From the sequence record NC_019526.1: a DNA stretch of 64,000 nt. One strand, given 5' to 3'. Positions 1 through 64,000 of this stretch are shown piece by piece. Each line of letters begins with the position of its first letter. Within the stretch, counting starts at the first letter, position 1. The notes under the pieces are model-generated. The model saw only the letters and a list, made by a program, of their open reading frames with translations, was not told the DNA's origin and did no database searches. The position numbers were made by a program, and so were the translations under genes.

Positions 1-32
1 CCTAATAATTAGAAAAGTATCAGGTGTGATTT

Positions 33-617
33 ATGTTAAGTACTTTTAAGCGAGTTTATTTAAGAAACAACAAAATGCAAGTTCGTTTACACAAAGACGA
101 AGCTGATTCGTTTATGGCTAAAGCTATTGTTAAATCTGAATTGTACAAACGCCTTTCACCAAAAGAAAGCTCGCCATATGGATTTAATCACCCACACAGC
201 CATTATGTTGGATTGGTGTGTGAACACGCTGCTTATGTGTTGTTCACGGAACTGGAAGAAATGACTGGCATCAAATACGATATCGATCCAGCATTCCAGA
301 ATAGTAAAAGAGATGGTGAATGTGATTTAATTGTTAACAATCTACGTATAGAAGTGAAGGGTATTAAGTACAAATCATGGACTAATTATGGTCCGTGTAT
401 CAGTACAAGACAATTGAAGAATATTGAGAAAAAAGCAGATATCATTCTGTGGGTTTTGTATAATGAAAAACGTCATGAATTTTCGTTTGAAGGTTTTAAT
501 TATGTAAAAGATGTACATACTGTACCAGTTAAAATTACTGGTGCTAAAGGTAAACCACAAATTAAAAATCATCCAGTTATTGATATTATTAAACCATTAC
601 AGGAATTACCAATATGA
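33..617 (+). CDS. PD-(D/E)xK restriction-endonuclease-fold protein
   Basis: Motif GLVCEHAAY...DGECDLIVNNLRIEVKG; start may be ATG 75. Confidence 0.6.
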   Translation: MLSTFKRVYLRNNKMQVRLHKDEADSFMAKAIVKSELYKRLSPKESSPYGFNHPHSHYVGLVCEHAAYVLFTELEEMTGIKYDIDPAFQNSKRDGECDLIVNNLRIEVKGIKYKSWTNYGPCISTRQLKNIEKKADIILWVLYNEKRHEFSFEGFNYVKDVHTVPVKITGAKGKPQIKNHPVIDIIKPLQELPI

Positions 618-871
618 TCAAATGTAATATCGTAGTGTATAATTATGAGATTAATTCACGCGATGGAAGTGAAGAATTAGTGAATTCATATTTAGAATAT
701 GTAGTTAATTTTCCAGTACTGCCGGCGATTGGTTCTGAATTGAAAATTTATACATACAATGAAAAAGTATATGTAGTACTGGATATCGAATACAGAACAC
801 GTATTATGGACTGTCATAATGTTGACAATCCAAGTACCATGGAAATTAATATCATTGTTAAGGAAGTATAA
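614..871 (+). CDS. hypothetical protein, paralog of 871..1113
   Basis: Shares LP-x-x-G-(S)E-L-I ... (Y/F)-x-V-x-x-IE core with next ORF. Confidence 0.75.
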   Translation: MIKCNIVVYNYEINSRDGSEELVNSYLEYVVNFPVLPAIGSELKIYTYNEKVYVVLDIEYRTRIMDCHNVDNPSTMEINIIVKEV

Positions 872-1113
872 TGAACCAACAATACATGATTAAAGTGGTT
901 TTGTACAAAAATGATAGTCAGAGAACTAAAATCTGTTCTTCTTATGTTCAGTCATTACCAAGAACCGGAGAACTTATTACAGTACTTAATGATAAATTCA
1001 TTGTTGAACAGATTGAACACACACTGTATCCAATTAGTACAACCGATACTGTTTCGTGGAATATGAATCAACATTCTGAATCTGGTATTGCTATTATTTG
1101 TACAAAAACATAA
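871..1113 (+). CDS. hypothetical protein, paralog of 614..871
   Basis: Overlapping stop/start; shared core. Confidence 0.75.
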   Translation: MNQQYMIKVVLYKNDSQRTKICSSYVQSLPRTGELITVLNDKFIVEQIEHTLYPISTTDTVSWNMNQHSESGIAIICTKT

Positions 1114-1123
1114 GGTACCACAT

Positions 1124-1570
1124 ATGATGTATTTTATATTTCTGTACTTAATATGTCACCTTGTTATTGTTACTATTATGGACAGACATTCACACTTTGG
1201 ATATAGTTATAAAGTTGCTAAGATTTATGGTTTTAAATCTTATTTTGTTGCACTATTTTATAGTTATATACTCGATCCAAAGTATATGATATTGTCTCTT
1301 ATACTACAAAAAGAAGCAAACATTGATACTATTTCTAAAATAGAATTCGTATGTAGGCGATTTCTTAATTCAGATGATAAATGTTCAGTTAAATTTCATT
1401 CGGATAAAGTTATTTTTGTATATAACAATGTATTCACTTGTGGTATTGAATTAAATCAGGTATTAGGTATAGTTGATATTTCATGGAATCATAACGTCAT
1501 TATGCATCCAAGAACTATCAAGCTAATAGAAGCATGTAAAATAAAAGTTGACAGCGACACAAAGAGATGA
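1124..1570 (+). CDS. hypothetical membrane protein
   Basis: Hydrophobic N-terminal segments; ATG 1124 after AAGG. Confidence 0.7.
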   Translation: MMYFIFLYLICHLVIVTIMDRHSHFGYSYKVAKIYGFKSYFVALFYSYILDPKYMILSLILQKEANIDTISKIEFVCRRFLNSDDKCSVKFHSDKVIFVYNNVFTCGIELNQVLGIVDISWNHNVIMHPRTIKLIEACKIKVDSDTKR

Positions 1571-1598
1571 TATTATATAGAATAAACATATTAAAGAG

Positions 1599-2072
1599 GT
1601 GTATATGGATGCTTTAGCTACTCTATTCAAACTGAATACTTCAGAAAAAGAAGGTTATTTGAGTATCAGTGATCTTGAAAATACAAGTGAATATATTTTC
1701 AAAAATACAATCAAAATTAAAGCGAATAAGGATAAAAGCAATACACATTTCACAAAATGGATTGCTTATTGGGAGGGTGTTAATTTCGCAGTTGAAATGA
1801 CAGTTCTACCAAAAGTATTAAGTACCGGATTTGTTAAAGTTGTTATTATTGATAAAAATCTTCGACCAATTTCAGAAATTGGTGAATACCCAGTTAAGGG
1901 TACTAAAGTTTTTGGTACCATGATCAATAATAAGTTCATGATCGAAAAAACAAAAACTCAATACATCAATCAGGTTATTTCTGAATTCGAGAACAAACCT
2001 AAACCAAAAACTAAAACTGAAACCAATGAAGAATATGTTAATAAAATTAAAGAAGCATGGGGATTGAAATAA
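1599..2072 (+). CDS. hypothetical protein
   Basis: GAGG SD, GTG start (or ATG 1605). Confidence 0.75.
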   Translation: MYMDALATLFKLNTSEKEGYLSISDLENTSEYIFKNTIKIKANKDKSNTHFTKWIAYWEGVNFAVEMTVLPKVLSTGFVKVVIIDKNLRPISEIGEYPVKGTKVFGTMINNKFMIEKTKTQYINQVISEFENKPKPKTKTETNEEYVNKIKEAWGLK

Positions 2073-2521
2073 TGTTAACTTTAAAAAATCTAAAGTACTT
2101 AATTATGATTAGTATTATCCTATTCATCTCCAATGTACCTATGGATATTTTTAAATTTGGTGACACACGATTGGGTGCATTCATTGGTGTATATAGTTTA
2201 ATATTCTGCATCATAACATTTGTGGTTGCGTTTGTTATGTTCATTGAAGATATGTATGATGATAAAGACTTTTATTTCGAATTTCTCGGAAAAGATAGTT
2301 ATTCATTTATCTGGACATTCTCTATTTTACCAGCATTAATTTATGCATTCTTTATCGCAGAGGGTGGTATCGCCTATGGAGTTATGGGTATCTTCTTATT
2401 TCTTTTCTGGGAAAGAATCAGAACTATTCAAAACCGATATGCTCAAGAATATCGTGATGAAGAACTAAAAAATGAAGCAATGCGTAAGAATTATCCACCA
2501 GAAGAGGTAGAAATTAAATGA
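2072..2521 (+). CDS. hypothetical multi-pass membrane protein
   Basis: About 4 hydrophobic segments; coupled start. Confidence 0.75.
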   Translation: MLTLKNLKYLIMISIILFISNVPMDIFKFGDTRLGAFIGVYSLIFCIITFVVAFVMFIEDMYDDKDFYFEFLGKDSYSFIWTFSILPALIYAFFIAEGGIAYGVMGIFLFLFWERIRTIQNRYAQEYRDEELKNEAMRKNYPPEEVEIK

Positions 2522-2946
2522 GTACTTATTTGAAAATAACACTATTTGCTTTTATTGTATTTCTTATTCAGTTATATGGTATTCTTGTACATAACTACAA
2601 TTTACCTTCATTTCTGAATGAATCTTGGTATATTGGTTCTTTTTGGGTTACTGGAGCATTGGGTGTACTTGGGGTAATTCTGTCAATTGCAATAATCATT
2701 ATTACAGCCGACGATGCAGACAAAGAAACTACTATTAAAATGTTCGGATTTGATGAACTTAGTCCGTGGATTTATAGTAGACCATTCCTTTTATTGGCTA
2801 TTGTATTTGTACAACTAGGTTCTCTATGGGTTGCTGCTTTCTGTTTTAGTGTGTGGTCTTACCAAACTCTTCAGATTAGTGAACACCGTGACTATTTGAT
2901 TGAAAAGCTAACAAAAGAGGCAGAAAAAGGCACCAAAAATCATTAA
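2518..2946 (+). CDS. hypothetical multi-pass membrane protein
   Basis: Hydrophobic segments, layout like previous ORF. Confidence 0.75.
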   Translation: MSTYLKITLFAFIVFLIQLYGILVHNYNLPSFLNESWYIGSFWVTGALGVLGVILSIAIIIITADDADKETTIKMFGFDELSPWIYSRPFLLLAIVFVQLGSLWVAAFCFSVWSYQTLQISEHRDYLIEKLTKEAEKGTKNH

Positions 2947-3016
2947 TCATTGACAAATGTTCTTCACATGAGGTAATATCATTACCTCATTTTAATTCAA
3001 AAGAAGGAATGCAACC

Positions 3017-3319
3017 ATGAAAGATATTCTCATTGCAGTTGATGGTAGTGCTAAAACAATATCAAAAGGTATGCGTCTCTCCGTAGCCAAAACCCTTAGT
3101 AATGTATGCCCTGATTCTAAAATTTTATTTTGTCAAATTACAGACAAAAATATTATAGAATTAGATATTGATTTATTCTTTAAGTATGATCATCTTTTGT
3201 GTGGCACAAAAGCAAATATTGATCTGATATATTTAATTGATGATTTTGATCATAAATTCCTTATCACAGATAACAGTAATATTGAAAGTTCTGAAAACTT
3301 CAATGTAGTACTTTACTAA
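3017..3319 (+). CDS. hypothetical protein with Usp/VWA-like N-terminus
   Basis: MKDILIAVDGS start resembles Usp-type beta-strand/DGS motif; rest not recognised. Confidence 0.4.
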   Translation: MKDILIAVDGSAKTISKGMRLSVAKTLSNVCPDSKILFCQITDKNIIELDIDLFFKYDHLLCGTKANIDLIYLIDDFDHKFLITDNSNIESSENFNVVLY

Positions 3320-3339
3320 CCAACTGGAGATGTATTATA

Positions 3340-3795
3340 ATGCAAAAACTCAATGCATGGGTAGAGAATACCAGAATTTATCCACCTTCTGAAATGTTTT
3401 ATCAGGCTGACTCAAAACAAGCAAAGGCCGAGAAACGCATTGTAAGCATCTGTGAAGAGCTTTATGTTTTTACCTGTACTACCCTAAGCGATATGAGAGC
3501 GGCCTACACAGAGCTTTCTATGGCGGTTAGAATGGGTATTTCGGATATGCGTCAGGTTTATGTAGAAGAAATTTGTGGAAAGACTGCATTTCATATTGAT
3601 AATGCAGTAAAAGCATTAGACACTATGCATAAGCGAGATCCACTTCTACAGGCTTATTATAAAGAATGGTCATGTAAATCAAAGGATTTAAAAGATGAAA
3701 TTAAATCTACACTGATCAATGCTTTTCCGGGTGTTGATAAATCCGTACTTTTATCAAACCTACAGTACTGGTACGATAAAGAGAGTGAAAAATGA
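3340..3795 (+). CDS. hypothetical protein
   Basis: GGAG SD; no family recognised. Confidence 0.75.
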   Translation: MQKLNAWVENTRIYPPSEMFYQADSKQAKAEKRIVSICEELYVFTCTTLSDMRAAYTELSMAVRMGISDMRQVYVEEICGKTAFHIDNAVKALDTMHKRDPLLQAYYKEWSCKSKDLKDEIKSTLINAFPGVDKSVLLSNLQYWYDKESEK

Positions 3796-4304
3796 CAACT
3801 GTTTACATCGATAAACGTTGTGGATTAGCAATGACAGATTCAAGAGTTACATCTACAATAGAACGTGCTTTTCTTGGTGTTTTTCCATTGCAATCAAAAA
3901 ATCAATACAGTAAAGTACTACAAAAATCAATGTACATACACGATCGATTATTTTTAAGTTGTGGTACAGTATCTGAGATTAACAAGGTACTAAGGTATTT
4001 GGTTGAACAAAAACCAATAGTACCAAGTAGAAAAGATGGATGCCACTGTCTTTTACTTGATAAAGAGTATTGTATTAATTTTGTAATTCACAATGGTGTA
4101 CTGAAAAAGTTTGTACAATTCATTGATAAAAATTATGTATTCAGTATGGGTAGTGGTTCTTCTCATATGAGAAATACCTTTAATGATATCGGTTCATTAA
4201 AATTAAATAATATGTCATTATCGGAATACGTTATTGATGAATTCAGTAAAGTATCAGAAAAAGATATATATACTGATAATAATATTAATTTATACAAAAT
4301 TTGA
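3792..4304 (+). CDS. Ntn-hydrolase / HslV-proteasome beta-like protein
   Basis: N-terminal MTT, AMTDSRVT and FSMGSG motifs. Confidence 0.6.
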   Translation: MTTVYIDKRCGLAMTDSRVTSTIERAFLGVFPLQSKNQYSKVLQKSMYIHDRLFLSCGTVSEINKVLRYLVEQKPIVPSRKDGCHCLLLDKEYCINFVIHNGVLKKFVQFIDKNYVFSMGSGSSHMRNTFNDIGSLKLNNMSLSEYVIDEFSKVSEKDIYTDNNINLYKI

Positions 4305-4311
4305 TTAATTT

Positions 4312-4339
4312 AAAGACCAAATTGAATTTGGTCTTTTTT
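4312..4339 (+). terminator. intrinsic terminator
   Basis: AAAGACCAAAT-tga-ATTTGGTCTTT followed by T run. Confidence 0.7.
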
Positions 4340-4367
4340 GTTTTATTACATATAAAAAGGATGAATA

Positions 4368-5264
4368 ATGAAAGAAGTTGATCTAAATGAACTAAGTGCT
4401 GAAATCATGGAAACATTATTTGATGAATCTGATATTGAGCAATCAAAAAATATTAAGAGTACAAAAGATAATATCAGTCTCAAACATCCAACTGGTGTTA
4501 CAAATGAAATGCTGTTAAATGAAATACATAATGGTATTAATGTAAAACAAAATCGTGAATTACTTATCCGTTATAATTATCCACTAGCAGTCAGTATTGC
4601 TAAACGTTGTAAATGTTATATTCCAGAAGAAGATAAAATTTCTTATGCAGTAGAGGGTCTTTTGAATTCAATTCATAATTTTGACCTTACAAAAGGTGTA
4701 TTATTCAGTACTTATGCCAGTGCTTCCATTTACATGACAGTGATGAACATGAGTAATGAACATAATAATTTAGTTTATATCCCCCGCCATGTAAGTGTAC
4801 ATAATGTTAATATTCGTAAATTTGCAAATGACTACGAAAAGAAACACGGCAAAAAATGCAAACCTGAACTTATTTCAAAAGAACTCGGAATTAATGTTGA
4901 TACTGTTGAGTTGTGTTTGTCTTTCCAGGAAACCACATCTCTTGATACTCCAACTTCTGACGATAGTACTGCACTAATTGATACCATTGCCAGTGATTGT
5001 AATGTAGAACAAAATGACGTTGATAGTATTGTTCTGGAATTGATGAATGAACTAGAACCAAAAGAAAAGGAAATCCTTTCCAGAATTTATGGTTTGAATG
5101 GATATGCACCAGAAACCTATGATAGCTTGATTAGTACTGGATTTTATGATAAAAAGGGTAAACGTATCACTGTTCGCGGAACTTTACATTACAAATTCAG
5201 TACTGCACTTGAGAAACTAAAGCGTTTGGTTCGTCTAAAAGGATTAACTGCCAAAGATGTTTAA
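4368..5264 (+). CDS. RNA polymerase sigma-70 family factor
   Basis: Region 2 (NRELLIRYNYPLAVSIAK; EGLLNSIHNFDLTKGVLFSTYA), region 3 (VYIPRH...SLDTP), region 4.1 (LEPKEKEILSRIYGL). Confidence 0.9.
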   Translation: MKEVDLNELSAEIMETLFDESDIEQSKNIKSTKDNISLKHPTGVTNEMLLNEIHNGINVKQNRELLIRYNYPLAVSIAKRCKCYIPEEDKISYAVEGLLNSIHNFDLTKGVLFSTYASASIYMTVMNMSNEHNNLVYIPRHVSVHNVNIRKFANDYEKKHGKKCKPELISKELGINVDTVELCLSFQETTSLDTPTSDDSTALIDTIASDCNVEQNDVDSIVLELMNELEPKEKEILSRIYGLNGYAPETYDSLISTGFYDKKGKRITVRGTLHYKFSTALEKLKRLVRLKGLTAKDV

Positions 5265-5290
5265 ATTGATATTTTTTCTTTATTAAATAC

Positions 5291-5319
5291 TTGAACAAAA
5301 TTTTTTACAGTGATATAAT
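5291..5319 (+). promoter_or_regulatory. sigma70 promoter feeding an ORF-less region
   Basis: TTGAAC-17-TATAAT with extended -10 TG. Confidence 0.75.
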
Positions 5320-5325
5320 GTTTGT

Positions 5326-5940
5326 AATACATGGATGTTGGACATTCTTTTTGAAAAGAACGTATGGATAAAAACCCGATTAGCCGAAAATGTAACGCTA
5401 CGGATGAGTATAACCAACATATACGAGATGCAGAGGATACCCGAAAGGCGAGACGGCATCTAAAAGGATAGGAAATAGCACTGCCTATCCCAAGCTTACA
5501 TTAGGCTTGATAGATCGCAAATCTGGTTGAGTCCAGACAAATAAAGAGTGTAAGGGAGATTATTTTCTTTTAGATATTTTGGAAATAATCACAGTATTGA
5601 ATTGCTTGAATAGTTCGGTACTGAAGTGCAAGTATGTTTAAACTTGTGACCGTTGCATGTGACTGCGATAGGACGAAACAGGGCAACCCGCGTTCGTGTA
5701 CCAAAAGGTATAATTCGCAATTCAAGGAATTTCGACAGCTACGAGCTTCAAGGCTTAGCTTTTTATTTCTCTTCCCCTCCCTGTGGGGGGATGAAAATAT
5801 CTCGTGCAAACGCCTTCAAGTATTGAAATTCACGAAGTGAATTGAAATTACTTGTTCTGTAGTCGAACGACAGTGAGACGTGAGAACAAGTAATTTCTGC
5901 ATGTATCAACGAAGTGACAACGAGTTGATACATAGCACTT
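5326..5940 (+). ncRNA. candidate large structured ncRNA / structured DNA element
   Basis: About 600 nt, no credible ORF, raised GC, many hairpins and long-range pairings (5598-5606/5717-5725; 5845-5859/5883-5897). Confidence 0.5.
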
Positions 5941-6008
5941 TAAAACATTATTGAATTCAATAATTAATATTATTATGGTTATTGAAGAAATCAAATCGGA
6001 GTACTGAA

Positions 6009-6209
6009 ATGAACACTATTATTTTTTTGATTATACTGAGTACTGGAACAACTACTACAGTAATTAAAGAAATGCCTTCTTTAGTACAATGCAAAGTAAT
6101 TATGAATTCTGTTTATAAACAACAAAAAGAAAAACAAAAAGAAACAAGTAAAACAGATTACTATTGTTTGAATTCAACAACTAACACTGAGTACTACCCA
6201 GATGAATGA
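6009..6209 (+). CDS. small secreted/membrane protein
   Basis: GGAG SD, hydrophobic N-terminus, two Cys. Confidence 0.7.
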   Translation: MNTIIFLIILSTGTTTTVIKEMPSLVQCKVIMNSVYKQQKEKQKETSKTDYYCLNSTTNTEYYPDE

Positions 6210-6384
6210 ATTCACATTTCTTTGTACTTATTATTATTATACTTCTGCTAATTCAAAGAAGTATGTAAAGGAAGAAATAAACGTATATACCAGTTCAGTA
6301 CAAAAAGCTATTTGTGAGGTACATTTGTACTTAGTTTGTTGTGAAGTAATTGATATAGAATATATACATACTATACAGGAATAA
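6202..6384 (+). CDS. hypothetical protein
   Basis: Packed + strand ORF. Confidence 0.65.
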   Translation: MNEFTFLCTYYYYTSANSKKYVKEEINVYTSSVQKAICEVHLYLVCCEVIDIEYIHTIQE

Positions 6385-6389
6385 ATCCA

Positions 6390-7280
6390 ATGACTTTAAG
6401 ACTTATTACTGAAGTAGATAAATCAGTAAGTGAATTAACAAATGAAGAATTGAATAAATTGGACTGGAGTTCAGTACCAAAATCACAACTTCCTTCTATT
6501 TCAGATGATCGTTTAATGAAATGTCCCATCGACATTTTAACTCAAAGTTTTTCTTGTGATAACTATAGCAATGATTTGTGTTTATATATACTCACTTCTA
6601 AAATAAAGAAGTGTAAAGATTTTCGAAATGGTTATGCATTATATCATTTATTAAGTAATTTTTTTAATCCAGATTTTATCAAGAATAATAAAAAAGAAAT
6701 TCTTGAAATGTTAAAACGACATGAAGAGATTCATAGTACTGTTACGTTTCCATCAGTTATTCAATACCTGATGAAACATGGAATCATTTCATTTTTTGAT
6801 TTAAATATGACATTTGAAACAATCAATGACACATGGGACGCACTGGAATCAAATATTCCACAAGAAGATTGGATTAAATTAATCACACGTACAAATTACC
6901 TGTATTCAACACTCACTGAACACCATTCAATACAGAATAATGTAATACCATTAAGCACTGAAAACTTATGGAAATGTGGGATTAAAATTAATCCAGTTGT
7001 TGATCTGTCGTGGGTTAAAAATGGCACAGATGAATGTGATGATGATTATGTAGAAATTTTACTGGAAGATTTAATAGAACAATTAAATTGTACTTCAATC
7101 ACATGGGATGAAGTACTAGAAAAGTTCAACACATATAAACTTGATAGGGATAACAATCCCCCTTATGGTGTTAATTTTATCAGTACTGTATGGGAACATC
7201 ACATAATTGACACAAAGTTTGAATTGAACAGAGATGATTTTTTCAAGAAAAATTTACATCTTTACAAAACTATTGGATAA
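6390..7280 (+). CDS. hypothetical protein
   Basis: 296 aa ORF; no family recognised. Confidence 0.85.
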   Translation: MTLRLITEVDKSVSELTNEELNKLDWSSVPKSQLPSISDDRLMKCPIDILTQSFSCDNYSNDLCLYILTSKIKKCKDFRNGYALYHLLSNFFNPDFIKNNKKEILEMLKRHEEIHSTVTFPSVIQYLMKHGIISFFDLNMTFETINDTWDALESNIPQEDWIKLITRTNYLYSTLTEHHSIQNNVIPLSTENLWKCGIKINPVVDLSWVKNGTDECDDDYVEILLEDLIEQLNCTSITWDEVLEKFNTYKLDRDNNPPYGVNFISTVWEHHIIDTKFELNRDDFFKKNLHLYKTIG

Positions 7281-7345
7281 AAGTCTTGACATGGAGTACT
7301 ATTTGAGTAATAATACTCCTATCTTAATTTAATGAGGAAACACTG

Positions 7346-7510
7346 ATGAAAACTCTATTACTTATTGTAGTCGTGGCTTTTGGTGCATGGTGGTTTTCTG
7401 AAAATTTTAGTATAACTTCAAAAAATGAACCACAACCTGTTCCACAAGAAGTACATACAGATTCTATTGGAACTAAGGTTGATAAAATAATTAAAGTAAT
7501 TACGGAATAA
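7346..7510 (+). CDS. small membrane-anchored protein (54 aa)
   Basis: Own TTGACA/TAATAC promoter, GAGG SD; below ORF-track cutoff. Confidence 0.65.
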   Translation: MKTLLLIVVVAFGAWWFSENFSITSKNEPQPVPQEVHTDSIGTKVDKIIKVITE

Positions 7511-7515
7511 ATGTT

Positions 7516-7908
7516 ATGGGATTAGATGTAACTGAAGCTCAAACACTATTAGAAAACCTTAGAGAAATTAATTCAAAATTTGAACGTAATAATCTCTGTA
7601 CTGAATGGGATAAAAAACTACCCAATAGATTTAGTGAAATCACCAATGAAATTTTATTCAGTACTGGTTTAGTTTGGATTGAACATACTTCTCTGTATAA
7701 TGTTACATATCGCCATGAAGGTTATGTTGTTGAATACAATGAATATCTAGATCAGGGCATGAAAGTACTCAAAATGTGGAGTACTGTTTATAACGAGCTA
7801 GTAATTATCTGGATTAATGACAGTAATGGTGTTGACTTTGGTGATTTAGAAGAAAGCACTACTAAGGTAGCACCAATTTTTATTGGTTTGTCTGATAATA
7901 CTATGTAA
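7516..7908 (+). CDS. hypothetical protein
   Basis: Packed + strand ORF. Confidence 0.75.
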   Translation: MGLDVTEAQTLLENLREINSKFERNNLCTEWDKKLPNRFSEITNEILFSTGLVWIEHTSLYNVTYRHEGYVVEYNEYLDQGMKVLKMWSTVYNELVIIWINDSNGVDFGDLEESTTKVAPIFIGLSDNTM

Positions 7909-7929
7909 GTATCAAAGAAAGGTTTTGTT

Positions 7930-8136
7930 ATGAATGAAAAATTGGCTTTAATTTGGAAAAGTGGTTATGACTTTAAAGTAACACCAAAGGAACTTAGAGT
8001 ATTTCGTACTGAATACTGTGAGTATCTTGATTTAGACCAGTATAATACCATTGTTCGTATTGAACACGATGGCGATGTTGAAGGTCATATCAGTGAAGTA
8101 CTTGATAAAGCTATTTCAATTATTGAGGCAAAATGA
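7930..8136 (+). CDS. hypothetical protein
   Basis: AAGG SD. Confidence 0.7.
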   Translation: MNEKLALIWKSGYDFKVTPKELRVFRTEYCEYLDLDQYNTIVRIEHDGDVEGHISEVLDKAISIIEAK

Positions 8137-8333
8137 TGATTAGTTTTTATTTGGCAGTGATACTTATTAATGGTAATATCGAAAGAACACTAGGAAATGG
8201 GTTTTATAAAACCCCCGAAGAATGCTATACGACGACAAATTGGCCTCGTGATAGTGAAACTCGTGAAGAATTCAAATGCATCAAGGCTACTGGTGATTTT
8301 GTAAATTTCAAAGTTATTGAGGTACAAAAATGA
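8133..8333 (+). CDS. small secreted/membrane protein
   Basis: Hydrophobic N-terminus, two Cys. Confidence 0.7.
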   Translation: MMISFYLAVILINGNIERTLGNGFYKTPEECYTTTNWPRDSETREEFKCIKATGDFVNFKVIEVQK

Positions 8334-8611
8334 TTCTTTCAAAAGAAGAACGTGATATTGTATTACACGCTTTATATTTTCTTGAGAATGAAAGTATGCA
8401 TACGGATGCTTCTATGGCGTTGATTGAACGTCTTCAGAAAGAAGAAATGCCAAAGATTTATCGTATCCGTTATCTTGATGGGGCTGGTGGTGATCGTATT
8501 GCCATTGCTGAATCAAGAGAAGAAGCAGAACAAATCTTCACTGATAATTATTTGAATCCTTTTTTGATGGAAGAAGTTTGTGAAGTGAAAAATGGCACTT
8601 TTATTGGTTGA
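8330..8611 (+). CDS. hypothetical protein
   Basis: MILSKEE N-terminus shared with 9245..9490. Confidence 0.75.
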   Translation: MILSKEERDIVLHALYFLENESMHTDASMALIERLQKEEMPKIYRIRYLDGAGGDRIAIAESREEAEQIFTDNYLNPFLMEEVCEVKNGTFIG

Positions 8612-8641
8612 CAGATAATAAAAATACAGTATAATGTTTAT

Positions 8642-8742
8642 ATCAAGACAAGTAGTAGCTTAATATGTTCAAGAGCAGCGAGCAAACACAGCATAATGGT
8701 ACTCGTCTGTACAGGTTGCATTCCTGTTTACTTGTCTTTGAT
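8642..8742 (+). ncRNA. tRNA-like RNA with extended acceptor stem and 19-nt anticodon loop
   Basis: D arm GCTT/GAGC, anticodon stem GCGAG/CTCGT, T arm ACAGG-TTGCATT-CCTGT; no CCA; directly after TTGACA-16-TATAAT (8608-8635). Confidence 0.6.
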
Positions 8743-8768
8743 TTCTTTTAATTCAACGAGGTTATAAT

Positions 8769-8972
8769 ATGTTTACACCAAACACATCAAATGTAGGTAA
8801 GCGTGTAGTACTGTTAGAAGATGTATCAACACTTCGTGGCACTTTCAGTAAAGGCCATGAAATGACTATCATCGGTGAAACATCTCGCGGTTGGGATCTC
8901 GAAGATGATGATGGTAATCGCATTTTAGAAGCTGGGATGTTTGGTCATAAAGAATTTAAACTTCTTGACTAA
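8769..8972 (+). CDS. hypothetical protein
   Basis: GAGG SD. Confidence 0.75.
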   Translation: MFTPNTSNVGKRVVLLEDVSTLRGTFSKGHEMTIIGETSRGWDLEDDDGNRILEAGMFGHKEFKLLD

Positions 8973-8999
8973 ATGATTACGTGCTGCTAATATAAGAAC

Positions 9000-9067
9000 A
9001 AGACGGGGTGATAAATTAACATTAACCTTAATCGATCAACAGGTGGCTGCGGTTATCATCCCGTCTT
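9000..9067 (+). ncRNA. leader hairpin / small RNA
   Basis: 15-bp stem 9000-9014/9053-9067 directly after a TTGACT-17-TAATAT promoter. Confidence 0.4.
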
Positions 9068-9091
9068 TCCTTTTTAACAATGAGGTTTATC

Positions 9092-9232
9092 ATGAGTAAA
9101 GATGTTCACGTTCCAGTACAAAATGGTATGTCAGCATGTGGTAAACGAGTGGATTTAACTGGTTGGGTACGTTCAATGATCACTTGTAAAAAATGCAAAA
9201 AAACCAAAGAGTATTTTGATTTGGAAAAATAA
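9092..9232 (+). CDS. small putative Zn-binding protein (46 aa)
   Basis: GAGG SD; H...C...CKKC. Confidence 0.6.
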   Translation: MSKDVHVPVQNGMSACGKRVDLTGWVRSMITCKKCKKTKEYFDLEK

Positions 9233-9244
9233 CAAGGATTTATT

Positions 9245-9490
9245 ATGATACTATCTAAAGAAGAACAACAAATTGTTGCACAAGCAATGAGTCTTTTGCA
9301 CTTAACCACTGACAAAGAAAAAGATTTATTCAATCGTCTTAAAACTGGGGTTGATACAGTTCAACGTATAAAAGAGAGTAATGAACGTAAAATGAAATTC
9401 CATGCATCACTCATAGCTATGTATGGTCCAAATGCACATTTACATTATAATGATTATTATCAATACTGTGAAAAAAATGGTTTTTGGTGA
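9245..9490 (+). CDS. hypothetical protein
   Basis: MILSKEE N-terminus shared with 8330..8611. Confidence 0.75.
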   Translation: MILSKEEQQIVAQAMSLLHLTTDKEKDLFNRLKTGVDTVQRIKESNERKMKFHASLIAMYGPNAHLHYNDYYQYCEKNGFW

Positions 9491-9534
9491 AATAAAAGAT
9501 TGACAAATAACATTAGTACTGTATAATGTTTACA

Positions 9535-9621
9535 ATCAAGACAAGATTAGTTCAGTAGGTAGGAACCGTTCTATGTGTATCTAAGAATAAGTTGTGGTTC
9601 GATTCCCTATCTTGTCTTGAT
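9535..9621 (+). ncRNA. tRNA-like RNA with 12-bp acceptor stem and 11-nt anticodon loop
   Basis: ATCAAGACAAGA/TCTTGTCTTGAT stem, D arm GTTC-AGTAGGTAG-GAAC, T loop GG-TTCGATT-CC; directly after TTGACA-16-TATAAT (9500-9527). Confidence 0.65.
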
Positions 9622-9625
9622 TTCA

Positions 9626-9815
9626 GTGGTGAGCTTTAGTGATACATCTATTGACGATGCGGGTGTGAGGGTGGCTACCTCAGCAGTGGCGAATTATGTA
9701 GCAACTGTGCTGAAAGATGCTAAGACAGTTCGATTCTGTCCACCCGCCGCACTAAAGGTAGGGTACTAAGTACCAGAAACTAACACGAGGCAGTCGGAAT
9801 ATACGCCTACACCAC
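9626..9815 (+). ncRNA. about 190-nt RNA with an embedded tRNA-like domain (9659-9747)
   Basis: Acceptor GCGGGTG/CACCCGC, perfect T arm GACAG-TTCGATT-CTGTC, enclosed by CTTTAGTG/CACTAAAG and GTGGTG/CACCAC stems. Confidence 0.6.
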
Positions 9816-9846
9816 AATTACTTTTAATTTAATTGAGGAACAAAAC

Positions 9847-10194
9847 ATGTCAGAATCACTTGTAAATAAAAACTCTCAAGGATTTGTAATTGCAAATAAA
9901 AACCCTCAAGGGTTTGTAATTATTGATCTGAATCTTAGCAGCGGGAGAATGTTCCAAAGTACTGATGCATGTATGCAATTTGACTTCCTCGGTTATGAAA
10001 TTAGTGTTAGTACAGGTGGTTCAGTACTACAAGGTGGTTTTCTTCAGGAAATTTTAGTTACTGATCCAGAAGAACGTCCTCACTTCATTCAGGGGTCGGT
10101 GCAAGATGCTATTATGTTTGTTATTCAGCGTGAACAAAATAGAAACTTTAATGAATTTACTAATGCAATGAGTAATAAGATTGAAGAAGTTTAA
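9847..10194 (+). CDS. hypothetical protein
   Basis: GAGG SD; 10-aa tandem duplication at N-terminus. Confidence 0.75.
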   Translation: MSESLVNKNSQGFVIANKNPQGFVIIDLNLSSGRMFQSTDACMQFDFLGYEISVSTGGSVLQGGFLQEILVTDPEERPHFIQGSVQDAIMFVIQREQNRNFNEFTNAMSNKIEEV

Positions 10195-10438
10195 AGTTAA
10201 TGTTAAGTACTTCACATTCTATAGTTTAGATCCAAATGATTGTCATCCAGGATTTTTTGAATGCACCCTAATCAGGGAGAATGAATGTGAAGTACTATAC
10301 TTTATATATAAAATGTATAACAAAATAGTTGTTTATGATTATAGAAAAAGAAATCCATATCCAGGAGAAACCTTATATTTCAATCAAACAATTATTGACT
10401 CATACAGTATAATTTGTACTGGTGAATATGATGAATAA
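10181..10438 (+). CDS. hypothetical protein
   Basis: Packed + strand ORF. Confidence 0.7.
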   Translation: MKKFKVNVKYFTFYSLDPNDCHPGFFECTLIRENECEVLYFIYKMYNKIVVYDYRKRNPYPGETLYFNQTIIDSYSIICTGEYDE

Positions 10439-10622
10439 TAAGTATTATAATTTTGAATTGAAATATATACTTCGCATATCAGACGATGATACAGAATGTG
10501 TCGCACATATACAAACTTTGGCATGTAATCCGACAGACGCAGTAATTAAAATAATAGAAGCTAATATTTTACCATGTAAAAAATCAAATTTTATATTAAT
10601 AACATCAATTAGATTAACTTAA
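10428..10622 (+). CDS. small protein, paralog of 10836..11018
   Basis: Shared YxFxLKYI...NPxxAxxKII...FxLITSI pattern. Confidence 0.75.
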   Translation: MMNNKYYNFELKYILRISDDDTECVAHIQTLACNPTDAVIKIIEANILPCKKSNFILITSIRLT

Positions 10623-10626
10623 AAAA

Positions 10627-10833
10627 ATGTCAGATTGTAAAAAATATAGTATATCTGGAACATATTCAATAAATTTCAAAGGTCTAAAAGAACAACAACA
10701 AAGAACATTCAAAGTCGTATTTTGTTCAACTAATCCTATTCAAGCATTGAATCAATTAATTACGCAATACTATCTATACAGTACTCCATTTTATATATAT
10801 ATTATTGAATCTTATAAAATTGTGGAAATATAA
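10627..10833 (+). CDS. small protein, probable member of same tandem family
   Basis: STNPIQALNQLI resembles NP-x-x-A motif. Confidence 0.7.
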   Translation: MSDCKKYSISGTYSINFKGLKEQQQRTFKVVFCSTNPIQALNQLITQYYLYSTPFYIYIIESYKIVEI

Positions 10834-10835
10834 AA

Positions 10836-11018
10836 ATGAATTATTATACTTTTGCATTGAAATATATTTCAGCATATTCACCTAATGTGGAAGGTAAATG
10901 TGTTATAAAAGCACAAGGAAATAATCCAATTGAAGCCATTATGAAAATAATATCTACTAATTCATTCCCTGATAAAAATTCAACGTTTGTACTAATTACT
11001 TCAATTGTCATTCAATGA
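10836..11018 (+). CDS. small protein, paralog of 10428..10622
   Basis: Shared pattern. Confidence 0.75.
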   Translation: MNYYTFALKYISAYSPNVEGKCVIKAQGNNPIEAIMKIISTNSFPDKNSTFVLITSIVIQ

Positions 11019-11033
11019 TAATTTGGATATAGT

Positions 11034-11297
11034 ATGAATATATATACAGTAACTGGAATTCATATGGCTCAATTTACAGGAACATTTCCAATGATTGGTG
11101 GTGTTCCTGTAAATACAATTCCTAAAAAATTTAAATTCCGAATTTCAGCAGATAATGAAGTACATGCGTATTATAAAGTTATAGAAAAATATAATGTTTA
11201 TAATACCTGCAATTATTTTTATATAATTTATGATGTTAAAGTTGACATTCATTATACCCCATATAGTAAGAATAACCTCATTAATATCTTAATCTAA
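11034..11297 (+). CDS. hypothetical protein
   Basis: Packed + strand ORF. Confidence 0.7.
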   Translation: MNIYTVTGIHMAQFTGTFPMIGGVPVNTIPKKFKFRISADNEVHAYYKVIEKYNVYNTCNYFYIIYDVKVDIHYTPYSKNNLINILI

Positions 11298-11310
11298 CAG
11301 AGAAAATAAA

Positions 11311-11979
11311 ATGCTTGCTAATCTGAAATACATGATCAGTACTGAAGCACGTGATGAAAAAGGTTGCTACATTAAATCCGAAACCAAAACATTTGATGAT
11401 CTTGGTATGAGTGGTGTTTTTCATGAATGTCATTTCGATCCATATCACCCATTTTGGTCTAAACATCAGGAACCAGAGAAAGTACAAAATACTCGAATTT
11501 TTTGTGCATTACAAACAAATACACCTGGCATCATCGCGGCGTATAATGCGGATGATGTAATCGACCACATGACGAATTATGAAGTAATCGATGAGCACCC
11601 AATGATTAGTCCAAGGGGTGAAGTTTATACACATCAAGATTTCCATTCAATGTTTAATGAAATGGAGAGGATCATTCTTCCCAGTGGTAAACAACGACCT
11701 GAATATATGAACTTGGTTGGTTCTTATGGTGTAGCAGATAACATTGAACAAATTCTTCGTAAGTATAAATCATTGTTAAATAGTCCAGATGAAGTTGTAT
11801 TAACTATCCATCCTGTACTGAAAAAGGATCAACCAGAAAGTGGTGGTTGGCGTTGGCATAAATGGGGGTCATATATCGGCAATCACAAGATTAAGTGTGA
11901 ATATTTGTATGATGAAGTTGGTATTGATAAAGTTTTGTGTTATAATTGGATCTACGTAAAACCCAAAAAAGGAATCTAA
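11311..11979 (+). CDS. phage protein of the GWRWHKWGxYIG family
   Basis: C-terminal domain YGVADNIEQ...GGWRWHKWGSYIG; paralog at 23646..24233. Confidence 0.8.
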   Translation: MLANLKYMISTEARDEKGCYIKSETKTFDDLGMSGVFHECHFDPYHPFWSKHQEPEKVQNTRIFCALQTNTPGIIAAYNADDVIDHMTNYEVIDEHPMISPRGEVYTHQDFHSMFNEMERIILPSGKQRPEYMNLVGSYGVADNIEQILRKYKSLLNSPDEVVLTIHPVLKKDQPESGGWRWHKWGSYIGNHKIKCEYLYDEVGIDKVLCYNWIYVKPKKGI

Positions 11980-11981
11980 AA

Positions 11982-12251
11982 ATGATTAATGTATTAGCAT
12001 TGGTACTTATTTTGCTCTTTATTATGTTACCAACACTTATTTCTGTTACACGCAATACAGTAGAAACTTCACTACGTGTATTTTTACTTAACTTTATGTT
12101 ATTGGTTATTTCAATCATCGTTCCTTACAGTGAATCACTTATTGATGGTATCAGTAACATTTTACTTGTTTGGTCTTATTTGATTATGTTATCTTATATT
12201 CCAGACGAATCAGATCCAAAAGATTTAAGAAATGTTGTAAGATACGTGTGA
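11982..12251 (+). CDS. hypothetical membrane protein
   Basis: Three hydrophobic segments. Confidence 0.7.
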   Translation: MINVLALVLILLFIMLPTLISVTRNTVETSLRVFLLNFMLLVISIIVPYSESLIDGISNILLVWSYLIMLSYIPDESDPKDLRNVVRYV

Positions 12252-12264
12252 TTAAGGATTAATT

Positions 12265-12525
12265 GTGGCAAGTGGGTTTGTTGATGATGATTGTGTAAAC
12301 AATACCATAGAAAGCACAGTACTTAATGCTATTGATTTTGCAAGAAGTAATCTATATTCAGGTGAATCATTTAAGTACTGTACTGACTGCGGTGATGAAA
12401 TACCAGAAAAACGTCGGGCAGTTCTTAGTGGTGTAAAACGTTGTGTGAAATGTCAATCTAAGGTAGACAATTCATATAAAGAGTATTATAATAGACGTGG
12501 ATCAAAAGATTCACAATTACGTTAA
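12265..12525 (+). CDS. ybiI: DksA/TraR C4 zinc-finger protein, YbiI-like
   Basis: MASGFVDDD start, CTDC/CVKC finger, terminal YNRRGSKDSQLR matching enterobacterial YbiI as recalled. Confidence 0.9.
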   Translation: MASGFVDDDCVNNTIESTVLNAIDFARSNLYSGESFKYCTDCGDEIPEKRRAVLSGVKRCVKCQSKVDNSYKEYYNRRGSKDSQLR

Positions 12526-12536
12526 AAGGAAACAAA

Positions 12537-12860
12537 ATGATTGGATTAATTTCGGTTGTACTTACTATCCCATATATTATTATTGTGTGGGCGATGGTTT
12601 GCAGTTTGTTACAGGAAAATGGTTCACTGAAGGGTAGTAGATTTAATTATAAAGAAGATTTTCTATTAAATTCTAATACAGTGTCCTTACTATACAAAAT
12701 CGTTTGGATTTGGTTAGCAGCTACAGTACTGAACTTCTTTTTCCCTGTATTTGGAATTGTACTATATATTGTTAATATTGTTATTATTCTGGTATCATTG
12801 TATTGGTTGTACGAATGTTACAAATCTGGAAAATTCAAAGTTTGGTTTAATAAAAAATAA
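12537..12860 (+). CDS. hypothetical membrane protein
   Basis: Three hydrophobic segments. Confidence 0.75.
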   Translation: MIGLISVVLTIPYIIIVWAMVCSLLQENGSLKGSRFNYKEDFLLNSNTVSLLYKIVWIWLAATVLNFFFPVFGIVLYIVNIVIILVSLYWLYECYKSGKFKVWFNKK

Positions 12861-12926
12861 AAATTATAAATTATAAATACCTTTGTATACTACCTACAAA
12901 GGTATTTTCTTTTTAGAGGATTTATT

Positions 12927-13262
12927 ATGCATATATTACTAAGTTTAGTACTTAGTACTATTTTGCTATCCTTTCTACCTGCCAGTGTATCAGCTAACAA
13001 TGGTTCATTGTGCTTGTCTAATGATGGTGAATGGTACGAAGTACGTTCCGATCCTGATAATCCAAATAACCTCACTATTGATGGTGAAGTCTTTTACATC
13101 CTACAGCAACAAACCCACCTTAATAAAAAAGTCTTGACATTTAAAAGTACCAGTGGTACACTGGCATTGTTAGTTTTGGTTGGTAATCCAGAAACTAAAA
13201 AGGTTTCAATTGACATGTTCCTCACATCTGAGATAAAATCAGTTAAAATTCAATGTAAATAG
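12927..13262 (+). CDS. secreted/periplasmic protein
   Basis: Signal peptide ending VSA; C-x-SNDGE motif shared with 13639..14001. Confidence 0.75.
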   Translation: MHILLSLVLSTILLSFLPASVSANNGSLCLSNDGEWYEVRSDPDNPNNLTIDGEVFYILQQQTHLNKKVLTFKSTSGTLALLVLVGNPETKKVSIDMFLTSEIKSVKIQCK

Positions 13263-13271
13263 GGTATAACA

Positions 13272-13628
13272 ATGCTAGACAAAATTTTTGATATTTTGTT
13301 TTTAATTCCAGTTGTATCAACTGCTATTGTAGTTTTTACAATGCTTAGTTCAGTACTGATTGGTATCCTTTGTCTGGTAATGGGTAGTGATTCTGTATTG
13401 AGATTCAGTTCTAAATATTTTGTTTGGGGAGACGTGCCAGCATTTAATGCTACATTCGTCTCCTTTTTTCTTTTTATTTGTTCTCTCATGTTACATGAAT
13501 TTGAATTGCTGAGTTCGATTTATATCGTAAGCTTCTATTCAATTTTTAGTATGTGTTGTCTGTGGTACATGATCTACAGTATTGATGTTTGGTATACAAA
13601 TTATGTTGAATATAAACACAAAAAATGA
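13272..13628 (+). CDS. hypothetical membrane protein
   Basis: Hydrophobic segments. Confidence 0.75.
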   Translation: MLDKIFDILFLIPVVSTAIVVFTMLSSVLIGILCLVMGSDSVLRFSSKYFVWGDVPAFNATFVSFFLFICSLMLHEFELLSSIYIVSFYSIFSMCCLWYMIYSIDVWYTNYVEYKHKK

Positions 13629-13638
13629 GAATAAAAAT

Positions 13639-14001
13639 ATGAAAACTATTATCTTCTTTGTATTAATGATGATTTGTAGTATCAGTGCACGTGCAGAACT
13701 TATTGTTGATATGGTATGTGTTAGTAATGATGGGGAATCTCATACTTATAAGGTAGACAGAGATAACTTATTAACAATATTAATTGATAACATTCCATAT
13801 GATTATGAAAAAAATACAACTATTGGTGATACTGATATTTCGAAATACGCAAATACAAATAATAAATCCGAATTGGCTTATATTTCAGTTGATGTATATG
13901 AAGATATGCGTACTAAACAACAATTTCCAGAAATTAAATTAGTACTAATGGAAAATGGTGCTAAAGTTGCTAAATTCGGAGGATTATGTCATGATAATTA
14001 A
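13639..14001 (+). CDS. secreted/periplasmic protein
   Basis: Signal peptide ending ARA; C-x-SNDGE motif. Confidence 0.75.
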   Translation: MKTIIFFVLMMICSISARAELIVDMVCVSNDGESHTYKVDRDNLLTILIDNIPYDYEKNTTIGDTDISKYANTNNKSELAYISVDVYEDMRTKQQFPEIKLVLMENGAKVAKFGGLCHDN

Positions 14002-14266
14002 TTTATCAATTAATTATGATTCTTTTTGTTTAAGAGATAATACTGAGAGTATTTTTTATTCTGGTGCCACTCATTTATTTTTTGAAGATTATAAAATACC
14101 ATATGAATTGATTGAAATTAATAATATTGATTATATTCAATATCATGAAAATGATAATATTGTTTGTGTTGAAATTGATAAATTGGAAGAATTAATTAAA
14201 TTTATGAAAAAATATAATTGTAATATTGAATTAAAATCTGATTATGGTATAATTCATTTCAAGTGA
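13991..14266 (+). CDS. hypothetical protein
   Basis: Packed + strand ORF. Confidence 0.7.
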   Translation: MIINLSINYDSFCLRDNTESIFYSGATHLFFEDYKIPYELIEINNIDYIQYHENDNIVCVEIDKLEELIKFMKKYNCNIELKSDYGIIHFK

Positions 14267-14805
14267 GATCCAAAATGAAGCACTGGTCATATAAAAAAAG
14301 ATTAAAGAGAAATAAATGGTATCCAAGATATTATTACATACCATGGATATCGAGTTTTGCAAGATTATCTGCTTTATCTAAAAAATGTACTATTAATAAA
14401 TTTCAAGTAAGTGATATAAGCACTAAAGGTGTATATAAAGTAAAAGTTAACCCAAATGATGAAATTGGTATTTGTTTATTGAATTATAATGAATTTAGTA
14501 TTAACTATATATCTTCTGCTGTGAAATATTTAAATATACTAAGTACTAATTATGAATTTTCAGATTTTTTTACTGGAGACCGCCGACGTATAATTTGCAC
14601 TAAATCTTACGAAAAGATTTCTAATGATATAGATTTTTCAAATTTAACTGAAGAGGAATATTTTCAGTACAGTACGTTATATGATAATCTTGATGATTTA
14701 GTTAAACTTAATACATTGTTTAAATGTATTGAAGAAAAAACCAAAGACAAATTTACATTAATGAATTTTCTACGTGGAATTCAGAAATTTGAGGCTGAAC
14801 AATGA
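14263..14805 (+). CDS. hypothetical protein with EEExFQxST motif
   Basis: LTEEEYFQYSTL. Confidence 0.75.
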   Translation: MRSKMKHWSYKKRLKRNKWYPRYYYIPWISSFARLSALSKKCTINKFQVSDISTKGVYKVKVNPNDEIGICLLNYNEFSINYISSAVKYLNILSTNYEFSDFFTGDRRRIICTKSYEKISNDIDFSNLTEEEYFQYSTLYDNLDDLVKLNTLFKCIEEKTKDKFTLMNFLRGIQKFEAEQ

Positions 14806-15209
14806 AAACGGTACTCGTTTATCGAGTTGAACTGTGTTTTACTGCTATCAGTATTAGTGGTATGAATTATGCTCAACAAGGACCATATACTACATATGAT
14901 GCATGGATGAGCAAAGACAATGGATATAAACCGTGTTTAGTTTCATACGATCCAATTAATCAGCCTGAACCTGAAAATGATGGATTAGAACATACATTTG
15001 CAGTAATTTATGGATTTCGTGATAAAAACCAAATGTTTGATTGGTTTTGTTGTGATATCGTCTCTTTACATTATGCTGGATTTGTGTTAAGCGTATATGA
15101 AGTACCAATTGAAGATGTAAATTATGGTAGAAAACAGTTGAATTTTTATCCAAATGAGAGTAGACTTATCTCTGTAGAATCGTTGTTGGACATTGCAGAG
15201 GATTATTAA
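14802..15209 (+). CDS. hypothetical phage protein
   Basis: Packed + strand ORF. Confidence 0.75.
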   Translation: MKTVLVYRVELCFTAISISGMNYAQQGPYTTYDAWMSKDNGYKPCLVSYDPINQPEPENDGLEHTFAVIYGFRDKNQMFDWFCCDIVSLHYAGFVLSVYEVPIEDVNYGRKQLNFYPNESRLISVESLLDIAEDY

Positions 15210-15493
15210 TGAAAACTGTGACAATCAAAGAAATCCAAAATAATTGGCAAGATTTAATTGAATTTAAATATAATTTTGAAGAATACAAGAAAGATACAGC
15301 GGCAAGAAATGCTTTAAATTCTGCATTTGGCTGTAAGTTAAAAGCAGCATTCTGTACTGTATATCCTGCTGTGACAGTTGATAAAACAGGCATCGATTTT
15401 GGTGCAGCACGTATTATTTTCATTACAGAGAAAGGTGATGTAAGAATGATCTCTTCTTCTGAATGGGGTGGTATCAGTACTAAATTAAATTAA
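15209..15493 (+). CDS. hypothetical protein
   Basis: Coupled start. Confidence 0.75.
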   Translation: MKTVTIKEIQNNWQDLIEFKYNFEEYKKDTAARNALNSAFGCKLKAAFCTVYPAVTVDKTGIDFGAARIIFITEKGDVRMISSSEWGGISTKLN

Positions 15494-15505
15494 AGGTATA
15501 TTTCC

Positions 15506-15994
15506 ATGAAACCAAATAATGTTATTGTTAATGTTCCTGAATTCCATAATGTCGTTGTGCAAGGAAAGGATTATATGACATTGGGATGTTGTGGATATGA
15601 ATTGTTTACAGTACTAAAATACCATAAACAAGATGATCGTCATCATGTTATTGTACAAAATACTGGATATCTTTGTACTATTGATAATAGTCCAAATATG
15701 CTCGCAGAGAATCCAACAACAATTCAAAAATACTTAATTGAAAATCACGGTAATGACGCTGGTTTATTCTCTTTCAGTGACATGACAGAAGAGGAAGCAA
15801 ATAGTTTTATTCCCATTGATCAAAATAAAAATGCACCTGTAGTATTTTTATACGAAGATGATGCATTCATTTATCGTGACAAACTTTGTATTCTCATCAA
15901 TGGAGAAGAAAAGTCTTTTCATGAAATCAGTGCGGATAAGAAATATATTTTTACTGTAGTACTCAATCGCATTACTGAAGTACTGATGGATTGA
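15506..15994 (+). CDS. hypothetical protein
   Basis: AAGG SD. Confidence 0.75.
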   Translation: MKPNNVIVNVPEFHNVVVQGKDYMTLGCCGYELFTVLKYHKQDDRHHVIVQNTGYLCTIDNSPNMLAENPTTIQKYLIENHGNDAGLFSFSDMTEEEANSFIPIDQNKNAPVVFLYEDDAFIYRDKLCILINGEEKSFHEISADKKYIFTVVLNRITEVLMD

Positions 15995-15999
15995 TATTA

Positions 16000-16036
16000 A
16001 AAATGGTTGACTTTATGTCAACCATTTTGTTATTAT
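16000..16036 (+). promoter_or_regulatory. fused terminator-promoter stem-loop (first of about 17 copies)
   Basis: AAAATGGTTGAC-ttat-GTCAACCATTTT hairpin containing -35 TTGACT; -10 TATTAT 17 bp later. Confidence 0.8.
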
Positions 16037-16069
16037 ACGCATATATTAAGTCAATAAGGATTTATTTTA

Positions 16070-16372
16070 ATGAAAAATAAATTAGTGCTTACTATCATTT
16101 TTTTAATTCCATCAATCCCTTCATATGCAGGTAAATTGAGTGAGCCAGTTTGTGAAGTACGAGTATGTAATAAAATTTCTCGTTTTTCTTTAGATATTAT
16201 GTCACATATTAAAGATAAAATGGGTGAGAAATGTGATACTGTATTATTACCCAAATCAGAATCATATGTTGGTAATGTATTATCATCAGAAAGTCGTTGG
16301 TATCAAGGTAGTTCTATCAATCCAACAAAGAAATCAGTGACGAAAGTTGTAGAAGTACTTGAATGTCAATGA
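16070..16372 (+). CDS. secreted Cys-containing protein
   Basis: Signal peptide ending SYA; four Cys. Confidence 0.75.
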   Translation: MKNKLVLTIIFLIPSIPSYAGKLSEPVCEVRVCNKISRFSLDIMSHIKDKMGEKCDTVLLPKSESYVGNVLSSESRWYQGSSINPTKKSVTKVVEVLECQ

Positions 16373-16464
16373 TTAATAATTTAAAGCCAACAAAAGGTTG
16401 ACTTCGGTCAGCCTTTTTTCTATTGGTAAATATTCATGATAACAAAGAATCAAGGATGATTTTT

Positions 16465-17652
16465 ATGGCAAGCGGAATAAGATTAACCCAAGAAGAAGCA
16501 GAAATATTAGTTCAAGAACAATGTATTAAAAATAATTATACGTATAAACCATTTACATATATTAATGCAAAAACTATTTTAATATTGAAGTGTGATGATG
16601 CCGAACATGAAGAATGGAAATGTAAATTTGGTAAATTCATTTATAATGGAACTGGCTGCCCTGAATGTAAAGGAAGAAATTCGTTAAAAGAAAAAACTGC
16701 AAGAAAAAGAGTACATGATATATGTACTTCCAAAGGATATACTTATGATCCGTCATTTACATTCAATGGTTCTATTAAAACCATAATTACGGTTTATTGT
16801 AATGTTAATGGACATAAACCATATAAAATAACCTATAATGCATTAGTAAATCAGAAATATGGATGTATTGAATGTGGTGGTAGATTGAAACTATCACAGC
16901 AAAAAGCTGAATCAAATGTGATTAAACGATGTTCTGAAGTTGGCTATACTTATAGACCATTTGAATATAAAAATAATAATACTAAGATTTTATTAAATTG
17001 TTCAATTACAGAACATGAAGAATTTTATATAAGTTATTATAATTTTATTAGTAACAAAAATGGTTGTCCTGTCTGTAGTAAGTTACGTGTTTCAGAAAAG
17101 CTTAGACTTTCACAAGAGGAAGCAGAATTTCGATTGAATGAAATATGTTTATTGAATGGATATTCATATGAACCATTTGTGTATATTAATTCATCAACTG
17201 TTATAGATATGAAATGTTCAGTTCCTGAACATCCTTCTTGGAAATCTAGTTTTCAAAATACTGTACAAAAAAGACGAGGGTGTCCGTGTTGTTTTATTGG
17301 TGGTTATGATCCAAACAAACCAGGTTATTTGTATATACACAGAATACATGGAGATGATAAAACATATTATAAGTTTGGTATAACAAATAATTATGAAGAT
17401 AGATTCAAACAATATAATAATAATGCATTCAAAACTGAAAAATTTAAAACATATTATAGTACTGATGGTTTATTAATAAAGGATATAGAATATTATATTA
17501 AATATAAATCTAATATTGAACGATGTGTTTTATCGAAAGAAAATTACAAGGATGGATATACTGAAACCATAAATGAATCGTCATATGAGCAGTTAATACA
17601 TATAATAGAACAATATAACGTAGAATCTATTGACGTAAATGCAATTAAGTAG
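16465..17652 (+). CDS. free-standing homing endonuclease (Zn-ribbon repeats + GIY-YIG/T5orf172-like domain)
   Basis: Four C...H...GCPxC repeats and C-terminal GYLYI...YYKFGITNN...RF. Confidence 0.75.
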   Translation: MASGIRLTQEEAEILVQEQCIKNNYTYKPFTYINAKTILILKCDDAEHEEWKCKFGKFIYNGTGCPECKGRNSLKEKTARKRVHDICTSKGYTYDPSFTFNGSIKTIITVYCNVNGHKPYKITYNALVNQKYGCIECGGRLKLSQQKAESNVIKRCSEVGYTYRPFEYKNNNTKILLNCSITEHEEFYISYYNFISNKNGCPVCSKLRVSEKLRLSQEEAEFRLNEICLLNGYSYEPFVYINSSTVIDMKCSVPEHPSWKSSFQNTVQKRRGCPCCFIGGYDPNKPGYLYIHRIHGDDKTYYKFGITNNYEDRFKQYNNNAFKTEKFKTYYSTDGLLIKDIEYYIKYKSNIERCVLSKENYKDGYTETINESSYEQLIHIIEQYNVESIDVNAIK

Positions 17653-17695
17653 TAAAATAAATAATAGTATATTTTAAGTTAAAGGAGGGCATACA

Positions 17696-19393
17696 ATGCC
17701 TGGTGATTATAATAATGGCGACATGAAGCACAGAAATGGTGCAATTGTACAACATTCAAAACGCAAGTCGGAGTACCGCCCTGCTGGTAACTATGTTGGT
17801 GGTAGTAAAATGAGCAGGAATCAGTCCACTGGAAAACAAGGTGCTGAGAACGCAAAACCCGGTGAAGTTACTGACACTTCCAAAATGAATCAAGAAGAAA
17901 AGTTGCGTTATTTTAATAAACTTGGACTTCTTAATCCAACACAAAAACAGCAACTTGCTGATATTGATGCTAAAAAATCACAATCCAGTACTGCAAATGT
18001 TGAACCAGTACAGAAACCTAGTACTGAACAACCTAAACCAGATGTTAATCCAGTAAAAGAATTATCTGATAAATTAGGTAAAATTTTCGCTAATAAACCA
18101 CAATTAATTCAAGGTATCGTGAAAGCATTACAATCTGTGCCAAAAGAACAATTAAAAGATAAAGCACAAGCTGTACTGAAAGCTATGAATAACAACACCA
18201 GTACTGAACCAACTGAAGTATTCAGTACTGTAATGCAAGCAATTGAAGGTTCTCCTGAAAAGGATGAAGATGATATTGATTTCGATGAAAAAGAACCAGT
18301 TAAATCTGAACCAGAAGAAGGTTCTATTGACTGGATTCGTAAAATACATAAGTTTGTTTTTGATAAGTATTTTAATCAAGATTTTGATAGTTATAAATCT
18401 TATAGGGATTTACTTAAAAATAAACACGATGCTAATATTTTTCAGGATTATCTTGAAAAAATGGAAAAAAATCCAAAAATCAAACCATTGTATGATCTAG
18501 CTATGCATAAATTAAATGACTTCGATCCAGAAGAAGGTGAAGATTCTAAATTCATTAACATTGGTGACGCAGTATTCAGTATCATCAAAGATGGTGAAAA
18601 TGTACAACAAAGTTCTGGTGCTGAAGAAAGTGATAAGTACGCTCAAGATTATGAAAGAGAAGAAGAAAAAAGTCGTGATCTAGAACGTCAGTACAGTACT
18701 ATGTCAGAGAATGATTTTAGAAAAGATTTTCATTTCTTAGATAGTAAAGATGTAGAAGCATTAATTAAACAAGCTAAGCAATTCAAAAATTATCAATCAG
18801 CACTATCAGCTATTGCTTCGGGTGTTGATAATAGCACAGATGGTGATAACAATGAAATTCTTTCTTCCATGTATGCTATCGCTGATGATTTAGGTAGTAT
18901 GGGATTTGAATTGAAAGATAACGATAACAGTACTTCAGATAATAATGAATATGGTTTTGTTATGTCTCCAGAAGAATTATCATCTACTGGAAAACATAGT
19001 TATAATAATGATCCAGAAGTATATCAACAGCCAACATTGGATGATGCCTTAGTACTTGCACGTAAACATGCAGCGGCTGCACGTAAAGAAGATTTTGATA
19101 AATTCTTGAAATATGTAGCTGATGGTATGAAAGAACAGGGTACTAAACCAGCAATTATTAACAGAACTCTTAGTCATTATATGCATGAACTAAAAAATAA
19201 TGGTTTTAAATTTCAATCTGCACTAAATTCTATGGTAGATAATGCCGAGGCTTATGATCCAGATGATGATTATGGTACTGAATTTGACCACAACATAGCT
19301 TCATTTGAAAGTGGGATGGAAAACTACGATAAAGATCAATCAAAATATGAAGATCAAATAATTCACGTTTACAATCAATTACACGGAAAATAA
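17696..19393 (+). CDS. large acidic hypothetical protein, possibly late/virion-internal
   Basis: 565 aa, D/E-rich; TAAATA at 17658-17663 upstream, strong GGAGG SD. Confidence 0.85.
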   Translation: MPGDYNNGDMKHRNGAIVQHSKRKSEYRPAGNYVGGSKMSRNQSTGKQGAENAKPGEVTDTSKMNQEEKLRYFNKLGLLNPTQKQQLADIDAKKSQSSTANVEPVQKPSTEQPKPDVNPVKELSDKLGKIFANKPQLIQGIVKALQSVPKEQLKDKAQAVLKAMNNNTSTEPTEVFSTVMQAIEGSPEKDEDDIDFDEKEPVKSEPEEGSIDWIRKIHKFVFDKYFNQDFDSYKSYRDLLKNKHDANIFQDYLEKMEKNPKIKPLYDLAMHKLNDFDPEEGEDSKFINIGDAVFSIIKDGENVQQSSGAEESDKYAQDYEREEEKSRDLERQYSTMSENDFRKDFHFLDSKDVEALIKQAKQFKNYQSALSAIASGVDNSTDGDNNEILSSMYAIADDLGSMGFELKDNDNSTSDNNEYGFVMSPEELSSTGKHSYNNDPEVYQQPTLDDALVLARKHAAAARKEDFDKFLKYVADGMKEQGTKPAIINRTLSHYMHELKNNGFKFQSALNSMVDNAEAYDPDDDYGTEFDHNIASFESGMENYDKDQSKYEDQIIHVYNQLHGK

Positions 19394-19395
19394 TA

Positions 19396-19432
19396 AAAAG
19401 GGTTGACTTCGGTCAGCCCTTTTGTTATTATA
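19396..19432 (+). promoter_or_regulatory. fused terminator-promoter stem-loop
   Basis: AAAAGGGTTGAC-ttcg-GTCAGCCCTTTT, then TATTAT. Confidence 0.8.
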
Positions 19433-19462
19433 TATACATCCAAACAAAATAGGAATACTACA

Positions 19463-19855
19463 ATGCCTTTAATTAAATTGGAAACTCATATCGCTGCTAT
19501 CGAATCCATGATGAAACAACTGGATGTTCTTGAACTGACAACTGATAGTCCAGTACTGAATCATTGTCTCAGTCTTGAAGATATGGGTGAATTGGGTAAT
19601 GGTATTGAAGCAATTCGCCGTAATCTGAATAATGCTAAAGCATGGGCTGTTGAGCAATATAATACACAAGTGTTGCAATTATCGTACACTACCAACAAAG
19701 GTGATTTTGCTCGTTTTCATGGTACTAAAGATGAACTTCGTAAATTCTGGAATTCATCAAAAGATAATATGAAGTACGTTGAAATCTATTACAATTATTC
19801 TCGTGCTCCAATATGTGGTGATAAAGCTGTTGGAATATTTTTATCCACAAATTAA
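19463..19855 (+). CDS. hypothetical protein
   Basis: AGGA SD; the track start lies inside the promoter. Confidence 0.75.
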   Translation: MPLIKLETHIAAIESMMKQLDVLELTTDSPVLNHCLSLEDMGELGNGIEAIRRNLNNAKAWAVEQYNTQVLQLSYTTNKGDFARFHGTKDELRKFWNSSKDNMKYVEIYYNYSRAPICGDKAVGIFLSTN

Positions 19856-19939
19856 TTAAAAAGGGTTGATTTCGGTCAGCCCTTTTGTTATCATATCAGT
19901 ACTTAATATATAATTTTAATTTAAAAGGATATCTTACTC

Positions 19940-20176
19940 ATGATGGTATCAGTACAACCGTATGTAAATGGTACTTTTGTCCTTAAAATCGAAAGTGGTT
20001 ACAGGACTGGTTTATTCGTTAGTAAACCAAAGCTCAATGATACTGATATAGAATTTCCAGAAACATTCAGTACTGAAACAGATGCATTAAATTGGGCAAT
20101 TGAAAATGGATATCAAAAAATTAAAATAAACAGCACGATTGAATTAAATTATGGAGTTCGTATAAATGCAAAATGA
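19940..20176 (+). CDS. hypothetical protein
   Basis: AAGGA SD. Confidence 0.7.
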   Translation: MMVSVQPYVNGTFVLKIESGYRTGLFVSKPKLNDTDIEFPETFSTETDALNWAIENGYQKIKINSTIELNYGVRINAK

Positions 20177-20528
20177 ACAAGAGAATCAAGAAAAGAAAAA
20201 ACTAGATACTAATGATTATAAAATCTTACATATCGCCTTACAAAAAATCATGGAAGGCGAACGTAATGAAGATTATGGCATTTGTTATAATCTACAATCT
20301 AAAGTACTAAACTATATTGAAAAACGATTCATTTATCAATTCCTTCAGGAATCACTAAAAAGTATTCTTGGTGGTAAATGTGGTCAATATCCAATTGAAG
20401 GGTCGTATGAAGATTTCAAACGAAACAATGAAAAATGGAATACATTTACTGAATTCGGATTTAAGCGTTTAAATCTACTCAAATCAATGATTGAACGTAC
20501 TGAAAAACTTTCTTTGGGAGAAAAATAA
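20166..20528 (+). CDS. hypothetical protein, paralog of 24717..25148
   Basis: Shared GICxNL...YPIEGS...KW...RLNLLxSMI. Confidence 0.8.
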   Translation: MQNEQENQEKKKLDTNDYKILHIALQKIMEGERNEDYGICYNLQSKVLNYIEKRFIYQFLQESLKSILGGKCGQYPIEGSYEDFKRNNEKWNTFTEFGFKRLNLLKSMIERTEKLSLGEK

Positions 20529-20950
20529 TGTCCAACTGCCCACATTGCAATAAAGAATTAAAAATTGACTCCTGTGTATATAATAATGTTGAGACTTATG
20601 GTAAATCCGCATTAGCAACATCTAAATGTTGTGGGCGTGCTGTGGTGGTTTCTCGTGTAGTCAACTTTGGTATCAGTGCTTATAATGGTGAACGAACTGA
20701 AGATGATTGGGGTAACAGTATTCTACCAAAATCTAATGTACCACAAAGCAATATCAATGATGAACTTGCTATCAATGTTGTTGAACTTCTAAAATCAGAT
20801 AGACGATATGAAGCACTTGAAGTTATTCGCAGCATCAAAAATCCACTGACTGCTGGTTGGCTTGTACAAGAAGTATTAAATGAATTAAATGTTCCGAGTC
20901 GTACACAAACAAAAAACTGGCTAATTAATGCTCTTTATAATGGTAAATGA
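20528..20950 (+). CDS. Zn-ribbon-containing hypothetical protein
   Basis: CPHC ... CCG. Confidence 0.7.
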   Translation: MSNCPHCNKELKIDSCVYNNVETYGKSALATSKCCGRAVVVSRVVNFGISAYNGERTEDDWGNSILPKSNVPQSNINDELAINVVELLKSDRRYEALEVIRSIKNPLTAGWLVQEVLNELNVPSRTQTKNWLINALYNGK

Positions 20951-21270
20951 TTATGTTTGAATTATACAGATTCGCTGGAATTGCTATTGTTTTATTGGGA
21001 TTTATGTATATTTTAATTTGCCTTTTGTTGAAATTTTTCAAATACAATACATTATTGAATAAAATTTTTCCAAAAGGAATTGATGACATAGACAGAGACT
21101 GTTGTTTAATTGCTTTTTCTATATTTGGATTATGTTCGTTGTTTTTTGATATATCGGTACCAACGGCGTGCGTAAGTGCATTTCTTTCTTCTATAATTTT
21201 GTTTGTATTAATTGTATGTTTAGCAATTAATGTGCTAATTTCATTTCATAAAAAATTACCAGAAAGGTAA
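20947..21270 (+). CDS. 3-TM membrane protein related to the 32.6-35.4 kb array
   Basis: Same layout, ends FHKKLPER. Confidence 0.7.
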   Translation: MIMFELYRFAGIAIVLLGFMYILICLLLKFFKYNTLLNKIFPKGIDDIDRDCCLIAFSIFGLCSLFFDISVPTACVSAFLSSIILFVLIVCLAINVLISFHKKLPER

Positions 21271-21298
21271 TATTGTAGTACTAAAAAAAATAAAAACC

Positions 21299-21329
21299 AA
21301 AAGACCATTTTAATATAAGTGGTCTTTTC
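21299..21329 (+). terminator. intrinsic terminator
   Basis: AAAGACCA...TGGTCTTT then T run. Confidence 0.55.
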
Positions 21330-21347
21330 ATATTATAAGGGATAATT

Positions 21348-21722
21348 ATGTTGATCAAAGAAACTGGTAGTAAAATTAATTTTATTGATGTAAACGATGT
21401 ATACGTAGGATATGATATTAGCCAGTCCTGTTGTGAACACGCTGGTTGGTTTATTCATCCAATGCAATGTGAATCACCATATATTGAGGAATATGGTGAT
21501 TCATACAGTGGTATTGTTAATAAAGAATTTGATTTAAATGGATTTGTATTTGATACTAAGTTTGTTGAATACTCAACCAAAGATACAGATTCTGGTGCAA
21601 TGGTTATTTTCCGCATGGTTAAAGGTAATAATCAATTGTTTTTGCATCTATTCAATGTCCATAACGGATACTATGGTCATGGTTTTGATACCAATCTTCC
21701 ATGTGGGAATGGTTGTTTGTAA
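21348..21722 (+). CDS. hypothetical phage protein
   Basis: SQSCCE...HNGYYGHG motifs. Confidence 0.75.
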   Translation: MLIKETGSKINFIDVNDVYVGYDISQSCCEHAGWFIHPMQCESPYIEEYGDSYSGIVNKEFDLNGFVFDTKFVEYSTKDTDSGAMVIFRMVKGNNQLFLHLFNVHNGYYGHGFDTNLPCGNGCL

Positions 21723-21799
21723 GAAATTAATATTAAGGTTGACTTCGGTCAACCTTTTTGCTATTATGTAATTACAATTGTATACCGAGGATATTTAAT

Positions 21800-22054
21800 A
21801 TGTTCGCATTGCAAAATAAAAATACTAAACAGATAATGAAAGTATCTTATTATTTCACGAATAGTGATGCAGGGGTAGAATTTGATTCACAGGGTGATTA
21901 TTTTTATTTAGAAAATGATCGTGAAGAACTGGAAAAACTACTTGAATTCTATCGTGAAGAAGGTAAAATAACACAGTTTGATGATTATCCAGAATGTGGG
22001 GTAGGAGAGTTGGATGGTTACGAAATAGTTGAAATTGAATTGGTAGTTAAATGA
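21800..22054 (+). CDS. acidic hypothetical protein
   Basis: GAGG SD after stem-loop promoter. Confidence 0.75.
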   Translation: MFALQNKNTKQIMKVSYYFTNSDAGVEFDSQGDYFYLENDREELEKLLEFYREEGKITQFDDYPECGVGELDGYEIVEIELVVK

Positions 22055-22075
22055 AAACACATTAGGAATTATATC

Positions 22076-22258
22076 ATGAAAAACATCATCAAAAAAGATT
22101 CAGGCGGTTATTCTGTAGTACTGAACGGTATTATTATCGGTGACGCAACAACTATGAAAGAAGCACGCAATATGATTGCTCAATACAAACGTAAACTTAA
22201 ATACTCAAATTTAGTTCATAAGTATACTAAATTTTCCAACGATTTTAAGTCGAAATAA
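22076..22258 (+). CDS. hypothetical protein
   Basis: AGGA SD. Confidence 0.7.
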   Translation: MKNIIKKDSGGYSVVLNGIIIGDATTMKEARNMIAQYKRKLKYSNLVHKYTKFSNDFKSK

Positions 22259-22262
22259 AAAT

Positions 22263-22646
22263 ATGAAAATTCAATTAAGTACTACACTACAAGACACAGA
22301 AAACAAAGATAATATTGAGGTACAAATTTTAGTTGATGTATCAAAACATGACACAGTACTGATTAATATTGATGGTAAAACTTTTAAGTTAACAGATATT
22401 GAACGTATCATTGATTGTGCTGATAAATTAGTTAATTTAAGTACCGAATTCAAAGAAGAATATAGTGAAGAAGTATCTGATTTAAAATATTTTGATATTG
22501 ATTTCTTTAATCAACAGGGTGAACACAATAAAGTAACGCTTTTAGCAAAAGATCCTGCTCAAGCTGTGGTATCTTTCTATGGTTCTGCTCATGCGGAACT
22601 CCACCCAAACTCTACAATTGTCAGCGTAATGCTGAAAAAATATTGA
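22263..22646 (+). CDS. hypothetical protein
   Basis: Packed + strand ORF. Confidence 0.75.
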   Translation: MKIQLSTTLQDTENKDNIEVQILVDVSKHDTVLINIDGKTFKLTDIERIIDCADKLVNLSTEFKEEYSEEVSDLKYFDIDFFNQQGEHNKVTLLAKDPAQAVVSFYGSAHAELHPNSTIVSVMLKKY

Positions 22647-22703
22647 CAGTATGGTTTTCTTTTGATATTATGTATACATGTTGAGTGTACTGAGGATTTA
22701 ATC

Positions 22704-22976
22704 ATGCATGGTGTATTGACTTCACAAAGTATGAAAGTTGTATTCAAAGGTGAAGATGAAATCAGTTTAGAATCTGAGATTGTTCAAGAATGTCGCAGCT
22801 TTTCTGAGTTTAAAGACTTAGATATTCATACACACGGTGATTATTTTCATCACTATACAATCCAGTACAGTACTAATAGTATTGAACCGAAAAACTTTGC
22901 ACCACAAATTATGAAAGCAGCACTGCTATTGATTTCAATTGCAACAAAACGTGGATTAGTACTAGTTAATTTATAA
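22704..22976 (+). CDS. hypothetical protein
   Basis: GAGGA SD after TTGACA/TATTAT promoter. Confidence 0.7.
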   Translation: MHGVLTSQSMKVVFKGEDEISLESEIVQECRSFSEFKDLDIHTHGDYFHHYTIQYSTNSIEPKNFAPQIMKAALLLISIATKRGLVLVNL

Positions 22977-23056
22977 TAGTGTTTGACAAATCTTAATGAC
23001 TGCGGTACTATATCTATGTACCGCAAAACAACAAATTTTAATCTAAGGATATAAAC

Positions 23057-23644
23057 ATGAACGTTACTTTCCATAAAACTGCTAACCACAAACATGAAAT
23101 TCACATCAATGGTTTTAAAGCTGGTCTTATTCAACTTCTATCACATCATCCTGATCATAAAGTTAATGATGAACAGCGTATGGATTGGCGTGTATTCTTT
23201 TGGGGAAAATATCAACAATTCCAAATGGATTATCGTGCAGTAGGTATCTGGCCTCAGACTCGCGGTTGCAATAGTGATATCTCTCTGAATAAAATGAAAA
23301 AAGATTTGGAATTTCTTTTGCAAAATAATATCGATATTGTTCTTCCTAAAAAGTATTTTGAAGATAAAGGATATGTATTCGCCCATTTCAATGACGGCGA
23401 TATCTATACTATTGATACTGAATATCAAGATAAATGGACAGAATATTTCCATATCGGAGGAAAACATCATCTGTTTGCATCTGAACACGAACTGACTGAA
23501 CGCGTACAAAAACTGTTTGATTATGAAAAACGTAATTACGCTGGTAAACCCCACTTATTGAGTGAAAATAAAATCCTGGATATTGAATATCGTATGGTAA
23601 ATGCAATGTTCGATACTTCTTATTATAATAGCATTAAGGATTAA
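23057..23644 (+). CDS. hypothetical protein
   Basis: Own promoter and AAGGA SD. Confidence 0.8.
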   Translation: MNVTFHKTANHKHEIHINGFKAGLIQLLSHHPDHKVNDEQRMDWRVFFWGKYQQFQMDYRAVGIWPQTRGCNSDISLNKMKKDLEFLLQNNIDIVLPKKYFEDKGYVFAHFNDGDIYTIDTEYQDKWTEYFHIGGKHHLFASEHELTERVQKLFDYEKRNYAGKPHLLSENKILDIEYRMVNAMFDTSYYNSIKD

Positions 23645-23645
23645 C

Positions 23646-24233
23646 ATGTTAGTTAAACTACATTTTGATTTAGAAAAAATGAATGCTGAAGGTGCCAGAA
23701 ATGGCACCTCGTATGAAGTAATCGATCATGATGGAAAGTATGCTCATATTGTGAAAGTAGATTATTCTCATTCATTGTGGAATGGTTTTGGTGCAGAAGG
23801 TGTTCATGATATTGATTTCTTAATTGAACATCAACCTGGTGTATATGAAACTCTAAGTGCAAACTTTCATTTAGAGATCGAAGAAACACAAATGAAAATT
23901 TGTGATAAGGATAACATTACCACAAACGGTGAAGTACTTGGATACGATGAATATGAACCGTATAGTACTGAATTCTTACCAAGTTATGGTGTATGTGATA
24001 ACATCGAACAAGTATTAGAACTCTATAAACCTTGTATTGTCCATAGTACTAATAAATTTGTTATTTCATTGACACCGATATATAAAAATACACAACCAGA
24101 ATTACATGGCTGGCGTTGGCATAAATGGGGTGAGTATATTGGTACTCAAGAAATTACAACCGAATACATTGCTGATGAACCACTAATTGAAATGGTATAT
24201 TGCTTCCATATCTATTGTGTAGAAGAAAAATAA
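23646..24233 (+). CDS. phage protein of the GWRWHKWGxYIG family
   Basis: YGVCDNIEQ...HGWRWHKWGEYIG; paralog of 11311..11979. Confidence 0.8.
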   Translation: MLVKLHFDLEKMNAEGARNGTSYEVIDHDGKYAHIVKVDYSHSLWNGFGAEGVHDIDFLIEHQPGVYETLSANFHLEIEETQMKICDKDNITTNGEVLGYDEYEPYSTEFLPSYGVCDNIEQVLELYKPCIVHSTNKFVISLTPIYKNTQPELHGWRWHKWGEYIGTQEITTEYIADEPLIEMVYCFHIYCVEEK

Positions 24234-24304
24234 TAAAAAGGGTTGACATAAGTCAACCCTTTTTGCTATAATAAAATCACATTAATTAAAAGTGATAATC
24301 AATT

Positions 24305-24703
24305 ATGTCAAAATATCGTTCAGTACTTAAAGTAAAGAAAGAAGAAATTAAACCAGAAATGTTTGAAAATAAGAAAAGTTATGAATACTTTATGACTTTG
24401 TATTATGAATTTCGTTGGTTGGAATTATTACGTAAACAAGGTGCAATCATCTTTATGGATGGTGAACCTATGGATAAAAAAGAATTTTTCTCTTTCGGTA
24501 TTGATGATGATGGAACTATGCCACGTCTTGGAACCAGTACTACTAATAATAGTATGACTGTGTATTGTGGTTTTACTTATGGTAACAAACCAAATACAGT
24601 ATTCGTTTATAAGAAAGAGATCAATGAAGCATTGAAAAATATCACTTACGTAGAAAAGAAAGATATTAAAAAATTCACTACTCAAAAATATTCATTTCAA
24701 TAA
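24305..24703 (+). CDS. hypothetical protein
   Basis: Follows stem-loop promoter. Confidence 0.75.
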   Translation: MSKYRSVLKVKKEEIKPEMFENKKSYEYFMTLYYEFRWLELLRKQGAIIFMDGEPMDKKEFFSFGIDDDGTMPRLGTSTTNNSMTVYCGFTYGNKPNTVFVYKKEINEALKNITYVEKKDIKKFTTQKYSFQ

Positions 24704-24716
24704 AGGAATATAAAAT

Positions 24717-25148
24717 ATGTTCCAAAAAGAAACAGTACTTAAAAAAATAGATGAATGTATTGATACTCTTCAATATCATATTTCTGAATCGAACAGTAGT
24801 ACTGAAATTTTAGATCATACTTCAATACTTAATAAAAAAAAGAAAAAGAATTATAAATTGATTCTTTCTGCTCTTGAAGAAATTAAAAGTGGGAACAGAA
24901 ATGAACTTCATGGTATTTGTAACAACTTGTACTTCAAAATGGACAATACCGATATGGTAGAGGAATTTATTAAGTATTCTTTTGATAGAATTTATGGAAG
25001 TAATCATGATTATCCAATTGAGGGTTCTAGATTTCACTATCAAATGAATAAAAACAAATGGGACGAATCAACAATACACGGTAAAAATCGATTAAATCTT
25101 TTGGACTCGATGATTCAGTACTGTAAATGTCGATTGCTTTCTATTTAA
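24717..25148 (+). CDS. hypothetical protein, paralog of 20166..20528
   Basis: Shared motifs. Confidence 0.8.
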   Translation: MFQKETVLKKIDECIDTLQYHISESNSSTEILDHTSILNKKKKKNYKLILSALEEIKSGNRNELHGICNNLYFKMDNTDMVEEFIKYSFDRIYGSNHDYPIEGSRFHYQMNKNKWDESTIHGKNRLNLLDSMIQYCKCRLLSI

Positions 25149-25162
25149 AAATATTAAAATAT

Positions 25163-25206
25163 ATGTATCCTCTTTAAATTCTAAATATATTAAAAAGGGG
25201 ATACAT
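25163..25206 (+). promoter_or_regulatory. RBS-sequestering hairpin with late-type promoter in the loop
   Basis: 13-bp stem 25163-25175/25194-25206 covering SD GGGGA; TAAATA at 25182-25187. Confidence 0.6.
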
Positions 25207-25209
25207 TAA

Positions 25210-25890
25210 ATGGTTAAATTATTAAAAACATTAGTTCTTATTACAATATTTTATATTCCATTTGCATTTGGTGATAATAATTGTAATGATAAGTTTCTTA
25301 ATTCAACTCTACCTGATGTTAAATACAATCAACAAATTTGTTATACTAAATTTGTAGTACTATACAATTACAATTATAAAATCCCAATGGTAAGTGCTGA
25401 ATACTTAACGCCAGATGATATCAACGCATCAAGTAAATTGAATAGAAAAGATGCATTCCATTCAGATAAATCCATTCCACCAGAATTTAATCAAACCGTA
25501 GCTATGTATAAAGGCACTGGATATGATAAAGGACATATGACACCAGCAGGTGATATGGATAATGCATTTGATCAATCAGAAAGTTTTAGTTTAGCAAATA
25601 TGACTCCCCAGACTAAAAAGTTAAATGAAATAGTATGGAGAGGAATCGAAGAAAAAGTACGAAATTCTATATTATCTGATGGTGCTGCCTATGTTATTAC
25701 TGGTAGTATAGTTCAGAATGGTTCAAATAGACTTAATACTATTGTCATACCAGATTATATCTATAAAGCAGTATACTTTGTTAATACAAAAAAATCCATT
25801 GTATATGTAGCAAAAAATGATAATTCAGGTGGAGAAGAGGAATTATCAGAAAAAGATTTTGAAGTGAAATATAAAATTAAACTTTTTTAA
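25210..25890 (+). CDS. DNA/RNA non-specific endonuclease (NucA/Serratia family) with signal peptide
   Basis: YDKGHMTPAGD, ESFSLANMTPQ, LNEIVWRGIE motifs; signal peptide ending FAFG. Confidence 0.9.
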   Translation: MVKLLKTLVLITIFYIPFAFGDNNCNDKFLNSTLPDVKYNQQICYTKFVVLYNYNYKIPMVSAEYLTPDDINASSKLNRKDAFHSDKSIPPEFNQTVAMYKGTGYDKGHMTPAGDMDNAFDQSESFSLANMTPQTKKLNEIVWRGIEEKVRNSILSDGAAYVITGSIVQNGSNRLNTIVIPDYIYKAVYFVNTKKSIVYVAKNDNSGGEEELSEKDFEVKYKIKLF

Positions 25891-25956
25891 TAAAAGGGGT
25901 TGACTTAGGTCATCCCTTTTTGCTATAATCAATGAATCAATTAAAGGAGATACACA

Positions 25957-26400
25957 ATGACTCGTATTAATTTAGTACATGTTAAAGAACTTGCAGATCA
26001 ACATTTGATGGCTGAATACAGAGAGCTTCCACGTGTGTTTGGGGCAGTTCGTAAACATGTACAAGATGGTAAGCGAGTTTCTGATTTCAAAATCAACCGT
26101 ACTTACATCTTAGGTACAGGACATGTGACATTCTTCTATAACAAATTATTGTACTTGCAGAAGCGTCACATTGATATTGTAAATGAATGTTTACGCCGTG
26201 GAATGAAGATTCAAAACACCGACATAAACGACCTCAGTGGTATTCCTACAGCTTTCTGTAATGATTATAACCCATTACCTCATGAGATCGATGTATCTCG
26301 TTCCAGATTGATTGAGAAGATTCAGATGAAGCCTACCTGGTATAAGTTTACCAATGTGGAGTTTCCATCTTATTATATTACTATGTTGGATAAGTACTAA
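25957..26400 (+). CDS. denV: pyrimidine-dimer DNA glycosylase / endonuclease V
   Basis: MTRINL...[17 protein letters not shown]...[13 protein letters not shown], as in T4 DenV. Confidence 0.95.
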
Positions 26401-26440
26401 TATAGTGTTTGAATAAAATAAATTAGGTGGTTTTTATACT

Positions 26441-26674
26441 ATGAAATTTAAAAAATTTAATGGTACTGTCTATTCGTGTGACGATATATACTGTAATCCG
26501 TCTTATCATGATGGATTTTTCATCAAAACAAAAGATCATGAAGTACTGAAAGTTTCCTTACAGTGGGAAGAGGGTAGAACAAATAACTATAGATTTGTTC
26601 GAGGTGATAAATTTTCATACACTCCAAAAGATATAATTTGGCCGGATAGTGTAGTTGAAATAGAAATTAAATAA
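26441..26674 (+). CDS. hypothetical protein
   Basis: Packed + strand ORF. Confidence 0.7.
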   Translation: MKFKKFNGTVYSCDDIYCNPSYHDGFFIKTKDHEVLKVSLQWEEGRTNNYRFVRGDKFSYTPKDIIWPDSVVEIEIK

Positions 26675-26675
26675 G

Positions 26676-26957
26676 GTGGAAATTATTATGCCATTTCTCT
26701 TTATGATACTGTACTATTTGATTATTTTTCCATCTTATACTATTGGTGATTTAGTAGAATCAAAATTTGGTAATAAAGTTGGTACCGAGATTAAATGGAT
26801 AGTTGTGCATCTTATTGTTCATTTAATAATCTTTGCGTTATTCATCGCATTACCATTATGGTTGTTTGGTGTAAAAATATTAATAATTGCAATTATTTTT
26901 TTAGTTCTGGAAGTAATATGTTTCTATCTTATTCATAAACATAATTCGAAAAAATGA
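26676..26957 (+). CDS. hypothetical membrane protein
   Basis: Three hydrophobic segments. Confidence 0.7.
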   Translation: MEIIMPFLFMILYYLIIFPSYTIGDLVESKFGNKVGTEIKWIVVHLIVHLIIFALFIALPLWLFGVKILIIAIIFLVLEVICFYLIHKHNSKK

Positions 26958-27028
26958 AAAAAAGGGTTGACTTCGGTCAGCCCTTTTGTTATTATATATA
27001 CATCCAAACGAAACAGGAATTTAATTTA

Positions 27029-27475
27029 ATGAAACTTCAATTCGACGCAATCAGTGCTGGTTCTAAAACAATCACAATCAACTGTGGTTCTATGACTCGT
27101 GAGTTTCTTGAAGAACATAATATCCCATATAAGATGCATTATGACGATATCAAACTTGATATCAATGCAGAAGCAGACGTAGATATCCGTTCCTTTGAAG
27201 ATATCAAGCACTTCTGTAAAAAGTATTGTGCAAACATTACATTCGGTAATGGTACACCTGAAATTGAATTCTACAGCCTCCATGAAGAAGATTTACCATT
27301 ACATTGTTCATGGGATTACAAAGATATACCAGTACAACAATTGCGTGCAATGTATGCATCTTTTATCCAAGAATGTAGTGAAATCAACGGTAGTACCGAA
27401 ATGAATGAAGATGAAAAAGAACAAATGAAACTCTTCGAGGAAACCATCGAATGGGTAAAAGGCCGAAATAAATGA
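27029..27475 (+). CDS. hypothetical protein
   Basis: AGGA SD; the track start lies inside the promoter. Confidence 0.75.
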   Translation: MKLQFDAISAGSKTITINCGSMTREFLEEHNIPYKMHYDDIKLDINAEADVDIRSFEDIKHFCKKYCANITFGNGTPEIEFYSLHEEDLPLHCSWDYKDIPVQQLRAMYASFIQECSEINGSTEMNEDEKEQMKLFEETIEWVKGRNK

Positions 27476-27666
27476 AAGATTCAGTACTGAAATGTTCAGA
27501 CGGTGCTGATTGGTTAGTTGACAGGCTACCAAATGAAGCGTATAATGCAATGAAATCTGAGATTGAATTGTGCGTTCATACTATCTTCCAGAAATATGGA
27601 TATGGTAAAGAATTGCAAGATGCATTCAATGAATCTATTCCAGTTAAATTAGAAAGAAGGAAATAA
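27472..27666 (+). CDS. hypothetical protein
   Basis: Coupled start. Confidence 0.7.
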   Translation: MKDSVLKCSDGADWLVDRLPNEAYNAMKSEIELCVHTIFQKYGYGKELQDAFNESIPVKLERRK

Positions 27667-27668
27667 CA

Positions 27669-27848
27669 ATGAATAAGGCACAAGAACTGAAACTCTGTAT
27701 TCAACAACTTTGTACACTTCGTTGTGAAAACCTTCGTGCTATCTATGAAGGGGATGTAATTGAAGTGCAGCGTTGTGAAACTGCAATCGAAGCAAAAGAA
27801 TTTGAAGTCAACCGCTTAATTGATGAACTTTGTGGAGAAAAGAAATGA
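27669..27848 (+). CDS. hypothetical protein (59 aa)
   Basis: AAGGA SD; fills gap; below track cutoff. Confidence 0.65.
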   Translation: MNKAQELKLCIQQLCTLRCENLRAIYEGDVIEVQRCETAIEAKEFEVNRLIDELCGEKK

Positions 27849-28138
27849 ACGTATTTAAGTTAAAATTCTATGCAAACGATACCCGCCCATTCGGAAAGAA
27901 ATTAGATTATGATCTGTACTTTAATAGTACTGAACTGGCATTAGAGTACCTCAATACTAAAATGCCAGGACATAAAGAAATCACAGAAGAAGTTGTTAAG
28001 CCGTGGTTCACTAATTACAATACTCGCACTTTTACATGGGAAGGTAAACGTTATGATGAAAATGGTGAATGGGATTATCCTGTGGAGTTCACGGTTGAAC
28101 TCGACCAAATTGAAGTAATTCAATCACTAGAGAAATAA
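27845..28138 (+). CDS. hypothetical protein
   Basis: GGAG SD, ATGA overlap. Confidence 0.75.
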   Translation: MNVFKLKFYANDTRPFGKKLDYDLYFNSTELALEYLNTKMPGHKEITEEVVKPWFTNYNTRTFTWEGKRYDENGEWDYPVEFTVELDQIEVIQSLEK

Positions 28139-28141
28139 TAT

Positions 28142-28387
28142 ATGCCATTACTACTTTGTCCAGTACTTTTAATATTACTAACAGTTTATTATTTCAATCC
28201 ATTACTAGCTGGTACATTATTTTTATTTTTATTCTGTGCAACAATATATAATATGTTGTTGGTACTATTGTGGTTGATTGGTACTTATATTGTACCACAA
28301 AAATACGAAAACCATTTTGCTGTGGTGATGATTGTTTTATTTGTAGTACTGAATGGTGCATGGATCTGGGCTATCTGGTTTCAATAA
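28142..28387 (+). CDS. hypothetical membrane protein
   Basis: Highly hydrophobic. Confidence 0.7.
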   Translation: MPLLLCPVLLILLTVYYFNPLLAGTLFLFLFCATIYNMLLVLLWLIGTYIVPQKYENHFAVVMIVLFVVLNGAWIWAIWFQ

Positions 28388-28485
28388 AAAAGTTCAGTTA
28401 AGAAATTACTTATCAAAGATAAGAAGAATATTTCTATCCAGATGTGTAAATTTTTTTTACTATATGACATAGGATAATATATAAA

Positions 28486-28680
28486 ATGTATGTTACTGTT
28501 CAAACTAATGATAGAACTCAAGTGTATACTAAAGAGTTTTTAAATAAAGTGGGAATTGTTGAACTAACTCGTCTAGCTTTTGAGCATTATAATGCACAAG
28601 AACAATATGATAATGTTCCACAAAATTATAAGAAAAAAAACAATCTCTTTACTGGTCTTGTAGTAGGTGAAATAGTATGA
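28486..28680 (+). CDS. hypothetical protein
   Basis: Packed + strand ORF. Confidence 0.6.
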   Translation: MYVTVQTNDRTQVYTKEFLNKVGIVELTRLAFEHYNAQEQYDNVPQNYKKKNNLFTGLVVGEIV

Positions 28681-28892
28681 AAGGAATCAAAGCTAAAAAT
28701 AGTGTCTTATTTTCTTTGATTGATGGAAAATATACATATGAAGTAATGTATGGAACTACTAGATCTGTAGTATTATATATTGATGATGTATTATCATTAT
28801 CAATGAATAAAACTACTATGAATTGTATGACAAATCGTGCTGTTCCATTTTCAGTACTGGAACGTATGCAATCATTTGTCAATAACGTATAG
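28677..28892 (+). CDS. hypothetical protein
   Basis: ATGA overlap. Confidence 0.65.
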   Translation: MKGIKAKNSVLFSLIDGKYTYEVMYGTTRSVVLYIDDVLSLSMNKTTMNCMTNRAVPFSVLERMQSFVNNV

Positions 28893-29038
28893 TCTATTCT
28901 ATTACATTAATATTTCTATTATGGAATTATAAATGTGGTGGTTACACCAGAAAAAGAACTGAAAAAAGGGTTGACGAAAGTCAGCCTTTTTGTTAATATA
29001 ATAATCATCTGAAAAACCATTTTAATTTGAGGTATATT

Positions 29039-29197
29039 ATGTCACGTAAAGTTCTTATCAATCGTTTAGCTGAAGCCCTGAATTGCAAACCGCATGAGAT
29101 TCCCCATGTTAATGAACTGACCAGTAATCAAATATACTGGATGATTCAACATGAACGTATGCATAAACGCTATGGTGATTTATATCGTTCAAAATGA
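29039..29197 (+). CDS. hypothetical protein (52 aa)
   Basis: Stem-loop promoter + GAGG SD. Confidence 0.65.
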   Translation: MSRKVLINRLAEALNCKPHEIPHVNELTSNQIYWMIQHERMHKRYGDLYRSK

Positions 29198-29373
29198 TCA
29201 TATAAAAGATATAATAATTAATCCAGTACTGACTATTGTGTTATCATATTTGTAGTATTCGAATTGATATATTTTGTGATAAACTCCGTTAAAAAAATAA
29301 ATTATATAAAAGGGTTGACTTATGTCAGCCCTTTTGTTATTATAGTTGTACAACAAATTATTTGGATACTGTT

Positions 29374-29961
29374 ATGAAAGTTATTAAATTAAAGAAACGA
29401 AAATTCATTAAACAATATAAACGTGATTCGGTTGTATTTCATGTATACTTGTCTGATGGTGTTCCTGGTAGTTTATTGACAAAACAGTATTTTACCGCAG
29501 TACACAATGCTGATGTACGTTATATGGATATAGACAAAAATATTCTCAAATTAAGAGATGATATCAACAACAGTACTGATAAAAAAGTACAAAGAATTGA
29601 AGTAACGATTAATAATAATTTAGGTTACTTCCGTTTGTATCATTTGATTGGGGATAAATTTATTCCTCACCGAGAACTAATGATTCACTGGAATTCGAAA
29701 GGTTTCAATTGTAGATCTCATATGATACAGTACAGGGATAATTGTATTCATCCTATATCTGGAAAACCATATTGTGTATTGTGGTATAAAGATATTATTG
29801 CATATGATTATTATCGTATTTCTGAATCAAGGAGAACCATCGATAATAGTATCCATAAATTTGAATTATTATTGAATGACATTGAATCAGGTAAGTTTAA
29901 TAAACCAACAAAGAACATTAGTTATACTGCACATTGTTTAGATGTTTTTCTTAAAGATTAA
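29374..29961 (+). CDS. hypothetical protein
   Basis: Follows stem-loop promoter. Confidence 0.75.
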   Translation: MKVIKLKKRKFIKQYKRDSVVFHVYLSDGVPGSLLTKQYFTAVHNADVRYMDIDKNILKLRDDINNSTDKKVQRIEVTINNNLGYFRLYHLIGDKFIPHRELMIHWNSKGFNCRSHMIQYRDNCIHPISGKPYCVLWYKDIIAYDYYRISESRRTIDNSIHKFELLLNDIESGKFNKPTKNISYTAHCLDVFLKD

Positions 29962-30034
29962 CAAAGAAAGGGGTTGACTTTGGTCAGCCCTTTTGTTATT
30001 ATATTTGTATATTAAGTCAATGAGGCGTTGTATT

Positions 30035-30307
30035 ATGATTCGTTATGCTCTGCGTCATAGAATTTCCAAACAGTACGTTGGATTTCGTACTGTGCAATGG
30101 GAATTCGGTACTGATATTCATTTGGATTTCGATGATGATTATATTTGGTTGAAAGAAGATCGCACATTAATGGATACACTTATTGAAAATAGAAAGTCAA
30201 GTGATGCATCGTTACAATTGAGTGATTCAGTACTGAAGGCGTTAAAAGATTATAAATTAGAAGTGATGGAAATTAATTTCCCAGATACTGATTGGTGGGA
30301 TGATTAA
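30035..30307 (+). CDS. hypothetical protein
   Basis: GAGG SD after stem-loop promoter. Confidence 0.75.
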   Translation: MIRYALRHRISKQYVGFRTVQWEFGTDIHLDFDDDYIWLKEDRTLMDTLIENRKSSDASLQLSDSVLKALKDYKLEVMEINFPDTDWWDD

Positions 30308-30362
30308 TGATTGTGAAAATACAATTTTAATTTCATAAACTAAATTATCTAAAGGTGAAATA

Positions 30363-30509
30363 ATGCAATACTCTATCTATGCTCGTATGGGAGTTGATTA
30401 TGAATGGAACAGACTTCGTACAGTGTACAATGAAGAGAAAGCAATTGAACTGAAAGAGTATTACGAACAAACATGGCGTATCGTTGAAATTCGTAATGAA
30501 AGCAAATAA
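30363..30509 (+). CDS. hypothetical protein (48 aa)
   Basis: AAGGT SD. Confidence 0.6.
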   Translation: MQYSIYARMGVDYEWNRLRTVYNEEKAIELKEYYEQTWRIVEIRNESK

Positions 30510-30574
30510 GCGTTGACAACATACATCAGTACTGTATAATATATACAATCTTAATCGAAAAGGTAAAAACATAA

Positions 30575-30916
30575 ATGAAAGTTACTCTGACTGGTAGTAC
30601 AATCAATGTAGCAACAATCAAATCAGTACTGGAAAACAATAGCCGAGTATATATTTCACTTCCAATTAATGATGTTTGTGAAATTTTAGTAACTCGTTTG
30701 GAATCGCATTTTAACGGGTATATTAAACAAGATAGTATTGAAGTTAAATACGCCGAACGAGATTGTGGTGAAATCCAGTGTATGGCAACAGAATACTTCA
30801 ACATCAATATGATGGAAAAAGCCGCAATGTCTGCCGTTGAGCGATATAATTCAGAAGATCCATGTGAATTTTCTAATTATTCAGTGGCATTTGAAAATAC
30901 ATTTATTAAAGAATAA
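30575..30916 (+). CDS. hypothetical protein
   Basis: Own TTGACA/TATAAT promoter. Confidence 0.75.
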   Translation: MKVTLTGSTINVATIKSVLENNSRVYISLPINDVCEILVTRLESHFNGYIKQDSIEVKYAERDCGEIQCMATEYFNINMMEKAAMSAVERYNSEDPCEFSNYSVAFENTFIKE

Positions 30917-30973
30917 CAAAATGAAGTCATACCTTTTCCTATAATATAGTATTACTAAAATAGAGAATATTGT

Positions 30974-31324
30974 ATGAAACTTGATTATGCATTAATAAGC
31001 AAAACGTTTAAATTAATATATTTTATTTTTGGTTATAGTAAAAATTCTAATTTTTTTCCAATATTATTTGACCTTGATGAAAATGATATTCACCAAGAAT
31101 ACAATAAAATATTGAATAGAGAGTTACATTTATCAATTAAAGAATTAGTAATTAATAAGTATATTCATTATAAAAATAAAAATTTTGATGGATATTTGCG
31201 AATTATTGGATATGATTTTGATACATCGAACTTAATAGTAAATGCACCTAATAATACAGGAATTTTCCAAATAACTTGGGTGAATTTAAAAATTTTTGAC
31301 AGTATACCATCAAAAAAGGGTTGA
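30974..31324 (+). CDS. hypothetical protein
   Basis: Packed + strand ORF. Confidence 0.65.
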   Translation: MKLDYALISKTFKLIYFIFGYSKNSNFFPILFDLDENDIHQEYNKILNRELHLSIKELVINKYIHYKNKNFDGYLRIIGYDFDTSNLIVNAPNNTGIFQITWVNLKIFDSIPSKKG

Positions 31325-31377
31325 CGAAAGTCAGCCTTTTTTGTTATAATGTGTTTATTAAGAAAGGAGAAATAAAA

Positions 31378-32148
31378 ATGCATCCTCGTTTAGTTAGAAG
31401 TCAGAAAATCCAGAAAAACTTCGATTCAATGCTCGCAGTACTGGAAAGTATGCTTAAACCAAATAGCCCTATTAATAGCATGATTGTAAGTGGTGCTCCG
31501 GGTATTGGTAAAACATACTCACTCTCTAACCGACTCAATAAAGCACATTCTAATGCTGAATGTAATGTAACTACCGTTAGCGGTAAAATGACTACCCTAG
31601 CACTCTTCGAAGTACTGTACAAAAACCGGTTCAGTACTAATATCATTGTACTTGATGATATGGACAGTATTTTTGATTCAGAAGATGGTATGAATCTGCT
31701 CAAAGCAGTACTTGATACTTCAAAACGTACAGTATCATATATGTCATCTTCTAAGTACTTAAAAGATAATGGTATCCCAAGTACTTTTGATTTTTTTGGT
31801 AAAATTGTATTCATTACAAATAAAGATTTAACACGTATTGCTGCATCTAAAAGCAAACAAGCACCACATTGTCAAGCATTGATTTCTCGTTCAGTGTATA
31901 TTGATCTTGAAATTCAAAGCAAAGAAGATATCATGATTCATATCGAAAATGTTATGCTCAGTACTAACATTCTAGAAAAATACAATGTGAATCAAAATGG
32001 TAGTAACATGATTCTTAATTGGATGCTGAAACACCAGGAACGTCTACAGTCTCCATCATTACGTACACCTGTACTTATTAGTGCTCTGTATAATTCCAAT
32101 CCATATGATTGGGAAGAAATTTGCGAAAATGTTTATCTGGAGAAATAA
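31378..32148 (+). CDS. AAA-family P-loop ATPase
   Basis: Walker A GAPGIGKT, Walker B IIVLDD; AGGAG SD. Confidence 0.85.
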   Translation: MHPRLVRSQKIQKNFDSMLAVLESMLKPNSPINSMIVSGAPGIGKTYSLSNRLNKAHSNAECNVTTVSGKMTTLALFEVLYKNRFSTNIIVLDDMDSIFDSEDGMNLLKAVLDTSKRTVSYMSSSKYLKDNGIPSTFDFFGKIVFITNKDLTRIAASKSKQAPHCQALISRSVYIDLEIQSKEDIMIHIENVMLSTNILEKYNVNQNGSNMILNWMLKHQERLQSPSLRTPVLISALYNSNPYDWEEICENVYLEK

Positions 32149-32462
32149 TGAAATACAAATGTACGGTGTATAAAGAAGGAATTGTATTCATTGAAGTCTA
32201 TGTAGATGATGATATTTGGTTTGAAGTTGATGAATGTTTTGATACAAATGTATACGTATCAAAAAATGGATATATCTATGAATATAATTTAAATAACGAT
32301 TTTGGTTCAATGCAAGATGATGAATTATTTCAATTGAGTACTGTAAGTCCGATTCCTTTTGACTTAAAAATCATTAGAGAAGCCCATAAACAATTCAGTA
32401 CTATTATAAAAGAAAATTCATCATTATTGTATCATTATATATTAGTAACAGAGGACGAATAA
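32148..32462 (+). CDS. hypothetical protein with FQLST motif
   Basis: MQDDELFQLSTV. Confidence 0.75.
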   Translation: MKYKCTVYKEGIVFIEVYVDDDIWFEVDECFDTNVYVSKNGYIYEYNLNNDFGSMQDDELFQLSTVSPIPFDLKIIREAHKQFSTIIKENSSLLYHYILVTEDE

Positions 32463-32590
32463 TGAAACCAGAACAATGGATCATCGATGATATGCGTGCT
32501 ATGCGTAAGATTGAAAATAAATCATACGAAGAACAAGCATACTTAGATCTTCTTCAATGGTATGTTAAAGTAATCCAATCAAAGGAATAA
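32462..32590 (+). CDS. hypothetical protein (42 aa)
   Basis: GAGGA SD; fills gap. Confidence 0.55.
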   Translation: MKPEQWIIDDMRAMRKIENKSYEEQAYLDLLQWYVKVIQSKE

Positions 32591-32592
32591 TT

Positions 32593-32940
32593 ATGTTAGA
32601 CTTTATGCTAAAAAGTGAACTATCTCATACTATTGGATATAGTATTGCAGTACTGATCGTATTCAGCTTTCTGTTTGAAAAAATCAATTGGCTATTCAAA
32701 ACCAATATCTATAAAAAGTATTATAAAGTTAAAAGTTTTGACAGACAATTCTTTTTGGGTGTAATGTATACATTAACATTATATTGTAGTGTATTTGAAA
32801 TTGGATTTGTACTGGCTGATTCACCATTAACATTATATCTTTCATTGTATACACTTTTTGTTATACCATTTTCTTTGTATATTTTTTGTACTAAAGTGTT
32901 CGATAAAATTATTGAATTCCGAAATAAACTACCAGACTGA
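32593..32940 (+). CDS. 3-TM membrane protein, tandem array member 1
   Basis: Ends EFRNKLPD; clear paralog of next ORF. Confidence 0.8.
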   Translation: MLDFMLKSELSHTIGYSIAVLIVFSFLFEKINWLFKTNIYKKYYKVKSFDRQFFLGVMYTLTLYCSVFEIGFVLADSPLTLYLSLYTLFVIPFSLYIFCTKVFDKIIEFRNKLPD

Positions 32941-32955
32941 TATGGAGTAATATAA

Positions 32956-33303
32956 ATGATTGAGTTTATATTCAAAAGTGATTTCGCATATAGCGTTGGG
33001 TATTGTATCTTTATTGCTATTATTTTTAATTACTTATTTGAGAAAATTAACCATTATTTTAAGACAAATATTTACAAAAAGTATTATACAAACAAGAGCA
33101 GTAAAAGAAAAAACATTGAATTCACTCTGTATATTAGTACTATATACCTGGTAACAATTGAACTTCCTTCAGTACTAACTGATAAAAATGTAACAATGCT
33201 ATTTTGTGTATATAGTGCAGTGATTATCTTCTTTTGGGTATATTATTCAATCCAGGCATTGAATCGAAAATTAACTGAATTCCATAATAAACTACCGGAT
33301 TAA
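32956..33303 (+). CDS. 3-TM membrane protein, array member 2
   Basis: FEKINxxFKTNIYKKYY shared; ends EFHNKLPD. Confidence 0.8.
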   Translation: MIEFIFKSDFAYSVGYCIFIAIIFNYLFEKINHYFKTNIYKKYYTNKSSKRKNIEFTLYISTIYLVTIELPSVLTDKNVTMLFCVYSAVIIFFWVYYSIQALNRKLTEFHNKLPD

Positions 33304-33309
33304 TTAAAA

Positions 33310-33654
33310 ATGAATGAATTTCTACGAAGTGAACTATTGTGTTCAGTACTACAATGCTTTTTGTTGTTATTCATTGTGTACCATTTGTATATTTTAGTAC
33401 TATGGTACTTTAAACGTAAATCGTATTTGACATTATGGCAAAACAATAAGTTAGCAGTTCCATTTCTTACTACTACAACAATAGCTTATGCTCTTTCCGG
33501 GATTTTCCTGTTTCCGGTAGATGATCCTGTAATGCAAGAAAGTGGGATAGCAATTGCAAATCTTATTAGATCATTGTTCATTAGTGCATGGTTTTTCTTT
33601 GTATTAATCAGGTACTTAGTGCGTTTACGTACTAAAATCGAAGGGGCATTCTAA
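33310..33654 (+). CDS. 3-TM membrane protein, array member 3
   Basis: Same size/layout; LWYFKRK. Confidence 0.75.
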   Translation: MNEFLRSELLCSVLQCFLLLFIVYHLYILVLWYFKRKSYLTLWQNNKLAVPFLTTTTIAYALSGIFLFPVDDPVMQESGIAIANLIRSLFISAWFFFVLIRYLVRLRTKIEGAF

Positions 33655-33655
33655 A

Positions 33656-33991
33656 ATGATGGAGTACATTAATCTGTTTGATACATCATTTGTTATAGTT
33701 AGTACTTATTATATTTGTAGTACTATATTCTACTTTCTGATGTGGTTCTTTAAACGTAAACTGGATAACTTCATTAAGCAATATTCGTTACAACTGGTAT
33801 TACAATTGTATTACTGGATTGGATTTGGTTTAATGTATTTGCATTACTATTTTGTATTATATAATATCCGTGAAAATAATACATTTATGCTTTATATGCT
33901 ACAAATTATCGGTACTACAATCTATGTAGGTTATCTAATGTCGATTGTACTGTCAAAATTAAGAAACAAAATCCCTGATATGAGGAATTAA
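33656..33991 (+). CDS. 3-TM membrane protein, array member 4
   Basis: MWFFKRK; ends LRNKIPD. Confidence 0.75.
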   Translation: MMEYINLFDTSFVIVSTYYICSTIFYFLMWFFKRKLDNFIKQYSLQLVLQLYYWIGFGLMYLHYYFVLYNIRENNTFMLYMLQIIGTTIYVGYLMSIVLSKLRNKIPDMRN

Positions 33992-33994
33992 AAA

Positions 33995-34300
33995 ATGACA
34001 TATATTTTTATTGCATTAGCAATGTATTACTGGATTTCGTGGACTGGATATCTCTTTGCATTAAAATCTTTTGATTATTTCAGTGCTTCATGTAAAGAAA
34101 TTGGGGGATGGCATGTAATGGCAACTTCGTCAGTAACATACTGTGCTTATGAAAGTATTACTGATAAAACATTCAATGATTTGGTATTGAGTACAGTACT
34201 GATGTATTTGTGGGGTTTTGCATTCATTGTTCATATTTCACCTTTAATTAGAGATAAAATTGTAAAATTTCATAATAAACAAAAGGAAAAGCGTACATGA
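33995..34300 (+). CDS. 3-TM membrane protein, array member 5
   Basis: Ends IVKFHNKQ. Confidence 0.75.
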   Translation: MTYIFIALAMYYWISWTGYLFALKSFDYFSASCKEIGGWHVMATSSVTYCAYESITDKTFNDLVLSTVLMYLWGFAFIVHISPLIRDKIVKFHNKQKEKRT

Positions 34301-34650
34301 TCATTACATTAAATTTACTGACATTTTTTAGTGTATTAACGTGTTTAATCTTTATTGGAAAATTCTTTTGTGTTAAAATAGCAGAAAAGATTTATGATTC
34401 ATGGGAAAACGAAATGTCTTTATGGGTTCCTATATTCTGGACTGTTAGTAATGTATTTTTAATTCCAGCCTGGATTGGTGCAACAAAGGAAATCTTCCCA
34501 CTTTTTTTATTCAGTGCAATGTTCAGTGCTGGTTTTTGTTTTATGTATATGGCATTTGAATTGATTGTTGTACTAAATGCTGTATTAGTACCTGCATTAA
34601 AGAATGTGCATGTAAAAATTAAACTCAAGAAATCACAGGGCAAATTATGA
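34297..34650 (+). CDS. 3-TM membrane protein, array member 6
   Basis: Same size/layout. Confidence 0.75.
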   Translation: MIITLNLLTFFSVLTCLIFIGKFFCVKIAEKIYDSWENEMSLWVPIFWTVSNVFLIPAWIGATKEIFPLFLFSAMFSAGFCFMYMAFELIVVLNAVLVPALKNVHVKIKLKKSQGKL

Positions 34651-35036
34651 CTTACAGAGATTATTTTTGTATATTCGAAGTACTGGTTTTCACTTCAGGT
34701 AGTTTAGTATTGTTATTGCATTATTTTTGTGTTGAGCCTTTTTACAAATTATTAAAACCAAAAACCGAAATGGGTGTATTTTGTTTATTTCAGTTTTTGT
34801 ATTACTATTTTCTGTCTATTCTTTCTGTTGTTGTAGAAGTAATTTTCGGAGGATTTGTTAATGCAGACAAAATGCCGTCATACGAGTTGTTTACAATCTT
34901 CAATGTACTTATGATTGCTTTAATTGTGTTCGTATCAATCCTTGCTGGAATTTACAAATTTTTTGTATTCCTTGGCAACAAACACAATGATATAGTACTA
35001 AAACGAAAAGGAACACTGACAGATGAACGTAATTGA
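34647..35036 (+). CDS. 3-TM membrane protein, array member 7
   Basis: Same size/layout. Confidence 0.75.
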   Translation: MTYRDYFCIFEVLVFTSGSLVLLLHYFCVEPFYKLLKPKTEMGVFCLFQFLYYYFLSILSVVVEVIFGGFVNADKMPSYELFTIFNVLMIALIVFVSILAGIYKFFVFLGNKHNDIVLKRKGTLTDERN

Positions 35037-35367
35037 AATAATTGTAGTTGCATACCATATTTTAGCAGTACTTCTTATTTTATCTGTTCTCGTGGATTAT
35101 GCATTAGGATTTGATAAACTTAAATTTATCTATCAGTACTTTGATGATAATTTCGACAGTGATAATCCAGTACACGTATTTCTTGGATTAGAATTTATGT
35201 GCTTAATTCTTGTACTGTTTATTCCCATTATCGGTACTGGAACATCTCTTTTCTTCATTACTGCAATTACATTATTGTACTTCGTAGTAATAGTTCTTAT
35301 TTTAGTACTATATTCTGTTGCATATGGAATAGAAAAAATTAGAAATAAACGCCTAACAAAAAAATAA
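35023..35367 (+). CDS. 3-TM membrane protein, array member 8
   Basis: Ends IEKIRNKRL. Confidence 0.75.
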   Translation: MNVIEIIVVAYHILAVLLILSVLVDYALGFDKLKFIYQYFDDNFDSDNPVHVFLGLEFMCLILVLFIPIIGTGTSLFFITAITLLYFVVIVLILVLYSVAYGIEKIRNKRLTKK

Positions 35368-35439
35368 AAAATAGTTCCTGAACTTGACAATGCTGGATTT
35401 TTTATATATAATAACATAATAAAATAATAGAGGCACAAA

Positions 35440-36036
35440 ATGAAACGCATAACTCGCATAACTCGCAGCAAAAATGTGATCAGGGATAGATTTCGCAAGG
35501 TAAACATTATTAAGTACAGTACTATTGCATTAGCATTAAGTACTACATTTGTACTCACTGCATGTGATGAACCAACAAATGTAGACGTATACAAATCATT
35601 AGAACAATGTAAAACTTCTGGAAAAAATCCAGCACAATGCGAAGAAGATTACAAAAATGCACTAAAGCAAAGTGTCAGTACTGCACCGCATTACAAATCA
35701 CAAAGCGAATGCTACGCAGACTTTGATACAGTATGCCAGGAAGGTCATTACAGTACTGGTGGTATGTTCTTCTATCCTATGATGACAGGATTCCATAGTT
35801 CAGGACAAGGATATCATTCACAACCTTTATATAGTCATAAAGGTAATTACGTTGATGCTGGTGGAAATAATTACGGATCAACTTACAGTACCACTACTAA
35901 CAGAACTGTACCAAGATCCGGTCTGACACAAAAAGCACCAACCAGTACTATAACCAGAAGTGGATTTGGTAGTACTGTTTCAAGTCGTAGCTTTTCAAGT
36001 TCTCATAGTTCATCAAGCCATTCATTTGGTGGTTAA
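35440..36036 (+). CDS. DUF1190 (YgiB/YjfM-like) lipoprotein
   Basis: Lipobox LTAC; Y...QC...C..DY..A...AP.Y.SQ.EC.A.F; C-terminal TITRSGFG. Confidence 0.85.
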   Translation: MKRITRITRSKNVIRDRFRKVNIIKYSTIALALSTTFVLTACDEPTNVDVYKSLEQCKTSGKNPAQCEEDYKNALKQSVSTAPHYKSQSECYADFDTVCQEGHYSTGGMFFYPMMTGFHSSGQGYHSQPLYSHKGNYVDAGGNNYGSTYSTTTNRTVPRSGLTQKAPTSTITRSGFGSTVSSRSFSSSHSSSSHSFGG

Positions 36037-36053
36037 ACAACAAAGGAAAATAA

Positions 36054-36686
36054 ATGAAATATTCTAGCCTGAATCTTTATAATAATCCAGCAGTCGCTAC
36101 TCATGCAATCACTGGTACTATCAATGATTCTTCTTATAAAGAATTCCGTGAGTTCATCAAGGCAGTACTGGAAAATAATCAGAAAATCTCCGACGAAGAA
36201 CGTATTCATAAAGAAAAGGAAGAATTTAATAAAATTCATAACCCAGAAGCTAAACCAGAATTCTTTAGCCCTAAAACTAAAGTACAACGTATTAATCTTA
36301 TCGTAGATTCATATGGTGGTCAATGTTCTTCTATGACCAGTATTGTTGCACTAATGAATAGTTCTCCTATTCCTATTGATACATATTGCTTCGGTGCTGC
36401 TATGTCAGCAGGATTTATGATTTTTATTCATGGAAAAAATCGTTATGTAGGTAATGCAGCAGACCTTATGATGCATAGTTTAAGTACTGGTGTATATGAT
36501 CACGCACCTGGTATTAAATCAAAAGCCGAACACCTTCTGAAAATTAATACAGTCTATCAACAAATGGTAGCAAATAAAACTGGTCTTACAATGGAATGGC
36601 TTAAAGAGCACGAAGAAAAGGATATGCACTTCCTTGCAGATGATTGTATTGAATACAAAATTGCAGATGCAATCATTGAGGAATAA
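36054..36686 (+). CDS. clpP: ClpP-family (S14) protease
   Basis: LIVDSYGG, GAAMSAG (catalytic Ser), LMMH (His). Confidence 0.8.
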   Translation: MKYSSLNLYNNPAVATHAITGTINDSSYKEFREFIKAVLENNQKISDEERIHKEKEEFNKIHNPEAKPEFFSPKTKVQRINLIVDSYGGQCSSMTSIVALMNSSPIPIDTYCFGAAMSAGFMIFIHGKNRYVGNAADLMMHSLSTGVYDHAPGIKSKAEHLLKINTVYQQMVANKTGLTMEWLKEHEEKDMHFLADDCIEYKIADAIIEE

Positions 36687-36689
36687 TAT

Positions 36690-36896
36690 ATGACAATATT
36701 ATTCAGTACTAAAGATCCGGTAGGCGATTCTAGTAATGTAGTTAGTAACTTCTACAATCATGTTCGTCGTAAGACACATCATGGTTCATGGGGTGCTGAT
36801 AAACATGCACGTAAGCTATTCCCGAGGGGAAAGGCGTATGATCGTCTGTTTGAATTACAATTGGATTGTTGGAAAAACCGCTACGATTATTTCTAA
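36690..36896 (+). CDS. hypothetical protein
   Basis: GAGGA SD. Confidence 0.7.
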   Translation: MTILFSTKDPVGDSSNVVSNFYNHVRRKTHHGSWGADKHARKLFPRGKAYDRLFELQLDCWKNRYDYF

Positions 36897-36905
36897 GAGA
36901 ATACT

Positions 36906-37349
36906 ATGACTCCAGACCAATCACGTGAGGTGGAAGAAGCCAGTACATTGTTTAGTCAATCCAGTAGTGATATCACATCACCATATACTGGCCTCGCCAA
37001 ACATTATATGCGAGGTTTAGAATCTATTCATCGCATTTATAATGAGCGGGACTGGTTTGATTCTGCTTCAATTGATGATGTTGAATACATTAAAAACATG
37101 TGCAAGTACTATGAAGATAACAAAGAGTTTTATGATAATATTGGTTATCACGACCACGATTATAATACAGTATTTGAGATTGTCGATATTCATAACTTAG
37201 CACATAAAAACGCAATTAAAAGTATGATGAACGTTTACAAAATGGCATACAATGAGTTTCATCGCACACACTATCCAAACGAACCCGATGTGATATACGC
37301 CGGAACCGTTCTCAAGAAAATGGAAGAAATATTTCCAGAACTATTCTAA
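36906..37349 (+). CDS. hypothetical protein
   Basis: Packed + strand ORF. Confidence 0.75.
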   Translation: MTPDQSREVEEASTLFSQSSSDITSPYTGLAKHYMRGLESIHRIYNERDWFDSASIDDVEYIKNMCKYYEDNKEFYDNIGYHDHDYNTVFEIVDIHNLAHKNAIKSMMNVYKMAYNEFHRTHYPNEPDVIYAGTVLKKMEEIFPELF

Positions 37350-37417
37350 AATAAAGGGTTGACTTCGGTCAACCTTTTTGCTATTATAACAGTACTATAT
37401 CAAAGAGGTAATTAATA

Positions 37418-38020
37418 ATGAAAAAAGTCAAAAAATTATACAAAGATTGGTACAACAAAATTAAACAACAACATTTAACAGAAAAACGTAACCCACAATA
37501 TACCTATGTGTTTAACTGGACTTTCAAATCTTCTGATAGTATGAAAAAGATTAAACCAGGTGATACATTCAAAACTGCTAAAGTACTAAAAGTATTTCTC
37601 AGAGCCAATAATATCTATCTCAATGAAGTAGGATGGAATAATAGAGGAAAAATTACCTGTACTAATAAAATTAAATCAGCTACCTTTGATGTATATATTA
37701 AAGATATTCCGTGCTCAATTATGATTAGTAAATTTTTTGGGGTATCTATAATCACCAATTATCATAAACATAAAAAAAATAATACATTAGAAAATTGCAT
37801 TGCATATAATGCACTGAATGATATCTTTGTACAGGATCGTCAAAAACATAAAGAATTAAACATCGATTACAATAACTTAACAGAAGAAGAAATATTTCAA
37901 CTAAGTACAGTACTTGATATCGATTTCTATAAAACCATCAAAAATATAGGAACAGAACTGTACAACACACAAAACCTAAACTGCAATAAACTCGTAGCAG
38001 TACTAAACAAATACAAATAA
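37418..38020 (+). CDS. hypothetical protein with EEExFQxST motif
   Basis: LTEEEIFQLSTV. Confidence 0.8.
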   Translation: MKKVKKLYKDWYNKIKQQHLTEKRNPQYTYVFNWTFKSSDSMKKIKPGDTFKTAKVLKVFLRANNIYLNEVGWNNRGKITCTNKIKSATFDVYIKDIPCSIMISKFFGVSIITNYHKHKKNNTLENCIAYNALNDIFVQDRQKHKELNIDYNNLTEEEIFQLSTVLDIDFYKTIKNIGTELYNTQNLNCNKLVAVLNKYK

Positions 38021-38042
38021 AACCAATGAAGGATTTAAGTAA

Positions 38043-38600
38043 ATGATCATCCAAATCAATAGTTATAAAACAAAAGAAGAACTGACCACCCTTATCATTA
38101 AAGCTATTCAAAAAGGGGAAAGTTATATCAAAATTCCATTAGATAAAACAAGCAATCGTAATATTGTTATTTCTCAAATTGATAAAGATTTTGATATCAA
38201 TATATGCTATATGGAAGAAACCAGTACTGATATCATTTACTCAGGTACTGAATCATTTAAACCAGACCAAATCATTACAGCAGTGTATAATTGCGTCCAA
38301 CGTTATTTCAGTACTGAACCAAATAAAACAATCAGAGAACAACAAAAATACAATACACGAAATATGCAAGAAGTAGAAAAACATAGTAAAAACTTCCCCT
38401 GTGGTATGACCGTCAAAGAATTAAAAGAATTAATTAAAGATTGGCCTGAAACCAATCAGTACGGAGAAGATACTTTAGTCTATATCAGTACTGAATCAGA
38501 TACGGATTGTACTGTACATTCTTCGTGGTGTTCATCAGTAAGAACTAATGATAATGGTACACTTGTATATGACTTAACTCTTGATACAGAACAAAGATAA
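38043..38600 (+). CDS. hypothetical protein
   Basis: AAGGA SD. Confidence 0.75.
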   Translation: MIIQINSYKTKEELTTLIIKAIQKGESYIKIPLDKTSNRNIVISQIDKDFDINICYMEETSTDIIYSGTESFKPDQIITAVYNCVQRYFSTEPNKTIREQQKYNTRNMQEVEKHSKNFPCGMTVKELKELIKDWPETNQYGEDTLVYISTESDTDCTVHSSWCSSVRTNDNGTLVYDLTLDTEQR

Positions 38601-38608
38601 TTAAAAAG

Positions 38609-38648
38609 ACTCCCCGTAAAACTCGATCAAACGGATTCTACGGGGAGT
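38609..38648. terminator. GC-rich hairpin bounding the gene run
   Basis: ACTCCCCGTA/TACGGGGAGT stem; A tract on left. Confidence 0.5.
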
Positions 38649-39074
38649 ATACTATATTGGACGATATGGTCATTATAGTAGACAATTTAATGGATATGGG
38701 TGATTCAGTACTGATAATAATGAATAGGAATTGATAAGAATAGTATAGTACTATTCAGTACTATTCAGAGTGAATCAGTACTATTAAGAATGATTAAGTA
38801 CTGATATGCCACTAAGTCCGTTTATAAAGTCGCACCCAGTGGGCTACATTTGTAACTATTCAGTACTTAATAATTCAACTCATCAATTATTACAAACCTA
38901 ACTATTTCAAATCTAATTACCCCATTAACTAAATCCCCAAATTATATATTAGCAAAAATCCCAGTACTAAATCAAGAAAAATCTGGATTGTCGATGAGAA
39001 AAAATCTGGATTTTAAAAATTTTGAAATGTCGTTCATAGTTCAGGAAAAAAATGAAATCATAACAAGAAAAGTG

Positions 39075-39103
39075 TTGACACGGACATACTGCCATTATAT
39101 AAT
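39075..39103 (+). promoter_or_regulatory. perfect consensus sigma70 promoter
   Basis: TTGACA-17-TATAAT. Confidence 0.85.
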
Positions 39104-39109
39104 GTAATC

Positions 39110-39590
39110 CTCAAGACGAGAGAATGTTCTCTCACAGAAAATGCGAAGAAGCCGAGTTTATCTGTCCCTGCGTTAGTGGGCTAACATTTGAATAGGACAA
39201 TACGTAGATGAGTGAAAAAGGTTCAAAGGGAAATATTTGATTCCCTGTAGTATAGTTAATGAGTTAGTACTGATTTAGATATAATCATTGAGTAGTACTA
39301 CTGTCGCAAAGGGAAACCTTTGGCTTCCATGGGGAGTGATGACAGAAGGGCATTATCCTCCATATAGAGTTACTGCGAATAACTCCGTAAGTTGGGTTGT
39401 GGCAAACCTCCTAAAATAGTGAATCTACAGTACTACTGATTGGTAGTACTGCTTTTAATTTAAAGTGTTTCTTTCCATAGAGAAAAGGTGCATGTAACTT
39501 GAACATGTGAACTACGGGAACAGTACTGAACAATTCCAGTACTGATTCCTCTCCAAATTTTGGATACAATAATGCTAGGCTTCAGTTAGT
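39110..39590 (+). ncRNA. candidate long structured ncRNA
   Basis: No ORF; many hairpins (CAAAGG-gaaa-CCTTTG, GAGTTA/TAACTC, CAGTACTAC/GTAGTACTG). Confidence 0.5.
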
Positions 39591-39596
39591 ACTGAG

Positions 39597-39715
39597 TGAG
39601 AATGATAATGATTCTCATTTGAATTGGATGAGAACGATTCTCATTTACTATTGCAAATGATAATAGATTGCATTTACGAATGGTTCTCATTCGCAGATGA
39701 TAATGATTCTTATTC
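39597..39715. promoter_or_regulatory. cluster of Fur-box-like sites
   Basis: GAGAATGATAATGATTCTC (16/19 to GATAATGATAATCATTATC) at 39598; 7-1-7 sites at 39629 and 39698; two weaker sites between. Confidence 0.75.
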
Positions 39716-39847
39716 AAAATTGATTTTTCCGATTTTTTCCATTAGTCACCCTTCAGCGTAGGGTTAATTTTTCCCCTGCCGAATCGGTTTTATATTTTCA
39801 AAATCTGGATTAATCATATCAGTACTAACCCAGATAAACAATACCCT

Positions 39848-39862
39848 TTTACAAATCTTTAC
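39848..39862. promoter_or_regulatory. CpxR-consensus direct repeat
   Basis: TTTAC-AAATC-TTTAC (GTAAA-N5-GTAAA on - strand); identical at 40220, 40833, 41067, 48856. Confidence 0.5.
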
Positions 39863-39889
39863 AAAAAGATTCTAAATGCGAATACAAAT

Positions 39890-39908
39890 GATAATGATTC
39901 TCATTTAC
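39890..39908. promoter_or_regulatory. Fur-box-like site
   Basis: GATAATGATTCTCATTTAC, 15/19. Confidence 0.7.
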
Positions 39909-40115
39909 AGTACTGAATACTTTTCCCCACGCCCTGGCGTCTCCGGTTCCTCCCGTCTATATAAACATTATACAGTACTGAAATATTAAGTCAATACTAT
40001 TTTTTCAAAAAGATTAAAATAAAATACTTGCAATCCTGATATTATTATATTATAATGTTTACAGTACTGAGAAAGTGCTTTTGCCAGCTAGGGTGCGGGG
40101 GAGTATGCGTTAAAT

Positions 40116-40134
40116 GAGAATGATAATCATTTAC
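40116..40134. promoter_or_regulatory. Fur-box-like site between convergent promoters
   Basis: GAGAATGATAATCATTTAC, 16/19. Confidence 0.75.
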
Positions 40135-40328
40135 AGTACTGGACGGATTTTCCCACCCTCGGGGGTCTCTTTTTGTCTATGTAGTAATTATACAGTACTG
40201 AGATACTATATCAAGTCTCTTTACAAATCTTTACAAATCACCCGGGGAGATTTTTCTTTACAATAAAAGTACTTGCATAATTCTTTCAGTACTGCTATTA
40301 TATATTCATACCAAACAGGAGAACTACC

Positions 40329-40499
40329 ATGAAATACGCATACTCTTATTTTATTGTGAACGGTGAACGTTTGACCATCGGCCAGGCAGCGGTAAAGCAT
40401 GAAATCATTTGCGATGATCTGGCGAAGATGCTACCAGGTGAAACGCAAGAGTTTTACAAAGGCTTTCAGAAAGTCACTGTGACCCGCTGCGAAGATTGA
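40329..40499 (+). CDS. hypothetical protein (56 aa)
   Basis: Own promoter, AGGAG SD. Confidence 0.7.
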   Translation: MKYAYSYFIVNGERLTIGQAAVKHEIICDDLAKMLPGETQEFYKGFQKVTVTRCED

Positions 40500-40562
40500 T
40501 CCAGTACTGGGGCAGCAATGCCCCTAAAACGTCCTGTAACGCATTGTAAGAGGTTTTAGAAT

Positions 40563-40790
40563 ATGGCTAGAGAAGTTAACGCAGGTGATATAAAGGCGGC
40601 TGTACTGCGTACACTGAAAGCATACGGCAGAAAGTTGAATGATCGCAACGTTCCCTATTATTTCCTTGCTGCTACTCATAAAATGGCAATCGCTGAGGCT
40701 CGCGGGTGGCTGAATGATCGCAGTACTGTAAAGAGTACCAGAACAAGAAACGCAATTGAGCGATGGATAAAAGAATTAAATCATTTCTAA
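40563..40790 (+). CDS. hypothetical basic protein
   Basis: GAGG SD. Confidence 0.65.
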   Translation: MAREVNAGDIKAAVLRTLKAYGRKLNDRNVPYYFLAATHKMAIAEARGWLNDRSTVKSTRTRNAIERWIKELNHF

Positions 40791-40949
40791 TAGTTCAGTA
40801 CTGAAATTATAAGGGGAGTTAATTAATTCCCCTTTACAAATCTTTACAAAAGAATTGTTGACATAGTATCCCAGTACTGGTATTATGTATTCATAGACAG
40901 AACAAGTCTTTGGCCCACCGGGTGCGGGGGAGTATCTATTAGATTGAAT

Positions 40950-40974
40950 GAGAATGATAATGATTCTCATTTAC
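40950..40974. promoter_or_regulatory. overlapping Fur-box-like sites between convergent promoters
   Basis: GAGAATGATAATGATTCTCATTTAC (16/19 and 15/19 registers). Confidence 0.75.
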
Positions 40975-41178
40975 TGTACTGAATATATTTCCGCACCCTT
41001 TTGGGCTTTTCGATTACTTTCTACTTGTTAATAAGTATACCATAATCAGTACTGAATGCAATGGTCTTTACAAATCTTTACAAAAGAAAATAATTATAAA
41101 AAGTACTGAAAAAGTACTTGACGTAATAATGTAGTACTGGCATAATACATCCATACCAAACAGAACGGAGTAACTATA

Positions 41179-41466
41179 ATGTTTAATGAAAATGATCATA
41201 TTGTTAAAGAGTTTTCTTTCAGTAAGCCTATCCATTTAGAAAACGGTGAAACGCTGGACAATAAATTTTATGGTAGTATTATTAAGCGTTATACATCGCG
41301 GAGTAGTACTGGAATTTTGTGGGAAGTGAATAAACAGTACAATGGTAATTCGCTGGTTGTCAATGAGTGGGAAAGTTATGCAGTAGCTGAAATGGATTTT
41401 TCTAACTTTATTACTGAATCTTTGAACGATGATATTTTTTACAAGTTCACGGCGGAAAGGGTTTAA
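41179..41466 (+). CDS. hypothetical protein
   Basis: Own promoter, GGAG SD. Confidence 0.75.
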   Translation: MFNENDHIVKEFSFSKPIHLENGETLDNKFYGSIIKRYTSRSSTGILWEVNKQYNGNSLVVNEWESYAVAEMDFSNFITESLNDDIFYKFTAERV

Positions 41467-41582
41467 AAAGTTTTAAAGAGTACTTGACAACATAAACCAG
41501 TACTGTATAATGTATTGCATAGAAAGGAGATTCCAGAATAATGGAATCTCCGATAAAACAAACTAATCAGGAGTTAATTACC

Positions 41583-42191
41583 ATGAACGTTATCGATACC
41601 ATCTATTCTAAATCTTTTATCGAACTGAATGAAGAGCAGAAAGAAAAAGCAATTGATATTATGCGGGAAATTGAAAATCAGGACACTACCCCTTATTGGT
41701 CAATTGATCTTGTTAACCAGATGAAAGAAAAATTAGTACAATATGGAATTGATGATTCTGAAATTTTGTGGTCTGGATTTTGTTCACAGGGAGACGGTGC
41801 AAGTATCAGCACTGAATCAATTAATGCTGAGATGTTTTTACGTAAGGTAAAAGCGTGGTCTAAATTTAAAGGCTTGCGTAAATTCATCTCCGAAGAAACT
41901 ATTTCTTTGAGTGTTCGCCGGGTGAGCCATCATTACTATCATGAATATTGTGTTAGTGGTAATGTTGAAATTGCTTATTGTGAAGATGTTACCGCCAAAC
42001 AAGAACAATTAGTGGACGATTTGCAAACTTTGATCACAAGTACTATTCGTGATTTGTCTCGTGAATTGTATAAAGATTTAGGGAATGAAAACGATTATCA
42101 AAATAGTGATGAAGCATTGATTGAATTGATTAATGCAAATGATTATAATTTCAAAGTTAATAGTACTGGTAACGTATTGGGGTTAGCGTAA
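41583..42191 (+). CDS. conserved acidic protein of the SGFxSQGDGA family
   Basis: F-x-EL...KEKAI, WSGFCSQGDGAS, HYYHEY, LYKDL..E.DY..SDEA; function unproven; track ATG 41541 lies in a 5' hairpin. Confidence 0.7.
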   Translation: MNVIDTIYSKSFIELNEEQKEKAIDIMREIENQDTTPYWSIDLVNQMKEKLVQYGIDDSEILWSGFCSQGDGASISTESINAEMFLRKVKAWSKFKGLRKFISEETISLSVRRVSHHYYHEYCVSGNVEIAYCEDVTAKQEQLVDDLQTLITSTIRDLSRELYKDLGNENDYQNSDEALIELINANDYNFKVNSTGNVLGLA

Positions 42192-42476
42192 TGACTAAAT
42201 TATATATTCGTTTCTGTTTTGCCTGGTACTTGTATAATCTGCAAAATGGTTATACAGTGAAATAATGCACTGATATACTGTAAAACGTCCTGTAAACGAT
42301 TATGGGACGTTTTAAGGAATATTAGTACAATGTTAGTACTGAATGATTTAAACGCCTTACAGTGGCTTACCGAGCGTTTAAAAAGTAATTGACGTAATAA
42401 TGTAGTACTGGCATAATTCATCTATACCAAACAACAAAGGGAATCAGTACTGATTCCCCTGTAAGGAGTAACCAAA

Positions 42477-42791
42477 ATGAGTACTAAAGAACTGAATGTA
42501 ACTACCAACACTTATAAGACGTTATGCGGTCGGTTGTTACGTGATTATTACACTGTAGAGATTGAAGAACGCGAATTACCCGAAGATAAACACTATTGGG
42601 AAAGTGGTGTTAGTCCTCTGCTACGGGTAACAACGTCTAAGCATGTTTTCTTTACTTCCCGCATTCATGTTAATAAGCGTGTTGAATTGACTTTCTCTTT
42701 CAGTGGTAGTTATAAAGATCATGAGATCTTGAATGATCGTATCGTTATTAATAAATTTATTCAAATGTATGGTGCGGATTCTTTACTTTAA
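42477..42791 (+). CDS. hypothetical protein
   Basis: Promoter-hairpin-AGGAG cassette. Confidence 0.75.
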   Translation: MSTKELNVTTNTYKTLCGRLLRDYYTVEIEERELPEDKHYWESGVSPLLRVTTSKHVFFTSRIHVNKRVELTFSFSGSYKDHEILNDRIVINKFIQMYGADSLL

Positions 42792-42877
42792 GTACTTGAC
42801 AATTCGATCCAGTACTGTATAATGTATTACATCAAAGGGGATACATAGTGTATCCCTGATATAAAGGAGTAGCGACT

Positions 42878-43237
42878 ATGCGAGCTTTTAACGTTTATAA
42901 GAATGACAAGAAAATTGATGTTGTTTATTATTCCGAAGTAATGACGGCAAAAGAAGTAACCGATTTGCTGAATAGCCGTGGTGAATACAACGGCGAAGTA
43001 AAAGCATTTCGGTCATTGAATAGTGCGAATATTCGCACAGTACTGAAAAATGCTAAAACTGTTTTATTCAATGATGACGAATATTTTAATAAAGATGTTA
43101 CGGGTATTAAAAACCTGGAAGATCTGAAAAGCCTTATTGGTATTAAAGGCAACGTATACAAAGTGGGGGAAGTCGGATCCCGCCATGAATATAAATTAGC
43201 CAATAGTGATTATAAATTTTCAATCCTGGTAATGTAA
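42878..43237 (+). CDS. hypothetical protein
   Basis: Promoter-hairpin-AGGAG cassette. Confidence 0.75.
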   Translation: MRAFNVYKNDKKIDVVYYSEVMTAKEVTDLLNSRGEYNGEVKAFRSLNSANIRTVLKNAKTVLFNDDEYFNKDVTGIKNLEDLKSLIGIKGNVYKVGEVGSRHEYKLANSDYKFSILVM

Positions 43238-43238
43238 T

Positions 43239-43442
43239 ATGAAAGTTTATATTTTGGAAGTGGAAGAATGTAATTCATATTCTTACAGTGGTACACTATC
43301 ACGCGTGGAGGCGGTATTTGCCAGCGAGAAAGAAGCCCACGCCGCTGGGGTTCAAAAAGTAAAAGAAGGCTATGAAGGTTATAGCGTCGATGCTTATGAT
43401 ATTCAGGGCGATCTTTCAGCACTTTTAAAGGAATTAAAATAA
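43239..43442 (+). CDS. hypothetical protein
   Basis: Packed + strand ORF. Confidence 0.7.
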   Translation: MKVYILEVEECNSYSYSGTLSRVEAVFASEKEAHAAGVQKVKEGYEGYSVDAYDIQGDLSALLKELK

Positions 43443-43657
43443 TGGAATATGAATTAATATATCACACTCGGTTATATGTTATTTTCTTTGAAATAACGTT
43501 ATGGGGAGTAAAGGCAACGATTTATAATAAAGACGTTGTCGACGATCAAGAATGGATCGTTGTTGCAGAAGATAAAACGCCTCATGATTCGTTAAGTACT
43601 GATTTTAAATTATGCCGTGAATTATTAAAGAGAATAAGAAAAGAGAATAATATATAA
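43442..43657 (+). CDS. hypothetical protein
   Basis: AAGGA SD, coupled. Confidence 0.7.
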   Translation: MEYELIYHTRLYVIFFEITLWGVKATIYNKDVVDDQEWIVVAEDKTPHDSLSTDFKLCRELLKRIRKENNI

Positions 43658-43690
43658 AACAAAGGGGATCGATTGATCCCCTTTGTTGTT
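43658..43690. terminator. bidirectional intrinsic terminator
   Basis: AACAAAGGGGATC-gatt-GATCCCCTTTGTT. Confidence 0.75.
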
Positions 43691-43849
43691 TCAGTACTGA
43701 ATTAATAATAGATACACTACGGCACCCTATGGGTTAGTGCCTTGTGTCCGGCTTATGTGGTTATTATGCCAGTACTGCGAACATAAGTCAATAGTTGATT
43801 TGTAAAGAAGTGTAAATGCACAGGAAGCATTGTAAGGCGTTAATCTGTT

Positions 43850-43857
43850 GCTGGTGG
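43850..43857 (+). other. Chi site (first of seven co-oriented)
   Basis: GCTGGTGG; also 45898, 50843, 52476, 54780, 56040, 57570. Confidence 0.85.
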
Positions 43858-44164
43858 CTGATAGTATAGAGTAGTGTTTTAGATTGATTGTAGGCCGTTG
43901 TAGGCGTTTATAGATAGTAAAGTACTGATAATGTTTAATGATCCTGGTATGTGCAAATTATTTTAATTTTTTTCGTATTGGGTATTGACGGATTATGTCA
44001 GTACTGGCATAATGTATCACATGAAGCGGCGAGATAGAAAATCATCTCAGTAGCTGGCCAGTAAAGCATACGAAGTCCTGGTGTCGCCTCAAACGGTTTT
44101 AGGTATCAAATAACACGTAACATCTAAACGTTGATGATACTGAAAACTAAAAAGAAAAAAGTAG

Positions 44165-44202
44165 TTGACAAGTACTAACGAGAATGAGATAATCTCTCTC
44201 GT
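44165..44202 (+). promoter_or_regulatory. promoter with operator-like palindrome over -10
   Basis: TTGACA-17-GATAAT; AACGAGA...TCTCGTT inverted repeat. Confidence 0.65.
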
Positions 44203-44246
44203 TGAAACAAACAAACAATCTTAATCAAAACTTAAAGGTGAATAAA

Positions 44247-44747
44247 ATGGCTAAACTGAATTCTGTGATCGTTGCTCTGCTGGCTGGTGATGTTGCTGCT
44301 CTGAATACTTCTTTCGCGTCGGTATCGATGGAAGATATGAAAACTGTTCGTAATAACTTTAACGAGTTTTACTCCAAGTTTAAAGCTGCTAATGAAGCTG
44401 CTGAAGCGGCGGCGAAAGAGCGTAAAGTACAGATCGAAACCGAAACGAAAGAACTGGTAGACGCCCTGGTAACTGCTGGCCTGGATCTGGAAATGGCCGC
44501 CGAAGTCGCCAGCCAGAAAATGGCGGTGAAATATCCCGAACTGGCTCCGAAGTCTGCAACTGGTAAAACCTGGTCGTTTGAAACCGTATTCGTTAACGTT
44601 GACGGTGAAAAACTGGAAATTGGCACCAAAGGCAACAAAGGCAGTATGAAAGCACTGGCGGCGGCACGCGAAGCAATTGCCGCAGGCAAATACAAAGATC
44701 GTGCTGAATGGATCGCCGCTCACGCCTGGACTGAAACCGAAGCGTAA
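44247..44747 (+). CDS. H-NS/StpA-like nucleoid-associated protein (divergent)
   Basis: SMEDM...EAAEAAAKERK...LVTAGLD matches the H-NS oligomerisation-domain pattern; strongly host-optimal, GC-rich codons. Confidence 0.55.
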   Translation: MAKLNSVIVALLAGDVAALNTSFASVSMEDMKTVRNNFNEFYSKFKAANEAAEAAAKERKVQIETETKELVDALVTAGLDLEMAAEVASQKMAVKYPELAPKSATGKTWSFETVFVNVDGEKLEIGTKGNKGSMKALAAAREAIAAGKYKDRAEWIAAHAWTETEA

Positions 44748-44768
44748 TAATTCAGTACTGTAATAATT

Positions 44769-44795
44769 AGCCTCCTGTAATTAGGAGGCTTTTTA
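44769..44795 (+). terminator. intrinsic terminator
   Basis: AGCCTCCT-gtaatt-AGGAGGCT then T run. Confidence 0.8.
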
Positions 44796-44826
44796 TTTTG
44801 TTCAAAAAAATATTTTAATTTATTTT

Positions 44827-45001
44827 TTGAACGGACTTCAAAAATCGGATATAATAATAAAGGGTGTTAATTACAGAGACCCCCATAGTGTTCGCTACGC
44901 TCACATAATGATCTTACTCGTTGCACTCGTAAGATCATTATCCAATCGGCCTTCGGCGATTTCTTTTTGATTTCCTACGGAAACCAAACGAAACCACCAG
45001 C
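44827..45001. other. promoter plus cluster of GNA-triloop hairpins (origin/pas-like)
   Basis: TTGAAC-17-TATAAT; - strand GC[GTA]GC, GT[GCA]AC, CC[GAA]GG, TTTCC[GTA]GGAAA; reverse Chi at 44994. Confidence 0.4.
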
Positions 45002-45397
45002 AAAGGCAGATCCCATTATTTGATTTAGTTAGTACTGCGATTAATTAGTAATTCATTGCACTACATAGCAATCAATTCCTTTTGTAATAGCTCACAGGAC
45101 GCAATAAGACGCGTTTAAATGACTTCCCTATGTAATGCCATTCCTTTTTAATAAGTCCTCTTAAAACGCGTTACAGTGCGTTATATGGCGTTTTTATAAT
45201 ACTCATCATTTCTTTTTCAAAAAGTACTTGCATTAATGATCCAGTACTGCAATAATGTACTCACTGAAACGCAGTAAGCGAAGTAAGTAAATGCAAATAA
45301 GTACTTGACAAAGTGTTGTAGTACTGGCATAATGAATACATCAAAACGAAATAGCAAAGGGATTCAGTACTGAATCCCTGTTAAGGAGAAAAACCAA

Positions 45398-45871
45398 ATG
45401 TTAAAACTTCATAAAGTACTTGATAACGCAGTTGTAACCGACTTTTTCCTGTCTCTTAACAACGAACCGAAAACAGCGAAGGAAATTGTTTTGAGTGGTT
45501 ACATCGCCAGCAAGTCAGAGATCGCACATTTGGAAAGTGCTTTCAAGTCCGGTGATGCATTATACAAAAAAATGCAAAATACCATCGAAGATTTGCAATA
45601 TATCAATTTACGTGATATTGTAGACAATAAATTGGATATTTCAGAAGAAGCACGCGAGAAGCTGGTAAGTAAATTATGTTACCGCTGCCGAACTGCAAAA
45701 TGGAATCGCATTCGTAGTATTATTACTTACGATTTAAGTAATATCGATTCCAAATCAATTCTTGAACGTATGTTATTAAATTTACAAAGCAATGAGTGGT
45801 TTTATACCGCCGCTCAATCTCATAGCGAAGAAATTGCATATATTCGTGATTATGTAATTTACAGCAAGTAA
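45398..45871 (+). CDS. hypothetical protein
   Basis: Promoter-hairpin-AGGAG cassette. Confidence 0.8.
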   Translation: MLKLHKVLDNAVVTDFFLSLNNEPKTAKEIVLSGYIASKSEIAHLESAFKSGDALYKKMQNTIEDLQYINLRDIVDNKLDISEEAREKLVSKLCYRCRTAKWNRIRSIITYDLSNIDSKSILERMLLNLQSNEWFYTAAQSHSEEIAYIRDYVIYSK

Positions 45872-45944
45872 TTAATAATTGATTAGCCATCATTAAAGCT
45901 GGTGGCTAATAGAATATTAATAACCTGTTAGGAGAATAATCTTT

Positions 45945-46214
45945 ATGAAAGGTATTAGTACTTTAATTGATAAAAACACTCATGTAAGACGTTCAATGAT
46001 TGCCGTATCACTGGCTAAAGTTGTTGCAAGTGGTTATCTGGTTTTTGTTGTAGATGGTAAATTGCAAGAGCGTTCAATTGCATTTAGTACTAAAGAAAAT
46101 TGCCGTTATATTGTATACAAGAAAGAAGCATACAAGATAGATTTACCAGCGAAACCGATCTCCGGTGGTTACAATGTTGAAAGTCTATATGAAAGGCCAC
46201 CGTATACTGCGTAG
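45945..46214 (+). CDS. hypothetical protein
   Basis: AGGAG SD. Confidence 0.75.
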   Translation: MKGISTLIDKNTHVRRSMIAVSLAKVVASGYLVFVVDGKLQERSIAFSTKENCRYIVYKKEAYKIDLPAKPISGGYNVESLYERPPYTA

Positions 46215-46291
46215 AATCGATTTTGAGCGGCTTTAATGAAATATAGGGTATCAGTACTGATACCCGTTTAAAACAGTGTAGGAGTGATTCT

Positions 46292-46462
46292 GTGAAGCGT
46301 GAACAAGCTTTATTGACGCCTGAAGAGGCAAGACGCTATGAAATGTTTTCAAACCAGGAAACGATCAAAGCGGCACAATATAACCCGGTTGCTTGTACAG
46401 TACAAAGAAAGAATTTTGTACTAAATGAAGTAGAAAGTATTATCAAATCAAATAAGGAGTAA
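46292..46462 (+). CDS. hypothetical protein (56 aa)
   Basis: AGGAG SD, GTG start. Confidence 0.5.
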   Translation: MKREQALLTPEEARRYEMFSNQETIKAAQYNPVACTVQRKNFVLNEVESIIKSNKE

Positions 46463-46468
46463 CAAGCT

Positions 46469-46741
46469 ATGCAAAATAACCGTCCAATGATCCGCAACAT
46501 GCTTTTCGTATTCCAGAAAAAAGTTAATGTAACTTCGGTAAATGGTGAACGTAAATTAAATGCAGCATTCGCCAAATATACCCAAAGCAAAAACATCCAT
46601 TACTTTTATCTTACTCTGAATGAGTTTAATGATCTGGTAAAAGAAATGTTTGTCAGTACTGAAATTGTTGCACCTGTAAGTACTGACACCATTTTGAAAG
46701 AGTGGGAAAGTTTTTACAAAAGTTCTGTTGTAATCGCTTGA
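46469..46741 (+). CDS. hypothetical protein
   Basis: AGGAG SD. Confidence 0.75.
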   Translation: MQNNRPMIRNMLFVFQKKVNVTSVNGERKLNAAFAKYTQSKNIHYFYLTLNEFNDLVKEMFVSTEIVAPVSTDTILKEWESFYKSSVVIA

Positions 46742-46795
46742 CAACATAATCCAGTACTGGCATAATAACTACATAGACCACAAAGGAGAAACATA

Positions 46796-46975
46796 ATGGA
46801 AACTGTAATTGCTACTACCAAAATCAATGGACTGGATAATGAAGTTTCATTGATCCATGACGGTAACGAATATGTTGTGTCATATGGTATCTATAAAACC
46901 TATCATGACGCTATCAATGAAGCTTTTGAGGATTATATGAAAGCAATTGAAATTGCTTATGATGATTATCGTTGA
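46796..46975 (+). CDS. small acidic protein (59 aa)
   Basis: Own promoter, AGGAG SD. Confidence 0.7.
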   Translation: METVIATTKINGLDNEVSLIHDGNEYVVSYGIYKTYHDAINEAFEDYMKAIEIAYDDYR

Positions 46976-47058
46976 AAGTACTTGCTTTAATCATTCAGTA
47001 CTGTATAATGTATTACATCAAAGGGAATGAATGATTCATTCCCACATAACCAGGAGTA

Positions 47059-47418
47059 ATGACTATGTTTGATAAAGTTTTATTTTCTGATAACACCTCT
47101 GAAACCGAGATCCCGGAAGCGGTAAAAGCTTTTGCTCAATTAGTTGCCCAGCGTCAAACTGATAATTACGACGGGCCTTATTCTTTTCTTACTGAGATTA
47201 GTAAAGGCAAAAAGTTTATTAAACTTATTCGCCGCGAGAAGTGGAAAGATAACGGACAATTAACAGGCGGATCGGTATTTGCCTTTATTGATCCCGATGG
47301 TAACATTTACAAATCAGCGACAGCTAAAGCACCAGCTAAAGGCATTCGCGGAAATGTTAACATCAACGGCGGCGGTGATGCAATCGGGCGTGATGGTTAT
47401 ATTCGTTACTTTCGTTAA
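47059..47418 (+). CDS. hypothetical phage protein
   Basis: GKKFIKL...SVFAFID...GNIYK.A..KAPAKG motif. Confidence 0.8.
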   Translation: MTMFDKVLFSDNTSETEIPEAVKAFAQLVAQRQTDNYDGPYSFLTEISKGKKFIKLIRREKWKDNGQLTGGSVFAFIDPDGNIYKSATAKAPAKGIRGNVNINGGGDAIGRDGYIRYFR

Positions 47419-47507
47419 TTGACAAATCTTTACAAATCCAGGGGTTGACTTCGGTCGCCCCTTTTGTTATTATATATTCATACCACAGAGCAAGTGGTTT
47501 AGCCCAC

Positions 47508-47625
47508 AGGGTGCCGAGATGTATCTATAGTTTAATGATTTTAAGTACTGAAAAATAATTATAAAAAGTACTTGCTAGACGTGAATTCTTTTAAGAATTC
47601 ACTTGTATTTGTGATTCAGTACTGC
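47508..47625 (+). repeat. 118-bp direct repeat, copy 1
   Basis: Identical to 57395-57513 except a 1-nt indel. Confidence 0.9.
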
Positions 47626-47661
47626 TATTATATATTCATACCAATTAAGGAGATTATCCAA

Positions 47662-47820
47662 ATGAATACACAATATGTGCCGGTGATGAATATCACTATA
47701 GGAAATGGAAAAGGTATGCATCGATTCAGTACTACAAAGAGTTATACTCAGCGTACATTAGAATCATGTGCAATTACTAAATGGCAAATCAAACATTACT
47801 TCACTACGGACAAGAAATAA
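47662..47820 (+). CDS. hypothetical protein (52 aa)
   Basis: AGGAG SD; the track start lies in the promoter. Confidence 0.65.
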   Translation: MNTQYVPVMNITIGNGKGMHRFSTTKSYTQRTLESCAITKWQIKHYFTTDKK

Positions 47821-47932
47821 TGATTGTAAAAGTATTGACAACGATAATTCAGTACTGTATTATAACTGGTGTAGCGTTCGTGTTAGCAGTTGCTATAGTG
47901 TTTAGTACTGTAATTGTATTGGGGAACATATC

Positions 47933-48238
47933 ATGATTAAAAATATTGAAGCATTCGATAAAGCATATCTTTACACCAGTACTTTTCGGAATAGCGATGG
48001 CGATCCGGTTGAATTTAAAAATGTAGTACTGATCCGGCCTGGTTTTGATATTATTCATATCTGGAATTCATGGAATCAAGCGGCGGGCAATCGCTATACT
48101 ATTGATAAAGAAATTTCAATAGAAGAAGCGTTAAAACTTCCATCATTGCCGGATCGTTTATCCCTGGCTAGTCGTGTGGAACTGGTGGGTGATACCGCAC
48201 AATATATCACGCATGAGTATGAATTTAAGTACTTATAA
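47933..48238 (+). CDS. hypothetical protein
   Basis: GGGG SD. Confidence 0.7.
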   Translation: MIKNIEAFDKAYLYTSTFRNSDGDPVEFKNVVLIRPGFDIIHIWNSWNQAAGNRYTIDKEISIEEALKLPSLPDRLSLASRVELVGDTAQYITHEYEFKYL

Positions 48239-48324
48239 GTGTTGACAACATAATTCAGTACTGTATAATGTATTACATCAAAGGGGATACATAGTGTATC
48301 CCTGAATTAACAGGAGTAACCCAT

Positions 48325-48573
48325 ATGTCTAGTATCGTTATCAATGAAACCTTATTATCTGTTACTTATGACAATGACAGTGTTTTTCCGGGTAAAGATT
48401 ATGGGGACGAAATTCCCGTAAAAGTTGAACTCGATCAAAGTGTCGGTAATGCCGACGATATTAAACGCACTATGGTGGTTAAAATTGGCGATATCACTTT
48501 ATTGCCCATTGATATTGATTATATCAAGTTTATGATTGATCGTGCAAATACCATTGCCGAAACCTTCAAATAA
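48325..48573 (+). CDS. hypothetical acidic protein
   Basis: Promoter-hairpin-AGGAG cassette. Confidence 0.75.
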   Translation: MSSIVINETLLSVTYDNDSVFPGKDYGDEIPVKVELDQSVGNADDIKRTMVVKIGDITLLPIDIDYIKFMIDRANTIAETFK

Positions 48574-48656
48574 GTACTTGACAACTGGTTTCAGTACTGT
48601 ATAATGTTTATCAAAGGGGATACATAGTGTATCCCTGATTTAAAGGAGATTCTAAA

Positions 48657-48845
48657 ATGGCAGTAGTATACGGTTATATCAGCAACTATGATTTGACTTT
48701 CCGGGAAGTCGGTACTGAATTAGGTGCAAAGAATGCAGCAACGCGAAACGGCTCGACCCGCGTAGGATATCGCAGTAGTATTAATAATATGTATATTGAA
48801 ACGCATATCCGCAACGATAAAAAGGGTAAATGGGAAAAAGTGTAA
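48657..48845 (+). CDS. hypothetical protein
   Basis: Promoter-hairpin-AGGAG cassette. Confidence 0.75.
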   Translation: MAVVYGYISNYDLTFREVGTELGAKNAATRNGSTRVGYRSSINNMYIETHIRNDKKGKWEKV

Positions 48846-49235
48846 TCTAATTCCATTTACAAATCTTTACAAAACCAGTACTTGATTTAATTATTGAGTA
48901 CTGGTATTATATATTCATTGGCAGATAAGCCGCAGCCCACAGGGTGCCGAGGTGTATCTATAGTTTATTGAATTGAAGTACAGAAAAATATTTCTTGCAT
49001 AATTCATTTCTTATGTTATAATAGTAATCACATAAATTAATTGGAGTGAACAAAAATGTTATTAGATTGGCTCAATACTTTATCCCCTGCTGCTGGCCGA
49101 CGCTGGGCTATCGGTTCGTCGGTTGCCATCGTTGTAGGCGTCATTGTACTTTTAGTGATGATTTTCTAAAAAGTACTTGCTTTAATGATCCAGTACTGTA
49201 TAATGTACTTATACCAAATAACAGGAGTAAAACCG

Positions 49236-49553
49236 ATGAAAGATGTAACTTTACCAGTAGTTCAAACTAACTTTGAAAACCAATTCCTGGCCGAAGTATT
49301 CAAGATTGATAATGGCGTTGTATCAATCAATTACGGTTTCAATAGCGGCGGTTATGAAAAATTCATTTATTTCGTTACTGCCGATGGTGGATGCCTGGCA
49401 ATTGATACGGTACTGAATGAATTCAGTAAAGTAGATTTTAATGATGATAATGATCCTCAGTGGTATATTGTCGGCTATGACGTGAACTATGAAGATGAAG
49501 ATCTTTATGATGATCATACTAATCAAAAAATTGAATCCGCTTATGGGGAATAA
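49236..49553 (+). CDS. acidic hypothetical phage protein
   Basis: AGGAG SD; DPQW...VNYED...IESAYG motif. Confidence 0.75.
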   Translation: MKDVTLPVVQTNFENQFLAEVFKIDNGVVSINYGFNSGGYEKFIYFVTADGGCLAIDTVLNEFSKVDFNDDNDPQWYIVGYDVNYEDEDLYDDHTNQKIESAYGE

Positions 49554-49853
49554 AAATGATCATCGTACTATCAGAGAAAGAAAAGAAATTAATTCTTTCA
49601 GTACTGAAAGAATATCCCAGAAATATGCGGGAGCCGTTTGAAACAAATGGTGAATTCGAAGAGCATTTAAACGATATCGATTTATTGATATCCAAGATTG
49701 AATCACAATAGTGATGTACTGTAAAACGTCCTGTAATCGATTATGGGACGTTTTAAGGAATAGCACTATGATTTATTCAGTACTGTAAAAAAACGCTTGA
49801 AAATTGATTCCAGTACTGTATAGCTGCATTACTGTTTAATGTGGGGTATTAAA

Positions 49854-50069
49854 ATGAAATATGTTATGGTAGATGAAATTACTAGCACGAAACCCAGTGA
49901 TGATTATAACAAATGGCTTGCCCGTAGCAATAAATGTATTATTCCGCACGATGACCGCGTATATCATTGTTATGAATGCGGGGAGATTATACCAAATGTA
50001 CTGGATCATTCAATCTTTACATATGATGATCTTAATTACGCTCATTCAAGATGCCTTGATAAAAAATAG
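49854..50069 (+). CDS. small Cys/His protein
   Basis: CYEC...HSRC. Confidence 0.65.
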   Translation: MKYVMVDEITSTKPSDDYNKWLARSNKCIIPHDDRVYHCYECGEIIPNVLDHSIFTYDDLNYAHSRCLDKK

Positions 50070-50144
50070 TTGACAGTATCATATCAGTACTGTATAATGC
50101 TTTACATAGGAAAATTATTCTCCCCATTATCAGGAGTAAAGAAT

Positions 50145-50372
50145 ATGTTTTACATCGGTACTGTTAAAAAAAATTCAAATGTAATTGAAGCATCATTGAT
50201 TTGTACTAACAATGAAGTGGCTGGCTATGATTATGCTCAAGAACGATTCATGAAACACTATACCGGTGATGATTCAGTGTCATTCGATTTTGAACGTATC
50301 GGTGATGGTGTTACAATTATGAAATTTGAAGATCTCCCTGAAATCGATTTTGATTTTGTCGTTACACTGTAA
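50145..50372 (+). CDS. small acidic protein
   Basis: AGGAG SD. Confidence 0.7.
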   Translation: MFYIGTVKKNSNVIEASLICTNNEVAGYDYAQERFMKHYTGDDSVSFDFERIGDGVTIMKFEDLPEIDFDFVVTL

Positions 50373-50471
50373 AAAAAGTACTTGCATAATTCTTTCAGTA
50401 CTGTATACTGTACTTATACCAAACAAAAGCAAATGGAATCAGTACTGATTCCCTGTAAAGGAGATAGACCA

Positions 50472-50723
50472 ATGTCAGATCGTATCACTCGCAAAATGGT
50501 AGCAGATAAAGTTGCTGGGCTGAATCTTGCTATTGACCGTCGTGGATTGCCTGAAAAATATCAGGTAGTACTGGAAGATGGCAAATTCAATATTGAATTA
50601 CAGCCGTCTCATGTTTATACTAAACCAACGACAGTACAAGGGAATTTAAGTACACGTGAAGCATATCTTTACCTCAAAGGTATGTTTGAGATCCTTCTCA
50701 ATAATGTACCATATAAAGATTAA
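50472..50723 (+). CDS. hypothetical protein
   Basis: Promoter-hairpin-AGGAG cassette. Confidence 0.75.
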   Translation: MSDRITRKMVADKVAGLNLAIDRRGLPEKYQVVLEDGKFNIELQPSHVYTKPTTVQGNLSTREAYLYLKGMFEILLNNVPYKD

Positions 50724-50726
50724 AGA

Positions 50727-50757
50727 AAAAGGGGAGACAATGAGTCTCCCTTTTTTG
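50727..50757. terminator. bidirectional intrinsic terminator
   Basis: GGGAGAC-aatga-GTCTCCC flanked by A and T runs. Confidence 0.75.
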
Positions 50758-50949
50758 TATTCAGTACTAAATTATATAGATACATTTATGCACCCTGTGG
50801 GTTAGTAGCTTGTTCTGCTTTATGTAGTAATTATATGATAAAGCTGGTGGCTTGTCAACACTTATTTTAAAATAAAAAGTACTGAATAGTACTTGCAAAA
50901 AGTATTCAGTACTGTATAATGTTTGTATTGAGATTAAGGAGTTCTTACT

Positions 50950-51507
50950 ATGTTAATCAAAATGTATCACGGTTCTAATAATTTTGATCATCGCTGGGGA
51001 TATCTGGGTGGAAAACCTGGCAATTTTCATATGGGTTTTGGACTATATCTAACTAACTCTTATCGCTGGGCTGATAATTATGGGCGACGTCATTATGAGT
51101 TAGATTTAGATATTTGTAGTACTGGTGCCGCACATAATGTATGGATTCCTACTAAACACTTTATGGAATTCATAAGAGTATATTGTACTAAAAAGTTTTA
51201 TACAATGTGCTGTAAAGAATTTAAAGACCGTGAATCTTTGAATGTAGAACGCGTTGAATTGCTTATTATCAATATGGAAAGGCACGTTACGAAAATCGCT
51301 AAACCATTTGCTGAATTCGTCGCTGCCTGGGGTTGTACGCATAGCATTGAAATATCCGGTAACTATGGTGGTGTTTGCGTGCGGCTTTATGATTTCAGTA
51401 TTATAAAGAATTGTATCATAAGCCAGGAAACGCAGGATTTTTATTATCCAGATGAATTGACAAGATATCCTCAAAAAACTTGTATTAATGATTCAGTACT
51501 GATATAA
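50950..51507 (+). CDS. ADP-ribosyltransferase-fold protein (H-Y type)
   Basis: MYHGS ... MGFGLYLT ... WADNYG. Confidence 0.55.
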   Translation: MLIKMYHGSNNFDHRWGYLGGKPGNFHMGFGLYLTNSYRWADNYGRRHYELDLDICSTGAAHNVWIPTKHFMEFIRVYCTKKFYTMCCKEFKDRESLNVERVELLIINMERHVTKIAKPFAEFVAAWGCTHSIEISGNYGGVCVRLYDFSIIKNCIISQETQDFYYPDELTRYPQKTCINDSVLI

Positions 51508-51752
51508 TGAATTAAATTAATCAGGAGGAATTATCTTAAATGAATAACCGTCAATTGATGATCGATGCATCTCGTTTTCGTTCAAAAGAAGAAAAGAGAA
51601 GTTGCATTAAATGGGTTTTGTCAACTTTCATTATTGGATTACTTATTGTTGCTTTTGTTTATAGTTAGTACTTGACAATATAATCCAGTACTGTATAATG
51701 TTTATCAAAGGGAATGAATTATTCATTCCCGATTAATCAAAGGAGTTTTGCC

Positions 51753-51977
51753 ATGATCTATATTATCAAAGTATCCCCGACCGTAGGTAAATCAGAAGTT
51801 GTAGCTGTTATCACTTCCCTGGAAGCGAAAGATCTTCATACCCCGTTTAATGTATGGGTGGAGGATAATTTCGGACAATTCAGTACTGCTGAATATATCG
51901 AACAATTCGCTGTCCCGGACACTGGTAAAATCAAAGTGGATCGTGTCCTGGATTTTGATAACAGTAATTACTTTTAA
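51753..51977 (+). CDS. hypothetical protein
   Basis: Promoter-hairpin-AGGAG cassette. Confidence 0.7.
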   Translation: MIYIIKVSPTVGKSEVVAVITSLEAKDLHTPFNVWVEDNFGQFSTAEYIEQFAVPDTGKIKVDRVLDFDNSNYF

Positions 51978-52063
51978 AAACGTTTGACAACTGATTTCAG
52001 TACTGTATAATGTTTATCAAAGGGAATGAATTATTCATTCCCGATTAATCAAAGGGGTTTATC

Positions 52064-52210
52064 ATGAAAGAGTATATCTTTGAAGTAACTTTCACATTTG
52101 GCCCGCACCAACTGATCCGGTCTTCTGGCTACAACCGCGAACAAGCATTCAGCAACCTTCGCCGTATGTACCCCAATGTCGTGACCTGGGTCAAGTGTGA
52201 AGAAGCTTAA
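52064..52210 (+). CDS. hypothetical protein (48 aa)
   Basis: Duplicate cassette, AGGGG SD. Confidence 0.65.
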   Translation: MKEYIFEVTFTFGPHQLIRSSGYNREQAFSNLRRMYPNVVTWVKCEEA

Positions 52211-52290
52211 AATAATTAGTCAGTACTATTGACAACGGGTGATAGTACTGCTATAATTATTTTAACTTATACGGAATGGAGTTAAAACAA

Positions 52291-52527
52291 ATGTTCAGTG
52301 TCAGCAAACAAGGCGACAAATTTCTGGTTCAATACCATCATTTTGATCTGGTATACACTCAGCCAGATTGTGTATTCAGTACTCAGGAAGGTGCCGAAAA
52401 GCACAAAAAAGCCTTGATCGAAAATAGCAACAGTGGTACATTAGATTTCATCCAACAGTACTGGAATGAATCTAAGCTGGTGGACGGTTATTCCAACACA
52501 GTTTATTATGTAGGTATCACTGATTAA
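52291..52527 (+). CDS. hypothetical protein
   Basis: GGAG SD. Confidence 0.7.
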   Translation: MFSVSKQGDKFLVQYHHFDLVYTQPDCVFSTQEGAEKHKKALIENSNSGTLDFIQQYWNESKLVDGYSNTVYYVGITD

Positions 52528-52629
52528 TCGGGAGTACTGTTAATGTATATGCCAATTATCATACCGTTAGCAGTACTGTTAATCGCCGCCGTTATCTGCG
52601 AACAATATCATTTGTTAGGAATGTAAACT

Positions 52630-52800
52630 ATGATTCAATGTGAATTGTCAGTACTGATCACGCTGTTCTATATGTTGGGGCAAAAGAAACAAGATATTTC
52701 TGGTGATAATGCATTATTGTATCAATCATTAGACCAATGGCAACGATCTGAATTAAGCAATGCATGGGCGAAAGGTTACAACGATAGTACTGCAAAATAA
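52630..52800 (+). CDS. hypothetical protein (56 aa)
   Basis: AGGA SD. Confidence 0.55.
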   Translation: MIQCELSVLITLFYMLGQKKQDISGDNALLYQSLDQWQRSELSNAWAKGYNDSTAK

Positions 52801-52987
52801 TTTAAAAAAGGGGTTGACTTACGCCAGCCCTTTTGTTATCATTAGTACATAGCAAGAACAATGCTCAAGCCCACAGGGTGCGGAGGTGTATCTATAGTTT
52901 ATGTTGGTCTGAATCATTAATTTTCTTGACAATTGGTTTAGTACTGGATATAATAGCCGCCATTGAATACAGGAGGATTTTAAAAAA

Positions 52988-53254
52988 ATGGCCTATCATA
53001 CACCACATAGACATTTCATTGATAAACGCGGTATGGCTTTTAAAGCAATGAGTGACAATCGTAACACACAAATGTACTTTAAAGATATGACGTTAGAAGA
53101 AGCTATTGAAGCTGTAAGGAATGATCGTAAGCTTTCCAAGAAAGTTGCATCAGTACTTAATGCTTTTTGGTTTGAACGTACTACCAACAAAGAATACAAA
53201 GAAAAGATGATTGCACTTGGTAAAGTAGTAAGAGAAGAAAAATTATATCTTTAA
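52988..53254 (+). CDS. hypothetical basic protein
   Basis: AGGAGG SD. Confidence 0.75.
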   Translation: MAYHTPHRHFIDKRGMAFKAMSDNRNTQMYFKDMTLEEAIEAVRNDRKLSKKVASVLNAFWFERTTNKEYKEKMIALGKVVREEKLYL

Positions 53255-53505
53255 GTACTTGACTATGTGATTCAGTACTGCTATTATATATTCATACCAA
53301 TTAAGGAGATAGACCAAATGAAACAAGCTAAATTTAATTCAGAAATTAAAGCAGCAAAAGCACACAAAGTACAGTTAGTAGTACTGGTTATTGTATCAAT
53401 CTTTTTGCTGTGCAACATCGGCTAAAATAATTATTACAGTACTATTGACAACCAACGATAGTACTGGTATAATTACTTTACCAAATAAAAAAGGAGTAAC
53501 CAAAA

Positions 53506-53781
53506 ATGCGGATTAAACTTACCAGTGATGAGATTCATTCAGTACTGACTACCAATATGCAGGACTGGAAAAAGTACGCTGATATCGAAGAAGTCCAGGA
53601 ACTCAATGATGATTTGAGTGTAGATGAAATTATCACTATTTGCTCATCTCAATTCTTTGATGATATCAATGATGAAGAGCAAGATGTATTTGATATCATG
53701 GAAAAACATTTTATTGCGTATGATGTTTTCCCGTATACTCGCCAGGCTTATATTCTTATTCACAACATTTATAACAAATAA
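53506..53781 (+). CDS. highly acidic small protein
   Basis: About 20 D/E vs 7 K/R in 91 aa; AGGAG SD. Confidence 0.75.
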   Translation: MRIKLTSDEIHSVLTTNMQDWKKYADIEEVQELNDDLSVDEIITICSSQFFDDINDEEQDVFDIMEKHFIAYDVFPYTRQAYILIHNIYNK

Positions 53782-53793
53782 GGAATAATAATC

Positions 53794-54159
53794 ATGGAAA
53801 AAGAATTTAAAATCAAATACAATATCAGTACCGATGGCGGTTTTGAAGTACCAGAAGAAGATCAAGAACGTCTTAATGATGTTATTATGATTGACATTTC
53901 AAATAAAATCATTCAAGGCTACCGCGAAGGTGAATTGTGTGAATCGTTGATGGATCAATTCGATGAAGTGGAAACGTTTTATCGTGGCTGGTGGAGTATC
54001 GAAGAAGTTCACAAAGTACACGAATACCGTGTATTCTGGATTAATGGCGTTAATGATATCGAAGATATCATTGTAAAAGAAAGTAGTGAATCCGCCGCCA
54101 TTCAGTACTTTAAAGATCACTACCCCAACAAACGTTATCACCATTTAGAAAAAATTTAA
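53794..54159 (+). CDS. acidic hypothetical protein
   Basis: AAGGA SD. Confidence 0.75.
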   Translation: MEKEFKIKYNISTDGGFEVPEEDQERLNDVIMIDISNKIIQGYREGELCESLMDQFDEVETFYRGWWSIEEVHKVHEYRVFWINGVNDIEDIIVKESSESAAIQYFKDHYPNKRYHHLEKI

Positions 54160-54246
54160 AAAGTAATTGACAACATAATCCAGTACTGATATATTAATAC
54201 GCATAGGGGCAAACAACTTGCCCCACTAAACAAAAGGAACTACCAA

Positions 54247-54603
54247 ATGATTACTAAATTCTACGCTACTCGTGAACAGGCTCGGATCGTCGCTCGTGAA
54301 GAAGGCGAAACCTTCAAAGATATGGGTAAAGATTCCCCTGCTGGTCAACGCTGGGCAGTACTGTTCCGCGAGGTCAAAGACCTGGTAGAAAACGCTAAAG
54401 CCGTTGAAATGAACGTTCCCACCAAAGAAGATAAAGAACTGACTGATGCCCTCGCTGCTGCATTCTCCGCGATGGATAAAGCCGCAGCGGTAGTACTGAA
54501 AGTACCGGAATTTGTTACCAGAAAAGTGCATTCAGTACTACAAAATAAATTCAACGGTAAACAGGTTCAAGTGTTTACTAAACGTAAAATTCCGGTCATG
54601 TAA
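54247..54603 (+). CDS. hypothetical phage protein with host-optimal codons
   Basis: FYATREQAR...KDMG...GQRWAV. Confidence 0.8.
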   Translation: MITKFYATREQARIVAREEGETFKDMGKDSPAGQRWAVLFREVKDLVENAKAVEMNVPTKEDKELTDALAAAFSAMDKAAAVVLKVPEFVTRKVHSVLQNKFNGKQVQVFTKRKIPVM

Positions 54604-54707
54604 AATCTGACTATTACAGTACTAACAAAGGGGCTTCAATGCCCCTTTAAACGTCCTGTAAGCCATTCTAAGAGGTTTTACATGAAAAGGTACAACTACA
54701 CAAAGGA

Positions 54708-54929
54708 GTGATGAAAGTTCATTATAATGCCCCGCAACGCATTATAGATAGAGCCATTGAACTAGCCAATCAATACCTAGCTGGTGGATTAACTCCCAGG
54801 AAGTTAAGCAACGGGAAGTTATATGTAATCAACGTTGATACTAATAATCGTATAGTAATCAAAGGTGAAAGCATATCACTGTATGAACATCAGCAGTATA
54901 ACAAGAAAGTAAAAAATATTAGTAGATAA
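54708..54929 (+). CDS. hypothetical protein (possible ParE/RelE-like small fold, unverified)
   Basis: AGGAG SD. Confidence 0.6.
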   Translation: MMKVHYNAPQRIIDRAIELANQYLAGGLTPRKLSNGKLYVINVDTNNRIVIKGESISLYEHQQYNKKVKNISR

Positions 54930-55008
54930 GTGTTGACAACTGATTTCAGTACTGCCATAATGTATACATACAAGGCAATACCGCCTAATAACATAGGAGT
55001 AACTGAAA

Positions 55009-55431
55009 ATGAAAAAATCCACTAAAATTATCTTAGGTGTATTTGTTGTTCCGGCAGTAGCCTTTTTTACTTGTGCTATGATTTTTGGTGATGCTTCTCG
55101 GGTTGCCGCAAAAATCGAAAAAGAAAAACAAGTCCAGGTGGAAGTCAAGAAAGAAGAAAAGAAAAATTATAACACTGTATGGGAAGCAATTTGCCATACC
55201 AGTAATGGTAAAAGGATCTCCATCCTTACAGCGATGAATAATGGAAAATCAATCGTCGGAAACGAATATATGGAAGTTACTTCCAGTACTGGTAAAGAAT
55301 TTGTAATGACGAACTATAATAACAATAACGTTGCAATTGTTACACAAGATTTTAAAGGTAATGCAGTACTTGAATATCATACGGAATATGAAGTAATATT
55401 TGCAAAATGCACATTTGAATGGGGTGCATAA
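55009..55431 (+). CDS. membrane-anchored/secreted protein
   Basis: N-terminal hydrophobic helix; two Cys in the C-terminal domain. Confidence 0.75.
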   Translation: MKKSTKIILGVFVVPAVAFFTCAMIFGDASRVAAKIEKEKQVQVEVKKEEKKNYNTVWEAICHTSNGKRISILTAMNNGKSIVGNEYMEVTSSTGKEFVMTNYNNNNVAIVTQDFKGNAVLEYHTEYEVIFAKCTFEWGA

Positions 55432-55614
55432 AAATAAACATAATAAACAAAAAAGGGGGTTGACACAGGTCAGCCCTTTTGCTATTATTAATATCAAGAA
55501 AACAAGCTAACCCACAGGGTGCATAAATGTATCTATAATTTATTAAAGAATTTTAGTACTTGACAACGTAGTACAGCAGTACTAAAATATCTACATACAA
55601 AGGAGATTACCAAA

Positions 55615-56199
55615 ATGAACAAACATCTTAAAGTACTGAATAAATGTAAATCCAATACCGAAATGTTACTGTACTGTTACAAAAATTTAATTAAACTCGG
55701 GAGAGGTTCATCCAGAACAGTATTTTTGTTAACAAAAAACAAAGTACTGAAAGTTGCTCATAACCATATTGGCAACCAACAGAATACAGCAGAAATCACT
55801 GCATGGTTGTATATTGATTATGACCGCTATTATAATAAACGCTTTTTCGCTAAAGTGTTCCCTGATATGTCGCATTTTAAAGATGTATACATAGTACAGG
55901 AGTACTGCGACAATATCAGTACTAAAGAAGCGAAGCCATACATTGAACATTACTTGACACCTAGCACTATTGAAAATGAGCGTGCTAAACGCTTCCACAC
56001 GGCGTTAAGAGATGTAGACAATACCCTTAACTATAAAACGCTGGTGGACTTAAACGTGGGCAATATAGGCCGTTCTGTAAGGGGTGCAATAAAACTCCGT
56101 GATTATGGATTATCTGAACATATTGCTAAACAGTATAGAGAAGCCCGCGACCAGTACCACCAACTCAAAAGTATTAGTAACATAAGTATTGATTTATAA
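55615..56199 (+). CDS. minimal protein kinase
   Basis: LGRGSSRTVF, VLKVA, QNTAE, IVQEYC, DLNVGNIG, IKLRDYGL. Confidence 0.8.
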   Translation: MNKHLKVLNKCKSNTEMLLYCYKNLIKLGRGSSRTVFLLTKNKVLKVAHNHIGNQQNTAEITAWLYIDYDRYYNKRFFAKVFPDMSHFKDVYIVQEYCDNISTKEAKPYIEHYLTPSTIENERAKRFHTALRDVDNTLNYKTLVDLNVGNIGRSVRGAIKLRDYGLSEHIAKQYREARDQYHQLKSISNISIDL

Positions 56200-56264
56200 T
56201 TTCAGTACTGCTATAGTACTTTCACAGGGGAGATAATCTCCCCAATCACAAAGGAGATTTTACC

Positions 56265-56627
56265 ATGAGTACTAAACCATTTGTAACCACTCGTTCTAAT
56301 CTGACTGAGATCTATGTACATGGTGGATATGAGGAAACGTATGTCACTGGTATTATGGTAGAATTCAATCAGGGTTATCGGTTTATGTTGGTAGATTCAG
56401 AAATCTATCATACACAACAAGATAAACATGGTTATGTCAATAAGTACTCCACCGATGAAGTACTGAAACGCCTGGATAACAAAATTAAACAAATTCAAAA
56501 ACATCTTGACAACGGCGGAAAACTTAATCATTTACTTTGGGATAGCTTAGATCCCTGCTACGGTTCCGATGCATATGGTAAAAGCCGTGACACTGCAATG
56601 AAAGTACTTAAAGATTATTTCTTTTAA
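56265..56627 (+). CDS. hypothetical protein
   Basis: Promoter-hairpin-AGGAG cassette. Confidence 0.75.
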   Translation: MSTKPFVTTRSNLTEIYVHGGYEETYVTGIMVEFNQGYRFMLVDSEIYHTQQDKHGYVNKYSTDEVLKRLDNKIKQIQKHLDNGGKLNHLLWDSLDPCYGSDAYGKSRDTAMKVLKDYFF

Positions 56628-56707
56628 GTATTGACAAGTAATTCCAGTACTGGCATAATGTATTTCAAGGAGGTAATAACACCTCCTACCTTCAAGGAGT
56701 AGTGACT

Positions 56708-56944
56708 ATGAATACTAAAGAAATGCTTTGTGAGTTCGCCAGTAACAATCTTGGCAACGCCGCGTTCATTGATGGTTTTAATTATGTAGCAACTCGTGAT
56801 CAAGAAGGTAAAGTATTCGTTAAAGATCGTATGGGCTTTTCTATCCAGGTTCAATCCGGTACTGCAAGCCATATCGACGGCATGAATGTATGGGCTGCTA
56901 CTATCCCCGGTGATGGAACATATCATTTCCGTATCGTAAAATAA
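56708..56944 (+). CDS. hypothetical protein
   Basis: Promoter-hairpin-AGGAG cassette. Confidence 0.75.
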   Translation: MNTKEMLCEFASNNLGNAAFIDGFNYVATRDQEGKVFVKDRMGFSIQVQSGTASHIDGMNVWAATIPGDGTYHFRIVK

Positions 56945-57033
56945 TTTAAAAAGTACTGGACAATACAATCCAGTACTGTATAATGTTTTGCATAGGGAGA
57001 GATAATCTCTCCCACTAAAGGAGAATACCGAAA

Positions 57034-57315
57034 ATGATTACTGGTCACATTACTAACTATGCAAAACGCCGCGATGTAGAAATAGAAGTACTGAAAGCAG
57101 GCGAAGTTGACGATGACGCTCAGGTATGGTTCTACACCGCAGACAATGATTGTGAACCAGTACTGATGTACCTGATTAATAATGATGGTTCTCTTACTTA
57201 TCGTAGCAAACTGATGAAGTCCCTGGAAGATATGCCAGCACATATCAATAATAAAGAAGTACTGAAACGCGTAATCTGCTACATCTCAGACCAGCACAAA
57301 GCGGATATGATGTAA
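57034..57315 (+). CDS. hypothetical protein
   Basis: Promoter-hairpin-AGGAG cassette. Confidence 0.75.
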   Translation: MITGHITNYAKRRDVEIEVLKAGEVDDDAQVWFYTADNDCEPVLMYLINNDGSLTYRSKLMKSLEDMPAHINNKEVLKRVICYISDQHKADMM

Positions 57316-57394
57316 TCTTTACAAATATGGGGGTTGACTAATGTCAGCCCTTTTGGTATTATATATTCAATCCAGCGAAATGGTCTAACCCTCA

Positions 57395-57513
57395 AGGGTG
57401 CCGAGATGTATCTATAGTTTAATGATTTTGAAGTACTGAAAAATAATTATAAAAAGTACTTGCTAGACGTGAATTCTTTTAAGAATTCACTTGTATTTGT
57501 GATTCAGTACTGC
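57395..57513 (+). repeat. 118-bp direct repeat, copy 2
   Basis: Matches 47508-47625. Confidence 0.9.
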
Positions 57514-57597
57514 CATAATATATCCATACAAGGGAAACATAGTGTTTCCCGATAATCCACAGCAATAGTGCTGGTGGATGAACCAGGAGTAATAACC

Positions 57598-57894
57598 ATG
57601 CAAGACAAATCAATTCATGTTCAAGTAGTTTCAAGCCGTGGCTATGACGATGTAGTACTGGATATCATGGTTAAAGATCTGCGGGACTATGCAATCATTG
57701 CACGTCATATCATGGTTAACTCCATTTGTATCAGTACTGGTGCTGATATGGAAGAAAACCGCTTACATATAGAAGAACATCTATACAAAGCACGCATGAA
57801 TGACAGCAGTGTATTCATCATTGAAGGTGCCGAGGGTAAAGAGTATACTGTATACCTTCGCCAGTACCAGGAAGTAGAAAAAGAAGAAGATTAA
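57598..57894 (+). CDS. acidic hypothetical protein
   Basis: AGGAG SD; the track start lies in a Chi-containing 5' hairpin. Confidence 0.75.
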   Translation: MQDKSIHVQVVSSRGYDDVVLDIMVKDLRDYAIIARHIMVNSICISTGADMEENRLHIEEHLYKARMNDSSVFIIEGAEGKEYTVYLRQYQEVEKEED

Positions 57895-57985
57895 TTTATA
57901 AAAAGTACTTGCTTTAATAGTTCAGTACTGTATACTGTTTATCAAGGGGAAGCAATAGTGCCTCCCCACTCATAGGAGATACACC

Positions 57986-58384
57986 ATGTTTACTATCACT
58001 TCTCGACAGGATGTTCTGTACGTTGCTAAAACTTTTGGTCTGGAAGCACTCGATCATATCATTCGCAACAGTACAATGAATGCTGATGCAAATGGGATTA
58101 TCATTGATACTCGGGCATGGGCCGCCAATGAAGTCATTGCCATCGAGCATGTTAACGATGGTAACAATGTCTATGAAGTGGATGCATGTTTCAATGCTGT
58201 TAATGTAGCAGGTATGTATATCACTGGTATTGATGATATCACTATCATCCGCTCCGGTATGGGTAACTTCTCCATGCCTTTACGTTCAGCAATGGAAAGA
58301 AAAGAGATCAGTACAGAACAATGTGCAAATATAATCAATGAGATTACCGCACGTAATGAAGCTGCTGCTATCCTTTACCCGTAG
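57986..58384 (+). CDS. hypothetical protein
   Basis: Promoter-hairpin-AGGAG cassette. Confidence 0.75.
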   Translation: MFTITSRQDVLYVAKTFGLEALDHIIRNSTMNADANGIIIDTRAWAANEVIAIEHVNDGNNVYEVDACFNAVNVAGMYITGIDDITIIRSGMGNFSMPLRSAMERKEISTEQCANIINEITARNEAAAILYP

Positions 58385-58404
58385 TAGTTCAGTACAGTAC
58401 TGTA

Positions 58405-58437
58405 AGCCCATAGGATAAACCCTGTGGGCTTTTTCTT
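58405..58437 (+). terminator. intrinsic terminator closing the early module
   Basis: AGCCCATAGG-ataaac-CCTGTGGGCT then T run. Confidence 0.75.
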
Positions 58438-58686
58438 TATGGGTAATATGATTGGGTAGGTTATGGTGTAAGTACTGTCAGAATTGATTACAGGAGGATA
58501 GCGTAAAAATTGATTAATTGATTTCAGTACTGAACTGTTATTGAGAAAAAATATTAGTCAAAAAATAATTGACTTAGAAAATATTTAAACCAATACCTTA
58601 TACTGTATGAAATAGTTTCGGACTGTGATTATATATTTGACTAAGTAAAGTGGTATTAGGCTTAGCACTTTTATATAGTATTACAG

Positions 58687-58787
58687 TACTGAACAATTTA
58701 TATCATTCTGTGCACTATTCTGTACTGGAACAATTTATATCATTCTGTGCACTATTCTGTACTGAACAATTTATACTATTCTGTACT
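58687..58787 (+). repeat. about 2.5 tandem copies of a 36-37 bp unit
   Basis: TACTG(G)AACAATTTATATCATTCTGTGCACTATTCTG. Confidence 0.85.
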
Positions 58788-59168
58788 ACACTAATTGAAA
58801 TTAATGGTTATAAAACCCTTGCCTCTTCAATAAAAGTGTGCTATGATGTAATTAATATGTGTGTTTCTATTATGTGAAATTATAGGTACAAAATGAAAAC
58901 CAGACCGTATCACACTGAAATAAAAGAAGCTTTTTATAATGGTAATCCATTAAGAAGTATTGAATTAGTTTTGCTTCGTAATTTAGGTACACCATCGCAA
59001 GAAGAGTGTGTTCAAGAATATATAAATCGTTTGATATAATGTAAAGTACAAAGCAAAAGGCATTTTTATCATTACTTAAATCGTAATACATAAAGAATTA
59101 GATGATATTTAATGCTGTACTAATATCTTGACTCTTTTTTTCTACAATTGTATATAACAGGAATAGTA

Positions 59169-59534
59169 ATGCAACCTAAATTAATAAATTTTAAAAAATT
59201 TGATTCAAGAGTTAGTAAATCATGTCAAGAGTATACAAAAAGATATTCAATTCAACCCAATACTGTTAGGGTAAAAGAAATCTATCTACTTCATGCACTG
59301 GATACTAATGTACAATACGGGTACTCATTGCAGTACATTGATGCATTAATGCAAGAAATAAAAAGAAAGTGTATATGCGTGTACATTACTGGTGTTAATT
59401 ACGAGAAGTTCAGATTTGCAGTAAAAGACTGGAACGATCCTGCTGTGGTACTGAAAGAATGTGAAACGATGGAAGAAGCCATGGCGTTTATCAAGACCAA
59501 CAATTATCTTTGTGTAGAAAATTTATCAATTTGA
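59169..59534 (+). CDS. hypothetical protein, distant paralog of 62813..63160
   Basis: Shared C-terminal F-x-V...C-E-(S/T)-x-E-x-A...K-x-NNY. Confidence 0.7.
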   Translation: MQPKLINFKKFDSRVSKSCQEYTKRYSIQPNTVRVKEIYLLHALDTNVQYGYSLQYIDALMQEIKRKCICVYITGVNYEKFRFAVKDWNDPAVVLKECETMEEAMAFIKTNNYLCVENLSI

Positions 59535-59632
59535 CTAACCTTTGTTTGCATTAAAAGTAGACAAAGGTTTTTCTTTTTGCTATGATATCAGTACTACATA
59601 ATTGTATCAACTCATTGGTGAGGAATCAAAAA

Positions 59633-60031
59633 ATGGCAAAGAAAAAGAAAAAGATTGACAGAACATTACGGCATCCTAAGTACAGAGTTCAATATCATGA
59701 TAGTGAACAGATAGAAGTAGATTTGGGCGGTGGAAGTAGGTTAAAATATGCTAACAATGCATATGTGAATAATAAATTTGTATTAACATTGTATAAAAAT
59801 TTCAAGTATCATTCAAGTAATGATCTTCTTGATTATACATTTATTAGTACTGAAGAAGAATTATTTCAGCATTCTTTGTTGTGTGCAGTTGATATTGATT
59901 TTTCGGTACTGGTACAGTTACAGAAAGCTTTAAAGCATCAAATGTATCAATATATTTTTCCAAATAAACTGGAAATGATTAATATGAAGAATAGATATGT
60001 TTTGGATATTACTGGTACTGAAATTGTTTAA
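59633..60031 (+). CDS. hypothetical protein with EEExFQxS motif
   Basis: STEEELFQHSL. Confidence 0.75.
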   Translation: MAKKKKKIDRTLRHPKYRVQYHDSEQIEVDLGGGSRLKYANNAYVNNKFVLTLYKNFKYHSSNDLLDYTFISTEEELFQHSLLCAVDIDFSVLVQLQKALKHQMYQYIFPNKLEMINMKNRYVLDITGTEIV

Positions 60032-60055
60032 TAACAATATAACTAATGAGCCAAA

Positions 60056-60583
60056 ATGAAAATTAATATCAAAGATGATAGTGAATTAAGTACATTAGTA
60101 CAAGATATATGTACTGTATACAATAAGATGAAATCTGTAACTAAAGATAAAGGAAGGATAGATGTATTACGCGGTGAATACAGATTTAATCATATATTGA
60201 GTAAAAATTCATCTGTACTGCAAACTTGCATTAGTAATGTTCAATACAATATCATTGAATACGGTTCTTTCTTTTCTGATTACTGCTATGATAATATGAT
60301 AAAGATTGATAGTACTGGTAATATTTTGGATGTTTATTTAGCACCGAGGGGTGCAGTATTAGAAATTATTAAAATTGGTGATATTAATAACACATTGGAA
60401 CACATTGAATTGCCTCCAAGGTCTACTGAGATGACAGAGGAATATGTATTTCAATTAAGTACAGTACATGAATATTTTTCTGCTATTATAATGATCACAG
60501 AGTTAAAGAAAAGAATTAATCGCAAGATGCGTGTTCATGTACCTGATTTCAGTACTGAATTGATCAAGTACATTGAGATATAA
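60056..60583 (+). CDS. hypothetical protein with FQLST motif
   Basis: MTEEYVFQLSTV. Confidence 0.8.
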   Translation: MKINIKDDSELSTLVQDICTVYNKMKSVTKDKGRIDVLRGEYRFNHILSKNSSVLQTCISNVQYNIIEYGSFFSDYCYDNMIKIDSTGNILDVYLAPRGAVLEIIKIGDINNTLEHIELPPRSTEMTEEYVFQLSTVHEYFSAIIMITELKKRINRKMRVHVPDFSTELIKYIEI

Positions 60584-60662
60584 AATGTCTTGACATTGGC
60601 TTTTCTTTTTGCTATTATAATTATAAACCCTTATTATACTTTACAAAGAGTAAGAAAATAAA

Positions 60663-61307
60663 ATGACTACAAGTGAATTATCTGAACTGTTTGGGATTTT
60701 ATCAGTACTGATGCCTAAGATTGAAAGTAATCCACATCATTTATTGAGTCCAAAAGCACAATCTATTTTTAGTATTGAAAAGCGAGTGGATCTGGAATAC
60801 CATGAATACCATGCTTATTTCAAAGCTATTGAAAATGGTGAGATCATACCAAAAGTATATCATGTTAGTATTAATGAATTGAGTTCTTACACTCGCTGCG
60901 AAGTTACTCGTCGTGGAAATTATTATAATACTACTTATACTTGTGAACGAGTATTAACAGTGAAAGAAAATTCACATGATTTTAATGTAATTAATCTTAC
61001 TGATGATGGTAAAGTGAAAGAAGTTATGTATCATCCTACATCAGAAGAAATTATGATCAACAAAGGTGGTGTTTGGGGAAGTCGACATAAAATTAAAATT
61101 CCTAATTACAAAGACTATGATGATGTTGATGCTTACATGTTTCAGTTAAGTACTGTAAAGGATTTTAGTACTGAAGAAGAAAATATTATGAAGTTCTTTA
61201 TGTTCTTACAGAAGTTTAAAAGTTCACGAAAGCGTTTGCCTAAATTTAGTACAAACATTGAACTGATTTCATTATCTAAACTGCTAGAGTTATATGACCA
61301 AAATTGA
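60663..61307 (+). CDS. hypothetical protein with FQLST motif
   Basis: DVDAYMFQLSTV. Confidence 0.8.
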   Translation: MTTSELSELFGILSVLMPKIESNPHHLLSPKAQSIFSIEKRVDLEYHEYHAYFKAIENGEIIPKVYHVSINELSSYTRCEVTRRGNYYNTTYTCERVLTVKENSHDFNVINLTDDGKVKEVMYHPTSEEIMINKGGVWGSRHKIKIPNYKDYDDVDAYMFQLSTVKDFSTEEENIMKFFMFLQKFKSSRKRLPKFSTNIELISLSKLLELYDQN

Positions 61308-61587
61308 ATACTATTCAGTACTGAATATTCAAGACTTATGTTATGATATGTATAATAATGCGAGTGTTTACAGAAAAGCAATGCGTTCAGTACTGAATAC
61401 CTTAGTCGAAGAATTCAATTCAAAATATAAAGGAACGCAGGTACTGATAAAAATTGATAATGGTGTTTATAAAACTGTAATTAAATATTATACTATATCA
61501 TATATCAATTGTGCATTCAAAACTGATATTGGATGGAGAAGATATTTTGATGAAACTACTATGATAGTCGGGAATAAAAATGACTAA
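61294..61587 (+). CDS. MTK-x-EY-x-SV family paralog 1
   Basis: Clear paralog of the next two ORFs. Confidence 0.8.
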   Translation: MTKIEYYSVLNIQDLCYDMYNNASVYRKAMRSVLNTLVEEFNSKYKGTQVLIKIDNGVYKTVIKYYTISYINCAFKTDIGWRRYFDETTMIVGNKND

Positions 61588-61864
61588 AGATGAATATTTT
61601 TCAGTACTGAATATACAGGAAGTATGTAATGAATTATACTTCACTCCTTATACAGAAGTATTGCGTTCTGTACTACAATCACTACAGAAGGAATTCAATG
61701 CAAAGTACAGAGGAACTCCAGTACGAACAAAAAACAATGAATTTGTCTATGAGACGGTAATTGATCATTATATTATATCGTTCATTGATTGTGTGTTCAA
61801 AACTGATATTGATATTGGATGGAACAGATATTTTGATGAAACCGTTATGATCATTGGGAAATAA
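61580..61864 (+). CDS. MTK-x-EY-x-SV family paralog 2
   Basis: FKTDI..GWxRYFDET shared. Confidence 0.8.
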   Translation: MTKDEYFSVLNIQEVCNELYFTPYTEVLRSVLQSLQKEFNAKYRGTPVRTKNNEFVYETVIDHYIISFIDCVFKTDIDIGWNRYFDETVMIIGK

Positions 61865-61869
61865 AAAAA

Positions 61870-62151
61870 ATGACTAAAGATGAATATAAATCTGTTTCTA
61901 TTATTCAAAAAATATGTGTTTCTATTTACAGAAATACAGAATACGGTACTGCTATGCGTTCAGTACTGAATATGTTATCAAAAGATTTTACTCATAAGTA
62001 TCATGGCCGAAAGATAAAAATTATTAATATTAATGGAGAATATTACACAAAAATTAAAAAGTACAAGATTACATTAGGTGAATGTGTATTTCGTACTAAA
62101 TCAGGAGTTAACGGTTTATTTTTTGGAAATTATACGATGCTATGTGATTAA
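61870..62151 (+). CDS. MTK-x-EY-x-SV family paralog 3
   Basis: AMRSVL shared. Confidence 0.8.
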   Translation: MTKDEYKSVSIIQKICVSIYRNTEYGTAMRSVLNMLSKDFTHKYHGRKIKIININGEYYTKIKKYKITLGECVFRTKSGVNGLFFGNYTMLCD

Positions 62152-62221
62152 AAATGGTTTTTTACTTACCATGTTAGTACATAGATAAAACAACCATGAT
62201 ATTTAATATAAAGGAAACGTT

Positions 62222-62476
62222 ATGAAACAATTTTTTAAAACCATCTGGAATTCACTGTTCAGTAAAAATACCAGTAATGTCGTTGATACTGTTGATAGTA
62301 CTGTTAGTACCAATACACAAAGTACATACATTCCGGTATACAGTGATGAAAATCCATTCTATACAGAAGAAGAGAAGAAACAATGGATTGAAGATGAAGT
62401 ACGTTTACGCAAAGAAGAAGCAGAGCGTATGAAACTTGAAAAAAGTAATAAGAAATGTAACCAATGCAACAAATAA
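62222..62476 (+). CDS. hypothetical protein
   Basis: AAGGA SD. Confidence 0.75.
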   Translation: MKQFFKTIWNSLFSKNTSNVVDTVDSTVSTNTQSTYIPVYSDENPFYTEEEKKQWIEDEVRLRKEEAERMKLEKSNKKCNQCNK

Positions 62477-62633
62477 ATTCTGACTATTATTACAGTACTG
62501 TACAGTACAATATGTATTTAAGTTCTTTTATGAATTTAAAAACGAGTTCAATAGACAAAGACGTGTATGAAAGTATATTGGGTTGTTTGAATCATAGTAT
62601 TCATAAATTATATAAATTAAAAGGTACGTTGGG

Positions 62634-62816
62634 ATGATTGATAATTACCAACAAATAAAAACACTATCTGAGTATTATAAAATTGATACTAATTATATAG
62701 TACGGATGCCTGTAGAGTTAGATGAATCTTTACATAAGTGGAGATATTTTTCAGTATTAAATAATTTGAATTTTGTCATTAATAGTTTATATGAATTACA
62801 AGGTAAATTACCATGA
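62634..62816 (+). CDS. small protein ending QGKLP
   Basis: Shared terminus with 63563..63781. Confidence 0.65.
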   Translation: MIDNYQQIKTLSEYYKIDTNYIVRMPVELDESLHKWRYFSVLNNLNFVINSLYELQGKLP

Positions 62817-63160
62817 AATATAAACGATGTGATGATGGATATCTGGCTGCCAGGTATTACAGTAAATTTGTATCTACAACTAATAAAGATGATCTGCTAT
62901 TACTTATGTTAGTAGGTACAATTAAACAAGAAATGGCGGCTGAAAGATATATCAACACGTTAATACATAAAATGGTACTTAAACACAGGCTGGTTAAAAT
63001 TAGAACTATTGGTGGTTATGAACCTTATAAGTTTGGTGTATTTTATCTTGACAATACTAATTTAGTTGCTTCTGATTCTATTATAATTTGTGAGTCCATT
63101 GAAAAAGCGGTTCAGTACTGTAAAAATAATAATTATAGATTGATTGGTACAGAGGTATGA
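62813..63160 (+). CDS. hypothetical protein
   Basis: ATGA overlap. Confidence 0.75.
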   Translation: MKYKRCDDGYLAARYYSKFVSTTNKDDLLLLMLVGTIKQEMAAERYINTLIHKMVLKHRLVKIRTIGGYEPYKFGVFYLDNTNLVASDSIIICESIEKAVQYCKNNNYRLIGTEV

Positions 63161-63163
63161 ATT

Positions 63164-63415
63164 ATGATGAGTTTAAAATTTTATGACCATTTACCAAAAA
63201 GTATTAAATTCAGTAATATACAATATTATACATTAGAAGATTGGGAAATGCATTATCGAAAGATACTCGGTTTTTCTTTGGGATTTGAAGAAACTGAGTA
63301 CCAGGAAATACATTATAATTATTATATTGAAATATTAAAATGTATGATACATAAAGATTATGAAATTTTAATTTCCAGATATATAGTGACGAGTAAAAAT
63401 GGATCAAGAAACTAA
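63164..63415 (+). CDS. hypothetical protein
   Basis: GAGG SD. Confidence 0.7.
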   Translation: MMSLKFYDHLPKSIKFSNIQYYTLEDWEMHYRKILGFSLGFEETEYQEIHYNYYIEILKCMIHKDYEILISRYIVTSKNGSRN

Positions 63416-63566
63416 GAAGAAGTTAACAGAACTTATTGAAGCATCTATTAATGCTGAGGGTGCTTTCTTTGAGCACTACGATAAGTACGATAAAAAAGGA
63501 CGAGTATTGTGGGAGAAGCGTAATAGTACCAGGAAGGAGTTGGATGAATTTATTTCTAAATTGTGA
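63399..63566 (+). CDS. hypothetical protein (55 aa)
   Basis: Fills gap, coupled to neighbours. Confidence 0.55.
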   Translation: MDQETKKKLTELIEASINAEGAFFEHYDKYDKKGRVLWEKRNSTRKELDEFISKL

Positions 63567-63781
63567 GGAAATTAGTGAATAGTCCAAATGGTCGTGCATC
63601 TATATCACAACTATATTTGTATAATCTTAAATTATCTTATATTATAAAATCAATAAAAACTAAAAATAACTTCATTGGTTTGCCTAATTATGTAAGAGAA
63701 ATGGAGATAGATTCATTTGTTAAGGATATGATAGAAATATATAAAATTCAAGGTAAGTTACCACCGTTTGATGAGTTGTAA
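63563..63781 (+). CDS. small protein with QGKLP motif
   Basis: GTGA overlap. Confidence 0.6.
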   Translation: MRKLVNSPNGRASISQLYLYNLKLSYIIKSIKTKNNFIGLPNYVREMEIDSFVKDMIEIYKIQGKLPPFDEL

Positions 63782-63882
63782 TACTATCCACTTCATACCC
63801 ACCGTGTGTCTTTTTAAACACTTGACTTCCAGTCAAATCTGTGTTATTGTTATTATTGTAATAATCAAAATGGTACAATATA

Positions 63883-64000
63883 ATGACCAAAAGTGAATAC
63901 TATTCTGTACTGAATATTCAGGAAGCGTGTAAAGGTTTATACTTTACTCCTTATATTGAAGTGATGCGTTCTGTATTTAAATTACTACAGAAGGAATTTT
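63883..64000 (+). CDS. MTK-x-EY-x-SV family paralog 4 (runs off window)
   Basis: MTKSEYYSVLNIQEACKGLYFTPYIEVMRSVF. Confidence 0.8.
   Translation, partial: MTKSEYYSVLNIQEACKGLYFTPYIEVMRSVFKLLQKEF

Follow-up and report, generated by a model that had tools for sequence, protein, structure and literature searches.

Host Chi sites in polar array within the inferred terminal repeat of Klebsiella jumbo phage vB_KleM_RaK2

Lambda Gam, T7 gp5.9, P22 Abc2 and T4 gp2 all address the problem of a linear double-stranded DNA end confronted by RecBCD. These proteins block the enzyme or cap the end, whereas for the Klebsiella jumbo phage vB_KleM_RaK2, which faces the same problem, a DNA signal that would redirect RecBCD is proposed here. 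Long terminal repeats with small early genes and host-type promoters are known from the first-step-transfer DNA of T5 and the host-takeover module of SPO1, and the Pseudomonas phage PA5oct resembles RaK2 in its long exact terminal repeat, small early genes and host-type promoters. We know of no report of an oriented Chi array in the repeats of T5, SPO1 or PA5oct.

Terminal Chi arrays as such are already known from P1 and the Chi-rich lambdoid phages; their occurrence in virulent, recombinase-carrying phages is apparently unreported. P1 (with P7 and D6) resembles RaK2 in having host Chi far in excess of expectation in or beside the terminal repeats of its packaged linear DNA, and the proposed purpose is the same, cyclisation by RecBCD and RecA through the repeats (bioRxiv 10.1101/2021.07.08.451572; PMC12315714). 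P1 is temperate and packages headfuls from a pac site, with ends spread over 20-40 kb, whereas RaK2-like phages are virulent and have fixed repeat boundaries. Chi is abundant on both strands of P1 (31 of 50 on the top strand), in contrast to the 8:1 bias and sharp drop in density at the boundaries in RaK2. The rec dependence of P1 is experimental, whereas that of RaK2 is predicted; no rec-dependence data for phages of the RaK2 clade were found in the literature.

The lambdoid class represented by LLS (Zheng et al. 2025, PMC12315714) shares with RaK2 a right-end location of Chi and a bias towards the active orientation (20 of 23 sites in LLS, 8 of 9 in RaK2), and both are read as using host RecBCD instead of inhibiting it; LLS has been measured to grow better with RecBCD (PMC12315714). 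Phages of this class have cohesive ends and no terminal repeat, whereas RaK2 has a long inferred repeat. The class is defined by its lack of recombination genes and RecBCD inhibitors, whereas RaK2 encodes UvsX, UvsW, gp46/47 and endonuclease VII (gp49) (PMC3622015). Lambdoid phages with their own Rec genes are mostly without Chi (PMC12315714), and this pattern, together with the recombination set of RaK2, means that its need for a host pathway is not obvious. RaK2 thus stands outside the class without a Rec module and breaks the rule that phages with their own Rec genes have few Chi, although its array may work alike.

Chi sites and the inferred terminal repeat of RaK2

The window, a 64-kb stretch of RaK2 DNA (positions 186,001-250,000 of record NC_019526.1), contains 11 exact copies of the enterobacterial Chi octamer GCTGGTGG, nine of them within the inferred terminal repeat (Table 1). 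Older biochemical work reportedly showed recognition of the E. coli Chi by Klebsiella RecBCD. In the enteric bacterium Klebsiella pneumoniae, Chi occurs at more than 300 copies per Mbp (bioRxiv 10.1101/2021.07.08.451572). The clustered copies comprise eight on the plus strand, between 43850 and 57577, and one on the minus strand; the remaining two copies in the window are at 8483 and 35857. A sequence-only reading of the window had listed Chi coordinates that all proved exact on recount, and had described a co-oriented cluster of seven; the clustering on the plus strand stands, and the number rises to eight with the overlooked site at 53987.

Table 1. Coordinates (in the window) of the clustered Chi sites, the inferred repeat and its boundary words.
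Feature	Position	Strand	Remarks
Inferred direct terminal repeat (DTR)	38815..58662	+	19,848 bp; by homology to the Muenster repeat
Left boundary word CTAAGTCCGTTTATAAAGT	38811..38829	+	possible terminase cut-site motif
Chi	43850..43857	+	intergenic; 14.8 kb to right repeat boundary; kept in Muenster, OU509535 and K64-1
Chi	44994..45001	-	sole opposite-orientation copy in repeat; intergenic; 6.2 kb to left boundary
Chi	45898..45905	+	intergenic; 3' arm of local hairpin (-8.0 kcal/mol, z = -2.6)
Chi	50843..50850	+	intergenic; within 17-nt spacer of leftward promoter
Chi	52476..52483	+	inside ORF348
Chi	53987..53994	+	inside ORF352
Chi	54780..54787	+	inside ORF354
Chi	56040..56047	+	inside ORF356 (protein kinase)
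Chi	57570..57577	+	intergenic; 28 nt upstream of ORF360 start; 1,085 bp to right boundary
Right boundary word CTTAGCACTTTTATATAGT	58660..58678	+	compared with left boundary word

The same reading had remarked that several Chi sites are intergenic, as five of the nine clustered sites are, and that some are built into hairpins or promoter spacers, which is true of two (45898 and 57570) and one (50843), respectively. The promoter in question is a perfect leftward sigma-70-type TTGACA-17-TATAAT (50858-50830). The Chi at 57570 pairs as the 3' arm with a degenerate reverse Chi as the 5' arm of a hairpin (-8.2 kcal/mol, z = -2.8), and this hairpin aligns with perfect double-Chi palindromes in relatives. 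The four coding sites are spread over all three reading frames and so cannot be put down to one dipeptide, and the flanking sequence is different at each of the nine sites.

Chance is no explanation for the cluster. Dinucleotide-preserving shuffles yielded 0.27 Chi per 64 kb, both strands counted, and never more than 3, whereas 11 were observed. When fitted to the 19.8-kb repeat, Markov models of order 0-4 predicted 0.09-0.72 Chi on its plus strand, where eight were observed, and the probability of at least eight ranged from 6e-14 to 1e-6 across these models. Among the 168 octamers of the same composition (G5 C1 T2), 154 were absent, ten occurred once and three twice, whereas Chi occurred eight times. 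By over-representation, Chi ranked between 18th and 31st of 13,309 observed octamers, depending on the model; among the octamers ranked above it, the best 12 per model were overlapping parts of the AGTACT palindrome or of promoter elements.

The close RaK2 relative Muenster has a DTR of 20,030 bp defined by PhageTerm (PMC8407769). This repeat (Muenster positions 1-20030) matches window positions 38815-58662 collinearly at 87-96% identity with both boundaries preserved: the point at which the end of the Muenster record meets its start corresponds exactly to 38814|38815, and Muenster position 20030 to 58662. We infer that the termini of RaK2 lie at 38815 and 58662, as placed by homology to the ends that PhageTerm predicted for the ~94% identical Muenster. 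The repeat is a single copy in the deposited record, and a copy is expected at both ends of the virion DNA. Fixed termini have been mapped by the respective authors in Muenster (PMC8407769), fENko-Kae01 (PMC11218385), Munch (PMC8273493), CBB (PMC5259590, with PFGE) and PA5oct (PMC7318152). The two boundary words of RaK2 are identical at 14 of 19 positions, and CTAAGTCCGTTTATAAAGT is a candidate terminase cut-site motif, although the resemblance is suggestive only. The inferred repeat has a higher G+C content (35.9%) than the window DNA outside it (30.5%), and on its plus strand there are 22 promoter-like matches to the sigma-70 consensus with scores of 11-12 of 12; RNA-seq of PA5oct indicates that repeat genes are transcribed early in the RaK2-like clade (PMC7318152).

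These boundaries bear out what had been read from the DNA alone, namely a genome end near 58.4-59 kb (the right boundary is ~1.1 kb past the last Chi) and terminal-repeat DNA close to it, as expected from the mapping of the Muenster DTR. Termini to the left only, which had been named as an outcome contrary to that prediction, were not found, because a repeat present at both ends makes its right boundary the right genome end. The logic of orientation was also correct: GCTGGTGG on the strand with the right-hand 3' end is the form to which RecBCD responds when it comes in from the right, which is established and restated in PMC12315714. With the inferred ends, eight plus-strand sites face the right end and one minus-strand site, in the orientation active for entry at the left end, faces the left; this minus-strand site is also kept in Muenster, OU509535 and K64-1.

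Chi is far from evenly spread over the RaK2 genome, contrary to the other outcome that had been named as adverse. Nine of the 18 sites in its 345,809 bp lie in the repeat, which makes up 5.7% of the genome (P = 2e-7), and the density there is 16-fold above that of the rest, falling at the boundaries. K64-1 is similar, with nine of its 16 Chi in the interval homologous to the RaK2 repeat. Muenster shares eight of the nine clustered sites with RaK2, where ~5.5 would be expected at 94% identity, and the only site not shared (52476) reads GCTGCTGG in Muenster. Positional conservation within Alcyoneusvirus is about what 94% identity allows, and adds little alone.

Chi arrays in diverged relatives

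More distant jumbo phages infecting Salmonella, K. aerogenes, E. coli and Pectobacterium also have Chi arrays restricted to the repeat, with the strand bias seen in RaK2 but with the sites placed differently. Of a 16.5-kb RaK2 query (window positions 43000-59500), ~1% aligns to fENko-Kae01 and to Salmonella phage Munch and <1% to E. coli phage TH47, and Pectobacterium phage CBB is not among the nucleotide matches to this query. The repeat of fENko-Kae01 (DTR 1-19736) contains 14 Chi (12 plus, 2 minus), with two in the following 30 kb; that of Munch (21,296 bp; PMC8273493) contains 13 (11 plus, 2 minus) versus two outside; and that of CBB (DTR 1-22456) contains nine (7 plus, 2 minus) versus three outside. 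All ten Chi in a 50-kb stretch of TH47 fall within 16.6 kb, eight of them co-oriented. Pooled over four lineages, the orientations are 34:7 (P = 0.003 versus the strand-composition expectation), and wherever termini have been mapped, the plus-strand Chi nearest to the right end is 0.4-1.4 kb from it. The Chi closest to the shared kinase gene is just past it in Munch and fENko-Kae01, whereas RaK2 has a Chi within that gene (ORF356), which indicates that at least this site was not inherited in place. Near the left end, at ~0.5 kb, fENko-Kae01, Munch and TH47 each possess a perfect double-Chi palindrome.

The repeat of PA5oct (DTR 1-39080), unlike that of RaK2, has no excess of either octamer: GCTGGTGG is absent from 50 kb of this phage, and the proposed Pseudomonas Chi, GCTGGCGC, is not enriched in the repeat (one copy). 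The absence of GCTGGTGG suggests that the octamer tracks enterobacterial hosts and not the repeat as such, and the lack of a GCTGGCGC excess suggests either that the Chi strategy is not clade-wide or that GCTGGCGC is the wrong octamer.

Proposed function of the array

A polar Chi array has probably been selected in the RaK2 repeat, where it would halt RecBCD at the right end and let the RecA-loaded strand pair with the other copy of the repeat. We infer this function from the distribution of sites, and with it each enzymatic step and the ability of RecBCD to reach the end. The arrays in related jumbo phages that infect E. coli, Salmonella and Pectobacterium suggest that these phages, too, make use of RecBCD and do not just block it. 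Selection would have stocked the terminal repeat, and essentially that repeat only, with host Chi, and a RecBCD enzyme moving leftward from the right end would meet eight sites on their active side, the first 1.1 kb in and the last at 14.8 kb. If the injected right end is open to RecBCD, Chi would almost always be recognised before the repeat is lost (~94% for eight sites if the per-site probability is 0.3). At Chi, the enzyme would spare the 3'-ended strand and put RecA on it, this strand would pair with the repeat copy at the opposite end of the same or a sibling genome, and its invasion would lead to a circular or concatenated genome or would prime rightward synthesis into the genome body. 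The confinement of Chi to the repeat is consistent with such a role in recombination, since a Chi recognised further left, past the repeat, would give a tail without a partner.

Two circumstances would count against this use of the array. If the left end is injected first, the main array would face the end that is exposed last; and if the ends are capped by a protein like T4 gp2, RecBCD might never meet them. A scan for inhibitors and end caps covered 49 RaK2 proteins (39 of the repeat and 10 near the gp4 homologue, the other ~485 lying outside the scan): no Gam-, Abc2- or gp5.9-like family was among the matches listed for the 39 repeat proteins (25 of 33 for PHROGs, 8 of 8 for Pfam), and no gp2-like protein was found among the 10 near the gp4 homologue.

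Chi limits both degradation by RecBCD and the acquisition of spacers. The array could therefore be a shield that stops RecBCD from degrading the entering genome and restricts the supply of CRISPR spacers, with UvsX and gp46/47 recombining the repeats and RecA loading irrelevant. The T4-type recombination set of RaK2 (PMC3622015) and the proximity of a Chi to the right end in all mapped relatives agree with this explanation, but it is unlikely because Chi beyond the repeat would serve equally, yet the density falls 16-fold at the boundaries and the inner side has just one further plus-strand site (35857, 3 kb left of the left boundary).

It is less likely still that the sites serve ends arising in the repeat during replication or packaging, from collapsed rightward forks or abortive terminase cuts, and not the infecting ends. 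The plus orientation is also active for a one-ended break from a rightward fork, the plus strand also has seven of the nine Chi that lie elsewhere in the genome, and in lambda RecBCD enters at the cos end opened by terminase during packaging (PMC12315714). Fork repair, however, predicts Chi over the whole 346-kb genome and not within 5.7% of it, and terminase cuts at the boundaries would, as a matter of geometry, send RecBCD away from the array or into packaged DNA.

A role without RecBCD, in which the octamer is a factor-binding site, a part of hairpins or promoters, an effect of G+C content or a relic of capped ends, has in its favour the location of two Chi in hairpins and of another in a promoter spacer, the elevated G+C of the repeat and the greater over-representation there of other short words, but is very improbable given that flanks vary by site, that the four coding Chi occupy three frames, that octamers of the same composition reach 0-2 copies, that four diverged lineages with enterobacterial hosts share the exact host Chi and the Pseudomonas relative lacks it, and that no activity of the Chi octamer is known other than with RecBCD (PMC12315714).

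Recombination between repeats through RecBCD and RecA, the function preferred here, may extend further, to a polar array that is a conserved part of the infection programme of enterobacterial RaK2-like phages, in which the right end leads and RecBCD and RecA act before UvsX is made; this extension is tentative and rather doubtful. With RecBCD and RecA recruited in this way, recombination-dependent replication or circularisation would begin at the terminal repeat. The describers of RaK2 found no UvsY-type recombinase loader (PMC3622015), and recruitment of RecBCD and RecA before UvsX would fit this apparent lack. If so, the phages would avoid RecBCD inhibitors, which are known to be sensed by some host defences. 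The left-end double-Chi palindrome of fENko-Kae01, Munch and TH47 would guard the left end as well, and two guarded ends would yield inward-facing 3' tails that are complementary across nearly the whole repeat.

Chi octamers and the predicted genome ends of RaK2

Klebsiella phage vB_KleM_RaK2 (RaK2; JQ513383 / NC_019526, 345,809 bp) is a virulent jumbo myovirus with distant kinship to T4, and its original description left the genome ends undefined (PMC3622015). Window 43000-59500 matched RaK2 by megablast at 99.9% identity along the whole query. The window, in which coordinates equal record coordinates minus 186,000 (as set by ORF coordinates), contains 11 copies of the enterobacterial Chi octamer GCTGGTGG on its two strands, versus 0.27 expected and a maximum of 3 in dinucleotide-preserving shuffles. 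An exact-word search reproduced every Chi position listed by the sequence-only reading, which had described seven co-oriented sites; all seven are present on the + strand, but that count was short by one, the + site at 53987 having been overlooked. The cluster at 43850-57577 comprises eight + sites and one - site (44994).

The opening point of the RaK2 record is arbitrary. Window positions 38815-58662 are collinear with bases 1-20030, the PhageTerm-defined direct terminal repeat, of the close relative Muenster (PMC8407769), and the last and first bases of the Muenster record adjoin in RaK2 exactly at 38814|38815. From this collinearity and the contiguous junction, RaK2 can be predicted with little doubt to possess a direct terminal repeat of 19,848 bp (record 224,815-244,662). 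The predicted repeat encloses all nine sites of the Chi cluster, and its right boundary at 58662 is within the interval of 58.4-59 kb where the sequence-only reading had expected a DNA end. The repeat has a G+C content of 35.9%, compared to 30.5% in its surroundings. The words CTAAGTCCGTTTATAAAGT and CTTAGCACTTTTATATAGT, which span the two predicted boundaries, are identical at 14 of 19 positions, a likeness that is only suggestive of a common terminase cut site as a candidate; the boundary words of the diverged relatives fENko-Kae01 and Munch appear unlike those of RaK2. Tandem units lie just outside the right boundary and may be relevant to terminase recognition.

With the remaining genome searched in pieces, RaK2 was found to have a total of 18 Chi sites, and the repeat, at 5.7% of the genome, accounts for nine of these (16-fold higher density, binomial P = 2e-7). 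Chi is therefore not evenly distributed genome-wide, a point on which the sequence-only reading had made its interpretation depend. The nine sites outside the repeat (seven +, two -) also outnumber the 1.4 or so expected for 326 kb. The close relative K64-1 has 16 Chi sites, nine of which are in the interval homologous to the RaK2 repeat. The Chi site at 35857-35864, the next that RecBCD would reach past the whole repeat, is conserved in the close relative OU509535 and apparently, by matching position, in K64-1.

For the 19.8-kb repeat, 0.09-0.72 + Chi sites are expected under Markov models of order 0-4, versus eight observed, and the probability of at least eight ranges from 6e-14 to 1e-6 across the models. 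The other 167 octamers composed of five G, one C and two T are present in 0-2 copies each versus eight for Chi, which ranks 18th-31st in over-representation among 13,309 octamers; the words that outrank it, among those listed (top 12 per model), are overlapping pieces of the AGTACT palindrome or of promoter hexamers. Base composition was rejected as the cause of the excess on the grounds of the Markov models, the octamer ranks and the octamers of the same composition. Membership of Chi in a longer repeated element was also rejected, the nine flanks being unrelated save for a ...GGCT common to three sites, as was a link to the AGTACT palindrome, which belongs to promoters.

Five of the nine clustered sites are intergenic, though the interval is 61% coding, and the four coding sites are spread over all three reading frames. 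Two of the intergenic sites (45898 and 57570) form the 3' arm of a hairpin (z about -2.7), and the site at 50843 is within the spacer of a perfect TTGACA-17-TATAAT promoter, so that the intergenic, hairpin and promoter-spacer settings remarked upon from the sequence alone were correct. This promoter is directed leftward, against all annotated genes of the repeat, and may give rise to an antisense transcript over ORF345.

Recurrence of Chi arrays in related phages

Within the genus Alcyoneusvirus, all nine clustered sites are common to RaK2 and OU509535, and eight to RaK2 and Muenster; K64-1 has all nine, judged by the order and spacing of their positions. Since eight of nine is barely above the prediction from 94% identity, this conservation is weak evidence and was set aside as an indication of selection. 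Stronger evidence is provided by the diverged lineages. When 16.5 kb from the RaK2 repeat (window 43000-59500) served as the query, alignments to fENko-Kae01 and to Munch covered only about 1% of it, and those to TH47 less than 1%; CBB is absent from its nucleotide matches. Each of these four phages has a Chi array of its own (see table). One gene, encoding a kinase, is recognisably shared: the Chi site of RaK2 is inside it, and those of Munch and fENko-Kae01 are just after it.

Counting one genome per lineage, the orientation of Chi is 34:7 (P = 3e-5 versus 1:1; P = 0.003 versus the ratio given by strand composition). The nearest + site is 0.4-1.4 kb from the right end in all phages with mapped termini, and the left part of every repeat also contains one or two - sites. 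In fENko-Kae01, Munch and TH47, one such - site is a half of a perfect 20-nt palindrome, CCACCAGC-N4-GCTGGTGG, in which two Chi sites oppose each other; in the first two phages the palindrome is about 0.5 kb away from the left end as mapped. The RaK2 hairpin that includes Chi 57570 resembles a degenerate form of this palindrome.

Chi arrays, repeat boundaries and other sequence features of RaK2 and its relatives
Genome	Feature	Coordinates	Strand	Details
RaK2 window	Left boundary word	38811-38829		CTAAGTCCGTTTATAAAGT
RaK2 window	Right boundary word	58660-58678		CTTAGCACTTTTATATAGT
RaK2 window	Tandem units	58684-58790		~2.5 copies, ~38-bp unit (..tactgaacaatttatatcattctgtgcactattctg..)
RaK2 window	39 repeat ORFs	40114-58384	+	including ParE-like toxin domain, H-NS N-terminal-domain resembler, protein kinase
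RaK2 window	Fur-box-like matches	39598-39616, 39890-39908, 40116-40134, 40950-40974		all in left 2.2 kb of repeat
RaK2 window	Repeat-only promoter class, ten sites	41113-56978		e.g. 41479-41505, 42791-42817, 48573-48599, 51667-51693
RaK2 window	Leftward promoter	50830-50858	-	Chi in spacer
RaK2 window	Identical hairpin pairs	42838-42856 / 48284-48302; 47581-47602 / 57469-57490		
RaK2 window	Hairpin with Chi 57570	57555-57579		
fENko-Kae01 (K. aerogenes)	Repeat (PhageTerm)	1-19736		14 Chi (12 +, 2 -); next 30 kb: 2
Munch (Salmonella)	Repeat (PhageTerm), 21,296 bp			13 Chi (11 +, 2 -); flank examined: 2
CBB (Pectobacterium)	Repeat (doubled coverage and PFGE)	1-22456		9 Chi (7 +, 2 -); flank examined: 3
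TH47 (E. coli, Asteriusvirus)	Repeat, boundaries not mapped			10 Chi within 16.6 kb, 8 co-oriented; other 33 kb: 0
fENko-Kae01	Double-Chi palindrome	484-503		
Munch	Double-Chi palindrome	484-503		
TH47 (locus L013)	Double-Chi palindrome	30374-30393		

PA5oct, a Pseudomonas relative whose repeat spans 1-39080, served as a control, and GCTGGTGG is absent from the 50 kb searched; thus the octamer tracks enterobacterial hosts rather than the repeat as such. The prediction that a switch of host would make the PA5oct repeat rich in the Chi of Pseudomonas was not borne out: the proposed octamer, GCTGGCGC, is present in one copy in the 39-kb repeat, with no excess. Either only part of the clade uses the strategy, or an octamer other than GCTGGCGC is the relevant one.

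A proposed role of RecBCD in recombination between terminal repeats

RecBCD enters at a double-stranded end and recognises Chi from the 3' side only, on the strand that is 3'-ended at entry (PMC12315714); it then ceases to cut that strand and loads RecA there, which is established and restated in the same source. The + strand is 3'-ended at the right end of RaK2, so the active orientation is that of the eight + sites. With a recognition probability of about 0.3 per site, RecBCD entering from the right end would recognise one of the eight sites within the repeat in about 94% of cases. The RecA-coated 3' tail so produced would share homology with the opposite end's copy of the repeat. By invading that copy it could convert the genome into a circle or a concatemer, or prime rightward synthesis into the genome body. 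Chi sites would stop at the repeat boundaries because a tail from a site further in would have no partner in a single infection.

The array has very probably been selected for reasons related to RecBCD, and recombination between the repeats through RecBCD and RecA is the best explanation, held with moderate confidence. The uncertain step is that from mere protection to a recombination outcome. RaK2 encodes UvsX, UvsW, gp46/47, endonuclease VII and Dda (no homologue of UvsY was found by its original describers; PMC3622015), and a phage with its own recombinase has no evident need for RecA, a point against the recombination reading. The sites may less plausibly act as a shield and nothing else, with the possible benefit that fewer degradation fragments would feed CRISPR adaptation. 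As a counter-reading, a gp2-like protein may cap the ends; 39 proteins of the repeat were compared to PHROGs and Pfam and ten around the gp4 homologue to PHROGs, and no relevant RecBCD inhibitor or end protector was among the matches listed for these 49 proteins. Use of Chi in the repair of replication or packaging breaks is improbable, and a role unrelated to RecBCD more improbable still. Against both it counts that the array is confined to the repeat, that the identical octamer recurs from lineage to lineage, and that PA5oct lacks it.

The idea of terminal Chi arrays that exploit RecBCD is not itself new, having recently been argued for temperate P1-like and lambdoid phages only (PMC12315714). 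Clustering of Chi at the right end in the active orientation is a trait of the lambdoid phage LLS and some 60 relatives, and RecBCD improves the growth of LLS (PMC12315714). The RaK2 group has three sequence hallmarks in common with these phages (excess, terminal clustering and strand bias), but the LLS class is defined by the absence of a phage Rec module, and this defining feature does not apply to the RaK2 group; unlike P1, the RaK2 group is virulent, with fixed repeat boundaries and strong polarity. A literature search outside most subscription journals found no published link of Chi to the terminal repeats of jumbo phages.

The RaK2-type arrays are robust and family-wide, and contradict the recently proposed correlation in which Chi abundance replaces missing phage Rec genes. 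Such a signature in virulent jumbo phages of four genera, with genomes of about 350 kb, their own recombinase and an array confined to an exact 20-kb repeat, would weaken that rule and carry the Chi-array idea over into phages with quite another biology. It would also offer a sequence-only predictor of physical ends for jumbo-phage assemblies deposited as arbitrary circular permutations, as the RaK2 and K64-1 records are, and, for phages considered for Klebsiella therapy, concrete, inexpensive predictions on injection polarity and on rec-mutant hosts.

Genes and promoters of the repeat

The first 1.3 kb or so of the RaK2 repeat is non-coding, and the remainder holds small genes that are all on the + strand, along with 22 + strand matches resembling the sigma-70 consensus (scoring 11-12 of 12). 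Genes of the PA5oct repeat undergo early transcription (PMC7318152). The PHROG matches of the scanned proteins are nearly always of unknown function; Pfam matches of the repeat proteins are to ParE-like, H-NS N-terminal-like, Pkinase and domains of unknown function, and the Muenster annotation of the same region also has YafQ-like and YeeU-like proteins.

A class of promoter found only in the repeat consists of AGTACTTGACA-N8-CAGTACTG followed directly by TATAAT (10 matches with at most 2 mismatches, versus 0 expected). The -35 and -10 elements of this class are bracketed by two AGTACT palindromes with a spacing of 20 bp, which look like an operator pair for a regulator of early promoters. AGTACT is present 289 times in the window, 146 of these in the repeat, and CAGTACTG 102 times, 61 of these in the repeat. 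Five Fur-box-like matches with three mismatches each to the E. coli consensus (0.13 expected by chance), three in the non-coding first 1.3 kb and two at 40950-40974, could represent iron-responsive first promoters or titration of Fur. Identical hairpins recur in the repeat right after promoters or in intergenic segments, and duplicated segments of roughly 150-220 bp are also present within it.

Follow-up and report, generated by a model that had tools for sequence, protein, structure and literature searches.

The window analysed here, a stretch of 64,000 nucleotides, is part of the genome (346 kb) of the Klebsiella jumbo phage vB_KleM_RaK2 and corresponds to positions 186,001-250,000 of record NC_019526.1. 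It contains a reading frame that starts with ATG at 44247 and stops with TAA at 44745-44747, the translation of which is 100% identical to RaK2 ORF332 (F403_gp203), a product labelled 'hypothetical protein' in the database. Some 5.4 kb separate the gene from the predicted left end of the genome, and the region that contains it matches the terminal repeat (20 kb) of phage Muenster. A literature search found no paper on ORF332 or on the AGTACT hexamer in these phages. The features of the locus, numbered from the first letter of the window, are as follows.

44144-44164, plus strand: A-rich tract aaaactaaaaagaaaaaagtag just 5' of the -35 element, read from the sequence and similar to an UP element (putative function)
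44165-44193, plus strand: sigma-70 promoter, TTGACA, 17-nt spacer and TGaGATAAT (extended -10), matching 11 of 12 consensus positions
44171-44176, no strand assigned: AGTACT site adjoining the -35 element, from the sequence
44177-44203, no strand assigned: inverted repeat AACGAGA-N13-TCTCGTT across the -10 element and the predicted start site, from the sequence
44200-44246, plus strand: A/C-rich 5' leader from a predicted start site, with the Shine-Dalgarno sequence AAGGTGA (44235-44241), from the sequence
44247-44747, plus strand: coding sequence of RaK2 ORF332, H-NS-like protein of 166 aa (PHROG 27871)
44247-44531, plus strand: N-terminal helical domain, residues 1-95, predicted oligomerisation domain (PF22470, AF2, ESM Atlas)
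44478-44492, plus strand: turn G78-L79-D80-L81-E82 from the long helix to helix 4, with G-L-D invariant in the family
44532-44582, plus strand: flexible linker, residues 96-112 (low AF2 pLDDT)
44583-44726, plus strand: C-terminal beta-beta-alpha-alpha domain, residues 113-160, predicted to bind DNA (AF2, hhalign)
44625-44645, plus strand: loop T127-K128-G129-N130-K131-G132-S133, in place of the H-NS hook G-Q-G-R-T-P (alignment)
44754-44759, no strand assigned: AGTACT site 7 nt past the stop codon, present in four of five relatives
44769-44798, plus strand: intrinsic terminator with a 9-bp stem, a 4-nt loop and a T-run (stem-loop 44769-44790)

Transcription unit and expected expression

The -35 hexamer TTGACA occupies 44165-44170 and the TG-extended -10 hexamer GATAAT occupies 44188-44193. 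An earlier note on this DNA had described a monocistronic unit with an operator-like palindrome over its -10. Both points stand, since the promoter (44165-44193) and the terminator (44769-44790) bracket ORF332 and the palindrome, a putative operator at most, is found at 44177-44203. Five Alcyoneusvirus genomes share this promoter without any change, also where the DNA further upstream has diverged, and the same promoter type precedes the distant genes of the family. An A-tract likewise precedes TTGACA in the Alcyoneusvirus relatives and in the family loci L011, L013 and L014. The right arm of the inverted repeat carries one uncompensated mismatch in KP13-7 and one in phiKp_21. Among the distant family loci compared, L011 shows CGGG-N13-CCCG in an identical geometry and L012 shows GAGAG-N5-CTCTC, while no inverted repeat over the promoter was found in L013 and L014. 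L011 and L012, at a protein identity of about 30-35%, keep the leader motif CGT(T/A)GA(A/C)A..CAAACAA, and the terminator is conserved in relatives and is annotated as such in phage Muenster. All the distant family members have their own promoter and their own terminator, and exceed their neighbouring genes in GC content and codon adaptation index (CAI).

The earlier note also held that this gene has the most host-optimal codons in the window. With E. coli ribosomal-protein genes as the reference set, ORF332 indeed ranks first among the 144 open reading frames of the window, with a CAI of 0.677 (mean 0.39, sd 0.084), and, scored in this way, E. coli hns reaches 0.68. Each of the 11 leucine codons in ORF332 is CTG. 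The GC content of the gene is 48.9% vs. 32.2% for the window, an excess that is partly due to alanine richness (GC1 59%), but its GC3 is raised as well, at 46% vs. a mean of 26%. Recent capture from a host was considered as the cause of the high GC content and ruled out, because there are no close bacterial homologues and because an equal excess of GC and CAI occurs in family genes that are only 21-35% identical. Since the codon adaptation of ORF332 equals that of host hns, immediate and large-scale production of the protein is expected from these signals.

Remote relationship to H-NS

Is ORF332 a member of the H-NS family? Direct sequence comparison is of little help. BLASTP against E. coli H-NS gives only E = 3.9, phmmer and hmmsearch find no sequence match in the PDB, there is no NCBIfam match, and no family member matches PF00816 or MvaT_DBD in Pfam. 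The Pfam model of the H-NS N-terminal domain, PF22470, matches ORF332 with E = 1.7e-4 and 21.9 bits, which is below the cut-off of 24.5. It scores 26.7 bits, above the cut-off, for the orthologue P0006, and matches seven of the 19 family members, with no match in the distant ones.

Profile comparison is more informative. For this purpose the H-NS profile was widened with plasmid paralogues; a profile scan of contigs gave only orthologues at least 81% identical. The alignment of the family profile with the H-NS profile by hhalign has E-values from 6e-5 to 9.5e-5 over 91-120 co-linear columns, although with a probability of only 59-65%, and its score of 33.8 was not reached by any of 200 column-shuffled controls (maximum 21.1). 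Identity between ORF332 and H-NS in this alignment is 13-16%, compared with 58% between StpA and H-NS. By eye, the earlier note had aligned the N-terminal half to the oligomerisation domain of H-NS and had set a C-terminal segment against its H-NS counterpart. All four pairings (family/H-NS), namely SMEDM/TLETL, AAKERK/EVEER, AGLD/DGID and DGEKLEIGTKGN/ENGETKTWTGQGR, were reproduced by hhalign, far above the shuffled controls. The record of phage Muenster, made by independent annotators, also notes an HHpred match of 97.2% to NP_417155.1 (= StpA).

The predicted structure points in the same direction. The AF2 model built from a 19-sequence alignment has a pLDDT of 85.9 (an earlier one from seven near-identical sequences was poor, with a pLDDT of 66), and its secondary-structure elements follow one another in the order of H-NS. 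The N-terminal domain consists of helices 2-13, 16-22, 28-76 and 81-95 (pLDDT about 80-94), which is the H-NS arrangement of two short helices and a long one followed by a turn and helix 4. In the ESM Atlas, the shape closest to it belongs to an H-NS cluster, with 79 residues aligned at 2.9 A within query residues 1-93. The protein-language-model neighbours of this domain are all Histone_HNS_N clusters, and its G-L-D turn aligns with the invariant H-NS turn D-G-I-D-P (residues 68-72). The linker falls below a pLDDT of 50 at residues 106-108, with a block mean of 52 for residues 101-110, so that a low-pLDDT stretch (101-112) separates two confident domains, as in the H-NS family. The C-terminal domain comprises strands 113-118 and 121-126 and helices 134-145 and 152-158 (pLDDT 87-93). 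Taken alone, it aligns with the C-terminal domain of H-NS with a score of 22.4 and E = 3.2e-4, a score not reached in 200 column shuffles (maximum 15.3). Its language-model neighbours belong to MvaT_DBD and Histone_HNS clusters and count as a lead only. On the other side, sequence searches with Pfam and the PDB gave no match to this domain, which is a candidate homologue of PF00816. Searches of the full-length model with Foldseek (PDB, AFDB Swiss-Prot and AFDB clusters) and VIA-align yielded nothing beyond generic matches to long helices; because the long helix dominates, they are uninformative rather than negative. The resemblance of ORF332 to H-NS is thus real but remote, and the view that ORF332 is H-NS-like, has two domains and carries strong signals for its expression is borne out by the profiles, the AF2 model, the promoter and the CAI.

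The predicted DNA-contact loop

The canonical motif TW(S/T)G(Q/R)GRTP is absent from ORF332, where the aligned E-I-G-T-K-G-N retains only the central glycine. hhalign pairs K128, G129 and N130 with Q112, G113 and R114 of H-NS; the five residues KGSMK (131-135) have been inserted in the RaK2 clade only. All 19 family sequences have G129 and N130, and the residue before the glycine varies among K, R, T, N and S. Therefore, the loss of the QGR hook stated in the earlier note is correct as far as the canonical QGR is concerned; however, the hook has been substituted by K-G-N, with the Gly-Asn pair kept throughout the family.

A parallel is provided by MvaT, in which the Gly-Asn of the loop 2 motif VIETKGGNH goes into the minor groove and Asn100, the structural equivalent of Arg114, enters it (PMC4466236). 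ORF332 has the core T-K-G-N of this motif, within LEIGTKGNK, in a loop of another length. Domains of the H-NS and MvaT type are monomeric minor-groove readers with low specificity (PMC4466236). Because Asn130 aligns with Arg114, as MvaT Asn100 does, binding of AT-rich DNA through the minor groove is more likely to have been kept, and by this analogy ORF332 has probably not lost it.

Proposed role and alternatives

Proteins of the H-NS family make filaments or bridges on AT-rich or curved DNA, and H-NS silences AT-rich foreign DNA, for which a phage genome of 346 kb and 32% GC is an obvious target. The reading that we favour, at about an even chance, is that ORF332 is a very diverged, phage-lineage nucleoid-associated protein of the H-NS family, abundant and immediate-early, which coats AT-rich, mainly phage, DNA. 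Of the two options offered by the earlier note, 'phage nucleoid protein' is the better one, compared with a dominant-negative anti-silencer. In such a scheme, host sigma-70 RNA polymerase would transcribe ORF332 from its near-consensus promoter, and the protein would self-associate head-to-head and tail-to-tail in the manner of H-NS. Its main substrate would be the phage's own DNA, because this has 32% GC vs. about 57% for the host (about 57.7%, PMC8407769). On phage DNA it may pre-empt or displace the silencing filaments of host H-NS/StpA and may organise the 346-kb genome, with AT-rich host islands as a possible secondary target. Both the DNA target given here and the choice between counteracting and reinforcing silencing are what we infer. 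It should be noted that ORF332 is without the canonical hook and has a less basic linker than H-NS, two observations that tell against this reading.

The same evidence may be read in other ways. The N-terminal half is the most H-NS-like part of the protein, with the G-L-D of its site-2 turn aligned to G-I-D, and early, abundant expression, as suggested by the signals, would fit a stoichiometric inhibitor; ORF332 might then enter mixed oligomers through its N-terminal domain, poison the host H-NS/StpA filaments, in the manner of H-NST and of T7 gp5.5 (the latter by binding H-NS), and so relieve silencing of the phage genome. We regard this as unlikely, for ORF332 retains a complete, conserved C-terminal domain with an invariant loop, whereas the truncated H-NS antagonists of the H-NST type are without one (PMC7074111), and an identity to H-NS of about 13-16% is far under the 58% of StpA. 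The full-length, two-domain architecture and the immediate-early signals would also suit a mass-produced silencer directed at the host, by compaction of its nucleoid or by silencing of its AT-rich islands, defence loci among them, and a hypothesis of this kind has been published for the H-NS gene of phage EPV1 (PMC3097231). However, phage DNA is far more AT-rich than host DNA, so that an AT-seeking protein would load mainly there, and a role in host shut-off seems quite unlikely. It is improbable, too, that ORF332 is no relative of H-NS at all, but a coiled coil joined to an unrelated small alpha/beta domain, with matches produced by Ala/Glu/Lys-rich helices. The sub-threshold Pfam match that is missing in distant members, the non-specific Foldseek and VIA matches and the hhalign probability below 70% could be explained in this way. 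Nevertheless, column shuffles that preserve composition never come near the observed scores, and the co-linear alignment extends over both domains, with the loop glycine and the invariant turn each paired with its H-NS counterpart. The C-terminal domain, which has no coiled coil, matches H-NS on its own, and the language-model neighbours, the ESM Atlas match and the HHpred note for Muenster all agree on H-NS.

The abundance of AGTACT, for which the earlier note named ORF332 a prime candidate reader, raises a further alternative, in which ORF332 reads (TTC)AGTACT(GAA), spreads from these sites and marks phage DNA as self; it would then be the architectural core of a phage-specific chromatin. 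The hexamer occurs 289 times in the window vs. 15 expected, a 19-fold enrichment, with a preferred spacing of 20 bp, and in this jumbo-phage group the enrichment of (TTC)AGTACT(GAA) covers coding and non-coding DNA. Every family-encoding locus examined is AGTACT-rich, with 5-7 sites per kb, including those whose members are only 21-35% identical, and sites lie on both sides of ORF332, at 44171 and 44754. The site at 44171 is kept in five Alcyoneusvirus genomes and missing from the promoters of the distant family members. However, the co-occurrence of AGTACT with the family is confounded by shared ancestry, since the loci all come from related jumbo phages. Moreover, a 12-bp palindrome with G:C pairs points rather to a dimeric protein reading the major groove; a domain of the H-NS type, being a monomeric minor-groove binder of low specificity, is a poor fit to it, and the residue preceding the hook glycine differs within the family. 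Consequently, nucleation on AGTACT followed by spreading is very doubtful. If it were true, the H-NS fold would have gained sequence-specific nucleation and the genome would have co-evolved to carry the sites; such chromatin would distinguish phage from host DNA, shield it from host H-NS and nucleases, and perhaps also be regulated over time.

Under the favoured reading, as an H-NS-family nucleoid protein of phage lineage, ORF332 is of interest in several respects. The known phage counters to H-NS are mostly small inhibitors; RaK2, a virulent jumbo phage, and the phages related to it encode their own complete two-domain H-NS-like protein, and the gene has been kept as a separate immediate-early unit with strong signals across very diverged phages. 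The DNA-contact loop of the family has shifted from Q-G-R to x-G-N, a solution that, to our knowledge, is known solely from Pseudomonas MvaT, and the family may thus be regarded as a natural experiment in rewiring the H-NS hook. ORF332 would also be a tractable system for the handling of xenogeneic silencing by phages and for the organisation of giant genomes, and may bear on how therapy-relevant Klebsiella phages cope with different hosts.

Comparison with known systems

ORF332 shares with H-NS and StpA (PF22470 + PF00816) the domain order, the secondary structure, a co-linear profile alignment of about 120 columns, the conserved G-(L/I)-D turn, the conserved loop glycine and a codon adaptation equal to that of hns. 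It differs in having an identity of only 13-16% in the profile alignment without a direct sequence match, in the replacement of TWTGQGRTP by EIGTKGN plus a five-residue insertion, in a less basic linker, in an N-terminal region of 95 residues vs. about 83, and in being carried by a virulent phage.

With MvaT/MvaU of Pseudomonas (PF22055; PDB 2MXE, 2MXF), the likeness lies in the lysine-flanked Gly-Asn after strand 2, in the Asn at the place of H-NS Arg114 and in the C-terminal language-model neighbours, which include MvaT_DBD clusters. The loops differ in length (TKGNK in ORF332 vs. TKGGNHK in MvaT), an equivalent of MvaT Arg80 is putative at most, and the C-terminal domain, taken whole, gives a better alignment with H-NS. 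There is no PF22055 match, and when the C-terminal profile of the phage family was compared with nine MvaT domains from plasmids, hhalign gave E = 0.77, a value that says little because H-NS and MvaT are equally undetectable to each other in the same test (E = 0.3). A specific kinship of this domain with MvaT was therefore dropped, and only the motif-level parallel is retained.

The H-NS paralogues of plasmids (Sfh of R27; IncX, IncHI) are likewise full-length H-NS-like proteins on AT-rich mobile elements, and they form heteromers with H-NS. Their identity to H-NS is 36-67% and they have retained a hook of the form x-G-R/K (GRGR, GNGK, GVGR), whereas ORF332 is far more diverged and is without the close similarity to host H-NS seen in the Sfh-type paralogues (BLASTP not significant). 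Phage EPV1 also encodes a full-length H-NS homologue, proposed to manipulate silencing (Skennerton et al. 2011, PMC3097231). That protein is 47% identical to the H-NS of its host and hence is a recent capture, whereas the RaK2 family is a phage-only lineage, for which homologue searches found no close bacterial relative. A tblastn search with E. coli H-NS found no true phage record among 50,697; since deposited phage genomes practically never carry canonical H-NS, the lineage has gone unnoticed save for one annotation note.

Finally, H-NST, T7 gp5.5 (which binds H-NS), T4 Arn and MotB are, like ORF332, early products of phages or islands directed at the silencing of AT-rich DNA by H-NS. They consist of N-domains of H-NS in truncated form, or else of unrelated folds binding to H-NS or DNA, and none is a complete two-domain H-NS-like protein, unlike ORF332, whose conserved and confidently folded C-terminal domain does not match the H-NST-type architecture of an N-terminal domain only. 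The kind of protein is thus known, and what is new is a phage-only lineage with an altered DNA-contact loop.

Relationship of ORF332 to H-NS

ORF332 (F403_gp203) belongs to Klebsiella phage vB_KleM_RaK2 (RaK2), a jumbo myovirus in the genus Alcyoneusvirus with a genome of 345.8 kb. The RaK2 record (NC_019526.1 / JQ513383.1) matches the 1.1 kb surrounding the gene at 100% identity; window position 43900 corresponds to its position 229900, and the whole window to 186,001-250,000. The ORF332 product is given there as 'hypothetical protein', and PHROG 27871, which covers it, is labelled 'unknown function'. The orthologue in phage K64-1 has the RefSeq product name 'DNA-binding protein', while that in phage Muenster is named 'putative DNA-binding protein' and annotated 'HHpred hit to NP_417155.1 97.2% probability', where NP_417155.1 is E. 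coli StpA, an H-NS paralogue. The Muenster note is the only hint of H-NS kinship in the existing annotation. The RaK2 genome paper mentions neither ORF332 nor the promoters nor the hexamer AGTACT, and our literature search found no publication linking RaK2-type phages to H-NS or describing AGTACT in these phages. The gene and its signals are as follows.

44165-44193, + strand: sigma-70 promoter (TTGACA 44165-44170, 17-nt spacer, GATAAT 44188-44193, TG upstream), 11 of 12 consensus positions
44247-44747, + strand: coding sequence of ORF332, 166 aa, with ribosome-binding site AAGGTGA ahead of the start
44769-44790, + strand: terminator, 9-bp stem-loop and T-run, 3' of the ORF332 stop codon

Direct comparison is blank: E. 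coli H-NS against ORF332 gives a BLASTP E-value of 3.9, which is not a match, and a PDB sequence search with ORF332 returned no matches. Kinship is supported by methods of greater sensitivity, and their results are mutually consistent. The Pfam H-NS N-terminal profile PF22470 aligns with residues 18-71 (E 1.7e-4) at 21.9 bits, slightly below its threshold of 24.5 bits, and the 76% identical orthologue P0006 exceeds that threshold with 26.7 bits. The family has few members: when 1.84 billion proteins were searched exhaustively with a profile, five clusters emerged, and an iterated search gave 19 proteins with identities down to 21%, seven of which match PF22470, all in the RaK2 clade; a further member, from Yersinia phage fHe-Yen9-03, was found in BFVD. 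No close bacterial homologue was detected in the profile searches, including that of the 1.84 billion proteins.

The 19-protein profile is co-linear with an H-NS/StpA profile over 91 columns (E 9.5e-5), and after eight diverged plasmid paralogues were added to the latter the alignment covers 120 columns (E 6.1e-5, probability 65%), that is, phage residues 24-161 and H-NS residues 19-137. As a control, the phage alignment was column-shuffled 200 times with its composition kept. The observed score is 33.8 against 11.9 +/- 2.4 for the shuffles (maximum 21.1), and for the C-terminal domain alone 22.4 against 8.5 +/- 2.1 (maximum 15.3). Therefore, an artefact of coiled-coil composition is excluded. 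An AlphaFold2 model built on the 19-sequence alignment (mean pLDDT 85.9) contains these elements.

Residues 2-13, 16-22, 28-76 and 81-95: helices of the N-terminal half
Between residue 95 and residue 113: disordered linker
Residues 113-118 and 121-126: strands of the C-terminal part, followed by helices 134-145 and 152-158

This order is that of H-NS, as in the crystal structure of residues 1-83 and the C-terminal NMR structures. Among ESM Atlas representatives, the best shape match is a bacterial cluster with PF22470 and PF00816, 79 residues of which align inside residues 1-93 of the query at 2.9 A. A language-model feature search led from the N-terminal half to Histone_HNS_N and StpA clusters and from the C-terminal half to MvaT_DBD and Histone_HNS clusters, with scores of 0.5-0.74 that are leads only by the tool's own rating. 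Searches of PDB and AlphaFold DB with Foldseek and VIA-align yielded nothing beyond generic long-helix matches; by the tools' own statement, such blanks do not prove different folds. On all these lines of evidence, the resemblance proposed in an earlier note from the sequence is borne out, and ORF332 is very probably homologous to the H-NS family; that it has no true H-NS homology is improbable.

The putative DNA-contact loop

In the profile alignment, H-NS W109-T110-G111-Q112-G113-R114 is paired with I125-G126-T127-K128-G129-N130. The Q-G-R hook (residues 112-114) is gone, as the earlier note had stated, but G129-N130 is unchanged in 19 of 19 family members, the residue before being K, R, T, N or S. 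Such a pattern marks a loop under functional constraint rather than a decayed one. Pseudomonas MvaT has VIETKGGNH in place of the canonical motif; the Asn of this stretch is a structural precedent at the position of N130, and the contact is completed by Arg80 and a lysine network (PMC4466236). The MvaT C-terminal sequence was confirmed against PDB 2MXE/2MXF. The RaK2 loop reads LEIGTKGNKGSMK; it has the T-K-G-N core in common with MvaT and lysines at 128, 131 and 135, and residues 131-135 are an insertion unique to the RaK2 clade. Based on the invariant G-N, the Asn precedent and the shared core, the lost hook can be read differently: binding to AT-rich minor grooves has probably been kept, altered in detail.

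At the level of sequence, the MvaT parallel is limited to this motif. The phage profile against nine plasmid-borne MvaT domains gives E 0.77, which is not significant, and this comparison likewise fails to detect any similarity between H-NS and MvaT (E 0.3); overall, the phage C-terminal domain is closer to H-NS than to MvaT. The hooks of plasmid H-NS paralogues also vary (GRGR, GNGK, GVGR), but their last residue stays basic. In two plasmid loci, L111 (IncX4) and L113 (IncU), the H-NS paralogues adjoin hha-like genes and have the hooks SGNGKRP and TGVGRIS, which demonstrate the natural plasticity of the loop.

Expression signals and genome position

With its own promoter and its own terminator, ORF332 is a self-contained transcription unit, in agreement with the monocistronic unit described earlier. 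An A-tract lies ahead of the promoter. Five Alcyoneusvirus genomes share exactly the same promoter and leader despite unrelated DNA further upstream, and the terminator is also conserved among these relatives. The codon adaptation index (CAI; reference set of 24 E. coli ribosomal-protein and rpoA genes) is 0.677, the highest among the 144 ORFs of the window (mean 0.39, sd 0.084), so that the claim of the most host-optimal codons also stands; on the same scale E. coli hns has 0.68 and ribosomal-protein genes average 0.70. All 11 leucines are encoded by CTG, and rare Arg, Ile and Gly codons are absent. The gene is also richer in GC than the window (48.9% versus 32.2%), with a GC3 of 46% where the mean is 26%. 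Three other ORFs, at 54247-54603, 46796-46975 and 53794-54159, have the next-highest CAI (0.55-0.61); all lie within the terminal-repeat equivalent and may encode further abundant early proteins.

The same features recur in distant relatives, at 21-35% protein identity. Each gene carries a separate promoter of the TTGACA-17-TGaGATAAT type, frequently together with an A-tract, as well as a separate terminator; its GC content is 46-51% (surroundings 36-43%) and its CAI 0.56-0.60 (neighbourhood means 0.37-0.45). Therefore, the expression architecture is a conserved family trait, which argues for selection for high, early expression over recent acquisition from a GC-rich host; the absence of a close bacterial homologue likewise opposes such acquisition. 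In addition, an A/C-rich leader motif, CGT(T/A)GA(A/C)A..CAAACAA, just 3' of the -10 (RaK2 44200-44225), is common to RaK2 and the relatives' loci L011 and L012 although the proteins are only ~30-35% identical, and may be a translation-enhancing or regulatory element. The palindrome noted earlier, AACGAGA-N13-TCTCGTT (44177-44203), does bracket the -10. However, its role as an operator looks less convincing: an uncompensated mismatch occurs in two of five close relatives, and of four distant ones, two lack any such repeat, a third carries it in a shifted position, and only the fourth, with CGGG-N13-CCCG, preserves the geometry.

For phage Muenster, PhageTerm predicted a direct terminal repeat of 20,030 bp. 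By BLAST, Muenster positions 1 and ~20,030 correspond to window ~38,815 and ~58,670, which by homology would be the repeat boundaries of RaK2. ORF332 therefore lies ~5.4 kb from the predicted genome end. The RaK2 record is continuous through both boundaries, which suggests that the deposited sequence is permuted and contains the repeat in collapsed form. ORF332 is surrounded by dozens of small ORFs on the same strand, as is typical of early regions, and such arrays occur on every family contig examined, contigs of 168-348 kb included. Within this early region, ORF327 (41,541-42,191), whose Muenster and K64-1 orthologues are annotated as YeeU-like antitoxin, could be a counter-defence gene. The early ORF325 (40,563-40,790, 75 aa) has a GC content of 43%, above its surroundings, and its Muenster orthologue is noted as 'HHpred hits to RNA pol sigma factors'.

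Possible role and comparison with known H-NS proteins

The best explanation, to which we give about an even chance, is that ORF332 encodes an abundant self-associating binder of AT-rich phage DNA that competes with host H-NS/StpA. What is observed is the architecture, the invariant loop, the sigma-70 signals, the codons, the position and the GC contrast (phage 32%, host about 57.7%); from these we infer bulk expression, self-association, docking, substrate and benefit. The protein would be made immediately and in bulk by host RNA polymerase, the N-terminal domain would mediate self-association, and each C-terminal domain would dock into AT-rich minor grooves. The main substrate would be the phage chromosome, because no other DNA in the cell comes close to it in AT content. 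The likely benefit is that phage DNA would be occupied before, or instead of, silencing by host H-NS/StpA filaments, and a further one that the 346-kb phage genome would be organised. A dominant-negative heteromer with host H-NS, as the earlier note had proposed, is unlikely, given that the C-terminal domain is intact and the identity to H-NS very low. A role in shutting off the host or in silencing defence islands, which has been suggested for phage EPV1 (PMC3097231), appears slightly less likely still.

The earlier note also saw in ORF332 a prime candidate reader of AGTACT. The window contains 289 copies of this hexamer where 15.3 +/- 4.2 are expected, with the palindromic extended consensus TTCAGTACTGAA. 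Enrichment extends to both intergenic DNA (8.3 per kb) and coding DNA (3.6 per kb, restricted to frames 0 and 2 of the three), and the density peaks at 32-60 kb, overlapping the terminal-repeat equivalent. Eighteen neighbouring pairs are spaced exactly 20 bp, for example 38757/38777/38797, 45223/45243 and 45300/45320. A second near-consensus promoter (45300-45333, TTGACA-17-CATAAT with TG, 11 of 12 positions) has its -35 and spacer flanked by two sites 20 bp apart, and a perfect 22-bp palindrome centred on AGTACT, AGGGATTCAGTACTGAATCCCT (45358-45379), just upstream of the next gene, ORF333, also scores as a terminator-like hairpin on the minus strand. In all larger family loci (L004, L011, L012, L013, L016), the most distant members included, no palindromic hexamer ranks above AGTACT, which reaches 5-7 per kb there and is nearly absent from E. 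coli loci. This co-occurrence is consistent with the note's proposal, but shared descent confounds it, since the loci all belong to related jumbo phages. Moreover, H-NS/MvaT-type domains are monomeric, low-specificity binders of the minor groove (PMC4466236), a chemistry ill suited to a 12-bp palindrome containing G:C pairs. AGTACT-specific nucleation is improbable, and the reader is at least equally likely to be a dimeric protein that binds the major groove, one of the many early products that lack annotation.

Full-length H-NS paralogues on plasmids and islands, Lsr2-like prophage silencers and one metagenomic phage H-NS, EPV1, are already known (PMC7074111). A tblastn search with E. coli H-NS found no genuine phage match among 50,697 phage records, and ordinary annotation therefore overlooks the ORF332 lineage. 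Compared with the known H-NS paralogues, this family is restricted to virulent jumbo phages of enterobacteria and stands without a close cellular relative, its hook is x-G-N, and it keeps a predicted immediate-early, high-expression cassette.

Follow-up and report, generated by a model that had tools for sequence, protein, structure and literature searches.

The window analysed here, a stretch of 64,000 nucleotides, corresponds to positions 186001-250000 (+ strand) of the genome of Klebsiella phage vB_KleM_RaK2 (JQ513383 / NC_019526), and all coordinates refer to the window unless another record is named. The sole long frame at the locus under study is an ORF on the + strand (55615-56199), which encodes a protein of 194 aa with the motifs of a protein kinase. 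The features of the gene, of its product and of the surrounding module are the following:

38815..58666, + strand: early-type module matching the terminal repeat of phage Muenster, with small + strand genes and strong promoters; its right boundary is extrapolated
55453..55540, + strand: upstream intergenic cassette, a hairpin and a promoter-like site, then GGGTGC...TGTATCTATAAT
55560..55588, + strand: sigma-70-type promoter of the kinase gene, TTGACA-17 nt-TAAAAT, with 11/12 consensus matches
55600..55605, + strand: Shine-Dalgarno sequence AAGGAG, 9 nt upstream of the ATG
55615..56199, + strand: coding sequence of the putative 194-aa half kinase (phrog_4301), with an ATG start (241615-242199 in the RaK2 record)
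55699..55722, + strand: Gly-rich loop G29-R-G-S-S-R34-T-V36, with Arg34 invariant among the phrog_4301 homologues
55750..55752, + strand: Lys46, the beta3 'VAIK' lysine, in VLKVA; invariant (71/71)
55771..55794, + strand: signature G53-x-x-Q56-N57-x-x-E60 at the start of alphaC; G53, Q56 and E60 are invariant and N57 is present in 97%
56047..56064, + strand: catalytic loop D145-L-N-V-G-N150; Asp145 is present in 97% of the homologues
56101..56109, + strand: D163-Y-G165, metal-binding motif equivalent to DFG, with invariant Asp and Gly
56116..56196, + strand: C-terminal helix (residues 168-191, AlphaFold2 secondary structure), which closes the protein

An earlier reading of this DNA, made from the sequence alone (the sequence-only reading), had run its minimal kinase from position 55560, which falls on the -35 hexamer of the kinase-gene promoter. 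The locus does hold one real ORF, 55615-56199 (194 aa), with its own promoter and Shine-Dalgarno sequence, and the heptamer CAGTACT abuts the -10 hexamer of this promoter on its 5' side. In the intergenic cassette further upstream, a G+C-rich hairpin (55453-55480) overlaps a promoter-like site of the form TTGACA-17-TATTAT (55460-55488). Note that the DNA from 55449 to 55543 is also present, with 86% identity, in the Salmonella phages 7t3 and SE_PL and in the Escherichia phage phAPEC6, and that the genes flanking this stretch have no DNA-level match in these three phages.

HMMER, run exhaustively against 1.84 billion representatives, returned 131 matches to the RaK2 protein at E<=1e-3, most of them 180-250 aa in length. 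Across the alignment of 71 homologues, residues R34, K46, G53, Q56, E60, G152, D163 and G165 are invariant; the codon of the alphaC glutamate, Glu60, lies at 55792-55794. Of the 20 members of the jumbo-phage clade, 18 keep Asn150; the wider family has N, H or S here. Two residues before it, at position 148, six of these 20 proteins have a Lys, RaK2 has a Val, and K64-1 and Muenster have a Met. The conservation pattern defines a family signature, G-x-G-S-S-R, V-L-K-x-A, G-x-x-Q-N-x-x-E, D-x4-[NHS]-x-G and D-Y-G, and the D-x4-N-x12-D spacing of the RaK2 protein equals that of PKA. All the kinase motifs named by the sequence-only reading (Gly loop, Lys, alphaC Glu, D-x-x-x-x-N and DYG) were found in the 194-aa ORF. 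The gene is under purifying selection, with dN/dS values of 0.13-0.19 among the RaK2, K64-1 and Muenster genes. The replacements that separate these three proteins cluster in the loop 114-120 and in the C-terminal helix, and they include V148M in the catalytic loop.

The Pfam profile Pkinase (PF00069) matched residues 22-174 on positions 1-152 of its 263 (E 2.8e-4), with a score of 20.8 bits that lies below the gathering threshold of 31.7; the homologue P0021 reached 26.4 bits. A weak match to the Pfam family ABC1 (E 0.028) was also seen. No match was obtained when PDB chains were searched with the single RaK2 sequence, so the PDB kinases were reached only through the family profile, which found 384 PDB sequences at E<=1. 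The best 60 of these 384 are all protein kinases, and the matches include MKK4, PAK, MEK1 and AKT. The HHpred result given by the annotators of the Muenster genome for the kinase gene (99.9% to 6J5T_M) points in the same direction. The NCBIfam search produced chance-level matches only for the RaK2 kinase, and the PADLOC models had no match to it; one homologue was matched by the PADLOC PD-T4-6 models at E ~1e-3, which we took as generic kinase similarity.

Structural modelling was consistent with these results. The AlphaFold2 model, based on the 71-row alignment, had a mean pLDDT of 92.8 and a pTM of 0.85. From the N-terminus, the predicted elements are two helices, three strands (with K46 on the third) and a long alphaC (51-70), followed by two strands, alphaD, alphaE (122-138), the catalytic loop, two short strands, the DYG motif and the helix 168-191. 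The protein is therefore a single module with two additional helices at the N-terminus and one at the C-terminus, in agreement with the earlier statement that it carries no regulatory domain. Foldseek against the PDB returned only kinase-like folds and SAICAR synthetases, with Lpg2603 at the top (1.2e-5), then PRPK, PknB, Rio2 and MPS1, and with OspG lower (E 4.8e-4). The VIA-align Z scores were 10.5 for CDKL1 (model residues 2-169 on chain residues 2-150), 10.1 for CDK2, 9.5 for MPS1, 9.0 for APH(2'') and 8.8 for PRPK. In a search of all PDB clusters that was independent of Foldseek, nearly all of the 50 rows listed were kinase-like, the exceptions being SAICAR synthetases. As modelled, and with confidence, the RaK2 protein has a protein-kinase-like fold.

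This fold is predicted to be incomplete. The structural alignments to kinases end at model residue ~165-175, and those to canonical kinases always stop at the DFG motif, which makes the RaK2 protein a 'half kinase' composed of subdomains I-VII only. After its DYG motif there is no activation segment, no APE motif and none of the helices alphaF-alphaI; subdomains VIII-XI, the second half of canonical kinases, which corresponds to positions 153-263 of the Pfam profile, are lacking. The RaK2 protein ends 29 residues past DYG, and the members of the wider family end 12-15 residues past it. We considered that the gene might be split, with the downstream ORF encoding the C-lobe, and rejected this possibility: the downstream ORF has no kinase match and lacks conservation in the phages Munch and UB. 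Since this ORF is unrelated and the wider family also ends just past DYG, the truncation is real.

The protein belongs to phrog_4301 of the PHROGs collection, a family labelled 'unknown function' (E 7.1e-38, residues 2-192 on positions 15-194 of the 225 in the profile), and the 194-aa kinase is the one match to this family in the whole RaK2 genome. The RaK2 record labels the gene 'hypothetical protein'. The kinase call itself is not new, as relatives of the gene had already been annotated in this way: the K64-1 RefSeq orthologue gp473 is labelled 'protein kinase', and Muenster gp043, Munch gp046 and the SE_PL orthologue are labelled 'putative protein kinase'. The RaK2 ORF also has an orthologue in phage Sharanji, WNN14351.1, for which the Sharanji paper gives the kinase annotation and states the function as unknown. 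The orthologues are 95-97% identical within Alcyoneusvirus and 35-37% identical in Asteriusvirus and Munch, and they are alike in length and in their placement in the terminal repeat or close to it.

This placement was deduced from phage Muenster, which has 96% DNA identity to RaK2 and whose record begins at the physical end of the genome. In this record a direct terminal repeat of 20,030 bp (repeat_region 1-20030), predicted by PhageTerm, contains the kinase gene at 17325-17909. By blastn, Muenster position 1 corresponds to position 38815 of the window, and Muenster 18853-22956 corresponds to 57489-61597. Between 50 and 62 kb of the window, the + strand carries six perfect and seven 11/12 sigma-70-like promoters. 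The assignment of the gene to an early module, made by the sequence-only reading, is borne out by this + strand array of strong host-type promoters within the stretch that matches the Muenster repeat. The same arrangement recurs in other phages. In Munch, Turkey3/5, A4, ph0011 and others, the orthologue detected by tblastn is 16-20 kb away from the start of the record; in fENko-Kae01, vB_Ec-M-J, fEgEco12, ELP-22, CRJP21, G17 and WPEC5 the orthologue is found inside annotated terminal repeats or twice per record; and in Sharanji, which has a repeat of 20,668 bp, it occupies 20026-20610.

A gene that is part of such a direct repeat lies within 20 kb of whichever end leads and is present in two copies per virion genome. 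The DNA of the terminal repeat probably enters the cell first. As read from the sequence, the RaK2 kinase gene has the two attributes of a phage early gene, a host-type promoter and a position in the first-entering DNA. Munch and UB do not conserve the direct neighbours of the gene (a 140-aa membrane protein and a 120-aa ORF); what these two phages share with RaK2 is a looser synteny of the module, which involves the ORFs at 54247, 54708, 56702 and 57986. Pfam and PHROG searches on the neighbours found no function save one ParE-like toxin domain. In wastewater metatranscriptomes, contigs that are 90-99% alike span parts of the kinase gene, which may be due to DNA carry-over.

Among the homologues there are also some 20 long metagenomic proteins in which two to four complete kinase modules are arrayed in tandem. 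In the protein P0011, an open frame under the standard bacterial code, the modules span residues 103-306, 314-498, 510-704 and 725-922. The signature residues are kept in every module of the arrays, with few exceptions, and the arrays confirm the boundaries of the module. The contigs that carry them look phage-like; on one of 149 kb, a three-module gene is convergent with a Metallophos gene. From sequence, the arrays raise the idea that modules might cooperate. The predicted fold of P0128, a natural two-module protein, had a pLDDT of 73, a pTM of 0.50 and a low-confidence linker, and this model did not define how its modules are oriented to each other. Prediction of an RaK2 kinase homodimer gave an ipSAE of 0.00, which speaks neither for nor against self-association.

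The sequence-only reading had compared the RaK2 protein with T7 gp0.7 (T7K), a kinase that phosphorylates host proteins broadly and disarms bacterial defences, and this background agrees with the 2026 Nature paper on T7K (PMC13645617). In the PHROGs, T7K belongs to phrog_2828 (E 1.6e-169) and has no match to phrog_4301. Conversely, the phrog_2828 HMM found no match in the RaK2 protein (E<=1), in the RaK2 genome (E<=10) or in the Muenster genome (E<=1), so that RaK2 and Muenster carry the phrog_4301 gene only. Munch has both, a phrog_2828 match at 326390-327088 (E 3e-16) and a phrog_4301 gene at 17785-18339, and UB has a phrog_2828 match at 243989-244480 (E 2e-17) and two phrog_4301 genes. The T7K-like protein of UB matches Autographiviridae kinases at 1e-10 to 2e-15 and has no match in RaK2. 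It is probably these phrog_2828 proteins of Munch and UB that the Nature paper refers to as 'jumbophage T7K homologues'. The absence of a phrog_2828 match, together with the presence of both genes in Munch and UB, largely refutes membership of the RaK2 kinase in the T7K family. When the profile of the RaK2 clade was aligned with a profile of nine T7K members, the two were collinear through all the motifs, and their similarity was remote (E 7.6e-5, probability 62%).

We also compared the Ser, Thr and Tyr content of the ORFs, using greedy ORF calls, a crude test that is not evidence either way. These residues make up 17.9% in the 44 ORFs of the terminal-repeat region vs 19.5% elsewhere in the genome; against other small ORFs the difference had a Mann-Whitney p of 0.07, and several other 20-kb bins were equally low. 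No distinctive depletion of the kind seen in T7K phages was observed in these 44 ORFs.

Our results suggest the following model. Transcription of the kinase gene would begin upon entry of the DNA end into the cell and would rely on the host RNA polymerase in its unmodified state; the placement of the gene in the ~20-kb repeat, its own promoter and its ribosome-binding site make this immediate transcription most likely. The half kinase would then phosphorylate host (or phage) proteins early in infection in an ATP-dependent manner. Since it has no activation loop, its activity would be unregulated and always 'on'. Judging from its motifs, the gene product is probably an active early half-kinase, and we lean slightly towards the more specific proposal that it is an early phosphotransferase with constitutive activity towards proteins of the host or the phage. 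By analogy with T7K, a role in host takeover or anti-defence is plausible. Early expression, kinase activity, protein substrates and the takeover or counter-defence role are all properties that we infer. RaK2 also encodes a NinI-like Ser/Thr phosphatase (genome positions 294131-294877), which is compatible with protein phosphorylation mattering in the infection; NinI-like phosphatases are common in phages. Tentatively, and with clearly less than even confidence, we further suggest that phrog_4301 may represent a second, independent lineage of phage early kinases: a self-contained half-kinase module without C-lobe, used singly or concatenated up to four times, and aimed at specific host targets. 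Such a module might be intrinsically active or be completed by a host protein or by a neighbouring module, and its targets, e.g. defence or gene-expression proteins, would be specific, as opposed to the blanket phosphorylation by T7K.

Other readings of the same data were weighed. OspG is activated by ubiquitin or E2~Ub, and Bud32/PRPK and Rio serve as ATPase switches within complexes; these small kinases depend on a partner or function chiefly as ATPases, and the RaK2 protein could likewise be inactive alone until a host or phage protein completes it or switches it on, its main output being ATP hydrolysis or the phosphorylation of that single partner. The subdomain I-VII architecture shared with OspG, the similarity to PRPK/Bud32 (best Foldseek TM-score, 0.53; Z 8.8 over 142 residues) and to Rio1 and Rio2 (Z 8.1-8.2), and the two-to-four-module phage proteins, which hint at side-by-side action, fit this reading. 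We consider it unlikely, however: there is no conserved adjacent partner gene, as neither Munch nor UB shares the immediate neighbours, the two-module model (pTM 0.50, disordered linker) predicts no fixed packing, and OspG is matched only weakly (Foldseek E 4.8e-4, TM 0.35-0.40). It is more doubtful still that the substrate is not a protein at all but a small molecule, a nucleotide signal, an envelope sugar or lipid, or RNA. Aminoglycoside and choline kinases and the archaeal tRNA kinase Ark1 are kinase-like folds of this type, and APH(2'') (Z 9.0 over 159-164 residues), Ark1 (Z 7.6) and TkArkI (Z 7.3) align with the model. The ABC1 match, the lack of any of the peptide-holding elements of canonical protein kinases and the frequent occurrence, in the wider family, of His or Ser at the position of the catalytic-loop Asn would also suit such an enzyme. 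The best sequence and structure matches, on the contrary, are Ser/Thr/Tyr protein kinases, and the neighbouring genes have no recognisable metabolic function by Pfam or PHROG. Moreover, in the small-molecule kinases of this fold a larger C-lobe forms the substrate pocket, and this C-lobe is absent from the RaK2 kinase.

That the RaK2 protein is a true hyper-promiscuous kinase of the T7K type, i.e. a diverged gp0.7 orthologue without the shut-off domain, is very unlikely. The collinear profile-profile alignment described above (E 7.6e-5, probability 62%), the motif spacing and the truncation common to both proteins, their similar placement at the leading end of the genome and a neighbouring ESM Atlas cluster in which 11% of the members carry PF27024 (Phage_T7_kinase) would all be expected of such an orthologue. 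The lack of any cross-match between the phrog_2828 and phrog_4301 HMMs is not, nor is the separate T7K homologue that Munch and UB hold beside their phrog_4301 genes; the motif is DYG and not DPV, the alphaC motif differs, and the early proteins show no distinct Ser/Thr/Tyr depletion in what is a crude test. Least credible to us is a pseudokinase without activity, whose sole role would be to bind ATP or a host protein. The Pfam score below threshold and the Val that in RaK2 replaces the Lys148 of several relatives would agree with it, and this Val could lower the activity of the RaK2 kinase; but the phosphotransfer residues are invariant or nearly so in the 71 homologues and in the tandem modules, and dN/dS is 0.13-0.19.

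The active early half-kinase that we favour is of interest beyond RaK2. As T7K switches off many defences by mass phosphorylation, uncharacterised phage kinases become candidate counter-defence tools, and RaK2-like jumbo phages that infect Klebsiella, E. coli, Salmonella, Yersinia and Erwinia, some of them considered for therapy, keep the phrog_4301 kinase in the DNA that enters the cell first. The activity of the enzyme, its targets and the host range on defence-rich strains would indicate how general kinase-based takeover is. In addition, the extreme truncation and the tandem relatives bear on the minimal kinase needed for catalysis.

Compared with known systems, the RaK2 protein superposes on canonical Hanks-type kinases (CDKL1, CDK2, MPS1 and PknB) from the N-lobe to the DFG motif, with Z scores of 9.4-10.5 over ~113-131 residues and 17-20% identity. 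These kinases have His-Arg before the catalytic Asp, whereas the RaK2 kinase does not. Bud32/PRPK and Rio, which are universal cellular proteins of KEOPS or of ribosome assembly and largely ATPases, have, like the RaK2 kinase, a small kinase-like fold that lacks a classical activation segment (PRPK, 142 residues aligned with an rmsd of 3.9; Rio2, Z 8.2). They differ in being longer, with more of the C-lobe, and show no family-level sequence match. OspG and NleH, from Shigella and E. coli, are the described precedent of an active half kinase of subdomains I-VII (PMC3585378). With ~190 residues, subdomains I-VII only and the catalytic residues kept, they are like the RaK2 kinase in architecture; unlike it, they are secreted effectors that operate in animal cells. 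Their activator is ubiquitin, which the bacterial host of RaK2 does not have.

Finally, T7K is an early gene at the first-entering end of its genome and is read from host promoters. In the analogy with gp0.7 drawn by the sequence-only reading, the architecture stands and family membership does not, since phrog_2828 is unmatched. The kinase domain of T7K ends shortly past its DFG-like motif, as the RaK2 kinase does, and its residues D195, N200 and D213 have the same D-x4-N-x12-D spacing. In contrast, the T7K motif is DPV and that of RaK2 is DYG; T7K has an invariant K-x6-D-S-G-A-A-Y region, in place of which the RaK2 kinase has the G-x-x-Q-N-x-x-E alphaC and the G-S-S-R loop; and the Autographiviridae members of the T7K family carry a C-terminal shut-off/DNA-binding domain that the RaK2 kinase lacks. 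By this analogy, the RaK2 kinase, though a member of the separate family phrog_4301, likely resembles the kinase domain of T7 gp0.7 in predicted function.

The part of the window equivalent to the terminal repeat (38815-58666) has a G+C content of 35.9%, compared to 31.7% for the whole genome. CAGTACT occurs 323 times across the window, when just 5.8 copies would be expected. Genome-wide, the palindrome CAGTACTG is present in 247 copies, 56 of them within the 220-240 kb bin, which corresponds to the terminal-repeat region. Locally, the consensus reads TTCAGTACTGAA, and -10 hexamers often immediately adjoin copies of the palindrome. Example sites of these motifs lie at 55577-55583 and 56203-56210. 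Note that a hairpin-promoter cassette occupies the intergenic DNA upstream of the kinase gene (55449-55543). This cassette is found with 86% DNA identity in the Salmonella phages 7t3 and SE_PL and in Escherichia phage phAPEC6, while the genes flanking it have no DNA-level match in these three phages.

The early module also contains a short toxin-like ORF:

54708-54929, + strand, ParE-like toxin-domain ORF of 73 aa (PF24732, E 2e-10; phrog_1525)

Its counterpart in the RaK2 relatives K64-1 and Muenster is annotated as a YafQ-like toxin, and the jumbo phages Munch and UB keep the ORF in the same early module. No recognisable antitoxin was found among the neighbouring ORFs.

Outside the window, the RaK2 genome carries a phosphatase gene:

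RaK2 genome 294131-294877 (locus L023:1456-2202), Ser/Thr protein phosphatase resembling NinI (lambda-type), matching phrog_246 at E 2.6e-64

Therefore, both a kinase and a phosphatase are encoded by one phage.

Among the metagenomic homologues, phage-like contigs encode tandem arrays in which a single protein comprises 2-4 complete copies of the ~200-aa half-kinase module. These multi-module proteins include P0011, P0022, P0018, P0015, P0025, P0017 and about 14 more, with genes at:

L014:204-2975
L026:5656-8565
L027:1051-3132

All signature residues are present in nearly every module of these proteins. On a 149-kb contig, one three-module gene is convergent (tail-to-tail) with a Metallophos phosphatase-like gene.

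Finally, Asteriusvirus phages carry a shorter second phrog_4301 paralogue, with their T7K-like kinase gene only ~3 kb away, as in Escherichia phage UB (MH383160.1; loci L009 and L007 cover the two genes):

240736-241128, second phrog_4301 paralogue (E 5e-46) with an open frame of 137 aa
243989-244480, T7K-like kinase gene

Thus, with the extra paralogue and the T7K-like gene, the Asteriusvirus phages have three kinase-like genes, compared to one in RaK2.
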